Below, piece by piece: positions 1 through 64,000 of a stretch of DNA of 64,000 nucleotides (positions are counted from its first letter, which is position 1; every line of letters starts with the position of its first letter). The stretch is from Patescibacteria group bacterium. GTDB taxonomy: Bacteria > Patescibacteriota > Patescibacteriia > CAIXNZ01. A program made the position numbers and the translations under genes. The notes under the pieces were generated by a model. It was not told where the DNA came from and did not search any database. It was given only the letters and a program-made list of their open reading frames with translations. The stretch spans positions 2,653 to 66,652 of the forward strand of contig JBAZJU010000005.1 in NCBI GenBank assembly GCA_041651155.1, in the 5' to 3' direction.

Positions 1-445
1 CAAACATTCATTTTGACCCGTACGCGCGCCCCGGCACCGCACCCGCAACGATTAACTTAAGCGGGTGGCAAAGCCGGGGCGCAATCGCGAATTGTGCCAT
101 CTAGCCAGGACTCAGACAATTATCGACCTGGCAAGGCGCTTTCTCAGCGAAATTCCAACCAAAATTTATATCGAACACGTCGCGAGAGGAGACCCCTCAA
201 ATGAAACGGAACAAAGATAGCCCTGCTCACACTTGTGAGCATCTCAAATCCATATGACCGCCGGCACCAACGACGCCGAGAGCCTCAAACTGGCCTAAAC
301 ATTGTGTTTATGTCCAGAAAAAATAGAGGCTAACCCAGTCTGCCCTGGTTCTAGCCGCACCGTAAAAAAACGATGTTGCAAGAAAAACCGGGCGCATACA
401 AACCTAAATTAACATAGACCCTGGATTAACTAATCCAGGGTCTAA
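1..445 (+). ncRNA. GC-rich (~50% vs ~35% background), non-coding, apparently structured segment truncated by the window edge; ends in a terminator hairpin. Identity unknown (3' part of a structured RNA or intron-like element?).
   Basis: No long ORF on either strand. Local GC is far above the rest of the window. Multiple short helices. Ends with stem-loop CCCTGGATTAACTAATCCAGGG at 419-440. Confidence 0.25.
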
Positions 446-452
446 TTTATTT
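419..452 (+). terminator. Stem-loop followed by a T-rich tract
   Basis: Perfect 9-bp stem CCCTGGATT/AATCCAGGG with a 4-nt loop, then TCTAATTTATTTAATT. Confidence 0.45.
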
Positions 453-457
453 AATTA

Positions 458-556
458 AAAAAAGACAAACCGTCCTTGTGTCATTCAGAGAGAAGCGTGG
501 AATTCTTGAACTAATAGATTATTCGTTTCACTCCGAAAGACGGTTTGTCTTTTTTA
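458..556. repeat. Long IR-flanked hairpin element (termini AAAGACAAACCG / CGGTTTGTCTTT) acting as a bidirectional terminator downstream of hup; same termini as the element at 8159-8264
   Basis: AAAGACAAACCGTC at 461-474 pairs with GACGGTTTGTCTTT at 539-552. T-runs on both strands. Confidence 0.5.
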
Positions 557-572
557 TTTTGGGGAAGTAGTT

Positions 573-854
573 TTATTTACCTTTGAGAGCGTCTTTTAAA
601 GCTTTGCCAGACTTGAATTTTGGAATAACAACTTCTGGAATGTCAATTTTTTCATTCGGCTTTTGCGGATTCACGCCTTTGCGGGCATGCCTGATTTTGG
701 CAGAAAAAGTGCCAAAGCCGGTTAAAACAACTTCTTCTTTTCTTTTCAAACTGTCAGTAATAAGCGCCAGCATGCTTTCCAAAACTTCTTCAGCCTGTTT
801 TTTGGTTAGGTTTGTTTTTGAGGCTAAAGCCTCAATGAGAGCGGCTTTATTCAT
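573..854 (-). CDS. hup: HU/IHF-family DNA-binding protein
   Basis: 93 aa. Typical HU sequence MNKAALIEALA...GFGTF...RKGVNPQ. Confidence 0.9.
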   Translation of the reverse strand: MNKAALIEALASKTNLTKKQAEEVLESMLALITDSLKRKEEVVLTGFGTFSAKIRHARKGVNPQKPNEKIDIPEVVIPKFKSGKALKDALKGK

Positions 855-896
855 ATGGGTTTGAATTATGAATTATGAGATCTGAATTATGATTTA

Positions 897-1700
897 TTAA
901 ATTGTTACTTCAGTATTAATCCTCTCTATTTTTATAGCTTTTTGGGTTTTGGGATTTATTTCCAGATAAACGCCATTAATCTGGCATAAACCTGATTCTG
1001 GAATTTCACCCGGTTCGTTTATTTGGGTTAGATAATTTTTAATAATTATTTTTTTATCCAAGCCAATGACAGAATTTTTTGCGCCTATAAAACCCAAATC
1101 AGATATGTAGGCAGCGCCATTATCTAAAATCCGTTCATCAGCAGTCTGTACATGAGTATGGCTGCCGATTAAGGCTGAAACTCTGCCATCAAGATAATAA
1201 CCCAAGGCTACTTTCTCGCTGGTGGCTTCAGCATGAAAATCCACAATTATGCCTGCTAGTTTGTCCTTTTTGTGGTTCTCCAGGATTTGATTAATGGTTT
1301 TAAACGGGTCGTCAAAATCTTCCCTGAAAAATACTCTACCCACTAAGTTTACCACAAGCAGAGTATTTAGGCCAATTTTAACAATTTTTTCACCTTTGCC
1401 GGTTGTGCCTTCAGGATAATTGGCTGGCCGCAATAAAGGTGAATCTTTTTTGTTTAATATTGCATAAACATCATTTTTATCCCAGACATGATTGCCAGAG
1501 GTAAAAACATCTATGCCAATCTCCTGCATTTCTTTAATCGTTGGTTCAGTCACGCCTTTGCCATGAGCCAGATTTTCAACATTAGCCATAATTAAATCAG
1601 GCTGATATTTATCTTTTAAATCAGGCAGGGCTTTGGTTATGGCCTGGCGGCCGATTTTACCAAAAATGTCGCCGAAGAAGAGGATTTTGATGGGAGTCAT
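897..1700 (-). CDS. ymdB: YmdB-like metallophosphoesterase (2',3'-cyclic-nucleotide phosphodiesterase family, TIGR00282-like); immediately downstream of rny, as in Bacillus
   Basis: Motifs ILFFGDIFG, GNHVWDK, DFHAEATSEK, GSHTHVQTAD. Start placed at the internal ATG (MTPIK); the ORF-track start at 1748 adds an implausible 16-aa leader. Confidence 0.8.
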   Translation of the reverse strand: MTPIKILFFGDIFGKIGRQAITKALPDLKDKYQPDLIMANVENLAHGKGVTEPTIKEMQEIGIDVFTSGNHVWDKNDVYAILNKKDSPLLRPANYPEGTTGKGEKIVKIGLNTLLVVNLVGRVFFREDFDDPFKTINQILENHKKDKLAGIIVDFHAEATSEKVALGYYLDGRVSALIGSHTHVQTADERILDNGAAYISDLGFIGAKNSVIGLDKKIIIKNYLTQINEPGEIPESGLCQINGVYLEINPKTQKAIKIERINTEVTI

Positions 1701-1717
1701 ATGGTTGAAATGACAAA

Positions 1718-1820
1718 TAACCAATAACAAATAACAAATAAATCTCAAATCTCAAATCCCAAATTTTATAGTTTGATTATTGTAATTTGGTATTTGGTTA
1801 TTATTTGGAGCTTGGTGCTT
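1718..1820. repeat. Intergenic repeat, copy A of a ~100-120 nt family (AAATCTCAAAT(C)n ... TTGGTTATTATTTGGAGCTTGGTG); copy B is at 57181-57300
   Basis: Identical ~30-mer TTTGGTTATTATTTGGAGCTTGGTG at both sites, plus shared flanking AAATCTCAAAT and CCAAATTT motifs. Confidence 0.45.
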
Positions 1821-1836
1821 GTATCTTGAGATTTAA

Positions 1837-3360
1837 TTAACGCGCGTATTCAGTCACTCTCATTTCCCTGATCACATTAACCTTAATTTCACCGGGATAC
1901 TTGAGTTCCTCCTCAATTTTGTGAGCAATGTCTTGAGCTAATTTGGCAGCGCCTAAATCATCAATTTCATCCGGAGTGACAAAGACACGCACTTCGCGGC
2001 CAGCCTGGATAGCATAAGATTTTTGCACGCCAGCAAAGGAATTCGCAACTTTTTCCAGTTCTTCCAATCTTTGTAAATATCTCTCATAAGTATCTTTGCG
2101 GGCACCAGGGCGGGCGCCTGAAATAGCATCAGCCACTTTAACAATGATGCCTTCTAAAGTTTTTGGCGCATCTTCATGATGAGCAATACACATGTAGGCA
2201 ATATCTTCAGGCATATTGAATTTTTTCATGATGTCATAACCAATTTCCGGATGTCCGCCTTTGACTTCCTGGTCAACGGCTTTGCCAATATCATGGAAAA
2301 GTCCGCCTTTTTTACAGACAGTGACATTAGCTTTTAATTCTTCAGCCAAAAGGCCAGAAATATGAGCCACCTCTAAAGAATGCAAAAGCACATTATGTCC
2401 ATAGCTGGTTCTGAATTTTAGGCGTCCCAGAATTTGGACTAATTTAGGATCAATGCCAGTGATTCCCATTTCATATAAGGCATCTTCACCGGCTTTCTTG
2501 ATTTCAATGGCAATTTCTCTTTTGGCACTTTCAATGGCTTCTTCAATTTTGGTCGGGTGAATACGTCCGTCTAAAATTAAAGCTTGTAAAGCGCGTTTGG
2601 CCACCTGGCGTCTAATCGGAGAGAAGCCTGAAATGGTAATGGCCATAGGAGTATCATCAACTACAATTTCAGTGCCGGTTAATTGTTCAATGGAACGGAT
2701 GTTTCTGCCTTCACGGCCAATGATTCTGCCTTTCATTTCATCATTCGGCAGATCAACTGTGGTAGTTGTTATTTCCTGAGCATGGGAAATAGAACATCTT
2801 TGAATGACAAGAGATAAAATATCTTTGGCTTTTCTTTCTAATTCATCTTGCCCTTCAGCCTGCAGTTTTCTCATGCGAGCCAGAATATCTTCTTTAATAA
2901 CTCTTTCCGTGTTTTCCAACAGCACATCTTTGGCCTGGTCTTTGGTCATTTTGGCGATCTTTTCCAGCTTTTCCATTTGTTCCTCACGAATTTTAGCGAC
3001 CCTTTCCTTTATTTCTTCCACTTCTTTGGCTCTTTCTAATAACCTTTGCTGTTTGTTTTCTAAATCTAGAAGTTTTTGGTCAAAAATGCTTTCTCTTTTT
3101 TCCAATCTTTGCTGTAAATGCGACAAATCAGCGCGTCTTTGCTGTTCTTCACGCTTGGCTTCATCAATAATTTGCAAAGCCTTGTCTTTGGCCTGGAGCA
3201 AGATTTCTTTCTGTTTGTTTTTTGATTCATTGATTAAATGTTCAGCCTTGGCTTCAGCGCCTTCTATTTCTCTTTTAGCCAGAAATTTTCTGACAAAATA
3301 ACCAATAACAAAACCGGCTACCACGGCAGCTGCTGAAATACTAAATGTTAAAAAATCCAT
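1837..3360 (-). CDS. rny: Ribonuclease Y (N-terminal TM helix, coiled coil, KH and HD domains)
   Basis: 507 aa. KH motif IIGREGRNIRS. HD motif HSLEVAHISGLLAEEL...HDIGKA. Confidence 0.9.
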   Translation of the reverse strand: MDFLTFSISAAAVVAGFVIGYFVRKFLAKREIEGAEAKAEHLINESKNKQKEILLQAKDKALQIIDEAKREEQQRRADLSHLQQRLEKRESIFDQKLLDLENKQQRLLERAKEVEEIKERVAKIREEQMEKLEKIAKMTKDQAKDVLLENTERVIKEDILARMRKLQAEGQDELERKAKDILSLVIQRCSISHAQEITTTTVDLPNDEMKGRIIGREGRNIRSIEQLTGTEIVVDDTPMAITISGFSPIRRQVAKRALQALILDGRIHPTKIEEAIESAKREIAIEIKKAGEDALYEMGITGIDPKLVQILGRLKFRTSYGHNVLLHSLEVAHISGLLAEELKANVTVCKKGGLFHDIGKAVDQEVKGGHPEIGYDIMKKFNMPEDIAYMCIAHHEDAPKTLEGIIVKVADAISGARPGARKDTYERYLQRLEELEKVANSFAGVQKSYAIQAGREVRVFVTPDEIDDLGAAKLAQDIAHKIEEELKYPGEIKVNVIREMRVTEYAR

Positions 3361-3608
3361 ATTTTTTCCTATCGGAAAACAGAGAGCGGATTTAAAGGGA
3401 CATTAAATAAGAGCGATTTTTAAGGGAGAAATCGTCTTGATAGAAGTTTTGACAATAAGGTTTTGTTTATATGAGTTCATGATAATGTATAAATCTTCCT
3501 ATTTAATACCAATAAATTTATGGTCGCAAATCCAAATCTCTATTTTTTTATTTATTAGTGATTTTAGTTTAGCATAAATGATTTATTTAGGCAAGTCAGA
3601 GCTTTAAA

Positions 3609-3637
3609 TTGACTTTTTAGCCTTAAATCTGTATATT
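3609..3637 (+). promoter_or_regulatory. Candidate sigma70-like promoter for infB (TTGACT, 17 nt, TATATT)
   Basis: Near-consensus -35 and -10 hexamers with 17-nt spacing, ~40 nt upstream of the infB start. Confidence 0.35.
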
Positions 3638-3676
3638 TAATGAATAAGCAAATATGAAAAATTTATTTTTTAGCCC

Positions 3677-5677
3677 ATGAATGTTTCAGAATTAGCCAGA
3701 AAATTTAAAGTAACTTCAACTGAACTTTTGGATATATTGCCGGAATTTGGTTTTGATATCGGCAAAAGAGCGATTAAAGTTGATAATAAAGTGGCACAAA
3801 AGATTATCAAAATGGGTCAGAAAATTCAAGACAAAATATCGGAGATTAAGACCGCCAAAAAAGAAGAATTAGCCGAAATTAAAAAAATTCCCGAAACCGC
3901 AGAAGCAATACAGGAAATAAAAATACCGGCGGCTATTACGGTCAGAGATTTTGCCCAGGTCATGAATAAACCCATTAATGCTGTGATAAAGGAATTAATG
4001 AAAAATGGCGTCCTGGCTTCTTTAAATGAAAAAATTGATTATGATACAGCGGCGATTATTGCTGATGAATTTGGCTTAAAAATTTCTTTAGCCGCTGATG
4101 AAGAAGATCAAGAAGAGGCAGGTGGAAAAATTAAAAATATTTTATCTCAAGAAAAAAAATCGCAATTAAAATCCAGAGCGCCAGTTGTGGTAGTAATGGG
4201 CCACGTAGATCACGGCAAAACAAAATTATTGGACACTATTAGAAAAACAAATGTGATGGCTGGCGAAGCGGGCGGGATCACCCAGCATATAGGCGCTTAT
4301 CAGGTGAAAAAAAAGGGGCATTTAATTACCTTTATAGATACGCCAGGCCATGAAGCGTTTACTGCTATGCGTTCCCGCGGAGCTAAGGTCGCAGATATTG
4401 CCATTTTAGTCGTGGCTGCCAATGATAGCGTTAAGCCGCAAACCGTTGAAGCAATTAAAATTATCTCCCAGGCAAAAATTCCCATGATTGTGGCGATTAA
4501 TAAAATTGATTTGCCGGAAGCAGATATTGAAAAAGTTAAAAAAGATCTATCAACTTTGAATCTATTGCCTGAAGACTGGGGCGGACAGACTATTTGCCGG
4601 CCTATTTCTGCCAAGGAAAATATAGGCATTGATGAACTCTTAGATACTATAATTTTAATAACTGAGATGGAGAAAGACAAAATTGTGGCTAACCCAAATA
4701 AAGAAGCGGTCGGCACGATTATTGAAGCGCATATTGATCAAGGCGAGGGTCCAGTGGCAACTATTTTAATTCAAAATGGCACTTTAAAATTAGGCGATAA
4801 TTTATGTATTGAGGAAGCTTTTTTCGGCAAAGCGCGCGCTTTGAAAGATTTTACTAATCAAGACATTGCCGAAGCTTTGCCTTCCACTCCCGTAAAAATA
4901 ATAGGTTTGAAATTTCCGCCCAAAGTAGGAGATATATTAGAGGTGACTTGTAAGATAGAAAGAAGGCATAAAAAGGTCAGGGGCCAGGAAGCTTTTAGAA
5001 GCGAAGCAGTGCGCAAACAGATTTCTAAACGCGCTGAAGAAAGAAATGAAGAAGACCAGAAAAAGTTAAATTTAATAATTAGAGCAGATGTTTTAGGTTC
5101 ATTAGAAGTTATCAGCGAATCAATTGAAAAAATTGAGTCCAAAGAAGTTAAAGCTGACATTATTTTTAAAGGCCTTGGCAGCATTACTGATGCGGATATT
5201 GATTTGGCTTCAAGCACCCAGGCAATTGTTTTGGGTTTTCATGTTAAAGCCACAAGTTTAGCAGATGAATTAGCCAGAGAAAAAAAAGTAGATATAAAAT
5301 ATTACACTGTTATTTATAAATTATTAGATGAAGTCAAAGAAAAATTGTCAGCCTTGCTTTCGCCTGAAATTTTGAGCAAAGAAATCGGCCAGGCAGAAGT
5401 TTTAGCAATTTTTAAAAGTGAGTCCAAGAATATGATTTTGGGAGTCAAAGTTTTGGCAGGCAAAGTCTCCAAAGATTTAAAGGCGAAAGTTTTTCGCAAA
5501 AATGAATTAATTGAAACTGGCGACATTACTGATGTGCAAATTGGCAAAGAAAGAGTGACTGATGCTATGGCTGGCCAGGAATGCGGGCTTAAATTTGTGG
5601 GCAGACCTGAGGTAAAAATTGGCGATCGCCTGGAATTATATAAAGAAGAAGAGATTATGAAAAAAATAGCGACCTAA
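3677..5677 (+). CDS. infB: Translation initiation factor IF-2
   Basis: 666 aa. G domain [29 protein letters not shown]. Conserved C-terminal domains. Confidence 0.95.
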   Translation: MNVSELARKFKVTSTELLDILPEFGFDIGKRAIKVDNKVAQKIIKMGQKIQDKISEIKTAKKEELAEIKKIPETAEAIQEIKIPAAITVRDFAQVMNKPINAVIKELMKNGVLASLNEKIDYDTAAIIADEFGLKISLAADEEDQEEAGGKIKNILSQEKKSQLKSRAPVVVVMGHVDHGKTKLLDTIRKTNVMAGEAGGITQHIGAYQVKKKGHLITFIDTPGHEAFTAMRSRGAKVADIAILVVAANDSVKPQTVEAIKIISQAKIPMIVAINKIDLPEADIEKVKKDLSTLNLLPEDWGGQTICRPISAKENIGIDELLDTIILITEMEKDKIVANPNKEAVGTIIEAHIDQGEGPVATILIQNGTLKLGDNLCIEEAFFGKARALKDFTNQDIAEALPSTPVKIIGLKFPPKVGDILEVTCKIERRHKKVRGQEAFRSEAVRKQISKRAEERNEEDQKKLNLIIRADVLGSLEVISESIEKIESKEVKADIIFKGLGSITDADIDLASSTQAIVLGFHVKATSLADELAREKKVDIKYYTVIYKLLDEVKEKLSALLSPEILSKEIGQAEVLAIFKSESKNMILGVKVLAGKVSKDLKAKVFRKNELIETGDITDVQIGKERVTDAMAGQECGLKFVGRPEVKIGDRLELYKEEEIMKKIAT

Positions 5678-5693
5678 ATATTTTTTTAGATCG

Positions 5694-5948
5694 CTAAGCC
5701 TCGGATTTGCCGGAAATAAATTTAAAGACTGCTGTTGCCAGCCAGATGAAGAATAAACAAAGTAAGGCTAGGCCTGTGCTGATCAGAAAAATAATCAGCA
5801 GTATTAGCAGATAATACCCGATGATTGTGGAGATTATTCCAAGTTGGGTCAGAATGATGTAACTTGGAATTCCTACCAAAAGCAATGCCATAAGACAAAT
5901 GGCCGCTAAGGTTAATTTCCTTAACAGATTAATGGTTTTTGCCTTCAT
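5694..5948 (-). CDS. Small hydrophobic membrane protein (2-3 TM helices), hypothetical
   Basis: 84-aa ORF convergent with infB, strongly hydrophobic, no recognisable family. Confidence 0.3.
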   Translation of the reverse strand: MKAKTINLLRKLTLAAICLMALLLVGIPSYIILTQLGIISTIIGYYLLILLIIFLISTGLALLCLFFIWLATAVFKFISGKSEA

Positions 5949-6015
5949 TTAGTCGCCTCCTTTGATTTTTAGTTATAAGAAATATATCATATTTTAATAA
6001 TTTTGTCAATATACT

Positions 6016-6339
6016 ATGTCTGAAATTAAACTAACCTCAGCAAATTTTGAGGAAGAAGTATTAAAAAGCAAGGTGCCTATTTTGGTTGATTTTTGGGCTG
6101 AATGGTGCGGCCCGTGCAAAATGATGGGCCCTGTTTTAGAACAATTAGCCACAGAAATGGAAGGCAAGCCTGTTAAAATAGCCAAATGCAATGTTGATGA
6201 AAATCAGGATTTGGCGCAGAAGTATAATATTATGTCCATTCCGGCTTTTAAGATTTTTAAAAATGGGCAGGTGGTGGAAGAATGGGTGGGTGCTCAAACA
6301 TTGGAGGGATTGAAATCTAAGTTAGAGAAAATAATTTGA
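6016..6339 (+). CDS. trxA: Thioredoxin
   Basis: 107 aa with the WCGPC active site. Confidence 0.9.
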   Translation: MSEIKLTSANFEEEVLKSKVPILVDFWAEWCGPCKMMGPVLEQLATEMEGKPVKIAKCNVDENQDLAQKYNIMSIPAFKIFKNGQVVEEWVGAQTLEGLKSKLEKII

Positions 6340-6410
6340 TAACGGAACCACTGATTTTATTTGTGCAATCAGTGTATAGAATCAGTGGTTCAGCTAACTT
6401 TATAAAACTT

Positions 6411-7367
6411 ATGCCAGAACAATACGACCTAATCATCATCGGCGGCGGTCCAGCCGGTTTAACCGCTGGAATTTATGCATCCCGCCGCAATTTAAAAACC
6501 CTGATTATTACCAAAAATATAGGCGGTCAGGCCAGTAGTGCCAGCTGGGTGGAAAATTATCCTGGTTTTGACAAGGTTAATGGTTATGAATTAATGCAAA
6601 AATTTCAAAAGCAGGCAGAAAGTTTTGGCAGTGAGTTTAAATATGAAGAAATCGCCAAGGTAGAGAAAAAAAATAAGCATTTTTTGGTCAAGACAGTGAC
6701 CGGCAATGAATTTGAGTCAATCAGCGTAATTTTAACTTTTGGCAAAACCCCCAGCAACTTAAATGTACCTGGCGAAAAAGAATTTACTGGCAAAGGCGTG
6801 GCTTATTGCGCGACTTGCGATGGCCCATTATTTAAAAATAAAATTGTAGCAGTAATTGGCGGTGGAAATTCGGCCTTAGAATCTGCTGATTATATGTCTA
6901 AAATTGCCCAAAAAGTATTTTTAATACATCGTCGCGAGGAATTTAGAGGCGAAGCGATTTTAATTGATCGGATAAAGAAAGACCCTAATATTGAATTAAA
7001 ATTAAATAAAACCGTGGCTGAAATTAAAGGCGATAAGTTTGTTCAGTCAATTATTTTAGAAGATGCGAAGACTAAAGCCAAAGAAGAATTAAAATTGGAC
7101 GGGATATTTGTGGAAATCGGGTATAGCGTTGATGCCAGCGCGATTAAGGATCTGGTTAAAACAAATGAAAAAAATGAAATTATAATTGATGAGGCCTGTC
7201 AGACAAGTTTAGAAGGCGTTTTTGCGGCCGGTGATGTGACTGATATAAAATTTAAACAAATTGTAATTTCCGCTGCTGAAGGAGCCAAGGCAGCTTTGAC
7301 CGCATATAAATATATCCAGGATATTAAAGGGACCAAAGAGGCAATATTTGATTGGGGGAAGAAGTAA
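6411..7367 (+). CDS. trxB: Thioredoxin-disulfide reductase
   Basis: FAD site GGGPAGLTAG. Redox CATCDG. NAD site GGGNSA. ATG at 6411 preferred over the TTG ORF-track start at 6336. Confidence 0.9.
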   Translation: MPEQYDLIIIGGGPAGLTAGIYASRRNLKTLIITKNIGGQASSASWVENYPGFDKVNGYELMQKFQKQAESFGSEFKYEEIAKVEKKNKHFLVKTVTGNEFESISVILTFGKTPSNLNVPGEKEFTGKGVAYCATCDGPLFKNKIVAVIGGGNSALESADYMSKIAQKVFLIHRREEFRGEAILIDRIKKDPNIELKLNKTVAEIKGDKFVQSIILEDAKTKAKEELKLDGIFVEIGYSVDASAIKDLVKTNEKNEIIIDEACQTSLEGVFAAGDVTDIKFKQIVISAAEGAKAALTAYKYIQDIKGTKEAIFDWGKK

Positions 7368-7452
7368 ACCACGGATTTTTGTTCACGGATTGCACGGATA
7401 TGAAAAGGTGATAATTTTAACCACGGATTTTGATCACGGATTGCACGGATAT
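7368..7452. repeat. Tandem direct repeat array: two ~56-bp units, each with three CACGGATT boxes (ACCACGGATTTT-N-TCACGGATTGCACGGATAT)
   Basis: Six copies of CACGGATT within 85 nt, directly after the trxB stop. Confidence 0.6.
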
Positions 7453-7533
7453 TTTGATGCATGAACTCAAAAATTCGGTGCTGGAATGATAGATTTTTTT
7501 CTGTTACTGAATTTAAGTACAACCTTTTCTGCC

Positions 7534-7554
7534 CCCCTCTTTTTTAAGGAGGGG
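7534..7554. terminator. Hairpin CCCCTC-TTTTTTAA-GAGGGG
   Basis: Perfect 6-7 bp GC stem in an AT-rich intergenic region. Confidence 0.3.
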
Positions 7555-7570
7555 AAAGCGTGGATGAGAA

Positions 7571-7750
7571 TTTTGTAAATTTGTATTTAGATTCGTAATT
7601 TCGTAGGGCATATTGACTTTGCCCTTTTTTGTTTTTTTGATAAAATTAAAATGCGAATCTGCGAATTGCCCGAATCTACAAATATGGTTAAGCCAGGGAA
7701 CTATTTGTAAATTTGTAAAAGATTCGTAATTTCGTAGGGTCTTACGTTTT
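7571..7750 (+). repeat. Two copies (7571-7630 and 7701-7750) of a ~40-nt motif TTGTAAATTTGTA..AGATTCGTAATTTCGTAGGG, each followed by its own hairpin and T-run; possible pair of tiny transcription units or sRNAs
   Basis: Direct repeat with conserved core. Each copy ends in a stem-loop plus TTTTTT. A CGAAT-rich spacer lies between them. Confidence 0.4.
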
Positions 7751-7765
7751 TTAACCAATCTAACC

Positions 7766-8158
7766 ATGGACGAGCAAGCCAAAGATTTCATCAACAAAGA
7801 TTTTATCTACGCCATTGTGGGCGCGACAGCCAATAAAAATAAATATGGGCACAAGGTTTTAGTTGATTTAAAGAAGAAGGGTTTTAAAGTTTTGCCAGTT
7901 AATCCCAAGTATGAAGAAATTGCTGGTTTGGTTTGTTATCCTGATTTAATTTCTATTGAGGAAAGGCCTGATGTTGTGGTTATGGTTTTGGGCGAGGAAA
8001 ATGCTAAAAAGATAATGAAAGATTCCATTGATTTAAATTTAAATCGCATTTGGTTTCAGCCTGGCTCTGAATATCCGCCTGCAGTCCAAATGGCCCAGAG
8101 CGCCGGGTTTAAAATCATAATAGGCGAATGCCTGATGGCAGAAACAGAAAATTTATAA
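7766..8158 (+). CDS. CoA-binding domain protein (YccU/YneT-like, PF13380)
   Basis: 130 aa. Rossmann-like GATANKNKYGHKV, typical length and layout. Confidence 0.7.
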   Translation: MDEQAKDFINKDFIYAIVGATANKNKYGHKVLVDLKKKGFKVLPVNPKYEEIAGLVCYPDLISIEERPDVVVMVLGEENAKKIMKDSIDLNLNRIWFQPGSEYPPAVQMAQSAGFKIIIGECLMAETENL

Positions 8159-8264
8159 AAAAAGACAAACCGTAATTTTACAGGCCACTTTAGTGGTCGT
8201 ACGATGACATGGCCTCGCCAATGCGGGCTAAAGTCATCAGTAATGTAAAAGGTTTGTCTTTTTT
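8159..8264. repeat. Second IR-flanked hairpin element (AAAGACAAACCG ... GGTTTGTCTTTTTT) acting as a terminator after the CoA-binding gene
   Basis: The 12-nt inverted termini match the element at 458-556. The ~80-nt interior is unrelated but itself self-complementary (GGCCACT...ATGGCC). Confidence 0.5.
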
Positions 8265-8343
8265 AATTTGCACTGTTTGACATTTTCCGAAAACATGCTA
8301 AGGTAAAATGAAGTCCTTTTAAAATCACAGAAAGGAGCAGATA

Positions 8344-8853
8344 ATGCAGTGCCCGTATTTGGACAAGCTAGACAAAAGGTTTTTAGTCTATAAGACTAAG
8401 AGCTTGTACTTAAACCATTGCACGGCGACTGAATTCAAAAAAGTTTTCGGAGATTTTACTTCTCTCACTTTTAAAAATGAGGAATTTACCCAGTTTACAA
8501 TAGAAAATGATCTGGGAGAAATGTCTATAATTTTTGACAGTGTTAGCGGGTTGTTGATTTATATCAGTTTGGAATTGTATGAAGACATAGCTTTGCCCGA
8601 ATTTTTGACCAGATATGGTTATGAGAAGTATGCCTATTTTGAATTCTTAGGCAACAACTATTTAGCTTTTAACCAGAATTTGGCTGTCAGGCTGAGCTTG
8701 AAAACTAAATTGGTCGTAAGTTTGTCTTTTGCCAATAGCAACTATGTCCAAAAAGCTGAAACAGAATTTTTTGAAGCAATGAAAAAAGCTTTGGAAAACA
8801 TGGAGGTTGAGAACGCAGGCGCGCCAAAGGTGATCTGCTTAACTGTCCAGTAA
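8344..8853 (+). CDS. Hypothetical protein, tandem paralog A (169 aa)
   Basis: SD AAAGGAG upstream. Shares ALPxL...G....AFNxN and FEAMKK motifs with the next gene. Confidence 0.55.
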   Translation: MQCPYLDKLDKRFLVYKTKSLYLNHCTATEFKKVFGDFTSLTFKNEEFTQFTIENDLGEMSIIFDSVSGLLIYISLELYEDIALPEFLTRYGYEKYAYFEFLGNNYLAFNQNLAVRLSLKTKLVVSLSFANSNYVQKAETEFFEAMKKALENMEVENAGAPKVICLTVQ

Positions 8854-8892
8854 AAGCCCTGTACCACATAGGATGCAAGGCGGGGAGGAATC

Positions 8893-9402
8893 ATGGACTT
8901 GCCTTATGTTAAAAACGGAATACTTTTTTTGGAAGAAGAAAAAATCCCAATTGTTGATTGTACTTATCAGCAATTGGTTGCGATCCTAAATGAACCGGAA
9001 GAAGCTATTCTAATTGATAATACAAATTGGGCAACATTTTGTTTCCCCAATGATTATGGCACGCTGAAAGCCCATTTTATTCTGCACGATCACAATCTGG
9101 AACCCGGAAAAAATGGCGAACAATTACTGGAATTTACCAAAGCAACATTAGCAGAGATATATTTTGAGCTGTACTCTCCAGTGGCCTTGCCAGCATTAAG
9201 TGAAAAACATGGCCAGCCCAGATTTCTGCAAAGTAATGGCATAACCTTTGCCGCATTTAATGAGAACTTTTTGGCCAAAATGAAAAATGGCAAGGAAGTT
9301 GACTGCCTCTGGTTTTTAAACTTTGAGGCCATGAAAAAAAGCACATTGCCTGATTTTTACAAAGAGCTGCAATTACTCTTTGTTTCCCAATTAATACATT
9401 AG
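8893..9402 (+). CDS. Hypothetical protein, tandem paralog B (169 aa)
   Basis: Same length and conserved C-terminal motifs as paralog A. SD GGGGAGG upstream. Confidence 0.55.
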   Translation: MDLPYVKNGILFLEEEKIPIVDCTYQQLVAILNEPEEAILIDNTNWATFCFPNDYGTLKAHFILHDHNLEPGKNGEQLLEFTKATLAEIYFELYSPVALPALSEKHGQPRFLQSNGITFAAFNENFLAKMKNGKEVDCLWFLNFEAMKKSTLPDFYKELQLLFVSQLIH

Positions 9403-9491
9403 CCCCGCGGAGCGAGGCTTTAAACAGTCGTTTTTTTAGGAACTGATTTTCTAAAAAACAAACCCCACCATTAAGGCGGGGTTTTTTCTAT

Positions 9492-10133
9492 TTAGGCGGC
9501 TAGGAGCTTTATGGCTCTTTGTCGTTTTTCATTATCCAGATCATATTTGTCGTCATTGACAATGGCTAGGAGTTCTTTGGGATTGCTTTTTGCAAGGCTG
9601 AAAATGCAGGAATCGATCTGTCTGATCATATCATAATATTCATAGCCACTATATCTTCCTTTATAACATGCTTCAACGAGTTTTTTCAGAAAAATGAGTT
9701 CTTTGATGGTGTTGGCTTTTTTTAGCCATTTTTCAAAGTTGCTATTTAGCTCATTTGTTACAGAAGACCTATCGTAGCCACCTTGCTTTTGCGATAATTT
9801 TTGGAGCTGTACCAATTCTTGGGGCGATTCCAGCAAATGGCAAGCACGTATAAAAAGTATTTCCCACGGCCAATCGCGGGTTCTCCTTTTTTTCATCGCT
9901 ATTATTAGTGCGGCGAAGTTGAAGACATTATTAAAGATATAGTCATGCAAAAACGACTCCAGCTTTTTAGAGATTTCATAAAAACCTTTTTTTTCGGCCA
10001 GGAAATAAACTTCTATTTTCTCGCTGAGTGAAAGGTTTTTAAAAAAAGGATTGGTTTTGCCTTTCTGAAAGGCAACCAGGCCTGCCAAGATTTTGCCTTT
10101 TTGTTTTTCAAGTTTTTTTAAATCAATTGCCAT
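9492..10133 (-). CDS. Hypothetical protein (213 aa)
   Basis: Long ORF with an AT-rich divergent promoter region upstream. No family recognised. Confidence 0.5.
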   Translation of the reverse strand: MAIDLKKLEKQKGKILAGLVAFQKGKTNPFFKNLSLSEKIEVYFLAEKKGFYEISKKLESFLHDYIFNNVFNFAALIIAMKKRRTRDWPWEILFIRACHLLESPQELVQLQKLSQKQGGYDRSSVTNELNSNFEKWLKKANTIKELIFLKKLVEACYKGRYSGYEYYDMIRQIDSCIFSLAKSNPKELLAIVNDDKYDLDNEKRQRAIKLLAA

Positions 10134-10338
10134 GATTTACCTCCTGAATTGATTTTTTATTACCTTATCATTTTGGCTGACTTTGTCAAGAAGATAATGG
10201 TTTTTAGTGCAGTTGAAAAATTTTTATATAGGTAACAACAATTGACAAAATAATTTTGATTTGTTAATAATTAATTATTAAATCCTGATAATTAGTCAGT
10301 GAAAATGCCGGTAAGCTAAAAATACAAAAGGAGGATGT

Positions 10339-11016
10339 ATGCCAAAAAACGAAATTGACGGCTACCCTGACGGCTTTCGTATACGTTCAAGGCAAGAGCA
10401 GGTTGAAACTCTGCTTAGTCATTTTTCAAACCTTGACCCAAACCATATTGAAGAACTGGCCAAAGGCAATTTGCCTGAAAGTGCTGAAGGCTGGGCAGTG
10501 ATACCTAGTCCAGGAAAAATTGCCCCGACATACTTTGAGGCGCTGAAAAAGATACTTGAGCATATTCCGGAAATTAGCGGTTATTGGAATTGGCGCGAAG
10601 AATTAGTCAAAAATCAACAGCATTTGGAACTAGTTTGGAAGACCAAGAAAACACATGATTTTCTGATGGCTAAACAGCCTGGGGATTTTTGGGTCTTCCC
10701 ATTCCAGTTCGGCAAAAATTGGCCTTGGGTGCTCACGCCATTCTGTGAGGTTAAACGTACCATGCGTTTTGCAGATAATGAATTTGGTTTCGGACCGTAC
10801 GAATTGGCAATTTTGATGCTGACTCACCCCGACAGAATAACTGGTCCATATCAGCAGTATGTTTACAGCGCCGGTTGTGAACATAAAAATAAGGCTGGTT
10901 TTAATTTCAGTTTTGGCTTTAGCTGGAGTTATGGCTACGAAAAACAGACCCTGCAATATGGTATGAGCAACCGGGTTGAGGAGTGGGGAGATGTCACTGG
11001 CTTTCTCTCCCCGTGA
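10339..11016 (+). CDS. Hypothetical protein (225 aa, Trp/Phe/Gly-rich)
   Basis: SD AAAGGAGG 6 nt upstream of the ATG. No family recognised. Confidence 0.5.
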   Translation: MPKNEIDGYPDGFRIRSRQEQVETLLSHFSNLDPNHIEELAKGNLPESAEGWAVIPSPGKIAPTYFEALKKILEHIPEISGYWNWREELVKNQQHLELVWKTKKTHDFLMAKQPGDFWVFPFQFGKNWPWVLTPFCEVKRTMRFADNEFGFGPYELAILMLTHPDRITGPYQQYVYSAGCEHKNKAGFNFSFGFSWSYGYEKQTLQYGMSNRVEEWGDVTGFLSP

Positions 11017-11116
11017 ATTTTGGCCTTGGCTTGCCTCGGCAAAGCGGGCCAACCGAAGTTGGCTTTGAATCCTAAATAATTAGCGATTCTATTGTTGGCT
11101 ACGGTCAACGATGGAT

Positions 11117-11150
11117 GGGGCTTGAGATACTAAATCTTGAGCCCCTTTTA
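11117..11150 (+). terminator. Rho-independent terminator
   Basis: GGGGCTTGAGATACTAAATCTTGAGCCCC followed by TTTT. Confidence 0.55.
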
Positions 11151-11323
11151 AATTTGACCACGCCCTTCGCGAAGAGCGTGGTTGAAAAATTTTTAGTTTT
11201 AGCGTAAAATTTGGTTATGGTCAAATGGCCAATAAGCCATTAGGCATTAGCTATATGAAATAAATTTTCCAAGAACTTATGCCCAATAGCTTTATGGCTA
11301 TATGGCTTTAATTTTATAAAACA

Positions 11324-13807
11324 ATGCAACAATACAACCCCCAACAAATAGAGCCCAAATGGCAAAAATACTGGGAAGATAAAGAGTTAAATAAGGCCGA
11401 GGATTTTTCTAAAAAGCCCAAGTTTTATTGTTTGATTGAATTTCCTTATCCGTCTGGCGAGGGCTTGCATGTTGGCCATCCGCGTTCATACACGGCTTTG
11501 GATATTCTGGCGCGTAAAAAAAGAATGCAGGGCTTTAATGTGATGTATCCGATTGGCTGGGATGCTTTTGGTTTGCCAGCTGAAAATTATGCGATTAAAA
11601 CCGGTACGCACCCAAAAATAACCACTGAAAAAAATATTTTTAATTTTAGACGCCAGATGAAGATGCTCGGCTTGTCTTATGACTGGTCTCGGGAAATTAA
11701 TACGACTGATCCCAAATATTATAAATGGACCCAATGGATTTTTTTACAACTTTTCCATAAAAATCTGGCTTACAAAACCAAAATGGATATTAACTGGTGC
11801 ACCAAATGCAATGTTGGTTTGGCAAATGAAGAAGTGGTTAATAATCTTTGTGAGCGTTGTGGTGGCGAAGTCTATCGTAGAGAAAGAGAACAGTGGATGC
11901 TGAAAATTACTGATTATGCTGATCGGCTTTTGGCCGATTTGGATACTGTTGATTATTTGGAAAAAATAAAAAAACAGCAAAGCGATTGGATTGGCAAAAG
12001 TTATGGGGCGCAGATTGTTTTCAAAGTTAAAAGCAAAACAATGTTGCCTAAGGAACATTTATATGATTTGCCGGTTTATACTACCAGGCCAGATACTCTT
12101 TTTGGCTGTACTTATATGGTCGTAGCTCCAGAACATGAATTAATTGATAAGTATAAAGACCAGATTGATAATATTAATGATGTGCTTGATTATCGCGATC
12201 AGGCCAAACATAAAACAGAATTGGAAAGAACTAATTTGGAAAAAGCTAAATCTGGCATTGAACTGCATGGTTTGAAAGCAATTAACCCAGTTAATGATGA
12301 AGAAATTCCGATTTTTGCTGCTGACTATGTTTTGGCAACTTATGGTACTGGTGCGATCATGGCTGTGCCAGCACATGATGAAAGAGATTATGAATTTGCC
12401 AAAAAATTTGATTTGCCAATTAAAGAAGTTGTTTTGGGTGGCAATATTAAAAAAGAAGCCTGGTCTGGCGAAGGTGCTTTGGTTAATTCTGATTTTCTCA
12501 ATGGTTTAAATGTTGAAGAAGCGATTTTTAAAATAATTGAATGGTTAGAAAAAAAAGGTTTTGGTTTTCAGACTGTAAATTATCATTTGCGCGACTGGGT
12601 TTTTTCCCGCCAGCGCTATTGGGGTGAACCGATTCCTATTATAATTTGTCCAAAATGTGGTTATGTGCCGGTTGCGGAAAAAGATTTACCAATTGTTTTG
12701 CCAGAAGTTGAAAATTACCAGACAACTGAAAATGGGGATTCGCCTTTATCCATGATTGAGGACTGGGTTAATGTTGAATGCCCGAAATGCGGGGGCGAAG
12801 CAAAAAGAGAAACCGATACTATGCCAAATTGGGCTGGCTCGTCTTGGTATTTTTTAAGATACTGCGATCCGCATAATGACAAAGCCCTGGCTGATAAAAA
12901 GAAATTAAAATATTGGATGCCGGTTGATTGGTATAATGGCGGTATGGAACACACGACTTTGCATCTTTTGTATTCTCGCTTTTGGCATAAATTTTTATTT
13001 GATATCGGCGTAGTGCCAACCCCAGAACCATATGCCAAGCGTACTTCTCATGGCATGATTTTGGCTGAAAATAATGAAAAAATGTCCAAGTCCCGCGGCA
13101 ATGTTATTAATCCTGATGATGTGGTCAAAGAATATGGCGCTGATACTTTTAGAGTTTATGAAATGTTCATGGGACCGTTTGATCAGCCAACTCCGTGGAG
13201 CACGCAGGGAGTCGTGGGCATAAAAAGGTTTTTAGAAAGAGTCTGGGCAATTGGCAATGATTTGGATAATACAAAAAGAGCCTCCTTCGCTTCCACCTAC
13301 GCTAAAGCTTCGGTGGATAAAAAAGCTTCGGAGGATGAAGGGAGTGACGATGATTTGTTGCGCTTGACTCATAAGACAATTAAACAAGTGACTGAGCAGA
13401 TTGAAACTCTGGATTTAAATACCTGCATTTCCGCCTTGATGATTTTGATTAATAAATTTCAAGCCGAAGGTTGCAATCAGGAAATATTTGAAATGTGTTT
13501 AAAGATTTTATCGCCCTTTGCCCCTCATCTTGGCGAAGAACTGTGGCAAAATTTGGGACATAAGAAGTCAATATTTTTGGAGAAGTGGCCAGAATATGAT
13601 TCTGAATTAATCAAGGATGAAGTAAAAGAAGTGCCAGTGCAGATCAATGGTAAAATGCGTTGTAAAATTTTGGTCACAGATGATATGCCGGAAAAAGAAG
13701 TGAAAAATTTGGCGCTAGATGATGAGCATGTTAAAAAATGGCTGGAGGGGAATGAAGTGAAGAAAGTTATTTATGTGCCGGGGAAGGTAATTAATATTGT
13801 GATATAA
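11324..13807 (+). CDS. leuS: Leucine--tRNA ligase
   Basis: 827 aa. HVGHPRSY (HIGH), KMSKSRGN (KMSKS), editing CP1 domain. Confidence 0.95.
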   Translation: MQQYNPQQIEPKWQKYWEDKELNKAEDFSKKPKFYCLIEFPYPSGEGLHVGHPRSYTALDILARKKRMQGFNVMYPIGWDAFGLPAENYAIKTGTHPKITTEKNIFNFRRQMKMLGLSYDWSREINTTDPKYYKWTQWIFLQLFHKNLAYKTKMDINWCTKCNVGLANEEVVNNLCERCGGEVYRREREQWMLKITDYADRLLADLDTVDYLEKIKKQQSDWIGKSYGAQIVFKVKSKTMLPKEHLYDLPVYTTRPDTLFGCTYMVVAPEHELIDKYKDQIDNINDVLDYRDQAKHKTELERTNLEKAKSGIELHGLKAINPVNDEEIPIFAADYVLATYGTGAIMAVPAHDERDYEFAKKFDLPIKEVVLGGNIKKEAWSGEGALVNSDFLNGLNVEEAIFKIIEWLEKKGFGFQTVNYHLRDWVFSRQRYWGEPIPIIICPKCGYVPVAEKDLPIVLPEVENYQTTENGDSPLSMIEDWVNVECPKCGGEAKRETDTMPNWAGSSWYFLRYCDPHNDKALADKKKLKYWMPVDWYNGGMEHTTLHLLYSRFWHKFLFDIGVVPTPEPYAKRTSHGMILAENNEKMSKSRGNVINPDDVVKEYGADTFRVYEMFMGPFDQPTPWSTQGVVGIKRFLERVWAIGNDLDNTKRASFASTYAKASVDKKASEDEGSDDDLLRLTHKTIKQVTEQIETLDLNTCISALMILINKFQAEGCNQEIFEMCLKILSPFAPHLGEELWQNLGHKKSIFLEKWPEYDSELIKDEVKEVPVQINGKMRCKILVTDDMPEKEVKNLALDDEHVKKWLEGNEVKKVIYVPGKVINIVI

Positions 13808-13846
13808 TTCCGAATGCCGAATTACGAATTCTGAAACTTAAAACAT

Positions 13847-14611
13847 ATGAATACAGCCCTAGTTATTCTCCCAACTTATAATGAAAAGGAAAATATTGAG
13901 AAATTGATTGGGGAAATTTTAGCGCAAAATTTAAATTTAGATATTTTAGTAGTTGATGATAATTCACCTGATGGCACTGGCCAAATAATTGAGGACTTGA
14001 GAAAAAACGGGCCTGGCCTCGGCTTGGCTGGGTCTTCTTTATTGAGAGACTGCTTTAAGCCTGGCCAAGACGGGCCTCAACTTTTTATTTTACATCGGGA
14101 GAAAAAAGAAGGATTGGGGCGGGCCTATATTGCTGGTTTTAAATGGGCCTTAGCTAATAATTATGAATATATTTTTGAAATGGATGCTGATTTTTCCCAC
14201 CAGCCCGGATATTTAAAAGATTTTTTAAAAGCGATTAAAGATTGTGATTTGGTTATTGGTTCCAGATATATTAAAGAAGGAGGAACTGTTGGTTGGAGTA
14301 AAATCCGCGAATTGATTAGTCGCCTTGGTTGTTTGTACGCGCAAATAATTTTGGGTTTGAAAATAAAAGACTTAACCGGAGGATTCAAATGCTATCGTAA
14401 ACCCGTTTTAGAAAAAATTGACCTGGATAAGATTCGGTCAAATGGCTATATGTTTCAAATTGAGATGACTTATAGCGCCTTTAAAAATGGTTTTAAAATT
14501 AAAGAAATTCCCATTATTTTTTTAGAGCGCAAACTCGGCAAAACAAAATTTAATAAAAAAATTATTTGGGAGGCAATGATAAATTGCTGGAAATTGCGAT
14601 TTGACTTATAA
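13847..14611 (+). CDS. GT2 glycosyltransferase, polyprenol/dolichol-phosphate mannosyltransferase (Dpm1/Ppm1)-like, with a ~40-aa GC-rich insertion
   Basis: ILPTYNEKENI, VVDDNSPDGT, DADFSHQP motifs. Insert NGPGLGLAGSSLLRDCFKPGQDGPQLFIL is encoded by locally GC-rich DNA (13990-14100). Confidence 0.75.
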   Translation: MNTALVILPTYNEKENIEKLIGEILAQNLNLDILVVDDNSPDGTGQIIEDLRKNGPGLGLAGSSLLRDCFKPGQDGPQLFILHREKKEGLGRAYIAGFKWALANNYEYIFEMDADFSHQPGYLKDFLKAIKDCDLVIGSRYIKEGGTVGWSKIRELISRLGCLYAQIILGLKIKDLTGGFKCYRKPVLEKIDLDKIRSNGYMFQIEMTYSAFKNGFKIKEIPIIFLERKLGKTKFNKKIIWEAMINCWKLRFDL

Positions 14612-14792
14612 TAAAAGCAGATCTTGGTTTGCAATTTTTCAAAAAATTTGCTATAATTAAGGTATAAAAAATATTTAAAGGTAAAGCCATGCTAAATCTG
14701 AGCTGGAGTTCAAAAAACGCCAGAAATCTTAATAATATATATTAAAGAGGAAATTTTATTTTGCCTCTTTTTAATTTATTTAATTTTTTTCT

Positions 14793-17700
14793 ATGAATTT
14801 AAAGTCAAAGAAGAAGGAACCATGGTTGAGCCAAGGACATTTAAAATTTATTGCAATTTATGCCGCCTTGGCCATTGTATTAGTAATTAATCAGGTAGTT
14901 TTTTCTTATATTTTGAAAGACAGGGAAAATGCCAATGCTTTTTCCAATACTGATATTGGAGATGTTTTCTCTGTTCTTGGAAACCGTGACGTACCGGCTG
15001 GGACAAACAATGTTTTGGTCGGCCAATTTATTCCGCCTGATCCCTGGGTACTAGGCAATCCCGGACAGACATGCAATTTTAGACTTGATGATCCTGGTAA
15101 TAATTGCCTTCAATTGGTTGACGCTGATGGCACTGCCACAGAAGGAGCAGGTGCAGCGAGCGATGGTTCCAAATTAATGTTTTTTGATTGGGTTTTGCCC
15201 AGCCAGCCGTTTACAGTTGGGAATTTTTTATTTCATGTCGGTGATAATATTTGCACTGACAGTTATGCTGCGCCGACTTGCGTTTATATTGACAGTGACG
15301 GTGATTGCAATTCTTTTACCGGCACGCAATCAAATATTTTAAGTCCGGGCGGAGCTTGCGCTACTATAGCTGACAATCTTGTGGCTGGCGCTACTACACC
15401 GCTGTGGACACATACAGAGCTTATAAATAATAATAATGCTTACGACTATAGCGCTACGCTCGGCCAATCAGAGGCGATTTGGATTAGAAATTTAGATCCA
15501 GACGATGATATTGTGCAAGGCAGTAGCTGGGATTTGGCATTTGCAAATCAATGGCAAGGGGATGCGCCAGGCGCCTGGACTGCCCAAGATACTTTTTATG
15601 ATGCCAATACAGACGGCATTTTTAATGGCGCTCTTACTGAGCCTGTATTTATTGATAAAGATAATGATGGCGAATATACTGATGTGGCTAATACGGTTTA
15701 TGAGGCAGATGGGACCGCTACTTTAGGCGCTGGTACAAATGATGATGTCATCCCAGATGGTACGGTTTTATCACCGCTTTTGCCGGCTGACAATGTTTGC
15801 ATAAGTACGCTTGGCCTGGGCGGGATTGGCAATATAATTATTTATGTTGATGGCAACGGCGACTGCATTCCGGGTAATGGTGGAACCGATGTTTTAGTCA
15901 GAGATGACACAGGGACATTACCACTGACAGTTTCGCCAATACCTGCTCCTGGTTTTGGCACATTCCCTTATGCTTTTATCAGCGCTGCCCAAATTCTCTA
16001 TTATTATGATGCTGATTCCAGCGTGACATGGAGTTATGTCAATAGCGCAGCGACTACAGAAACTTTATGGGCCAGATTGCAAGGCCTTGACCAATGGCAT
16101 ATTAATAAGGAAGGAGCTACCGGCGTAATAGAAGCTGATGGTACGGCTACGATTGGTGCTGGCGTTGATGATGATGCGCTTACAAATGGCGCTGCTTTAA
16201 CATATTTACAGCCAGCTGATAATATGTGTGTTTCCAGAAATGCGATAACAACAGCAATTGAAGATATATATATTGATACAAGCGGCGATTGCATCCCTGG
16301 CAATGGCGGACTTGATACTATTTTGCAGGATACTACCGCTGATGGGTTAAACCCTGCGACTAGCGGTGGCTTTTGGGCCTCAGGCGCAGGCACTTTTGCT
16401 TATTTTGATGGCGCAGTCGCGGCTAATGGGGTCTGGGATTGGGGCGCGAGCGCTGCTTTGACAGAATCAATTTGGATTGAAATATATGGCAATGAAGCTG
16501 CTTCTTCGGCTGATACGAATATTTATAGTTATGGTACGGCAATCGCTGGAGATCCATTAACCCAATTAAGCGCAGCAGTCGGCCCTACAAGCGGTGAGCC
16601 TTTAATTTATGCTGATGCAGATGGTTTGGCAACACTTAATTCTACAGACACTATTTTAGAAGACAATGGCAATGTCCAGACAGGGATAGCGGGCGTGCCA
16701 AACGGAGTTATTGACAGAGAGATAGATACTCTGGCTTATTTTAGTTTTCTAAACGCAGGCACTGCCGTGCCAGGCGCTGAAATAACAAATTTAGCTTTAT
16801 ACGCGGCAGGCGCTGATGATATTTGTGATAATCCGGCGGGTTCGGTTGACGATGTCTTTGTTAATAATTTCACCTGGACAGGCACTGAATGGTCTTTACC
16901 GATGATAGGTGAGTTTTCTTCTTTGACAACAGGCAGGTTATGCGTGTCCATGAATGTCAGTCCTGCTACTCCTCCGGGTCGTACATTTATTTTAGCAGTT
17001 CCGCAATTGGTGGATAATAATTTAAACGGACTTTTTGAGACTGGTGATAATGGCTGGTTTTTCTATTCGTCTAATGATGGCGCTATAGGCGGGAATGCTG
17101 TACTCCCAGATACATATACAATTACTGTCGCGCCTAGCTACGGAGGCCGAACTCAAGACACTACCCCGCCCGGGATTTTAACAAATGTTAATCTTAAGGC
17201 AGATTCAAGCGGTACTATTACTTTGACCTGGCAAGATCCGACTGATGCTGATCTGAATAATATAGTGATAGATATAACAACAGCAGGACAAACAGCAACT
17301 CAAACTGTAAATAAGGGAGTGCAAACTTTGATAGTGAGTGGTGGGAAAGCAGGACAAGAATACTCTTTTAGTTTTAGGTCTGAGGATACCAGCGGTAATT
17401 TAAGTCCAAAACAAGTATATTCTATTGTTATTCCTGCAACTGGCGACACAGTCATTACTCAACCGGCAGCCGGTGAAGTTTTACCAACCCCAATCCCGCC
17501 GCAAGTTATCTTGCCAACAAATATTAAAATTGGAGATCTTTTAAAAGATGCGGCGACAAAAACTGTTTATGTTGTGGGTAATGATGGTAAAAGGCATGTT
17601 TTTCCAAATGGGGCAACATTTTTTACCTGGTTTAATGATTTTTCCTTAGTTAAAACAGTAGGCGATGATATTTTAAGCCAATTGCCTTTTGGCGCAAATG

Positions 17701-18116
17701 TTACTGTCCGTCCAGGCACAAAACTAGTCAAAATTCAGACAGATCCAAATGTTTATGCAGTTGAACCGGGCGGAATTATCAGAGCAATAAAATCAGAGGC
17801 AATTGCCGCAGAGTTATATGGGACAGATTGGGCAGCAAAAATTATAGATGTGCCAGATGTTTTCTTTGTTAATTATGTTAAAGGTCCTGATATCGCAGAA
17901 GCAAGCTATCCCGCCGGTTCATTAATCCAGTATCTTGGTTCAAGTGAAATTTATTATATAGATAATATGCTTAAGAGATTAGTGTCTGCCGAAGTTTTTA
18001 CTAACAATCTATATAATGCGGGCTTCGTGATTAAAAATGTAGCAATTACGAAAGTTTATTCTTTAGCGGAAAATCAGGCCAAATTATCAATCGCTGACAT
18101 GATGATGTTTAAATAA
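14793..18116 (+). CDS. Large secreted or cell-surface repeat protein (1107 aa): N-terminal TM/signal anchor, three ~130-aa repeats (ADGTATxGAG ... GDCIPGNGG), an Fn3-like domain, and a C-terminal ~300-aa domain. Putative adhesin.
   Basis: Hydrophobic N-terminus. Repeats at aa ~100, ~285 and ~440. Fn3-like TTPPGILTNV...TLTWQDP...SFSFRSEDTSGNLS. Strong terminator follows. Confidence 0.75.
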   Translation: MNLKSKKKEPWLSQGHLKFIAIYAALAIVLVINQVVFSYILKDRENANAFSNTDIGDVFSVLGNRDVPAGTNNVLVGQFIPPDPWVLGNPGQTCNFRLDDPGNNCLQLVDADGTATEGAGAASDGSKLMFFDWVLPSQPFTVGNFLFHVGDNICTDSYAAPTCVYIDSDGDCNSFTGTQSNILSPGGACATIADNLVAGATTPLWTHTELINNNNAYDYSATLGQSEAIWIRNLDPDDDIVQGSSWDLAFANQWQGDAPGAWTAQDTFYDANTDGIFNGALTEPVFIDKDNDGEYTDVANTVYEADGTATLGAGTNDDVIPDGTVLSPLLPADNVCISTLGLGGIGNIIIYVDGNGDCIPGNGGTDVLVRDDTGTLPLTVSPIPAPGFGTFPYAFISAAQILYYYDADSSVTWSYVNSAATTETLWARLQGLDQWHINKEGATGVIEADGTATIGAGVDDDALTNGAALTYLQPADNMCVSRNAITTAIEDIYIDTSGDCIPGNGGLDTILQDTTADGLNPATSGGFWASGAGTFAYFDGAVAANGVWDWGASAALTESIWIEIYGNEAASSADTNIYSYGTAIAGDPLTQLSAAVGPTSGEPLIYADADGLATLNSTDTILEDNGNVQTGIAGVPNGVIDREIDTLAYFSFLNAGTAVPGAEITNLALYAAGADDICDNPAGSVDDVFVNNFTWTGTEWSLPMIGEFSSLTTGRLCVSMNVSPATPPGRTFILAVPQLVDNNLNGLFETGDNGWFFYSSNDGAIGGNAVLPDTYTITVAPSYGGRTQDTTPPGILTNVNLKADSSGTITLTWQDPTDADLNNIVIDITTAGQTATQTVNKGVQTLIVSGGKAGQEYSFSFRSEDTSGNLSPKQVYSIVIPATGDTVITQPAAGEVLPTPIPPQVILPTNIKIGDLLKDAATKTVYVVGNDGKRHVFPNGATFFTWFNDFSLVKTVGDDILSQLPFGANVTVRPGTKLVKIQTDPNVYAVEPGGIIRAIKSEAIAAELYGTDWAAKIIDVPDVFFVNYVKGPDIAEASYPAGSLIQYLGSSEIYYIDNMLKRLVSAEVFTNNLYNAGFVIKNVAITKVYSLAENQAKLSIADMMMFK

Positions 18117-18126
18117 AAATTCAGAT

Positions 18127-18163
18127 AAAAAAAACCCTGCGCCATACGGCGCAGGGTTTTTTT
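18127..18163 (+). terminator. Rho-independent terminator
   Basis: AAAAAAACCCTGCGCC-ATAC-GGCGCAGGGTTTTTTT, a perfect 11-bp stem flanked by A and T runs (bidirectional). Confidence 0.75.
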
Positions 18164-18169
18164 GCTATA

Positions 18170-18340
18170 ATAAATATAAATGACAAAAGACCTGCCTTCG
18201 CAAATGCTTCGGCCTTCGTCGACCATAGTCGGCTACGGCCGACTGCGGTCGGCAGGCAGGCAAAATGCAAAAAACAAATCTTCGTCCCGCCCAGCGGGAC
18301 TACGGTTTGCGAAGGCAAAAAATTCAAATTATGAAATTCA
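18170..18340 (+). other. GC-rich structured non-coding segment upstream of comEC, with a long-range pairing (GCCTTCGCAAA ... TTTGCGAAGGC) enclosing local hairpins
   Basis: GGCCGACTGCGGTCGGC and CCCGCCCAGCGGGAC hairpins, 11-nt distal complementarity, GC well above background. The overlapping ORFs look spurious. Confidence 0.2.
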
Positions 18341-18361
18341 ATACTTAAAATTGGCAATAAC

Positions 18362-19858
18362 ATGAATTACTCAAAGATATTTTTTTATTCCTGTCTATTT
18401 TTTATTATCGGTGTCTTTGTCCACTCAGTATTGTCCATTGAGGCTTTTGTGATTTATTTAATTCTACTTGTTTCAATCTTATTTTTAATTTTAAGCTTTA
18501 AAAATAAATATTTTTTAGTGCTTGGTTTGTGGGGGCTTTTTTTGTTTTTAGGACTCTGGCGTTACCAGCTTTCTTTACCGCAAAAAAATCCAGGTCAGAT
18601 TTTTTATTATAATGGCCAGGAAGTTCAGATTAGGGGTTTTATTGATAAGGAACCTGACCAGAGGGAAGACAAGGTAAAACTGGAATTAAAAAGCCAAGAA
18701 ATTTTTCTCAGCAATTCTTGGCAAAAAGTATCAGGAAAAATTTTGGTCACTAATTATTTGTATCCCGAATATAGTTATGGCGACAGACTGGAGTTTACTT
18801 GTAATTTATTAAGCCCGGAGAATGTCCAGGGTTTTGCTTATGATGATTATTTAGCGCGCTATGATATTTATTCAACCTGTTATAATCCCAAGATAACTTT
18901 GCTAGCTAAAGGTCAGGGCAATTTTGCCTTGTCTGAGATTTTAAAGTTAAAGAGTTTTTTTATTGCCAGGCTGAATTATGTTTTGCCTGAGCCTCAGTCC
19001 TCATTTTTAGCCGGGCTTTTGATTGGCGCCAAAAGGGCAATTCCCGGGGATTTACAGACAGCTTTTAGTAAAACAGGAACCACGCATGTTGTGGCAGTGT
19101 CTGGCTATAATGTGACAATTATTGCTGTTTTTTTAATGCTCATCTTCCAGAATTTAGGTCTGGGCAGAAAGAAATCCTTTTGGTTGATTATTGGTTTTTT
19201 AATTTTCTTTGCTATCATGACTGGATTGCAATCCTCCTGTATTAGGGCGGCTATTATGGGAGGCGTAGTTTTACTGGCAAATTATTTGGGCAGGTTAAGT
19301 AAAATTAGAAATGTTTTAGTTTTAACTGCAGTTATAATGATTGCCTTAAATCCCAAGATTTTAGTTTTTGATCTGGGTTTTCAGCTCTCGTTTTTAGCAA
19401 CGTTAGGCTTAGTTTATTTGAATCCAATATTACTACAAATATTAAAAATTAAAAATTTAAAATTATCCGCCAGAGGCGGAAAAATTGTAAAATTGATTTT
19501 CGGCGATTTTTTGTTGACAACTTTATCAGCAATTATTATGACCCAGCCCATAATTTTATATAACTATGGCAAAATTTCTTTAATTGCGCCTGTGGCAAAT
19601 ATTTTGATCTTGCCTTTTGTGCCTCTAGCCATGCTTTTAGGCTTTTTAACTGGAATTTTAGCCATGGTCTGGACTGGATTGGGCTGGGTGGCTGGCTGGA
19701 GCGTTTGGCTGGTTTTAACCTATATTATCTGGATTTTGGAACATTTGGCTAAATTGAATTGGGCGTATTTTGAATTGCCGAAAATTAGTGTTTGGGTCAT
19801 GCTGATTTTTTACGCAATAATTATTGGTTCTATTTGGAGATTTAAAAAATCAGTTTAA
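18362..19858 (+). CDS. comEC: ComEC/Rec2 DNA-uptake channel, N-terminal OB/DUF4131 plus competence (PF03772) membrane domain
   Basis: 498 aa, polytopic. Motif HVVAVSGYNVTIIAVFLMLIF. Confidence 0.8.
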   Translation: MNYSKIFFYSCLFFIIGVFVHSVLSIEAFVIYLILLVSILFLILSFKNKYFLVLGLWGLFLFLGLWRYQLSLPQKNPGQIFYYNGQEVQIRGFIDKEPDQREDKVKLELKSQEIFLSNSWQKVSGKILVTNYLYPEYSYGDRLEFTCNLLSPENVQGFAYDDYLARYDIYSTCYNPKITLLAKGQGNFALSEILKLKSFFIARLNYVLPEPQSSFLAGLLIGAKRAIPGDLQTAFSKTGTTHVVAVSGYNVTIIAVFLMLIFQNLGLGRKKSFWLIIGFLIFFAIMTGLQSSCIRAAIMGGVVLLANYLGRLSKIRNVLVLTAVIMIALNPKILVFDLGFQLSFLATLGLVYLNPILLQILKIKNLKLSARGGKIVKLIFGDFLLTTLSAIIMTQPIILYNYGKISLIAPVANILILPFVPLAMLLGFLTGILAMVWTGLGWVAGWSVWLVLTYIIWILEHLAKLNWAYFELPKISVWVMLIFYAIIIGSIWRFKKSV

Positions 19859-19929
19859 GCTTTAAAATTAAGACATGTTTTTATTTAGAGAAATATTAAT
19901 TCGCCCAGATTAAATGATATAATATAATC

Positions 19930-20802
19930 ATGGAAAGATATTTAAGAAAAATAACCAAAATTTTAGGCAGCGCCTTGCTGATTGTTTTTTTATTAATTGC
20001 TTTTACTGCCCATTCGCAGAGCCAGAGGCAGAATCTGGAAATTGATTATCTGGATGTCGGCCAGGGCGATGCGATTTTAATAAAAACTCCTTATCAACAA
20101 AACATTTTAATTGATGGCGGGCCTGATAATAAAGTTTTAGCTGCTTTGGGCAAAAATTTGGCTTTTTATGATAAAGATATTGACCTGGTTATTTTAACTC
20201 ACCCTCACACCGACCATGTTATTGGCTTAATTGAAATTTTACGGCGTTACAATGTTAAAAAAGTTTTACTGACTGAAATTAAAAATAATTCCCCGCCTTA
20301 TTTAGCTTTTTTAGAGGAAATTAAAAAACAAAACATAATTGCAGAAAAAGCTGACAAGCCCCAGGATATTATTTTAGGCCAGGATCTGGATTTGAAAATT
20401 TTATATCCGTTTAATGATATTAGCTCAAAGAATTTTGAGGATTTAAATAATTCTTCAATCATAGTAAAATTAATTTACAAAAATAATTCCTTCTTATTTA
20501 CCGGTGATGCGGGCTTTCCTGAGGAACAGGATTTATTGGCCAGTAAAGTGGATTTAACTGCCAATGTCTTGAAAGTCGGCCATCATGGCAGTAAATATTC
20601 AACGAGCCAGGAGTTTTTAGCAGCGATTCAGCCGCAAGACGCCATAATTGAAGTAGGCGCAAATAATTCTTATGGCCATCCGAATTTGGCAACTATCAAT
20701 AGATTAGAAAAAAATAATATTAAAATTCTTAGAACTGATTTAAGCGGGACAATAGCAATTATTAGTGATGGGCAGAATATTAAAATAAAAGCCGAGAGAT
20801 AG
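19930..20802 (+). CDS. ComEC-associated metallo-beta-lactamase-fold protein, encoded as a separate gene (split ComEC)
   Basis: N-terminal signal/TM. DVGQGDAILIKTP, HPHTDHVIGL, VGHHGS. A 71-nt gap separates it from the competence-domain gene. Confidence 0.8.
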   Translation: MERYLRKITKILGSALLIVFLLIAFTAHSQSQRQNLEIDYLDVGQGDAILIKTPYQQNILIDGGPDNKVLAALGKNLAFYDKDIDLVILTHPHTDHVIGLIEILRRYNVKKVLLTEIKNNSPPYLAFLEEIKKQNIIAEKADKPQDIILGQDLDLKILYPFNDISSKNFEDLNNSSIIVKLIYKNNSFLFTGDAGFPEEQDLLASKVDLTANVLKVGHHGSKYSTSQEFLAAIQPQDAIIEVGANNSYGHPNLATINRLEKNNIKILRTDLSGTIAIISDGQNIKIKAER

Positions 20803-20811
20803 AACTCTCGG

Positions 20812-21147
20812 CTAAAGGCTGTTGTCTAAATGGTAAGTTTCCAGAAAAATTTGTTTTTTGATCTTGGAAACTTGAGACCCTGTATTTAGGGGTCTGCCAT
20901 TTAAATCAATTAGCACAAAAGAAATATGATCTTTTTCCACATTTTCTATTTTGACTCTCTTGATGTAAATAGAGGGGATGCTAGGGTGCGGGAAAAAGGT
21001 GCCTTGAAAAAAACGTTCTGGCATTTTGGCTTGTTTAAATAAACCGCCATGTTCATCTGAAACATCCAGAATAACAAAGTCTTTTTCTTTGGCTTTTATT
21101 TGGGCAGTTTGGGCCCAAATATCGCCTGAAATTGGGGCTCCAAACAT
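20812..21147 (-). CDS. Hypothetical protein (111 aa)
   Basis: ORF with an AT-rich upstream region. No family recognised. Confidence 0.4.
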   Translation of the reverse strand: MFGAPISGDIWAQTAQIKAKEKDFVILDVSDEHGGLFKQAKMPERFFQGTFFPHPSIPSIYIKRVKIENVEKDHISFVLIDLNGRPLNTGSQVSKIKKQIFLETYHLDNSL

Positions 21148-21266
21148 ATTGTCCTCCTTTTTTGAGATTTAGTTGTAATTTAACAGAAAAAAATAATGGC
21201 GTCAAATACTTGAAAAGATATTATTTTTTTGCTAAAATGATTATATCTAATATTTAAAAAATTTAT

Positions 21267-21851
21267 ATGGAAAAGACTTTAGTTATTATTAAGCCAGATG
21301 GGGTGCAGAGAAATTTAATAGGGGAAATTATCAGCCGGTTTGAAAGAAGCGGCTTAAAATTAGCGGCCACGAAATTAGTGCGCGCTGATGACAAAATGGT
21401 AGAAAAACATTATACCATTGATCCTGAATGGGTAAAAAAAGTCGGGGTCAAAGCCATTGAATCTTACAAAGAAAAAGGCTTAACCCCGCCTAATGACGAC
21501 CCGATCGCTGTCGGCAAAGATGTCCTAAATCGTTTAAAAGATTTTATGACTGCCGGTCCAGTTTTAGCCATGGTTTGGGAAGGCAATGAAGCAGTATCTT
21601 TGGTGCGCAAGATTTGCGGCTCAACTGAACCATTTAGCGCAGCCATTGGCACAATCAGGGGTGATTATAACCCGATTGAAACTTACCAAATGGCTGATTT
21701 GGCTAATCGCGCTATCAGAAATCTGGTTCATGCCTCGGGTACGTCTGCCGAAGCAGCCCAAGAAATAAAGATCTGGTTTAAAAAAGAAGAAATTTTGGAT
21801 TATAATTTGGCTCGAGATACTATATTATACGATTATACCTGGAAAATTTGA
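21267..21851 (+). CDS. ndk: Nucleoside diphosphate kinase, with a ~50-aa internal insertion
   Basis: LVIIKPDGVQRNLIGEIISRFE and NLVHASGT motifs. 194 aa versus ~140 typical. Confidence 0.8.
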   Translation: MEKTLVIIKPDGVQRNLIGEIISRFERSGLKLAATKLVRADDKMVEKHYTIDPEWVKKVGVKAIESYKEKGLTPPNDDPIAVGKDVLNRLKDFMTAGPVLAMVWEGNEAVSLVRKICGSTEPFSAAIGTIRGDYNPIETYQMADLANRAIRNLVHASGTSAEAAQEIKIWFKKEEILDYNLARDTILYDYTWKI

Positions 21852-21965
21852 TTTGATGCGAGAGGACAAATGACTGGCTATAAAAAATTTTATCTTTTTA
21901 ATTAAAATTTGCAAATTATAATAAAAATGTCTATAATCGTAGTATAAACGTTTAATTGAAATTTT

Positions 21966-22268
21966 ATGGCTAAAATTAACTTAGAATTTAAGCTTCCAGT
22001 CTCTATTTTACGCGAAGGCAAGCAGTATATAGCCTATACGCCTGCTTTGGATTTATCTACCTCGGGGAAAACTTATAAAGAAGCTAAAAAGAGATTTGAA
22101 GAAATTGTTAATATTTTTTTTGAAGAACTTATTAAAAAAGGAACTGTAGATGAGGTTTTACAAGATTTAGGATGGAAAAGAGTTCTCTCAAAATGGAATC
22201 CGCCTATTGTAATTTCTCAAGAATCGCAATCAATAAGTATTCCCATGTCCAGTTTATGCCACGCTTAA
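21966..22268 (+). CDS. hicB: HicB-like (UPF0150) antitoxin-fold protein
   Basis: YIAYTPALDLSTSGKTYKEAKKRFEEIVNIFFEE matches the HicB N-terminal domain. Confidence 0.65.
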   Translation: MAKINLEFKLPVSILREGKQYIAYTPALDLSTSGKTYKEAKKRFEEIVNIFFEELIKKGTVDEVLQDLGWKRVLSKWNPPIVISQESQSISIPMSSLCHA

Positions 22269-22486
22269 CTCCAATACATTGGAAAATTTTTGAAAAGTTT
22301 ATTTTGTTTGTTGGCTGCAATTTCTCCAGGGAAAAAGGAGACCATAGGGTTTATAGCCGCGATGGATTAAAAAGGCCTGTAGTTATTCCGCGCAGCGGAG
22401 ATTTGCCCGTTTTTATTATCAGGAATAATTTGCGAGTTTTAAATATTAGTCCAGATGAATATCTGGAGATATTAAAACAATTATAA
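22256..22486 (+). CDS. hicA: HicA-like (YcfA family) mRNA-interferase toxin; overlaps hicB by 13 nt
   Basis: GDHRVYSRDGLKRPVVIPRSGDLPVFIIRNNLRVLNISPDEY. Start at the internal ATG; the ORF-track start at 22172 lies inside hicB. Confidence 0.6.
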   Translation: MPRLTPIHWKIFEKFILFVGCNFSREKGDHRVYSRDGLKRPVVIPRSGDLPVFIIRNNLRVLNISPDEYLEILKQL

Positions 22487-22632
22487 GGTTTAATTATGAC
22501 AACCACCAAAGCAATACAACTGCAGAAAATTGATTTAAGAACCAATTTATTAGGCTTATTGCTTTTATTAAGCTGCTTTTTGGTGGTTAGACTTTTTAGA
22601 TAACAAATTTACATAGATTGTAAATTAAACTA

Positions 22633-22660
22633 ACCGCCAAAAGGCGGTTGGTTTTTATTT
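22633..22660 (+). terminator. Rho-independent terminator
   Basis: AACCGCC-AAAA-GGCGGTT followed by GGTTTTTATTT. Confidence 0.6.
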
Positions 22661-22700
22661 AGTCCTTTAAACTAAAAAACCATAAACGAGGAGGGCAACG

Positions 22701-22886
22701 ATGGACGTAATCAGAGTACAGGAATTTCCCCAGAAAAAGGTCTGTAAAAAATGCAAAGCAGATTGGAATGAAAAAAAGAATGCAGATGGCCAGTGCCAAA
22801 TCTGCGGCTCAACTGAAAGCAAATGGGCTCATTATGACCCTGAAACCAAAGAAATAGTGGTAATGCCGAGATTAGTTGGGCTTTAA
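22701..22886 (+). CDS. Small zinc-ribbon protein (61 aa; CKKC ... CQIC)
   Basis: Strong SD GAGGAGGG upstream. Two CxxC pairs. GC-rich hairpin downstream. Confidence 0.5.
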   Translation: MDVIRVQEFPQKKVCKKCKADWNEKKNADGQCQICGSTESKWAHYDPETKEIVVMPRLVGL

Positions 22887-22895
22887 GGCTATGTC

Positions 22896-22935
22896 GGGCG
22901 GGTTAAGCTATTTTAACCCGCCCTAAATTTTGCTA
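22896..22935 (+). terminator. GC-rich hairpin with a weak T-tract
   Basis: GGGCGGGTTAAGCTATTTTAACCCGCCC. Confidence 0.45.
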
Positions 22936-22992
22936 TTTTAAAAAAATAAGGTAAAATTAAAACAGGAGCAAACAAAAAGAGGAGGAATTAGC

Positions 22993-23205
22993 ATGGCAAA
23001 AGAAGGTGATGAAGCAGAAGTATTTTTCATAAGCCAGGGCCGTAAATTAGTAGAAGGTTTTTATGCTTATAGCAAGGAGGCAAAAGCCCTGCAAAGAAAA
23101 ATTGGATGTTCAGATGTCCGCAGAGGGGCAAGGATTTTTCGCTTGGAGGATATAAATGAGCGATTAATTCCCACGCTTCAGCGCAGGTTGGATGATTTAG
23201 TATAG
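22993..23205 (+). CDS. Hypothetical small protein (70 aa)
   Basis: Strong SD AAGAGGAGG upstream. Terminator downstream. Confidence 0.45.
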   Translation: MAKEGDEAEVFFISQGRKLVEGFYAYSKEAKALQRKIGCSDVRRGARIFRLEDINERLIPTLQRRLDDLV

Positions 23206-23220
23206 CGATCCCTTATTATT

Positions 23221-23247
23221 AGACCCTCGGTCGGGGGTCTTTTTTTA
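23221..23247 (+). terminator. Rho-independent terminator
   Basis: AGACCCTCGGTCGGGGGTCTTTTTTT. Confidence 0.55.
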
Positions 23248-23316
23248 ACTTTCTTTTAATATTTTAATAATCGTATTTTATGCTATAATTTAAGCATAAC
23301 TCTTAATTCCAAAATC

Positions 23317-26300
23317 ATGCTTAATCTAAAATCAAAGAGCTCTGTTTTTTTATCCAAGCTAACCATGTCCGCGTTAGTTTTTTTGTTTATTTTTACTTCA
23401 AGCCCAGGTTTGGCTTTGGCAGCTGAAGAAGCTGTAAGCCCTGAAGCGCCTGCTGACACAAGTGCTTCAGCTGGATCTACTGATACTTCCACACCAACAA
23501 CTGACACAACAACCCCCACACCAGCAGAAGCGCCAGCTGATCAGGCGAGTTTGGATGGAGCTAAAGCTGATACAGAATCGCAAGATCAGGGCATGGATAC
23601 TTTGACTGAAGAGGAAGATCCTGAAAATAGCCCAGAAACAAAAAAAGCCGCTGAGAATAAATTTAATCTTGAGACCGATGGTTCTACTGGTGCTTTAATT
23701 TATACTTTTCCTTTAACTATTCCGCCGGGTAGAAATAATTTACAGCCTGATTTGAAATTAGTTTATAACAACCAAAATAACGATAACACTAATATTATTG
23801 GTTATGGCTGGTCTCTAAATATCCCTTATATTGAAAGACAACCTAAAATAGGCGTAAATAATCTTTATGATGAAAATTATTTTACTTCTTCTCTATCTGG
23901 TGAATTAGAAGATATTAGTTTGACCGATGGCCATCATGGCACCTATGGCTCAAAAGTTGAAAATGGCGATTTTTTAAACTACGAATTTAATGCGAATAAT
24001 TATTGGGTTGTCACAGATAAAAAGGGAACATTCTATAGGTTTGGTTATAATTCAGGCGCTCGCCAAGATGATCCGAATGACAGCTCTCATGCTTTCAAGT
24101 GGATGCTGGAAGAAGTACGAGACACAAATAACAATTACATTAAATATGAATATTATAAAGATGCAGGCCAGATATATCCAGCTGATATTAAATATACTGG
24201 CTATAATACAACCGATGGCATTTTTGAAATAGATTTTTTAAGAGAATCAAGGAATGACGACCTGGCTTCTTTTAAAACAGGGTTTGAAGTGACTACCAGT
24301 TATCGCATAAATGAAATTCAAGCAAAAATTAATGGCACCTGGGTCAAGAAATATCAATTAGATTATTCTTCTGGTGATAATGGAGTTCGTTCAATGTTAA
24401 ATACAATTACTGAAACTGGCCAGGATGAGCAGAGTAATACTATTACTTTGCCGACCAATGATTTTACATATCAAACTAAAACAAAAAGCTGGACAGAGGA
24501 TACGAACTATATAATCCCAGAAACTTTTGTCACCAATTCCTTCCGTGATTTTGGCACACGTATACTAGACATAAATGGTGATGGACTGCCGGATATAATT
24601 CGTAGCCAATGTCTCTATAATGGAAATTCATATAAAAAAGTTTATATAAATCAAGGCGACGGCACCGGGTGGGTAGAGGATACTAATTATACTATACCTG
24701 TCTGTTTCGTTAGTTCCGGCGGTTATGATACAGGAGCACGGCTGGCTGATATTAATGGCGATGGGTTTGTAGATATTCTTTATGCCTATAGACAATATGA
24801 TGGTTCAATATATAGCAAAGTTTACTTAAATCAAAACGATGGTACAGGTTGGGAAGAAGATACAAATTGGAGCATACCAGTTGATTTTTGTGGCGGGGGG
24901 CATGGCTCGGCCGCTAGATTGAGTGATGTAGATGGTGATGGTCTTGTAGATATTTTATCTTCCCAGTTGGATTATTACCAGCAAATAGTAGATCATGTAT
25001 ATATTAATAAAGGCGACGGTACTGGCTGGCAAGAAGACACAAATTATACAATACCAGAAAGCTTTGTTACTTATTCTTTGCACGATATGGGGACTCGTAT
25101 AATTGATGTAAATGGAGATGGGTTACCTGATATCCTTCGTTCTCAGCAGGGTGTTTCAGGAAATCCAGATATTAGGCATGTGTATATAAATAAGGGGGAT
25201 GGAACCGGTTGGGCAGAAGATACTAATTATACGTTACCTGAAAATTTTGTGACATATTCAGGATATGATTTTGGGGTGCGTACAGCAGATATAAATGGCG
25301 ATGGCCTAGAGGATATTATACGTGCACAAGATGGTATCTCTGGATATCCAGATATTAGGCATGTATATATTAATAATGGTGATGGCACTGGCTGGACAGA
25401 AGACACAAACTATACAATTCCCGAAAATTTTGCCGTAACGTCTTGTTTTGGGAATGGTACACAAATAATCGATATAAATGGTGATGATTTAGCTGATATT
25501 ATACGTGCACAAGATGGTATTCCCGGATATAGTATCCCTGATATAAAAGAGGTTTACATCTCAAATCCCCATAACGCAGATTTGTTATCACAAATTACCC
25601 AAAGCAGGGGTGGGCAGAGTAGTGTAGAATACAAAGGTTCTCCCCAATATTTAGACCTTTCTGTTAATTTATTAAATCCGCATTTACAGAAAATTATACA
25701 GACCGTCTCTCAAATAGAATATGATGATGGCCTGAATAACACATGGACTGAAAGTTATCAATACGCTGACGGCTTGTATTACTTTTCTGATTATCTTAAC
25801 CGCAAGTTGGCTGGTTTTGGCAAGGTGACGAAAACTGACGGAGAGGGCAATGTAACCAAGACCTATTTTCACCAGGGCAATGACAGTGATTCAAGCCATG
25901 GCGAGTATTCTGATGATGTTTCAAAAATTGGTAAGGTTTATCGGACTGAAAGTTATGACGACAGCGATAACTTGTATTCCAAAACCATAAACAAATGGGA
26001 AAATTATGATTTGGGGAATGACCAGGATTTTGTGAAATTAACCCAGACAATTGCTTCCAGTTATGACGGTAATACCAGCCATAAAGATAAGGCAGAAACC
26101 TATACTTATGATAATGCGAATGGAAATCTAACAGAGAAAATAACCTGGGGCGAGGTTACTGGTTCTGATAACGGCACCTTTACAGACACCGGTTCTGATA
26201 AATACACAACTGATATTGATTATGCCGCCACAACAGGCAGCGCGGTTATTGGCTCACCTTCCCATGAAACAACAATTGACCAGAGCTCAAATAAAATTAA

Positions 26301-29300
26301 GGAAACAAAATATTATTATGATACTTTAAGTTTGGGTTCAGTTGGGGCAGGCAATTTAACCAAGCAGGAAATGTGGAAATCAGGCACAAGTTATATCAAT
26401 GCCCAGAAAACTTACAATTCTTATGGCTTGGTGACTGAAGAAACAGATCCACGGGGCAAAACCACTGATTATACATATGATACTTATAACCTTTATCCTG
26501 CGAGTGTTACGAATGCTTTAAGTCAAACTAGCAGTTATGCTTATGATTATTCTTCAGGCAAGCCGACTCAGGTTACAGACCCTAATAGCCGGGTATTTCA
26601 GACTGTTTATGATGCCCTGGATAGGGTTAAGCAGGAAAAACAGCCTGATTTAACTACGCCAAGCACTTTGGTTGTGAAATCAGAATATACTTATACTGAT
26701 AATACTGTGCCAACTAAAGTCCAGCAGGCAAATAATCTGGATTCCTCAACTAGTTTTGATATTTATACTTATTTAGACGGGTTTGGCAGGAAAATTCAGG
26801 AAAGAAAAGAGGCTGAGGACACAAATACTTTTAGTGTTAAAGATTTTGTTTACAATGATCTGGGCCTGATTGAAAAAGAATCATTGCCGTATTTTTCGTC
26901 TGGTTCAAGCAGAACAACTGCCACAACTGACACTTCTCTTTATACCAATTATACTTACGACCCATTGCAAAGAGTTTTAACAGCAATTAACGCGGTTGGC
27001 ACAACATCCAATACTTATGATGACTGGAAACTGACAATCACTGACGCTGAAAGCAATGTTAAAGATTTATATAAAGATGCCTATGATAATTTGATCCAGG
27101 TTGACGAGCATAATGACAGCAACACCTATTCTACTTATTATGAATGGAATGGCTTGTCTAATTTGACCAAAATAACAGATTCGCAGGATAATGTCAGGAA
27201 TTTTACTTATGATGGCTTGGGCAGAAGATTAACAGCTGAAGATTTGCATGACACGTCTGATTCATATTTTGGCGCTTGGACTTACAGCTATGATGATTCA
27301 GGCAATTTAACCTCTCGTTTAGACCCCAAGAGCCAGACAGTCAACTGGACTTATGATGATCTTAACCGCGTCTTGACTGAAGATTACACTGGCCAAACCG
27401 GCACAGAAATAACTTATGCTTATGACACTGGCACTGACGGGATTGGCAGATTATATACTGCGACAACTCCGGATGTTGTCACGACTTATGCTTATAATGC
27501 TTTAGGCGGGGTTAAAACAGAGAATAAGAATATTAATTCTGCTGATTATTTGACAGAATACGAATATGACCGCCAGGGGAACCAGACTTTGATAACCTAT
27601 CCCAATGACATTGAAGTAAAATACAATTACAACACGGCCGGGCTTTTAGAAGAAGTTGAAGCTAAAGCATCAGGCGATCCAAGCTATACTGATTTAGTTA
27701 GCGATTATGATTATTCGCCATTGGAGCAGGTTGCTTATCAGGAAGATGCTAATGGTGTTAAAACATATAATACTTATGATGCTGCAGAATTGTATCGGTT
27801 AAAGGAAAAGATTACGGCTAGTGTTGACGAAGGTGGTTTTGAAGATCTTTATAATATAGCTATGGCTGGTGGGGCTGGAAACGGTAGTAAGTCCTACGAA
27901 ATTACGAATCCGTATGAATATACGAATAGTTCCTCAGTGAGCTTGCCTGGGATAACTGATAATCCGGTTGTTCAGGGTTTGGGTTCCATTGTCAAAGCAG
28001 CCCTCGCCCCCCTTGTCATTCAGAGTGAGCCATTGAAAATGGCGAGCGAAGAATCCTTTACTTCAAATAATCCCTTTTCAGCTGCCTTTGACTTGGGTAA
28101 CAATGCGAATACTGCGAATGTTGTTAAGGGTTTAGGCTTAATTGTTAAAGCAGCCCTTTCACCCACCTCTGTCATTCTGAACGGCAGTGAAGAATCTGTT
28201 ACCACCCCTTCTGCTTATTCAGCTGCTTTTGATTTGGGTAATAATGCGAATGCTACGAATGATATTAAGGTTGAACCTAAACTAGACCTCTGGGGCAAGC
28301 CAGTTGATTACAAACTACCCAAAGACAAAACCATTTATCTTAAATACGACAAAGAAGCCAAGCCCGGGGAACTGCCAAAGGAAGCCATTGAATTTCTTGA
28401 TAAGTCTGGCAGTAAAATTAATTCTCCGGAATTAAAATCCATTTATCCTCAAGAAGCGATTGATTATTTTAATTCAGGGCCAAAATCAATTACCGGCAGT
28501 TTGTCGGGCGCAGGCGCGTCATTAAGCAAAAATGATTTTCATATGGCTCTGACCGGCACAATGCCCAATCCTTCAACTAATTTGAATTCAGAAAGCAAAT
28601 GGACAACAGAAAATATTATTTACAACCAGGGGTTTGAAGACGGGTTTAACAGCTGGACCTGGCAGAATAATTTAGACGCCACTCGCCAGGAAGATTGCAC
28701 TGTTTCTTACGCAGGCGATTGTTCAGAAAAGGCGATTGTTAATACTGCCGGTTCATTTTGGCAAGTGCAATTATCCCAGATTTTACGGCTTGATCAGGAT
28801 ACAAATTACAAATTGCGCTTTAAAGCTAAAGCGTCAACTGCCACCACTTTTAGCTTTGACGCTGAAGAAAACCACAGCCCATATAATCTGCTTGGCTTAT
28901 GGGCAAGCAATGTTGCGATTGGCACTGACTGGACAACTTATGAATATTCTTTCACTGCCTTGGCCAATGATCAAAACGCCAAAATAACATTTCACCTGGG
29001 CGCAAATTCAGCCACTTACTGGTTTGATGAAATTGAACTCATACCTGATACGTTTAACAAAATCAAAAATCCCAGTTTTGAAAACAGCGCTGCTTACTGG
29101 GGCTTTACCAGTTTTGGCGGAGGCTATGGCGCAGGCACCAACAGCATTGATTGCGGTTCTCCGGTTGAAGGCAGCTGTGATGACAATGTTGACATCACTG
29201 TCACCGGCAATTACTGGGAAGTGAGCTTGTCCCAGCCCACTGCTTTGGACAGTACCAAGACCTATGAATTATCTTTTTACGCCCGCACTGATTCCCCATA

Positions 29301-37552: not shown

Positions 37553-38074
37553 ATGAAAAAAATTATAAAGATCGCCTTGTTAATAATTTTTATTATCTTA
37601 TTAGTCTGTTTGTTTCTCTATATATATTTTATAAATCTGAATAAAGTTGTTGTTTTCGAAAATAATCAAAAGGCAGAATATTATGTGCATGAATATTGGG
37701 TATATAAAGAGATTAAGGATAATAAATCATATATCGATATAGCATTAGGACTTCATAGGCCTTGGTCGATTAAGTATCTTCATACCCTACCCAAATATGA
37801 GAGAGTTGCAGTTTTACATTTAGTTTTTAATGGTAATATCTTAGAAGAATCTAAATATTTTTTTCTTAAGCTTTCTAGCCTAAATGATAAAGATAAAATA
37901 ATAAATTTGGTAGGTGTCGCGCAGCTAAATAATACCTATTTATCGAATATAAATTTAGAGGGGAAGGAAGATAATAATTCACAAGTGGGGTACTATTTGA
38001 AAAAAATTAATTTAATCAATGCTAAAAGCATTGATGTCGATGCGGAATCATATTGGTTTGCTCAAGGAAAATAA
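37553..38074 (+). CDS. Candidate immunity protein 4 (N-terminal TM, 173 aa)
   Basis: Directly downstream of cassette 3. Hydrophobic N-terminus. Confidence 0.5.
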   Translation: MKKIIKIALLIIFIILLVCLFLYIYFINLNKVVVFENNQKAEYYVHEYWVYKEIKDNKSYIDIALGLHRPWSIKYLHTLPKYERVAVLHLVFNGNILEESKYFFLKLSSLNDKDKIINLVGVAQLNNTYLSNINLEGKEDNNSQVGYYLKKINLINAKSIDVDAESYWFAQGK

Positions 38075-38075
38075 T

Positions 38076-38483
38076 ATGAAACGAATTTTTTGCATCATTT
38101 TTATCCTTTTATTCCTATTCTCTCCATTGGCTGTTTTCGCTCAAGCAGAGAGCTTTCCTGCACCTATTGATACCCAAGTCTGTGTTATTCCAGTCTATCT
38201 TTTTGCTACCCAAGAAGGGGGTGCTTTAGCCATCACGCCAGTCGCCGAAAACCAGTATTTATATGCTTATGCTACATCTGCTGAAAAAGTGGAAACTGGC
38301 CTCATAAACCCCACAGGAACTGCGACAGCAGACCAATCCTCAACAGAACTCGGAGACCAGCCAATCATTCCCATGGGTTTGCTTTTGGTCGCTGTGGGTT
38401 CTGATCCTGATGCCGTAAACTCATTCTTGGAAACTGGAGAGGGTGTTGGCCAGCGGATTTTCACGGGGCACATAGCAAACTAA
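38076..38483 (+). CDS. Small secreted protein (signal peptide MKRIFCIIFILLFLFSPLAVFAQA) whose last codons (...RIFTGHIAN*) are a remnant of the RHS core
   Basis: 17-nt exact match TTCACGGGGCACATAGC to the cassette-3 core (FTGHIADDSTT). Most likely a fourth, deleted cassette. Confidence 0.4.
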   Translation: MKRIFCIIFILLFLFSPLAVFAQAESFPAPIDTQVCVIPVYLFATQEGGALAITPVAENQYLYAYATSAEKVETGLINPTGTATADQSSTELGDQPIIPMGLLLVAVGSDPDAVNSFLETGEGVGQRIFTGHIAN

Positions 38484-38587
38484 TGCTAAAAAGAGATTCC
38501 TTTTCTGGGGGTCTTTTTTTGTTTTCTTAAAATCTCAAATTATGCTAAAATTAAAATAGGATTAAATATTATTAAATCCTTTATTTT

Positions 38588-40258
38588 ATGTTATCCAGCC
38601 AGAAATTAAGAGAGATTTTAGTTAAGCCGGGCTATATTAAAGAGCTTGATTTTAGCACAGCCCAAAAAGAGGCCAAGCTCAAGAAATTAAGCCTGGAACA
38701 GGTTTTGGTTGATAATGGCTTAATCAAGGATGAGAATTTGGGGCAGTTAATTGCCGAAGCTCTGCAATTTCGCTATGTGAGTTTGGCCAAAAAGACTATT
38801 AAACCGGAAATTTTAAAGATTATTCCGGAAATTGTGGCAAAAAAACAGCTGATCATTGCTTTTGATAAAAATAAAGACGGTCTGTTTGTGGCTATGAATA
38901 ATCCTGATAATTTGCAGTTCCAGCATTTTTTGGCCAAAAAAACTGGGGATAAAATAATTCTATTTTACGCCACCCAAAAAGATATTTTAAAATCTGCCAG
39001 GCTTTATCACAAAGAACTTAAGGAGGAATTTTCAGATTTGATTTTAAAGCATTTAAAACAGGTTAAAACAGGCGGTGATGAAAAATTGCCGATCATTAAA
39101 ATTGTTGAGTCCCTGATAAAATACGGTTATGAAAACCGCGCCTCAGATATTCATATTGAACCGCATGACAATGACACTCTTATTCGTTTTAGAATTGACG
39201 GAGTTTTGCATGATGTCTTATCAATTCCTAAAGAATATCATGACATGATCGTGTCCAGAATAAAAATCATGTCTAATTTACGCACTGATGAACACAAAAG
39301 CAGCCAGGATGGCAAATGCAGATTTAATTTAGCTGATGAAAAATTGGATATCAGAGTTTCTGTTGTGCCAATCATTGAGGGCGAGAAAATTGTGCTGCGC
39401 TTACTCTCCAAAAAAACCAAAGAATTAAATTTAGAAAATTTGGGTTTAAGTAAAGCTGAAGCTAAAAAAGTAACAGAAGCCATCAAAAATCCTTATGGCA
39501 TGATTTTGGCAACTGGCCCGACCGGATCTGGCAAAACCACGACTTTGTATGCGATTTTAAAGATTTTAAATAACCGCGATGTTAATATCTCCACAATTGA
39601 AGATCCCGTTGAATATGATGTTGAAGGCATTAACCAGATTCAGGTGGATAGCGAAACCAATCTGACTTTTGCCAAAGGCTTAAGATCTATTTTAAGGCAG
39701 GATCCTGATATTATTATGGTAGGTGAAATCAGAGATGAGGAAACAGCGAAAATTGCCATTAATTCAGCCATGACCGGGCATTTAGTATTATCAACTCTGC
39801 ATACTAATGATGCCGCCACAACTTTGCCTCGTTTGCTGGATATGAAAGTTAAACCGTATTTAATTGCTTCTACCGTGTTAATTGCTATTGCCCAGCGTCT
39901 GGTCAGAAAAATTTGCCCCAATTGCATTAAAAGTTATAGCTTACCAAGCGAGGAATTTTTAAAATTAGTTCCCAAAACTATTGGTTCAAAATTTACTGAT
40001 GGCAAAACAAAAATTACTCTTTATAAAGGCGAGGGCTGTAAGTTGTGCCATAAAACAGGTTATTTGGATCGGCTGGGAATTTTTGAAGTTTTAACAGTCA
40101 GTCCGGCCATTCGTGATTTAATTGTAAAAAAAGCTACAAGCCAGCAAATTAAAAAACAGGCAATTGATGAAGGCATGGTCACCATGTTAGAAAACGGGCT
40201 TGAAAAAGCTCTTTTGGGCTTAACCACTCTGGAAGAGGTTTTAAGAATAATAAAATAA
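38588..40258 (+). CDS. pilB: Type IV pilus / T2SS assembly ATPase (GspE/PilB family)
   Basis: 556 aa. Walker A GPTGSGKTTT. Asp box and His box. C-terminal CxxC...CxxC zinc motif. Confidence 0.9.
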   Translation: MLSSQKLREILVKPGYIKELDFSTAQKEAKLKKLSLEQVLVDNGLIKDENLGQLIAEALQFRYVSLAKKTIKPEILKIIPEIVAKKQLIIAFDKNKDGLFVAMNNPDNLQFQHFLAKKTGDKIILFYATQKDILKSARLYHKELKEEFSDLILKHLKQVKTGGDEKLPIIKIVESLIKYGYENRASDIHIEPHDNDTLIRFRIDGVLHDVLSIPKEYHDMIVSRIKIMSNLRTDEHKSSQDGKCRFNLADEKLDIRVSVVPIIEGEKIVLRLLSKKTKELNLENLGLSKAEAKKVTEAIKNPYGMILATGPTGSGKTTTLYAILKILNNRDVNISTIEDPVEYDVEGINQIQVDSETNLTFAKGLRSILRQDPDIIMVGEIRDEETAKIAINSAMTGHLVLSTLHTNDAATTLPRLLDMKVKPYLIASTVLIAIAQRLVRKICPNCIKSYSLPSEEFLKLVPKTIGSKFTDGKTKITLYKGEGCKLCHKTGYLDRLGIFEVLTVSPAIRDLIVKKATSQQIKKQAIDEGMVTMLENGLEKALLGLTTLEEVLRIIK

Positions 40259-40260
40259 AT

Positions 40261-41355
40261 ATGAATGAGGGGAAAGAATTTAAGTATTTAAACTGGCACA
40301 TTAATTTCGGTTTTAATGTGGAAAAGATTTTATTTGCCAAAACTTTAGCCACGATTTTAAATTCAGGCATTAATATCGCTGATGCTTTGCGCATTGTGGA
40401 AGCCCAGTCAGTCGGCCAATTTAAGCTTATTGTGGCTAATGTCAGAAAAGGCGTGGAAAGCGGAGAAAATTTAGCCAAAGCTTTAGCTAAATATCCCAGA
40501 TATTTTAATCCAGTTTATATTGGCTTGGTTAATGTGGGTGAAAAAACAGGGCGTTTAGTGGAATGTTTAAATTATGTGGCCGAGCAGCAGGAAAAAGATC
40601 TGGAATTATCGCGCAAAGTCCAGTCAGCTTCACTTTATCCCATGATTGTCTTTGCGTGCTTAATGGCTCTGGCCGCGCTTTTGAGCTATTATATTTTGCC
40701 CCAGCTGATTGTGGTTTTCAATTCATTTAATATGCCTTTGCCCTGGACCACAAAATTGCTTTTAGCCGTCGCTCAGATTATCAGGGATCATGGGATTTTA
40801 ATTCTAGTTTCAATCTTGGCATTTTTAATTTTTGTCAGGTATTTAGTCAGAACCAAAACAATCAAGCCCTATTGGCAGGCAGCTGGCTTAAGCATTCCTT
40901 TTTTCGGGGAACTGATCAGAAAATTAAACTTAGCGCGTTTTTGCTTGATTATTGGCGTGCTTTTAAAAAGCGGTATCCCGCTAAATGAAGCTCTTGATAT
41001 CGGCATTGAGAGTTTAAGCAATGAAGTTTACAAAATTCAGCTTAAAAAAGTTAAAGCCAGAGTAGTGGCCGGATTATCATTGGGCGAAGCAATTGAAAAT
41101 TTAAATAAGCCTGATTTATTTCCCAAAGTAGTGTCGCAAATGATTAGCGTAGGTGAGCGCACAGGCACTTTGGAAAAAAATATTTTATACTTGTCTGATT
41201 TTTACCAAAAAGATGTTGATAATATCAGCAAGAATTTATCCAATGTGCTGGAGCCGATTTTATTGATTGCGGTCGGATTAGTCGTGGCCTTAATTGGCGT
41301 GGCAATAATCTCCCCAATTTACGAATTTATTTCAACACTTAGCCACTCGATATAA
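40261..41355 (+). CDS. pilC: Type IV pilus platform protein (GspF/PilC family)
   Basis: 364 aa with duplicated GspF domains; polytopic. Confidence 0.85.
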   Translation: MNEGKEFKYLNWHINFGFNVEKILFAKTLATILNSGINIADALRIVEAQSVGQFKLIVANVRKGVESGENLAKALAKYPRYFNPVYIGLVNVGEKTGRLVECLNYVAEQQEKDLELSRKVQSASLYPMIVFACLMALAALLSYYILPQLIVVFNSFNMPLPWTTKLLLAVAQIIRDHGILILVSILAFLIFVRYLVRTKTIKPYWQAAGLSIPFFGELIRKLNLARFCLIIGVLLKSGIPLNEALDIGIESLSNEVYKIQLKKVKARVVAGLSLGEAIENLNKPDLFPKVVSQMISVGERTGTLEKNILYLSDFYQKDVDNISKNLSNVLEPILLIAVGLVVALIGVAIISPIYEFISTLSHSI

Positions 41356-41820
41356 ATGACAAATAAATTGCCAATTTCAAAATTTCAAACTTCAAATCCA
41401 GGATTTACTTTAATAGAATTATTAATTGTGATTGGAATAGTAGTTTTACTGGCTGCTATTTTTTTGCCTATTGGCCTGAATTTTTATCAGATTCAGGTTT
41501 TAAATCAAACCAATGACCAGGTCATCTGGCTTTTAAAACAAGCCAGAAGCAGTGCTTTAAGCCAAAAGAATAATTCTGCATTTGGCCTTTATTATAATAA
41601 TCAGCAATTAACTTTATATCAGGGCGCAAGTTATGAGGCAAGGCAAGTAGATTTTGATGTAAATTATAAAATACCCAGTAGTGTTAAAATTGAGGGCTTA
41701 AGCGATATCAATTTTAGTTTGGCTCAAGGTTTGCCCGGCCAAACTGGCACAATAATTTTAAGCTCTAATCAAATTACCAAAACAATTACGCTTAATTCAA
41801 TCGGTCTGATTGATTATTAA
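41356..41820 (+). CDS. Prepilin-type N-terminal cleavage/methylation domain protein (pseudopilin or minor pilin)
   Basis: G|FTLIELLIVIGIVVLLAAI class III signal. Confidence 0.75.
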   Translation: MTNKLPISKFQTSNPGFTLIELLIVIGIVVLLAAIFLPIGLNFYQIQVLNQTNDQVIWLLKQARSSALSQKNNSAFGLYYNNQQLTLYQGASYEARQVDFDVNYKIPSSVKIEGLSDINFSLAQGLPGQTGTIILSSNQITKTITLNSIGLIDY

Positions 41821-41822
41821 TT

Positions 41823-43262
41823 ATGAAAAATAAAAATGGTTTTACTCTAATTGAAATTCTGCTGGCAGCGGCTATTTTTTTAATTATTTTTTTAGGCGTT
41901 AGTTTTTTAATGCTTGATAATCTTAATTTTAGTTTTAATAATCAGGAAAGAATAAGGGCTGAATTTTTAGCTCAAGAGGGAATTGAAGCCACTAAGGCGA
42001 TTGCCGATAATAATTTTAAGGATTTAACTGATGGGAGCCATGGTTTGGCTATAAATAATAATCAGTGGCAGCTGACTGATGCAGCCGAAAACCTTAATCA
42101 AACATTAAAAAATGGCCAGCGCCAGATTATTATTAGTGATCAGGACACGAATTTAAAAAAAGTTGAAAGTTTAGTGACCTGGCAGGATATTAAAAATAAT
42201 TCTAAAGAAACTTCATTGCTGACTTTTTTAAGCAACTGGCAGAGAACTTTAGGCGGGGATTGGTCAGAGCCGGTTGTGGATGGCTTTTATGCCATGGTCT
42301 CAGAAGCACGTTCTGTTTTCCATGTGGGCAATTACACTTATATCGGCGCTTTGAATTTTAAAGATGAGCCTGATTTTTATGTTTTTGACACTGCTGATTT
42401 AAAAAATCCCGCCTTAGTTGCCACTTTGGATTTAGGCGCTAACACTTGGGCCACGATTAATTCTATTTATGTGGTTGGCAATTATGCGTATTTAGCCACT
42501 AATATAAATGGCCGGGAATTTGTTGTTTTAGACATTAGCGATCCGCAAAATCCAATTGATGTTGCTCATCAGACAACGCAAACCTTAACCGACGCCACAG
42601 GCATCCATGTTTCAGGCGATTATGCTTATCTGACTAATTTATGGAAAAAGAACCAAAAACAGCTTTATGTTTTTAATATTGCCAATCCATTAAACCCCGA
42701 TTTTGTGTCCAGAATTGACCTGGCTGACTCAGCCTATAATTTAACTTTCCAGAATAATTACGTTTTTGTGGCTAGCGGCAAAGATGACCAGGAATTGCAG
42801 ATTATTGACGTGGCTGATCCTCAAGGCTCTACTCTCTATACCAGCTTAGATTTGCCAGGCGCAAATGATGCTTATGATGTTTATGTTAAAGATAATAAAG
42901 GTTATCTGGTTAGAGCCGCAGGCACTGACAGTTCTGAATTTTACATTTTAGATTTAAGTAATTTGCAATCCCCGCAAATAATCAGTTCCTTAAAATTAGC
43001 TTCTAATTTCAGGACAGTTTATGCTTTTGGCCCGGCCTCGGCCGAGACGGGCGATAAATATATGTTTGTAGGCGGTGATCTGGATAAAGAGCAATTTCAG
43101 GTCATTGATATTTCAGATTTAAATAATCCCAGAGTAATTTCAACTTTAGATATTAATGGCATTGTTTATGATTTGGTGACTGATGATGTGGCAGCCTACC
43201 TAGCTGTGGGCGGCGGGTTAACAGGCTTTAATGGTTTAAAGATAGTGGTACCGGGGCCATAA
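41823..43262 (+). CDS. Prepilin-like protein with a C-terminal LVIVD-type beta-propeller repeat domain (large minor pilin or tip adhesin)
   Basis: GFTLIEILLAAAIF signal. Repeated YVVGNYAYLATN / DVADPQ / DISDLNNP motifs (six to seven blades). Confidence 0.7.
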   Translation: MKNKNGFTLIEILLAAAIFLIIFLGVSFLMLDNLNFSFNNQERIRAEFLAQEGIEATKAIADNNFKDLTDGSHGLAINNNQWQLTDAAENLNQTLKNGQRQIIISDQDTNLKKVESLVTWQDIKNNSKETSLLTFLSNWQRTLGGDWSEPVVDGFYAMVSEARSVFHVGNYTYIGALNFKDEPDFYVFDTADLKNPALVATLDLGANTWATINSIYVVGNYAYLATNINGREFVVLDISDPQNPIDVAHQTTQTLTDATGIHVSGDYAYLTNLWKKNQKQLYVFNIANPLNPDFVSRIDLADSAYNLTFQNNYVFVASGKDDQELQIIDVADPQGSTLYTSLDLPGANDAYDVYVKDNKGYLVRAAGTDSSEFYILDLSNLQSPQIISSLKLASNFRTVYAFGPASAETGDKYMFVGGDLDKEQFQVIDISDLNNPRVISTLDINGIVYDLVTDDVAAYLAVGGGLTGFNGLKIVVPGP

Positions 43263-43324
43263 TTTTCATTCAGCCGAAGAGGCGATTTGCAAATCGCCTC
43301 TTCGGCTGTGGAATTTTTAATTAT

Positions 43325-44395
43325 ATGGATAATAAACCTAAAAAACAAAAAGGCTTTAGTTTGATTGAGCTGATTTTATATCTTGGGCTTTTGGCTTTTC
43401 TTTTTTCAGTGTTATTTGTTTTTTTCCAGCAGACGATTTATGCAAAGGCCAAAATAAATGATAAGATTGAACTGGTTGATAGCGGCCAGTTTGCCTTAAA
43501 TAAAATTGTTTGGTATCTCAAGCAGGCTGAGAGTGTAAATTCACCAGCCATTGGTCAGAGCCAAAATACCTTATCTCTAAATTTGGCTGACCAAACACAA
43601 AACCCAATAGAATTTTTGCTGGAAAATAATGTTTTATTAATGAAAATTAGTTCTAATCAAACTGTGGCGCTGACAAGCAGTAGAATTAAAGTTAATCAAA
43701 TTACGTTTTCAAATTTTGCTTTTTCCGCCAATAGTCCAATTATCCAAATACAAATGGAATTAGCCAGTGCAAGTCAGCTTTGGAAAAATCAGCCGATTAA
43801 GCTGCAGACAAGCGTTAATATATCCCATTTGGGCGCTGGGGATGAAGAATTGGGCGGAGAGCAATGTTCGGAAACAGAAATTATTCTGCAACCAACCGGT
43901 AATATAATCGCGCCAAAAGGCGATTTGGAATTAAAAGTAGTTGGTTCAGAAATCACTTATGGAGCTGGCGGTCCGCAAGTTGATGTTGATTCTAAGATCT
44001 GGCTAGATAACAATTTGCTGACTTTATTCGGCGGTGAGCCAGTGAATGGCGGCGAGCTATACACAGCTAGTTTATCTGCCCGGACCAATGTAGCGGTCAG
44101 AGCTCATGCGCAATACAGAACTATCTTCAGCCAATATTATGATTCAAACACAGGCTCCCCTCATGTGAAAGTTTTAAAAGATGGGGATGATTTGCCAAAC
44201 ACGCCTGTTTTTGGCAATCAGACTCCTTTACCCGCACTTTTGGCGCCCTTTATAGATGCAAATAGGAAAATCAGCATTTTAGATAAGCAAATTTTGATGC
44301 TTTTTGAATTTGGCGATTTAAATTCTGCTGCTGCTGATTTTCAGGATCTGGTCGTCTTATTTACTTTTACTCCTGATAATTCAATCTGCAATTAA
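43325..44395 (+). CDS. Prepilin-like minor pilin (356 aa)
   Basis: KGFSLIELILYLGLLAFLF N-terminal class III signal. Confidence 0.7.
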   Translation: MDNKPKKQKGFSLIELILYLGLLAFLFSVLFVFFQQTIYAKAKINDKIELVDSGQFALNKIVWYLKQAESVNSPAIGQSQNTLSLNLADQTQNPIEFLLENNVLLMKISSNQTVALTSSRIKVNQITFSNFAFSANSPIIQIQMELASASQLWKNQPIKLQTSVNISHLGAGDEELGGEQCSETEIILQPTGNIIAPKGDLELKVVGSEITYGAGGPQVDVDSKIWLDNNLLTLFGGEPVNGGELYTASLSARTNVAVRAHAQYRTIFSQYYDSNTGSPHVKVLKDGDDLPNTPVFGNQTPLPALLAPFIDANRKISILDKQILMLFEFGDLNSAAADFQDLVVLFTFTPDNSICN

Positions 44396-44406
44396 ATTAT
44401 GATATT

Positions 44407-44817
44407 ATGAATAAGCCAGGGTTAGTAGAAAAAGTGAAAAACGGCTATATTGCTCTAATTTCTTTAATTATTATTGGCGCCATTGTTTTAATCTCTGTTT
44501 TGGCTTTAACTTTTATCACCATAAGCCAGACCCAGAATATGATCAGCCAGAATCAAAGTTTAAAAAGTTATTATCTGGCCAATGCTTGCGCTCATTATGC
44601 GATTTTGCAATTACAAGACAATGTTAGTTATGGCGGAAATGAAACAATTGAAGTTGATAGCTACAATTGCCAGGTTGAGCAGATTTTAGACAGTGGCAAT
44701 GCCAATCGGATCATTAATACAAGCAGCAACGTAGCTAGCAGCAATGCAAAAATTCAGGTAATTATTTCCCAGCTTAAGCCCAGGACAATCATAAGTTCCT
44801 GGCAGCAAATTTATTAA
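44407..44817 (+). CDS. Pilus-associated membrane protein (PilX/ComGG-like?), N-terminal TM
   Basis: NGYIALISLIIIGAIVLISVLA hydrophobic anchor. Sits in the pilus operon. No canonical G-F-T-L-I-E motif. Confidence 0.4.
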   Translation: MNKPGLVEKVKNGYIALISLIIIGAIVLISVLALTFITISQTQNMISQNQSLKSYYLANACAHYAILQLQDNVSYGGNETIEVDSYNCQVEQILDSGNANRIINTSSNVASSNAKIQVIISQLKPRTIISSWQQIY

Positions 44818-44824
44818 AAATAGT

Positions 44825-45913
44825 ATGTCAATTTTCCAGCAAATCAAAACCAAATTCCAAGCTAAATTTCCCATGGTGGCTGTTGATATTTCTGATAATT
44901 CCATGGAGTTAATGCAGTTAAAATCAGGGCCGGCAAAACCGCAGATTAGATCATCTTATCGCCAGGTGCTGAAAGCCAATTTAGTAAAAAATGGGGAAAT
45001 TATTGAGATTGACAAAGCAGCTGAAATTTTAAAACAGGCTTTTAATTCAGCTTTGCCAAAATTTAGCACAAAGTTTTGCCTTCTATCTTTGCCTGATAAG
45101 CAGTCATATTTTTTATCCCTGCATCTTAAAAGCCGGGCTGGAAATCTGGGAGATAAAATCAAGAAGTTGGCTCAGGAAAAATTGCCAGTTGATTTGGCAA
45201 CTTGTTATTTTGATTATTCGCTGACTCGTTCTGATAAAGAAGGCCAGGAAGTTTTTTTCGCAGCTGCAAGCAAAGATTTGGTTGAGCAATACCAGGAATT
45301 ATTTACCAAGGCAGGCCTTTATCTGGCAGCCATGGAATTTGAATCAGCTTCATTAGCCCGTGCCTTGTTGTCTGAAGAAGATTTGGTTAAGCCAATTTTG
45401 ATTGTTGATTTGGGGGCAGTGGCAACTGATATAATTCTGCGCGATCAGCATGGTTTTCGCGATCAGCTTAATTTGGTTTTTGGCGGTTATTATTTGACCA
45501 AAAAAATAGAAGAAAATTTAAATCTGGAATTTAAAGAAGCAGAACAGCTTAAGAAAAAAGAAGGCTTGAATCTGCGCCAAAACAATCTGGATAAAATTTT
45601 AGCTTTGAGTTTTAACGACTTATGCTCGGAAATTACCAATATAAAATCAGCTTATGAAAAACGGACAGGCCAGAAAATTGAAAAACTAATTTTAGCAGGG
45701 GGCACGAGCTTGCTTGCGGGCTTGCCGGAATTGTTGCATCAAAAATTACCCGGCTTACAGGTTGAAATGGGAGATCCAACCAAGCAATTAGATTTTTATG
45801 CAAAGAACCTAAAAAATGATAAAATATTATATAGCAATGTCATTGGCCTGGCTTTAAGGGGGCTCAATAAAGAAAGTCTGAACCAGGGCATTAACTTAAT
45901 TAAAATTAATTAA
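44825..45913 (+). CDS. pilM: Type IV pilus assembly protein PilM-like (actin/FtsA-like ATPase fold)
   Basis: 362 aa. VAVDISDNSMELMQL N-terminal motif and domain layout typical of PilM. Operon context. Confidence 0.6.
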   Translation: MSIFQQIKTKFQAKFPMVAVDISDNSMELMQLKSGPAKPQIRSSYRQVLKANLVKNGEIIEIDKAAEILKQAFNSALPKFSTKFCLLSLPDKQSYFLSLHLKSRAGNLGDKIKKLAQEKLPVDLATCYFDYSLTRSDKEGQEVFFAAASKDLVEQYQELFTKAGLYLAAMEFESASLARALLSEEDLVKPILIVDLGAVATDIILRDQHGFRDQLNLVFGGYYLTKKIEENLNLEFKEAEQLKKKEGLNLRQNNLDKILALSFNDLCSEITNIKSAYEKRTGQKIEKLILAGGTSLLAGLPELLHQKLPGLQVEMGDPTKQLDFYAKNLKNDKILYSNVIGLALRGLNKESLNQGINLIKIN

Positions 45914-45923
45914 TAAAAACCCT

Positions 45924-46358
45924 ATGAAAAAACAAAAAGGTTTTACGCTGATTGAACTTTTGGTGGTGATTGGCATTATTGCGATTTTGGCAGCGATTGT
46001 GATTATCGCTATTAACCCCGCCCGCCAGTTTGCCTTGGCCAGAAACGCGCAACGCTGGAGCAATGTCAACACGATTATTAACGGTGTCTGGCAATATGGC
46101 GTTGACAATCAAGGCACTTTGCCTGCAACGATTACTGCAACGTCAACCGAAATTTGCAGAACAGGAGCAGCTAGCTGTACTGGGTTAGTGGATTTGTCGG
46201 TTTTGACTGAGAATGGCACTTACGTGGTGGCTATTCCTAATGATCCCAAAGGAGCATCAACCAACGGCACTGGTTATTTTATCAGCACAACCAATGGCCG
46301 CGTGACTGTGACAGCGCCGAGCGCAGAATTAGATGAAACAATTGAAGCTACTCGATAA
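45924..46358 (+). CDS. Type IV (major) pilin
   Basis: KKQKG|FTLIELLVVIGIIAILAAIVIIAINP class III signal. 144 aa. Strong terminator downstream. Confidence 0.8.
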   Translation: MKKQKGFTLIELLVVIGIIAILAAIVIIAINPARQFALARNAQRWSNVNTIINGVWQYGVDNQGTLPATITATSTEICRTGAASCTGLVDLSVLTENGTYVVAIPNDPKGASTNGTGYFISTTNGRVTVTAPSAELDETIEATR

Positions 46359-46371
46359 AACTAAATTTAAG

Positions 46372-46405
46372 AACCGCTTCCCGCATTGCGGGAGGCGGTT
46401 TTTAG
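46372..46405 (+). terminator. Rho-independent terminator after the pilin gene
   Basis: AACCGCTTCCCGC-ATT-GCGGGAGGCGGTTTTT. Confidence 0.65.
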
Positions 46406-46458
46406 TTGACTTTCATATTCAAATATGGTTAAATATTTAACAAGAAAAGGAGGCAATA

Positions 46459-46707
46459 ATGATTATTGAAATAACTCAGGGTAATTGGCATGAAGAATTG
46501 TCAAACATTAAGGGAATGGATAAATATCTGCAAACAACCTTACTGGCAGTTGTCGCGTCACATTTGCATAGGGTTTTACCTCCCTCGTGCGATGAAAAGA
46601 CTTTTGCCGCAAGCTTTAAAGAGATTGAAATAGTAAAAATTGATGGCAAAAGTTACAGAATAATTTTAAAAAACGAGCGTTTAAGACTTGAAGAAGTAAG
46701 CAGCTAA
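46459..46707 (+). CDS. Hypothetical small protein (82 aa)
   Basis: SD AAAGGAGG upstream. Terminator downstream. Confidence 0.45.
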   Translation: MIIEITQGNWHEELSNIKGMDKYLQTTLLAVVASHLHRVLPPSCDEKTFAASFKEIEIVKIDGKSYRIILKNERLRLEEVSS

Positions 46708-46720
46708 TTTTGGATGCAAT

Positions 46721-46750
46721 AAACCCTGCACGCGGATGTGCAGGGTCTTT
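46721..46750. terminator. Bidirectional terminator hairpin shared by convergent genes
   Basis: AAACCCTGCACGCGGATGTGCAGGGTCTTT. Confidence 0.6.
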
Positions 46751-46753
46751 AAA

Positions 46754-47545
46754 TTATTCATGATAGGGATTGATTATTACGCTAGTGCCGATTTTGACAA
46801 AATTTTTATTTAGCCATTCGGCGTCGCTGGTGAAAATCCTGACACAGCCATGGCTCGCATTCATCCCAGGCACGTTCGGACTGCCGTGGAAAGCATAACC
46901 AGCTCTGTGAAAAAACATTGCCCAGGGCATGGGGGCATTATGGAATTTACGGGAACGTGTTTTGGCATTGCCTTTTTTAATAATAGTGAAATTGCCGGTG
47001 ACTGTGTGGCATTGCCTGCCAATATCTGAGCAATAATCCTTACCTCCAACGCCAGGTCCCCAACTCACAAGATTGCCTGTCTCATCATAGGCTGCCCAGG
47101 CCAAAAGCTCCGGATCCCAAATTAGGATTTTTTCATCCATGACGCCTATATTTTGGGGGAAAGGAGAAAAATCCATGAAAGTTTTGTTAGCCATATTATT
47201 GGGCACGGCAATGACCATTTCTTTTTCCAGCTTGATATTAAGACGGTTGACTTTCATGACTATCTCCCGTTCTCGCTCGTCCGGCCAGAGTTCTGCCCAT
47301 GTCTGCGGCACTTGGCTCTCAATTTTTTTAAGGCCATTTTTTGTTCTGATTTCTTTGATCACCGTCTTTTCAGCGATGGCGATACAATGGAAATCAGGGT
47401 TGTTGTTGCAAAGAGTTTCACCGAACGGTTTATTTTTTTCCAGGCTCCTGGCCGATGCGGTAAAGAGTAAAGAGGCCAGAAAAATTAAAGCGAACACGTA
47501 AAACTTCTTTACAAACATAAGCTTTTCCTCCTTTGTTGCGTACAT
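46754..47545 (-). CDS. L,D-transpeptidase (YkuD domain) with signal peptide
   Basis: HGSPNVPGMNASHGCVRIF catalytic motif. N-terminal hydrophobic leader. Confidence 0.8.
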   Translation of the reverse strand: MYATKEEKLMFVKKFYVFALIFLASLLFTASARSLEKNKPFGETLCNNNPDFHCIAIAEKTVIKEIRTKNGLKKIESQVPQTWAELWPDEREREIVMKVNRLNIKLEKEMVIAVPNNMANKTFMDFSPFPQNIGVMDEKILIWDPELLAWAAYDETGNLVSWGPGVGGKDYCSDIGRQCHTVTGNFTIIKKGNAKTRSRKFHNAPMPWAMFFHRAGYAFHGSPNVPGMNASHGCVRIFTSDAEWLNKNFVKIGTSVIINPYHE

Positions 47546-47619
47546 TTTTCGTTAAGTTGAAAAGGGACAGGGTTGATTAAAATGTTAGCTTAAAATAAGG
47601 CTAAAGTCAAGCCTGATGT

Positions 47620-48177
47620 TTAGATTTTGAAATAAGTATTTATTGAACACAATATTTTAAAAAACACAGGATAAATAAGAGTCAGGATTATTAAAAATAT
47701 AATGATGAGAAAAAACCCTTGGCTGGCTTTTATTGCCTGCTTTTTTATTTGGGAATTAATTAGCGCCAGGATTTGGAAAATAATAGCTAATAAAATACTG
47801 CCGATAAAAATGCCCATTAATAATTTATCAAAGCCGCAGATTTGGTTAGGAGACAAGGATATTAATTTTGAGAAATAGAGGGTAGCTATTACGAAAAAAT
47901 AAATTAAAAAAGAAATAATCAGCCAGGCATATTTGAAATAATAGTTTTTTTTCTTCAGCCAATAAATTAACCATTTGCTTAATAAAATGATTAAGCCCCC
48001 CGTATAAAGGCCGATTAAAAGCCGATCTATGCCCAGCCACAAAGCTAAGCCGGCGGCTGCTGGCAAAGCCAATAAACAGACAGGACAGGCAGCATTTATT
48101 GGAGAAACCAGAATAAAGCAAAAAAATAGGATAGTGATTAAGCAAAAAAAAGAAAATTTTAACCAATGATTTTTCAT
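47620..48177 (-). CDS. Polytopic membrane protein with a CPVC motif, hypothetical
   Basis: 185 aa, five or six hydrophobic helices, AACPVCLLALPAAAG. Confidence 0.45.
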   Translation of the reverse strand: MKNHWLKFSFFCLITILFFCFILVSPINAACPVCLLALPAAAGLALWLGIDRLLIGLYTGGLIILLSKWLIYWLKKKNYYFKYAWLIISFLIYFFVIATLYFSKLISLSPNQICGFDKLLMGIFIGSILLAIIFQILALINSQIKKQAIKASQGFFLIIIFLIILTLIYPVFFKILCSINTYFKI

Positions 48178-48191
48178 AGTCTAAAATTATA

Positions 48192-48265
48192 TCGGGCTGG
48201 CGGGACTTGAACCCGCGACCTCATCGTCCCGAACGATGCGCGCTAGCCAACTGCGCTACAGCCCG
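48192..48265 (-). tRNA. tRNA-Pro (anticodon CGG)
   Basis: Cloverleaf CGGGCUG acceptor / GCGCAGUUGGCUAGCGC D-arm / CAUCG-UUCGGGA-CGAUG anticodon arm / GCGGGUUCAAGUCCCGC T-arm / discriminator A. No encoded CCA. Confidence 0.85.
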
Positions 48266-48394
48266 TAATTATTAAATTTTTAACTAACTATCCGCAGTTG
48301 GCTGTTGTCATTTATTTTTGTATCTTTTCCGACTGCCTGCCCGCCAAAGCTTTCCTGTCTGCCGTAGCTTCAGCGAAGGCAGAAGCGGCGGTGG

Positions 48395-48478
48395 GCGCTA
48401 CAGCCCGCTGGAATAACTTTACAACTCTACGACTCTACGACCCTACAATAATACAACTCTACGAACTTTACAATTATA
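48395..48478. repeat. 13-nt duplicate of the tRNA-Pro 5' end (GCGCTACAGCCCG), followed by a degenerate 8-9 bp microsatellite ((A/C)CTCTACGA x ~6)
   Basis: Exact 13-mer also at 48253-48265. ACTCTACGACTCTACGACCCTACAATAATACAACTCTACGAACTTTACAA. Confidence 0.4.
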
Positions 48479-48643
48479 GTATTGATTTCAAAAAGCCGCC
48501 GAGCTGATTGATTATTTTATCAATTGAAATATAGATTTTTTTAAAAAGTTCTGGGGAAATAGAATTTTGTTCTGACAAGGTATCGGCACAGGCTAATAAT
48601 TCATAACATGAGTCAGCCCTTTATCAAAATTTTGGGTCATAAA

Positions 48644-50758
48644 TTATTTTAGATTAATGATATAAATTTTACCATCTGTGAAAAACTGATCACCGGTAAA
48701 ATTTTTACCCAAAAACGGATCAACGAATTGTTCTTTGTAATAATTTTTGATTAAATCTGATTTTTGCAGATCTGTAAAAAAAACTTCTCTTTCAGTATCA
48801 ATATCAGGGTTAATTGTATGAACAACCAGCCATTTTATGCCAACATCCAAACTTGCCGTACCAACGTAGATAATTTTTCCGTCAGTAGTCTTATAATCAG
48901 TTCGCCAGAATCTGGCATGGTGTCTTTGCCTCACCGTGTTATCGCTAGTCGGTTTTTCAAAACCAAAGTCATTGATATTGGCATTCCAAAATGAAGGTGT
49001 CATGGGCGCGCTGTCATAACTTTGATTTAAAATTGCTGACTTGGCTATTTTTGTTAAGGTGTTTAAATTAGCAGGTTCTGCCAGGATCCAGCCCGATTTT
49101 TTAAAAGCACTAATAAGTTCATCGTCATTTTGGGCAATTAATATAAAGCTGAGCGGTTCTTGTTTGGTGCCGTCTAGAGTTTCAGTATATTTTGAAAGAT
49201 TAAAATCACTGAAAATTTTTATTGGTTCAGACTTGATTGTCTGAATTGCCATTATTTTTTCTGGAAAAATTACTTCAGGCTTAAAGTAATAGGCAAAACC
49301 AATATAATAAAATATGGAAACAACAATTAAAGCAATGGTTATTATTTTAAGGGTTTTTGCGGTTTTTATTTTGTCTGATTTCTCTTTTTTAAAGCTTGGC
49401 CATTCAATCAGATTAATGCCAATTATTAACCACAGCAAAGCCAGTAAATATCCGCCTAAAACATCGCTTAGATAATGCAGGCCTAGATAAAGCCGGCTAA
49501 AACCTACGGCAATTATTACCAAAGCGCCGGCAAATAAAATATTTAACTTGTTTTTCCAATTCTTTAAATTACGCCAGCTAAAATATATCAAAAATCCAAA
49601 AAGAGCCATGGCCAGGGCTGCATGTCCGCTGGGAAAGGAGGCGGATTTTTCCAAATAAATTGCTACTTCTTCAGGCCTTGGCCGTCTGATGATTATTTTG
49701 CCAAGATAGACGAAAATTTCCGTGCCAGCGAGTATCAGCCAGAAAGGTAAAATGTAATTTTTTTTATGCCAGAGCCATAAGAGTCCTGAAATAAGGGCTA
49801 TTATTCCTAATTCAAATTCCCATTCCCCCAAAATAGTTATCCAGGTGAAAATTTTTACTAAACTTGCCTGGCGAAAAACAAAAAGCAGATTTTCCAGGCG
49901 AATATCTGCCAGGGCAATTGGCATGGCGATTAAAATTGATCTTATAATGCCCAAAAAAAGTGAGAGAAGATAAATAAAAGCTAGCGCAAAAAGTGTTAAG
50001 GGTAAGCCTGTGAATTTTGTCCTGTCCAGGCGGCGTTTGATGATCCTAAAAATTAAGGGATGATTTTTAATCAAATTTATTACCTCAGGGTTTTTTGTAA
50101 TCGCCTGGATAATAGAAATTAAAATTGATTTAAAAAATAAAAGGAACCTTTTTCCTTCTTTTAAAATTAATTCTTTGAGCAGATAATAAAGCACAAGAAA
50201 AATAGCTATCACGAGCAGAAAAATGCTGGCTCTGGTAGAATAAGCTGCAATCACTTGCCAGGCCTGGCCGAAAAAGTAACCTAAAAAAAGATAAAACATG
50301 GCCCAGGCAAAGGCGCTCAAGACATTCCAAAAAATAAATTTTTTAGTCTCCATTTTAAAAATACCTGCTACAAAAGGGATGATCGGTCGGATTGGGCCGA
50401 TAAATCTGCCCAGAAAAATACTTTTATGCCCATGCTTTTTGAAAAATTCTTCGCCCCTGGATAAATAAGAAGATTTAAATATTTTATTTTCAGGCTTGAA
50501 AAATTTTTTTGCTTTTTTGCCCAAATAAAAACTCAAGCCATCACCCAAAATTGCACCAAGGACTGCGAACCAGATTAAATCGCTTATCTCAAACATCCCT
50601 TTGCCAGCCAAAAAGCCAATAAAGACAGTAAGGATTGTGCCAGGAATAAAAAGTCCGACAAAGGCCAGAGATTCTACAAAGGAAATTAAAAAAACCAGCA
50701 AATAGCTGAAATTTTGCAGTTTTTGTAAAATGGTAATTAAAACATCAATATAATTCAT
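48644..50758 (-). CDS. Fusion membrane protein: DedA/SNARE-associated domain + PAP2 (undecaprenyl-diphosphatase-like acid phosphatase) + large C-terminal extracytoplasmic domain
   Basis: 704 aa. DedA-like N-terminus (FVGLFIPGTILTV...GRFIGPIRP). PAP2 motifs KIIIRRPRP, SFPSGHAA, HYLSDVLGG. Confidence 0.75.
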   Translation of the reverse strand: MNYIDVLITILQKLQNFSYLLVFLISFVESLAFVGLFIPGTILTVFIGFLAGKGMFEISDLIWFAVLGAILGDGLSFYLGKKAKKFFKPENKIFKSSYLSRGEEFFKKHGHKSIFLGRFIGPIRPIIPFVAGIFKMETKKFIFWNVLSAFAWAMFYLFLGYFFGQAWQVIAAYSTRASIFLLVIAIFLVLYYLLKELILKEGKRFLLFFKSILISIIQAITKNPEVINLIKNHPLIFRIIKRRLDRTKFTGLPLTLFALAFIYLLSLFLGIIRSILIAMPIALADIRLENLLFVFRQASLVKIFTWITILGEWEFELGIIALISGLLWLWHKKNYILPFWLILAGTEIFVYLGKIIIRRPRPEEVAIYLEKSASFPSGHAALAMALFGFLIYFSWRNLKNWKNKLNILFAGALVIIAVGFSRLYLGLHYLSDVLGGYLLALLWLIIGINLIEWPSFKKEKSDKIKTAKTLKIITIALIVVSIFYYIGFAYYFKPEVIFPEKIMAIQTIKSEPIKIFSDFNLSKYTETLDGTKQEPLSFILIAQNDDELISAFKKSGWILAEPANLNTLTKIAKSAILNQSYDSAPMTPSFWNANINDFGFEKPTSDNTVRQRHHARFWRTDYKTTDGKIIYVGTASLDVGIKWLVVHTINPDIDTEREVFFTDLQKSDLIKNYYKEQFVDPFLGKNFTGDQFFTDGKIYIINLK

Positions 50759-50823
50759 ATTTCTTAAATTTTAGCATTTTCTAAGCAATTTTAAAAGCCC
50801 AAAAAATGGGCTTTTAATATTAT

Positions 50824-50898
50824 TCGGGGCGGCGGGATTTGAACCCACGATCTTCGGACCCCCAGCCCGACGCTCTAGACCAGCTGAGCCACACCCCG
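50824..50898 (-). tRNA. tRNA-Pro (anticodon GGG)
   Basis: CGGGGUG acceptor / GCUCAGCUGGUCUAGAGC D-arm / UCGGG-CUGGGGG-UCCGA anticodon arm / GUGGGUUCAAAUCCCGC T-arm / discriminator A. Confidence 0.85.
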
Positions 50899-51218
50899 CA
50901 GTGAAAAATAACAAATGTCAAAATCCAAACCTTTGTTTGCCAAAGCCCCGCACTGCGGGGCGAAGGCAAATATCAAAAAAATAACAAAATATAAAATTTA
51001 AATAATCAAACGTTTTGGCATTAAGTATTTGAGTTTTGAATTTATTTTGTTATTGAGCATTTGTTATTTGTCATTAAAGCGGTTTAATTTTAACCCCTTT
51101 TTACTCCTTTTACTCCTCTTGCCCTTTTTACCCTTCTACCTCATATCTTATTCCATCTTCAAACTTTCTTCAACTAAAAACCCCCGGGTTTTAGGCCAGG
51201 GGTTTTTAATGAGTACAT

Positions 51219-51371
51219 TTATTTAGCTGCGCCAATTTTGAACATTTTGGTGCCGCACACAGGACAAATACCTGTGACTGCTGGTCTGCCATTTTTCATT
51301 TTAATTTCTTTAGCATCTTTCATTGTCTGTTTGGCTTTGCATTTAACACAGTAAGCTTGAACATCGGCCAT
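51219..51371 (-). CDS. Small zinc-ribbon protein (50 aa, CVKC ... CPVC); not in the ORF track
   Basis: Translated by hand as MADVQAYCVKCKAKQTMKDAKEIKMKNGRPAVTGICPVCGTKMFKIGAAK. Immediately downstream of rpmB on the same strand. Terminator hairpin follows on the minus strand (51177-51210). Confidence 0.55.
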   Translation of the reverse strand: MADVQAYCVKCKAKQTMKDAKEIKMKNGRPAVTGICPVCGTKMFKIGAAK

Positions 51372-51460
51372 AGATATGAAGTTAATAATTATTAATTTAT
51401 AAGGATTTCTCTTAATAGTTGCTTGGATTTTATTTAGAGTTAAAGGAATTTCTTAACAAT

Positions 51461-51640
51461 TTAAACCCTGGCAGCCTTAACTCTGGTTTTTAAGCAGCTG
51501 GTACAAATTTTTGTTTTTTTGCCATCTATAGTTTTCGCCTGCAAATTAATATACTTCTTCTTTAGGGTTTTAATGTTGGAATGGCTGCGGCTGGCAGAAG
51601 TTTTAGGACCGCGTCCGCATATTTCACAAGTTCGCGACAT
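51461..51640 (-). CDS. rpmB: 50S ribosomal protein L28 (short, 59 aa); not in the ORF track
   Basis: Translated by hand as MSRTCEICGRGPKTSASRSHSNIKTLKKKYINLQAKTIDGKKTKICTSCLKTRVKAARV, with the canonical MSR.C...G......SHS start of L28. Confidence 0.8.
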   Translation of the reverse strand: MSRTCEICGRGPKTSASRSHSNIKTLKKKYINLQAKTIDGKKTKICTSCLKTRVKAARV

Positions 51641-51765
51641 AATGATAAGATTAATTTGAGTAAGACTTTGTAAGACGATGGTAAGACAATTGTATTACAA
51701 TGTTTTACTATCGTTTTACCCATTATTCCCAGTTTAGCAGATAAATATAATTTAATCAAGACCAT

Positions 51766-52431
51766 ATGCTATTATTAAATTTTTTTAGCCAACCTTTAAT
51801 CGGTGTAGCTTTTATTTTAGCTTTATTGATTGTTTTAACATTTCATGAATTTTTTCATGCCCTGGTGGCTGTTTGGCAGGGAGATAATACTGCCAAAGAT
51901 GCTGGCAGGCTGACTTTAAACCCCTTAGCTCATTTGGATCTAACAGGCACAATTTTGTTATTGCTTATAGGTTTTGGCTGGGGCAAACCAGTGCCGGTTA
52001 ATTATTATAATTTGAAAAATCAAAAATGGGGTCCGGCCATTGTTTCAGCTGCCGGGCCTTTTGCCAATTTAATTATGGCAATTATTTTTTCTGTGGTTTT
52101 TAAACTAATTGCTCCGAGTAATCTCAATCCAGTAGCAGTTTTGAGCGGCGCTTCAGGAAATCTACTTTTGATTTTTCTTTCATTTTTGATTATTTATAGC
52201 TTGATTTTGATGGTTTTTAATCTTATACCCATTCCTCCTCTTGATGGCTCAAAGATTTTTTTTGCTTTTTTACCGCCAAAATATGACTATATCCAGGCCT
52301 ATTTAGAAAAAAACGGGCCGCTTATTTTGTTAATTTTAATAATTGCTGATAATTTTTTAGGCATTGGCATTATTAGCGCGTTTTTTAATTTAATTATCAA
52401 TTTATTTCTCCGGCTTTACAGCATATTGTGA
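51766..52431 (+). CDS. Peptidase M50 family (site-2 protease-like) integral membrane zinc metalloprotease
   Basis: HEFFHALVA HExxH inside a TM helix. LNPLAHLD motif. Polytopic, 221 aa. Confidence 0.7.
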   Translation: MLLLNFFSQPLIGVAFILALLIVLTFHEFFHALVAVWQGDNTAKDAGRLTLNPLAHLDLTGTILLLLIGFGWGKPVPVNYYNLKNQKWGPAIVSAAGPFANLIMAIIFSVVFKLIAPSNLNPVAVLSGASGNLLLIFLSFLIIYSLILMVFNLIPIPPLDGSKIFFAFLPPKYDYIQAYLEKNGPLILLILIIADNFLGIGIISAFFNLIINLFLRLYSIL

Positions 52432-52436
52432 AATTC

Positions 52437-52465
52437 TTGACTTTTTTAGAGTAAGAGTGTAGAAT
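52437..52465 (+). promoter_or_regulatory. Candidate sigma70-like promoter of the str operon (TTGACT, 17 nt, TAGAAT), followed by two tandem hairpins with identical stems in the rpsL leader (52498-52527)
   Basis: Consensus -35 and near-consensus -10. TCAGCC-AAA-GGCTGA immediately followed by TCAGCC-ACT-GGCTGA. Confidence 0.4.
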
Positions 52466-52558
52466 AAAATCACAATAAAACACAGAGTTTTATTTTTTCA
52501 GCCAAAGGCTGATCAGCCACTGGCTGATATTTTTAATTTAAATTTTAAATTTTTTAAA

Positions 52559-52987
52559 ATGCCAACAATCAACCAGTTAGTTAAAAAAGGACGCAAACAA
52601 TCCAGCCATAAATCCAAGACGCCTGCTTTGGAAAGTGTTTTTAATACGATTAAAAGAAAGAGAAAAACATTGGATAAAGGCAATCCTTATAAAAGAGGCG
52701 TGTGCTTAAAAGTAACAACTACTACCCCTAAAAAACCTAATTCAGCCTTAAGAAAGATTGCCAGAGTCAGGCTTTCTAATGGCATGGAAGTGACTGCTTA
52801 TATTCCTGGCGAAGGCCATAATTTGCAGGAGCACTCAATTGTGATGATTCGCGGCGGCCGTGTCAAAGATTTGCCTGGCGTGCGTTATCATATTGTCCGC
52901 GGCCGTTATGATACCCAGGGAGTTGAAGGCAGACAAAAAGGCCGTTCAATTTATGGCGTTAAAAAGCCTAAAAAAGCTAAAGCTTAA
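52559..52987 (+). CDS. rpsL: 30S ribosomal protein S12 (with ~20-aa internal insertion)
   Basis: [13 protein letters not shown] ... [10 protein letters not shown] ... [13 protein letters not shown]. Confidence 0.95.
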
Positions 52988-53019
52988 TTAACTTATTCAT
53001 TTAATACTGTTTAAAAAAT

Positions 53020-53490
53020 ATGAGAGGCAAACCAGCACCTAAAAGAAATATTCAGCCAGATCCTAAATTTAAAAATGCGCAGATTGCTAAATTTATCAAT
53101 TATTTAATGAGAAGAGGCAAGAGATCTACAGCCCAAAGGATCGTTTATAATGCTTTTGAAATTGTTTCTGATAAAACCAAGCAAGATGCATTGGAGATTT
53201 TTGAAAAAGCTTTGAAAAATGTCAGCCCATCTTTAGAAGTGCGCGGCCGCAGAATTGGCGGCGCTAATTACCAGATACCTTTTCCTGTCAGAACAGAAAG
53301 AAAATTTGCCTTAGCCAGCCGCTGGCTGATTGAGGCCAGCCAAAAAAGAAAAGGCAAAGCCATGGCAGAAAAATTAGCCATGGAAATCATGGATGCAGCC
53401 AATGAAACAGGGGATGCATTTAAGAAAAAACAGGATGTTCATAGAATGGCTGAAGCCAATCGCGCTTTTGCTCACTTTGCTCGATATTAA
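53020..53490 (+). CDS. rpsG: 30S ribosomal protein S7
   Basis: 156 aa with canonical S7 motifs. Confidence 0.95.
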   Translation: MRGKPAPKRNIQPDPKFKNAQIAKFINYLMRRGKRSTAQRIVYNAFEIVSDKTKQDALEIFEKALKNVSPSLEVRGRRIGGANYQIPFPVRTERKFALASRWLIEASQKRKGKAMAEKLAMEIMDAANETGDAFKKKQDVHRMAEANRAFAHFARY

Positions 53491-53491
53491 T

Positions 53492-53578
53492 CTACAGATT
53501 ACAGATATGTACTGATGTACAAATATTTAATTTGTGGAGTTCAAATCTGTAAAATCTGTATGTATCTGTAATCTGTAG
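53492..53578. repeat. Perfect 16-nt inverted repeat (CTACAGATTACAGATA / TATCTGTAATCTGTAG) flanking a ~55-nt spacer, between rpsG and the MazG-like gene. The ACAGATTACA motif recurs at 56064 after fusA.
   Basis: Seen directly. IR arms at 53492-53507 and 53563-53578. Confidence 0.45.
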
Positions 53579-53589
53579 TAAAAAAGCTT

Positions 53590-53940
53590 ATGGATCTAAA
53601 ACAAATAATAGAACAGCAGAAAGATTTTGATAGAAAGCATTTTGGAGAGATTAAATTAACACCAGAAAGATTGCTTTATTTAATGACTTGTTTAGCTGGA
53701 GAAACTGGTGAACTCGCAAATTTAGTTAAAAAATATTATCGTGAAAAAGTAAGAAATTATCGGTTACCTACTGATGGTCAAGAGGATTTCTTAAGCTTAA
53801 TGAAAGAAGAATTAACCGATGTATTTATTTACACAATAATTCTTTCTTATATGCTGGATGTTGATTTAGAGAAAGAATTTTTTAATAAGCTGAAAAAAAA
53901 TGAAGAACGGTTTAAAAATGTAAATTTAAACAATTTATAA
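53590..53940 (+). CDS. MazG-like nucleoside-triphosphate pyrophosphohydrolase, inserted between rpsG and fusA
   Basis: 116 aa. All-alpha EExxE motifs (LAGETGELANLVKK ... EELTDVFIY) typical of MazG/NTP-PPase. Confidence 0.65.
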   Translation: MDLKQIIEQQKDFDRKHFGEIKLTPERLLYLMTCLAGETGELANLVKKYYREKVRNYRLPTDGQEDFLSLMKEELTDVFIYTIILSYMLDVDLEKEFFNKLKKNEERFKNVNLNNL

Positions 53941-53962
53941 TTCGTAATTCAGAATTAAATTT

Positions 53963-56038
53963 ATGCCTAGAGAATATTCATTAGAAAATACCAGAAACAT
54001 CGGGATTATGGCCCATATTGACGCCGGCAAGACAACTATGACCGAGCGTGTTTTGTTTTACACTGGTAAAAAACATAAGATTGGCGAAGTTCATTATGGC
54101 GAAGCTGAAATGGACTGGATGGAACAAGAAAAGGAAAGAGGCATTACAATTACTGCCGCCGCAACTACTTGTTTTTGGAAAGATCATCGCATTAACATAA
54201 TTGATACCCCGGGCCATGTTGATTTTACTGTTGAAGTAGAAAGATCACTCCGCGTCTTGGATGGCGCAGTGGCAGTTTTTGATGGCTCGCAAGGCGTAGA
54301 ACCGCAGTCAGAAACAGTCTGGCACCAGGCAGCAAAATATAGCGTGCCGAGAATTGCTTTTGTAAATAAGATGGATAAAATTGGCGCTGATTTTTATATG
54401 AGCTTACAATCAATTCAGGAACGCCTGTCTCAACACGCAGTCGCTGTCCAAATTCCAATTGGCGCTGAAGACACTTTTGCAGGCTTAGTTGATTTATTAG
54501 AAAGAAAAGCCTACAAATTTGCTGGCGAATATGGCCAGAATGTTGAGGAAATACCAATTCCTGAAGATTTAAAAACTAAAGTTGAGGAATTGAGGAAGGT
54601 ATTACTGGAAAAAGTTGCTGAAAATGATGATGACTTAATGAATAAATATCTGGCCGGTGAAGAATTAGATTTAAACCAGGTCAAACAGGTGATTCGCGCA
54701 GCAACTATTAAAAACGATTTTCATCCTGTTTATTGCGGCTCTGCTTTAAAAAATATTGGCGTGCAATTTGTTTTGGATGGGGTTGTTGCTTATCTGCCTT
54801 CGCCAAATGATATACCTCCCTTTAAAGGAAAAAATCCTGAAACTGGCGTTGCAGAACTTAGGGAAGCTAAAGATGATGCGCCATTCTGCGCTTTGGCTTT
54901 TAAAATTGCCACTGATCCTTTTGTGGGCAAATTAGCCTTTTTCCGGGTTTATTCTGGCAGTTTAAAGGCTGGTTCATATGTTTTAAATACTGCCACAGGC
55001 GATAAAGAAAGAATCGGCCGTATTGTTCGCTTACATGCTAATTCTCGCGAAGACGTGGACGAAGTTTTTTCTGGTGAAATAGCAGCTGCTATTGGTTTAA
55101 AAAATACAACTACAGGCAATACTTTATGTGATGAAAAAAAACCAATTATTTTAGAAGAAATTATTTTTCCAGAACCAGTTATTTCCGTGGCCATTGAACC
55201 AAAAACAAAAGTTGACCAGGAAAAAATGGGCATGGCCATGCAAAAATTGGCTGAAGAAGATCCGACTTTCAGAATTCGTACCAATGAAGAAACTCTGCAG
55301 ACCATTATCTCTGGCATGGGTGAATTGCATTTAGAAATTATTGTTGACCGCATGAAAAGGGAATTTAAAGTTGAGGCCAATGTCGGCGCTCCCCAGGTAG
55401 CATATAAAGAAACTGTCAAAGGTACAGCTGAAGCAGAAGGCAAATATATTAAACAATCTGGCGGCCGCGGCCAATATGGCCATTGTTGGATAAAAATTGA
55501 ACCGCGCGACCAGGGCGAAGGCTTTGAATTTGTGGATGATATTAAAGGCGGCGCTATTCCTCGTGAATTTATTCCAGCTGTTGAAAAAGGCATTAAAGAA
55601 GCTTTGACCAAAGGCATTTTGGCTGGTTATCCTGTAGTTGATGTTAAAACGACTTTATATGATGGTTCATACCATGAAGTTGATTCTTCTGAAATAGCTT
55701 TCAAAATTGCAGGCTCAATGGCTTTTACAGAGGCAGCGAAAAAAGCCAAGCCAATTATTTTGGAACCAATCATGAAAATAGAGGTAGTTATGCCTGAACA
55801 ATTCATGGGTGATGTTATTGGTGATTTAAATGCTAAACGCGCTCAGATTACCCAGATGACCGAACGCGGTAAAATGAAAGTAGTTGATGGCATGGTGCCA
55901 TTATCTGAAATGTTTGGCTATGCGACTTCCTTAAGATCAGCCACTCAAGGCCGCGCTACCTATTCCATGGAATTTGATCATTATGCTGAAACTCCAAATA
56001 ATATTGCCTTGAAAATAATTGAAGGGAAGAAAAAATAA
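53963..56038 (+). CDS. fusA: Elongation factor G
   Basis: 691 aa. [21 protein letters not shown]. Confidence 0.95.
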
Positions 56039-56085
56039 GGGATAAATAAAACACTGATTTATATTCACAGATTACACTGATATAA

Positions 56086-56117
56086 AAATAGCTCTTTGAA
56101 AGAGGAGCTATTTTTTT
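56086..56117 (+). terminator. Rho-independent terminator after fusA
   Basis: AAATAGCTCTTTGAAAGAGGAGCTATTTTTTT. Confidence 0.65.
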
Positions 56118-56193
56118 ATTTTATAAAAATATTGACAGAAAAAATATAGGTGATAAAGTAATAAAAAATACTTTTTTCAAAGGAGGTAAAGAA

Positions 56194-56400
56194 ATGGACG
56201 CACCTGAATTTGTCAATAGAGTTGGGGATACTGTGGAGGTAGACGATATCCATGGTTCTTCTGATTCAGTAGTATTAAATCTTACTGAAGAAGAACAGAG
56301 ATTTTTTCGGTCTGTGGAACATAGCCAAATTCCTTTTATGATGGGCCTCCTCAACAAATGCGCAGCAAAAGGCTTCCAGTTAGGAAAAATTTCAAAATAA
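56194..56400 (+). CDS. Hypothetical small acidic protein (68 aa)
   Basis: SD AAAGGAGG 7 nt upstream. Confidence 0.45.
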   Translation: MDAPEFVNRVGDTVEVDDIHGSSDSVVLNLTEEEQRFFRSVEHSQIPFMMGLLNKCAAKGFQLGKISK

Positions 56401-56536
56401 ATTTTGCGTAAGAGTAGAATTTAAAAAAACTATTAAAATGACCTAGCGATAATTTCAAAGGGTCTTTTTTTGTATATTTTTGACTTCATATTGATTTGCT
56501 GATAATCTTTAAGCAAATTTTTCAAAGGAGGAAAAA

Positions 56537-56863
56537 ATGAGTTTCTGTTCTTTTTGCGGCAGCACGCCTGAGGGGACAGTTTTAATCGCATTTGACGAAA
56601 AGGTAAATGCCGGGATATGCGATACTTGTATTGTACTTTGCGGGGAAGTAATCGCAAACCCTACAGAAAAGGATATTCCTGAAGTTAGTTCAAAAGGTGA
56701 AAGCCATTGCACATTTTGTGGAAAAAATTCCCAGGAAGTTGGGGTATTGATTAGAGGGCCAGCTGGCAAAGTATATATATGCAGAAATTGTTTAAAAGCA
56801 GCAGCTGCAAGCATAATAAGTACTTTGCAAAATTTTCAATCAACTCAAAAACCTAACAACTGA
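56537..56863 (+). CDS. Stand-alone protein with two ClpX-type C4 zinc-binding (ZB) domains and no AAA+ module
   Basis: CSFCGSTPEGTVLIA...GICDTCIVLCGEVI and CTFCGKNSQEVGVLIRGPAGKVYICRNCL both match the ClpX N-terminal zinc-finger consensus. SD AAAGGAGG upstream. Confidence 0.7.
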   Translation: MSFCSFCGSTPEGTVLIAFDEKVNAGICDTCIVLCGEVIANPTEKDIPEVSSKGESHCTFCGKNSQEVGVLIRGPAGKVYICRNCLKAAAASIISTLQNFQSTQKPNN

Positions 56864-56869
56864 TGGCGA

Positions 56870-57182
56870 TTTAATTATGCAATGGCCAATGGGTTAAGAA
56901 ATAACCCATCTCCCACTCTGTGGAGATCCATTATCGGGGCCATGGCGCCTTAAAAAGGGGAAATAACCCAGACCAATTGCTAAGGCAAATAATGGCTAAA
57001 ACGGCCTGCCGAAGCATTGGGTGCTAACTGAAATCAGCCATAAAATGCTTTGTGCTGATCATCAGTTTTGCTGGAAATAACCAAAAATTAAATATCTTTT
57101 GTGATCATCCCAGCATAGCGCGGTAGCTAACACTCAAAACCCAATAAACAGGCTCGAATCCTCGGGCCTGTTTTAATTTTAA
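56870..57182 (+). ncRNA. Candidate small non-coding RNA (~300 nt, no ORF, moderately GC-rich, several helices) ending in a strong terminator at 57146-57180
   Basis: No ORF on either strand. AACAGGC-TCGAATCCTCGG-GCCTGTTTT terminator. The next gene is ~450 nt away, behind the repeat element. Confidence 0.25.

Positions 57183-64000: not shown

Follow-up and report, generated by a model that had tools for sequence, protein, structure and literature searches.

Does an ultra-small Patescibacteria (CPR) bacterium keep, on its chromosome, a delivery gene for polymorphic toxins together with a store of alternative toxins? The question is raised by approximately 15 kb devoted to secreted toxins and immunity genes within the window, the whole 64,000-nt stretch of DNA that was analysed. 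Members of the CPR combine tiny genomes with a life attached to other microbes, and their ways of fighting or exploiting neighbours are poorly known. The locus contained a gene for one giant secreted RHS protein, followed by three spare toxin/immunity cassettes and by what is left of the front of a much smaller toxin gene (Table 1). With a probability of about 0.78, it is a chromosomal polymorphic-toxin locus composed of an RHS delivery gene, a reservoir of orphan toxin/immunity cassettes and the truncated head of a second gene. The RHS locus is real but conventional, and public annotation already calls these genes RHS-core proteins, so that the gain here is a refinement and not the discovery of a new kind.

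Table 1. Coordinates of the features of the RHS locus, in positions of the window
Feature	Position	Strand	Basis
Main RHS toxin gene, 2701 aa	23317..31422	+	Pfam SpvB, FG-GAP_3, RHS_repeat, CBM_4_9, Ig_Rha78A_N, weak NlpC/P60; NCBIfam TIGR03696, YD_repeat_2x
Sec-type signal peptide, aa 1-35 (...GLALA|AEE)	23317..23421	+	n/h/c-region pattern read from the translation, without a predictor
SpvB domain, aa 122-284, TcB-like N-terminus	23680..24168	+	Pfam PF03534, E 5e-16
FG-GAP blades (beta-propeller), 183-nt repeat units	24457..25542	+	Pfam FG-GAP_3, 4 stretches, E 4e-25; nt repeat family
YD/RHS shell, first part, aa ~990-1500	26284..27816	+	YD motifs aa 999-1533; RHS_repeat best at 1325-1358; DUF6443; YD_repeat_2x
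Shell insert, ~660 aa (aa ~1501-2166)	27817..29814	+	Pfam and sequence
C-terminal shell module and Rhs-associated core, aa 2167-2495; ends NNPLRLIDPLGL	29815..30801	+	TIGR03696 at nt 30514-30801
Main C-terminal toxin, 206 aa, NlpC/P60/CHAP-like papain-fold peptidase (putative)	30802..31422	+	Sub-threshold Pfam, motifs
Putative immunity protein 0, 177 aa, N-terminal TM helix	31427..31960	+	Position only; no Pfam match
37-nt leader common to cassettes 1 and 3, contains GAGGA; copy 1	31978..32014	+	2 matches vs 0 in 100 shuffles
Orphan cassette 1, 517 aa: shell module, Rhs core, Ntox44; CT from nt 33009	32019..33572	+	Pfam, TIGR03696, motifs
Immunity protein 1, 202 aa, N-terminal TM helix	33583..34191	+	41% identity to L082 197-aa protein
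Orphan cassette 2, 430 aa: 5'-truncated, mosaic core, putative zincin-like toxin; HEMGL nt 35279-35296	34181..35473	+	Alignments, P0002
Putative immunity protein 2, 130 aa, 2-3 hydrophobic segments	35493..35885	+	Hydrophobicity; unrelated to immunity protein 3
37-nt cassette leader, copy 2	35973..36009	+	Sequence match
Orphan cassette 3, 507 aa, GTG start: shell module, Rhs core, putative zincin-like HExxH toxin; CT from nt 37046, HELGHW nt 37331-37348	36014..37537	+	Alignments, TIGR03696, model, P0001
Putative immunity protein 3, 173 aa, N-terminal TM helix	37553..38074	+	Position only
Truncated 5' head, 135 aa: signal peptide and ~110-aa N-domain	38076..38483	+	phmmer homologues
17-nt exact match TTCACGGGGCACATAGC, codes FTGHIA in frame	38460..38476	+	Equals 36776-36792, cassette 3 only; blastn-short E 0.002
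Terminator-like hairpin and T-run, ends locus ahead of pilB	38487..38521	+	Consensus match only

The delivery gene

The 2701-aa open reading frame described by the sequence-only reading was present with a Sec-type signal inferred from the pattern of its translation, and the RHS/YD, SpvB and Rhs-core models that had been proposed as a check all matched above their curated cut-offs. The protein is an RHS protein of the TcB/TcC type. The YD/RHS shell repeats were matched by Pfam RHS_repeat in four stretches (E 2.9e-24) and by TIGR01643, and the Rhs-associated core (TIGR03696) was matched by the main protein and by the three orphan proteins at 49.6-59.8 bits (curated cut-off 32.5). PAAR and T6SS families were not detected in the main protein or in the window ORFs scanned, the N-terminus being a signal peptide followed by SpvB, and a Pfam scan of the larger ORFs of the window detected no TcA-type domains.

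The shell insert contained an internal duplication of approximately 60 aa, two CBM_4_9 domains (the first at nt 28612-29007) and an Ig_Rha78A_N domain (nt 29509-29793). An array of orphans behind a main RHS gene was likewise present in two further CPR genomes, L001 and L085. The insert was also present in the main protein of L001, and the homologous shell of L085 ran on unbroken without it ('YRLTKKITKTLSGVVQDMAYTYDRVGNI'). Downstream of the insert, the shell module with the core was the repeat unit common to the main gene and the orphans. The core-end motifs among the four proteins were NPLRLIDPLGL, NPLKYVDPLGL and NPMNRIDPTGN, and the predicted autoprotease pair of Asp residues (D261 and D285 in the numbering of cassette 3) was at least 90% conserved in 121 homologues. 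A metagenomic homologue (P0004) had 71% aa identity across CBM, Ig, shell and core, with similarity that stopped exactly at DPxG (DPDG) and sequence that was unrelated beyond it. The alignment of the four window copies broke at the same DPxG point. Conservation that ends abruptly at DPxG is a hallmark of polymorphic toxins.

The main protein would be exported by Sec as an RHS 'cocoon' resembling a fused TcB-TcC, with SpvB, an FG-GAP propeller, a YD shell and an aspartyl-autoprotease core. The two carbohydrate-binding modules and the Ig domain of the insert would decorate the surface of the shell in a lineage-specific way, and its C-terminal payload would be an NlpC/P60-like peptidase, probably cleaving cell wall.

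Toxins, immunity candidates and possible targets

The toxin families at the locus are three, not four. In the main toxin, Pfam NLPC_P60 matched at E 1.4e-4 (22.2 bits, just under the cut-off of 23) and CHAP at E 0.069, and LytE was matched among PDB sequences at E 0.03. Its candidate catalytic pair, Cys at aa 2590 (NWKCNYF) and His at aa 2655 (GSYHAGIYFG), had typical contexts. The cassette-1 toxin was Ntox44 (PF15607; E 1.3e-13, 51.6 bits, cut-off 24), and all the motifs that define the family (DxK, GNxxxG and DxxxD; PMC3482391) were present, as DYK, GNLNYG and DQPID.

Cassettes 2 and 3 carried one toxin family, a putative zincin-like HExxH domain that is degenerate in cassette 2. Linker and toxin were homologous between the two (80-90% nt identity dropping to approximately 55%; CT 48% aa), which contradicts the earlier claim of a different C-terminal domain in each cassette. 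The HELGH motif was kept in cassette 3 and in proteins P0005 and P0011, and the second His of HExxH was lost in cassette 2 (HEMGL). Pfam matches of the zincin-like toxin were sub-threshold, and nearly all of its top Foldseek matches were zinc peptidases (best E 0.095). Both the NlpC/P60 and the zincin assignments fell below curated or significance thresholds, and none of the three toxin types had a significant match to PDB sequences.

Cognate immunity is part of the general Rhs/polymorphic-toxin scheme (PMC3482391). The four small proteins that follow the toxins were mutually unrelated, each single in the window, and had no match to a known immunity family in Pfam. Homology of these candidates to those of L001 or L085 was not found; one of these two arrays had recognised Imm44 and Imm11 genes. 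A small transmembrane protein had been reported after each toxin, and an N-terminal hydrophobic helix bore this out, except that the protein after cassette 2 had two to three hydrophobic segments. The N-terminal helices were preceded by Lys/Arg, a pattern that would fit an outward-facing domain, which in turn would fit peptidase toxins acting on the envelope.

The cassette-1 pair recurred in sequence L082 behind a different delivery head, with 56% aa identity for the toxin and 41% for the downstream 197-aa protein. In L082, too, the homologue of immunity protein 1 follows that of the Ntox44 toxin, so the two have stayed together although the surrounding genes differ. The gene after the main toxin most likely confers immunity to it through a membrane-anchored product whose domain lies outside the cell, and proteins 2 and 3 may likewise confer immunity to their toxins. 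Given the membrane-anchored candidates and the peptidase-like tips, the conflict would probably be fought at the cell envelope. Together with the similar arrays of L001 and L085, the locus suggests that classic polymorphic-toxin antagonism between bacteria matters in CPR despite the lack of T6SS-type machinery.

Antagonism of this type could be directed mainly at the host bacterium of the epibiont, with breach of its wall for attachment or feeding, rather than at competing relatives; this target was considered unlikely. The source was a Patescibacteria MAG and the shell bore two carbohydrate-binding modules, both in agreement with a host target, but a dedicated downstream protein pairs with every toxin and the toxin tips are hypervariable among relatives, which together are the signature of kin or competitor conflict (PMC3482391, PMC12419801). 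The resemblance of the payloads to envelope-acting peptidases was counterbalanced by nuclease-type tips (LHH, Tox-REase-7) in homologous CPR systems, and the type IV pilus operon that borders the locus was not a conserved neighbour, the L001 locus lying beside rpoC. The orphan immunity genes would protect against relatives firing those toxins.

Orphan cassettes and core repeats

The downstream cassettes aligned to the core of the main gene at the nucleotide level, as the sequence-only reading had proposed to verify. The three orphans repeated the last approximately 330 (or approximately 265) residues of the main protein with 73-96% nt identity, and the toxins changed after DPxG(L/N). Main-gene positions 29801-30690 had 82% nt identity with 36000-36889 (cassette 3) and 73% with 32005-32853 (cassette 1), and positions 30059-30690 had 74% with 34197-34822 (cassette 2). 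The start given earlier for cassette 2 (34181) agreed with the ATG of the public annotation (P0002), which overlaps the end of the preceding gene, but the ORF opens mechanically at 34073 and core homology begins at 34197.

The core of cassette 2 was a mosaic, with 95-96% identity to the main gene and cassette 3, then 91-97% to cassette 1, and then 80-90% to cassette 3. The partner-switching patches of 91-97% along cassette 2 indicate recombination or gene conversion inside the array. The core copies had dN/dS of 0.07-0.16 with dS >1, and are therefore old, selected coding sequence and not fresh local duplicates. An AlphaFold model of cassette 3 matched the C-terminal part of solved RHS cocoons (Tse15, teneurin, YenC/TccC and RhsA; Foldseek E ~1e-15) and superposed on TcC chains. 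The HMM matches, the nucleotide homology, the fold of cassette 3, the break of P0004 at DPxG and the two CPR loci all support the earlier reading of displaced cassettes.

An orphan comprises 265-330 residues of shell plus core, a toxin other than that of the main gene and a gene of its own for a membrane-anchored immunity candidate, and the set would best be read as a reservoir. Homologous recombination in the 0.6-0.9-kb core repeats could transfer one of the stored toxins to the delivery gene, so that a stored cassette would come to occupy the main-gene position; no closely related strain with a stored cassette at that position was found.

Independent translation of the orphans as mini-RHS or TcC-like proteins (cap module, autoprotease and toxin), acting alone or docking onto the shell protein, was judged quite improbable. 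Cassettes 1 and 3 were intact ORFs that open exactly at the module and homology boundary, with ATG/GTG starts behind GAGGA and the common 37-nt leader, and the cores were under purifying selection; however, the Met and GAGGA are simply conserved main-gene coding sequence (KDYFVMQGK), and an SD-like sequence was absent from most nearby genes. Of the leader, the main gene had only the last ~10 nt, from AGGATTATTT. It was rejected as a promoter or SD signal, with promoter-like sites no commoner than chance (70 vs 66±8). Other short CPR proteins carried the module behind signal peptides or other N-terminal domains (P0005, P0014, P0021, P0101, P0120), but the window orphans had neither a signal peptide, or other export signal, nor delivery N-terminal domains. 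The module folded confidently alone in the cassette-3 model (pLDDT >90 over most of aa 20-280), but approximately 330 residues are too few to close a cocoon, and the matches spanned only 12-37% of solved shells. Cassette 2, moreover, was truncated and had a degenerate active site.

The array order rests on the assembly of a metagenomic contig with diverged repeats of approximately 0.9 kb that include short patches of 95-97% identity, and concatenation of strain variants of one RHS 3' end into a tandem array is nonetheless very improbable, since the copies are overly diverged for collapsed or chained variants (73-82% nt, dS >1), unique immunity genes and junctions separate them, cassettes 1 and 3 have a specific non-coding leader in common, and independent assemblies from other samples, in contigs of 455 kb and 305 kb, carry the same array type.

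The truncated second gene and related systems

The end of the locus had been taken for a fourth, deleted cassette marked by an exact 17-nt core fragment at 38449-38465. That stretch was single-copy in the window, the exact 17-mer lying at 38460-38476, and the region is the truncated head of a separate gene of a small, shell-less Rhs-core toxin family, with no deleted orphan cassette. Against 1.84e9 representatives, phmmer gave nine matches below 1e-10 for the head ORF. The homologues (356-428 aa) ran on into an Rhs core and a toxin, and the window ORF ended three codons past FTGH. In the sister sequences L082 and L084, the latter the one useful locus from a metagenome scan with the head ORF, the gene was cut at its 5' side by the contig end and ran past FTGH into the Rhs core and toxin. 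In this related MAG (L082), it is the small gene that carries the Ntox44 toxin and immunity pair homologous to cassette 1. At the position of FTGHIA in the window, the sister strain had FTGHEYD. A candidate similarity of the head ORF to the N-terminus of P0101 was discarded, the BLASTP similarity being limited to the signal peptide. A second, small Sec-secreted Rhs-core toxin gene would have lost its core, toxin and immunity gene, leaving the head.

A wider reading is tentative, with the balance somewhat against it: the ~70-residue Rhs core may be a universal recombination adapter, by which one toxin/immunity pool would serve two different Sec-exported chassis in this CPR lineage. One chassis would be the giant CBM-decorated RHS cocoon, and the other a tiny shell-less protein (signal peptide, novel ~110-aa N-domain and core autoprotease) from which the toxin would be released without an encapsulating shell. 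If so, the head with its cassette-3-type codons (FTGHIA) would be the scar of an exchange. Two concrete variants for studying how RHS toxins reach target cells when no specialised injection machinery is involved are the shell with its CBM/Ig insert and the small Rhs-core toxins that have no shell.

Among enterobacteria, E. coli, Salmonella, Dickeya and Serratia have Rhs loci with orphan rhs-CT/rhsI modules. Like these loci, the present locus had a YD-repeat shell, a core ending in PxxxxDPxG(L/N), an abrupt switch to variable toxins, a candidate immunity gene directly downstream, and orphan modules with a retained part of the core, through which exchange with the main gene would be possible. 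Unlike these, it belongs to a CPR bacterium and had a Sec signal and a TcB-like head in place of PAAR/VgrG and T6SS, two orphans whose 5' boundary coincides exactly and which have a leader in common, membrane-anchored immunity candidates, and a shell with a CBM/Ig insert. With the TcB-TcC cocoon of Tc toxins (PDB 4O9X, TcdB2-TccC3; 4IGL, YenB-YenC2) it had in common SpvB, the FG-GAP propeller, the RHS cocoon and an aspartyl-protease core releasing a hypervariable C-terminal toxin, release being predicted here. It differed from the Tc complex in that a single chain joined B and C, the payloads seem to be antibacterial and are accompanied by candidate immunity genes, the C-side module was approximately 330 aa (vs approximately 680 aa in TcC), and a TcA-like partner was not found by Pfam among the larger ORFs of the window.

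WapA has wall-binding repeats, tRNase tips and cytoplasmic immunity. The main gene was similar to the Bacillus subtilis WapA type of monoderm bacteria in its Sec signal, RHS repeats, polymorphic C-terminal toxin, adjacent candidate immunity gene and a cell without outer membrane or T6SS, and different in its SpvB/FG-GAP head, peptidase-like tips and immunity candidates that would face outward. CdiA is a filamentous T5SS delivery protein with a VENN motif. As in the CdiA-CT/CdiI orphan arrays of contact-dependent inhibition, tandem displaced toxin/immunity modules kept a short conserved pre-toxin piece; the delivery protein differed, CdiA being without an RHS shell. Within the CPR, the Saccharibacteria 'T. 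rhizospherense' has a 2487-aa RHS/YD polymorphic toxin with a neighbouring immunity gene (PMC6031116). That toxin is likewise a giant secreted RHS protein with sugar-binding domains; unlike the present locus, it is described in one sentence with no orphan array, and its accessory domains are PA14 and galactose-binding (PMC6031116).

One scan of viral contigs gave no phage-borne relative of cassette 1. In the adjoining pilus operon, PilB matched GTDB genomes at no more than 47% identity over most of the query, with a few partial-length matches at 49-55%.

Main RHS protein and standing of the locus

The best-supported reading of the locus was that of a conventional polymorphic-toxin system, in which one exported delivery protein would carry a toxin at its end, alternative toxin/immunity modules kept in store would protect and could be recombined onto the delivery gene, and a degenerate second toxin gene would complete the locus. 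The locus showed what defines Rhs/YD polymorphic toxins and orphan arrays, except that the orphans have potential starts. The main protein resembled a fused TcB-TcC of Tc toxins, but no TcA lay within the window, and the T6SS features of T6SS-delivered Rhs effectors were absent from the locus. In the literature searched, RHS toxins in Patescibacteria (CPR) were mentioned only in passing (PMC6031116; PMC10031880), and no description of orphan arrays, a CBM/Ig shell insert or a shell-less small family in CPR was found. Public records already label the genes as RHS-core proteins; some variant features of the locus deserve specialist attention.

Features of the toxin locus and its surroundings (window coordinates; aa, position in the main protein)
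Feature	Position	Remarks
1107-aa ORF	14793-18116	
ComEC, first ORF	18362-19858	Competence and DUF4131
ComEC, second ORF	19930-20802	metallo-beta-lactamase domain
HicA-like toxin ORF	21966-22486	Pfam PF07927
Main RHS gene	23317-31422 (+)	
SpvB	aa 122-284	Pfam
Shell insert, ~660 aa	27817-29814; aa ~1501-2166	internal ~60-aa tandem duplication, two CBM_4_9, one Ig domain
Rhs-associated core	aa 2400-2495	NCBIfam TIGR03696
Small protein after main gene	31427-31960	
Cassette 1	32019-33572	
Small protein after cassette 1	33583-34191	
Cassette 2	34181-35473	
Small protein after cassette 2	35493-35885	
Cassette 3	36014-37537	
Small protein after cassette 3	37553-38074	
Truncated 5' head	38076-38483	signal peptide plus ~110 residues, ending …GEGVGQRIFTGHIAN at the stop
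Type IV pilus operon	38588-45913	PilB, PilC, N-methyl pilins, PilM; immediately downstream of the toxin locus

The main ORF encoded 2701 aa, as the sequence-only reading had stated, and its N-terminus (…GLALA/AEE) read by eye as a putative Sec signal peptide. Pfam also matched four FG-GAP stretches, RHS repeats, one Ig_Rha78A_N, two CBM_4_9 and, weakly, NlpC/P60 at the extreme C-terminus. The YD motifs ended near aa 1533 and restarted at aa 2177. Because the homologous shell of another CPR genome (L085) was unbroken at the insert site ("…YRLTKKITKTLSGVVQDMAYTYDRVGNI…") and lacked the insert, and the more closely related L001 (57% identical over aa 76-2506) shared it, the insert is lineage-specific, placed in one loop of an otherwise continuous RHS shell. 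We infer that it lies on the cocoon exterior and would bind a target glycan. In P0028 this site held other domains.

The orphans repeated the module that follows the insert (aa 2167-2495). Cassette 3 was modelled with AlphaFold2 from 121 homologues, giving a mean pLDDT of 80.6, with values >90 across most of the shell part. In Foldseek the model matched solved RHS cocoons (Tse15, teneurins, YenC/TccC and RhsA; E ~1e-15) in their C-terminal region, the matches spanning only 12-37% of these targets. Two aspartates 24 residues apart were at least 90% conserved in the family, and we take them, by analogy with solved Rhs/TcC proteins, to be the autoprotease pair freeing the toxin. Polymorphic toxins are defined by conservation that breaks off right after DPxG; the metagenomic homologue P0004 was 71% identical across CBM, Ig, shell and core, and unrelated exactly past DPxG.

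Orphan cassettes, toxin tips and immunity candidates

Nucleotide alignment bore out the proposal that the 3' portion of the main gene recurs in three downstream ORFs, starting at 32019, 34181 (mechanically 34073) and 36014. Identity was 82% with cassette 3 (29801-30690 vs 36000-36889), 73% with cassette 1 (29801-30657 vs 32005-32853) and 74% with cassette 2 (30059-30690 vs 34197-34822). All three exceeded the TIGR03696 cut-off, and no further copies of toxin-locus elements were found in the window. With dS >1 and dN/dS of 0.07-0.16, the core copies diverged over a long time as selected coding sequence, most simply in different lineages from which they were later brought together. The best partner of cassette 2 changed along the core, from the main gene and cassette 3 (95-96%) to cassette 1 (91-97%) and then cassette 3 (80-90%), which points to recent exchanges on top of old divergence.

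Core homology of cassettes 1 and 3 began at the identical nucleotide, and both carried a 37-nt leader not present in the main gene. At least four orphans of L001 shared one boundary, inside the Ig domain and different from that of the window. A common boundary within a genome would fit spread of the orphan unit (core fragment, toxin, immunity and junction) via recombination between repeats. Big-type orphan fragments in L084, a relative's locus (1519-3413), and L001 (21351-21554) had different cut points followed by the same "…GDLKSFERS…" sequence, continuing in L084, by reading, into an IS200/IS605-type TnpA-like translation; the element joined there may be a mobile one inserting into orphan cores.

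The main rival to stored modules was independent translation of cassettes 1 and 3, which are intact ORFs with start codons and a leader, and CPR proteins exist with an orphan-type module behind a signal peptide; however, the window cassettes had no export signal and their start context was conserved coding sequence of the main gene.

The main tip (the variable toxin after DPxG) matched NlpC/P60 at 22.2 bits, just below the cut-off of 23, CHAP at E 0.069 and LytE at E 0.03. Its Cys (NWKCNYF) and His (GSYHAGIYFG) stood in typical contexts, and it is probably a cell-wall peptidase. The cassette 1 tip was Ntox44 (51.6 bits, all three family motifs present), which co-occurred with LysM in two CPR homologues (P0057, P0070). 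A different C-terminal domain had been claimed for each cassette, but cassettes 2 and 3 had homologous linkers and toxins, forming with P0005 and P0011 a small toxin family (signature HExxHWAND…GNLNP). Metallopeptidase-family Pfam matches to this toxin domain were all sub-threshold, and a model of it (pLDDT 71.5) retrieved almost solely zinc peptidases, non-significantly (best E 0.095); it was considered zincin-like with moderate confidence. The cassette 2 motif, HEMGL, lacks the second metal-binding His, and the gene is 5'-truncated; this cassette is probably decaying.

Behind each toxin ORF lay a small one whose product begins with a hydrophobic helix, in line with the small TM proteins noticed earlier; the cassette 2 partner had two or three hydrophobic segments. 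The four small proteins had no mutual relationship and no match to recognised immunity families. In L082 (GCA_016927685.1) a TM protein of 41% identity again came after an Ntox44 tip of 56% identity, the pair sitting behind a wholly different delivery part, and this comparison supports the cassette 1 small protein as an immunity candidate; the other three are candidates by position alone. Lys/Arg residues preceding each helix suggest an outward-facing domain, which would fit envelope-acting toxins. The arsenal may be aimed at competing epibionts or at the host; the pairing with immunity and the hypervariability of the tips speak more for conflict among relatives. The divergence of the copies, their unique junctions and the occurrence of independent arrays on contigs of 305 kb and 455 kb make an assembly artefact unlikely.

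Head of a second toxin gene

An exact 17-mer, earlier placed at 38449-38465 as the mark of a fourth, deleted cassette, lay at 38460-38476 and equalled only 36776-36792 in cassette 3; the ORF containing it was instead the 5' head of a second, separate toxin gene. Exhaustive phmmer with this ORF returned a small family (9 representatives <1e-10). Members of 356-428 aa had the head joined straight to the last ~60 Rhs-core positions (FTGHEYD…ARYY…GRFxSQDP…NNPLxxxDPxG), then diverse toxins, including LHH nuclease and Ntox44. None of these members had a YD shell, and the novel ~110-aa N-domain had no Pfam match; P0120 combined the head with a short shell module. L082 DNA was 93% identical to window 38381-38470 and past this stretch held a core, Ntox44, immunity, a further small-type orphan and a prophage-like block, and L084 had a gene related to the head family, then a fragment of a big-type orphan. 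Since these relatives continue past the head into core and toxin, the window holds only the head, with core, toxin and immunity missing. It read IA after FTGH, in codons shared with cassette 3 and the main gene, vs EYD in the sister strain; these 17 nt are only a suggestion that the head was joined to a big-type core before tail loss.

The shell-less Sec-signal family was small and CPR-restricted, with its own orphan arrays (38076-38483; P0122-P0127 and P0120; L082 1-3094; L084 48-1522). The L082 prophage-like block (3106-10653), with two large serine recombinases, terminase and ParB/N6-methyltransferase genes, adjoined the small-toxin array.

Genomic setting

The window was chromosomal DNA of a metagenome-assembled CPR genome, with housekeeping genes in the flanks (IF-2, LeuRS, RNase Y, EF-G, EF-Tu), and a public protein record was 100% identical to the cassette 3 protein. 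GC was ~35-40% generally and down to ~32-34% in toxin tips and small genes. ComEC, NDK and the HicA-like toxin also lay upstream of the toxin locus. ComEC was apparently split in two ORFs, and the HicA-like ORF, just upstream of the RHS gene, was overlapped from upstream by a 100-aa ORF. The 1107-aa ORF (GC ~43-45% vs ~36% around it; only a weak DUF4959 match) may encode a surface protein or be of foreign origin. The pilus operon included a 479-aa LVIVD/beta-propeller pilin-like protein; its adjacency to the toxin locus was not kept in L001, where the RHS gene comes after rpoC.
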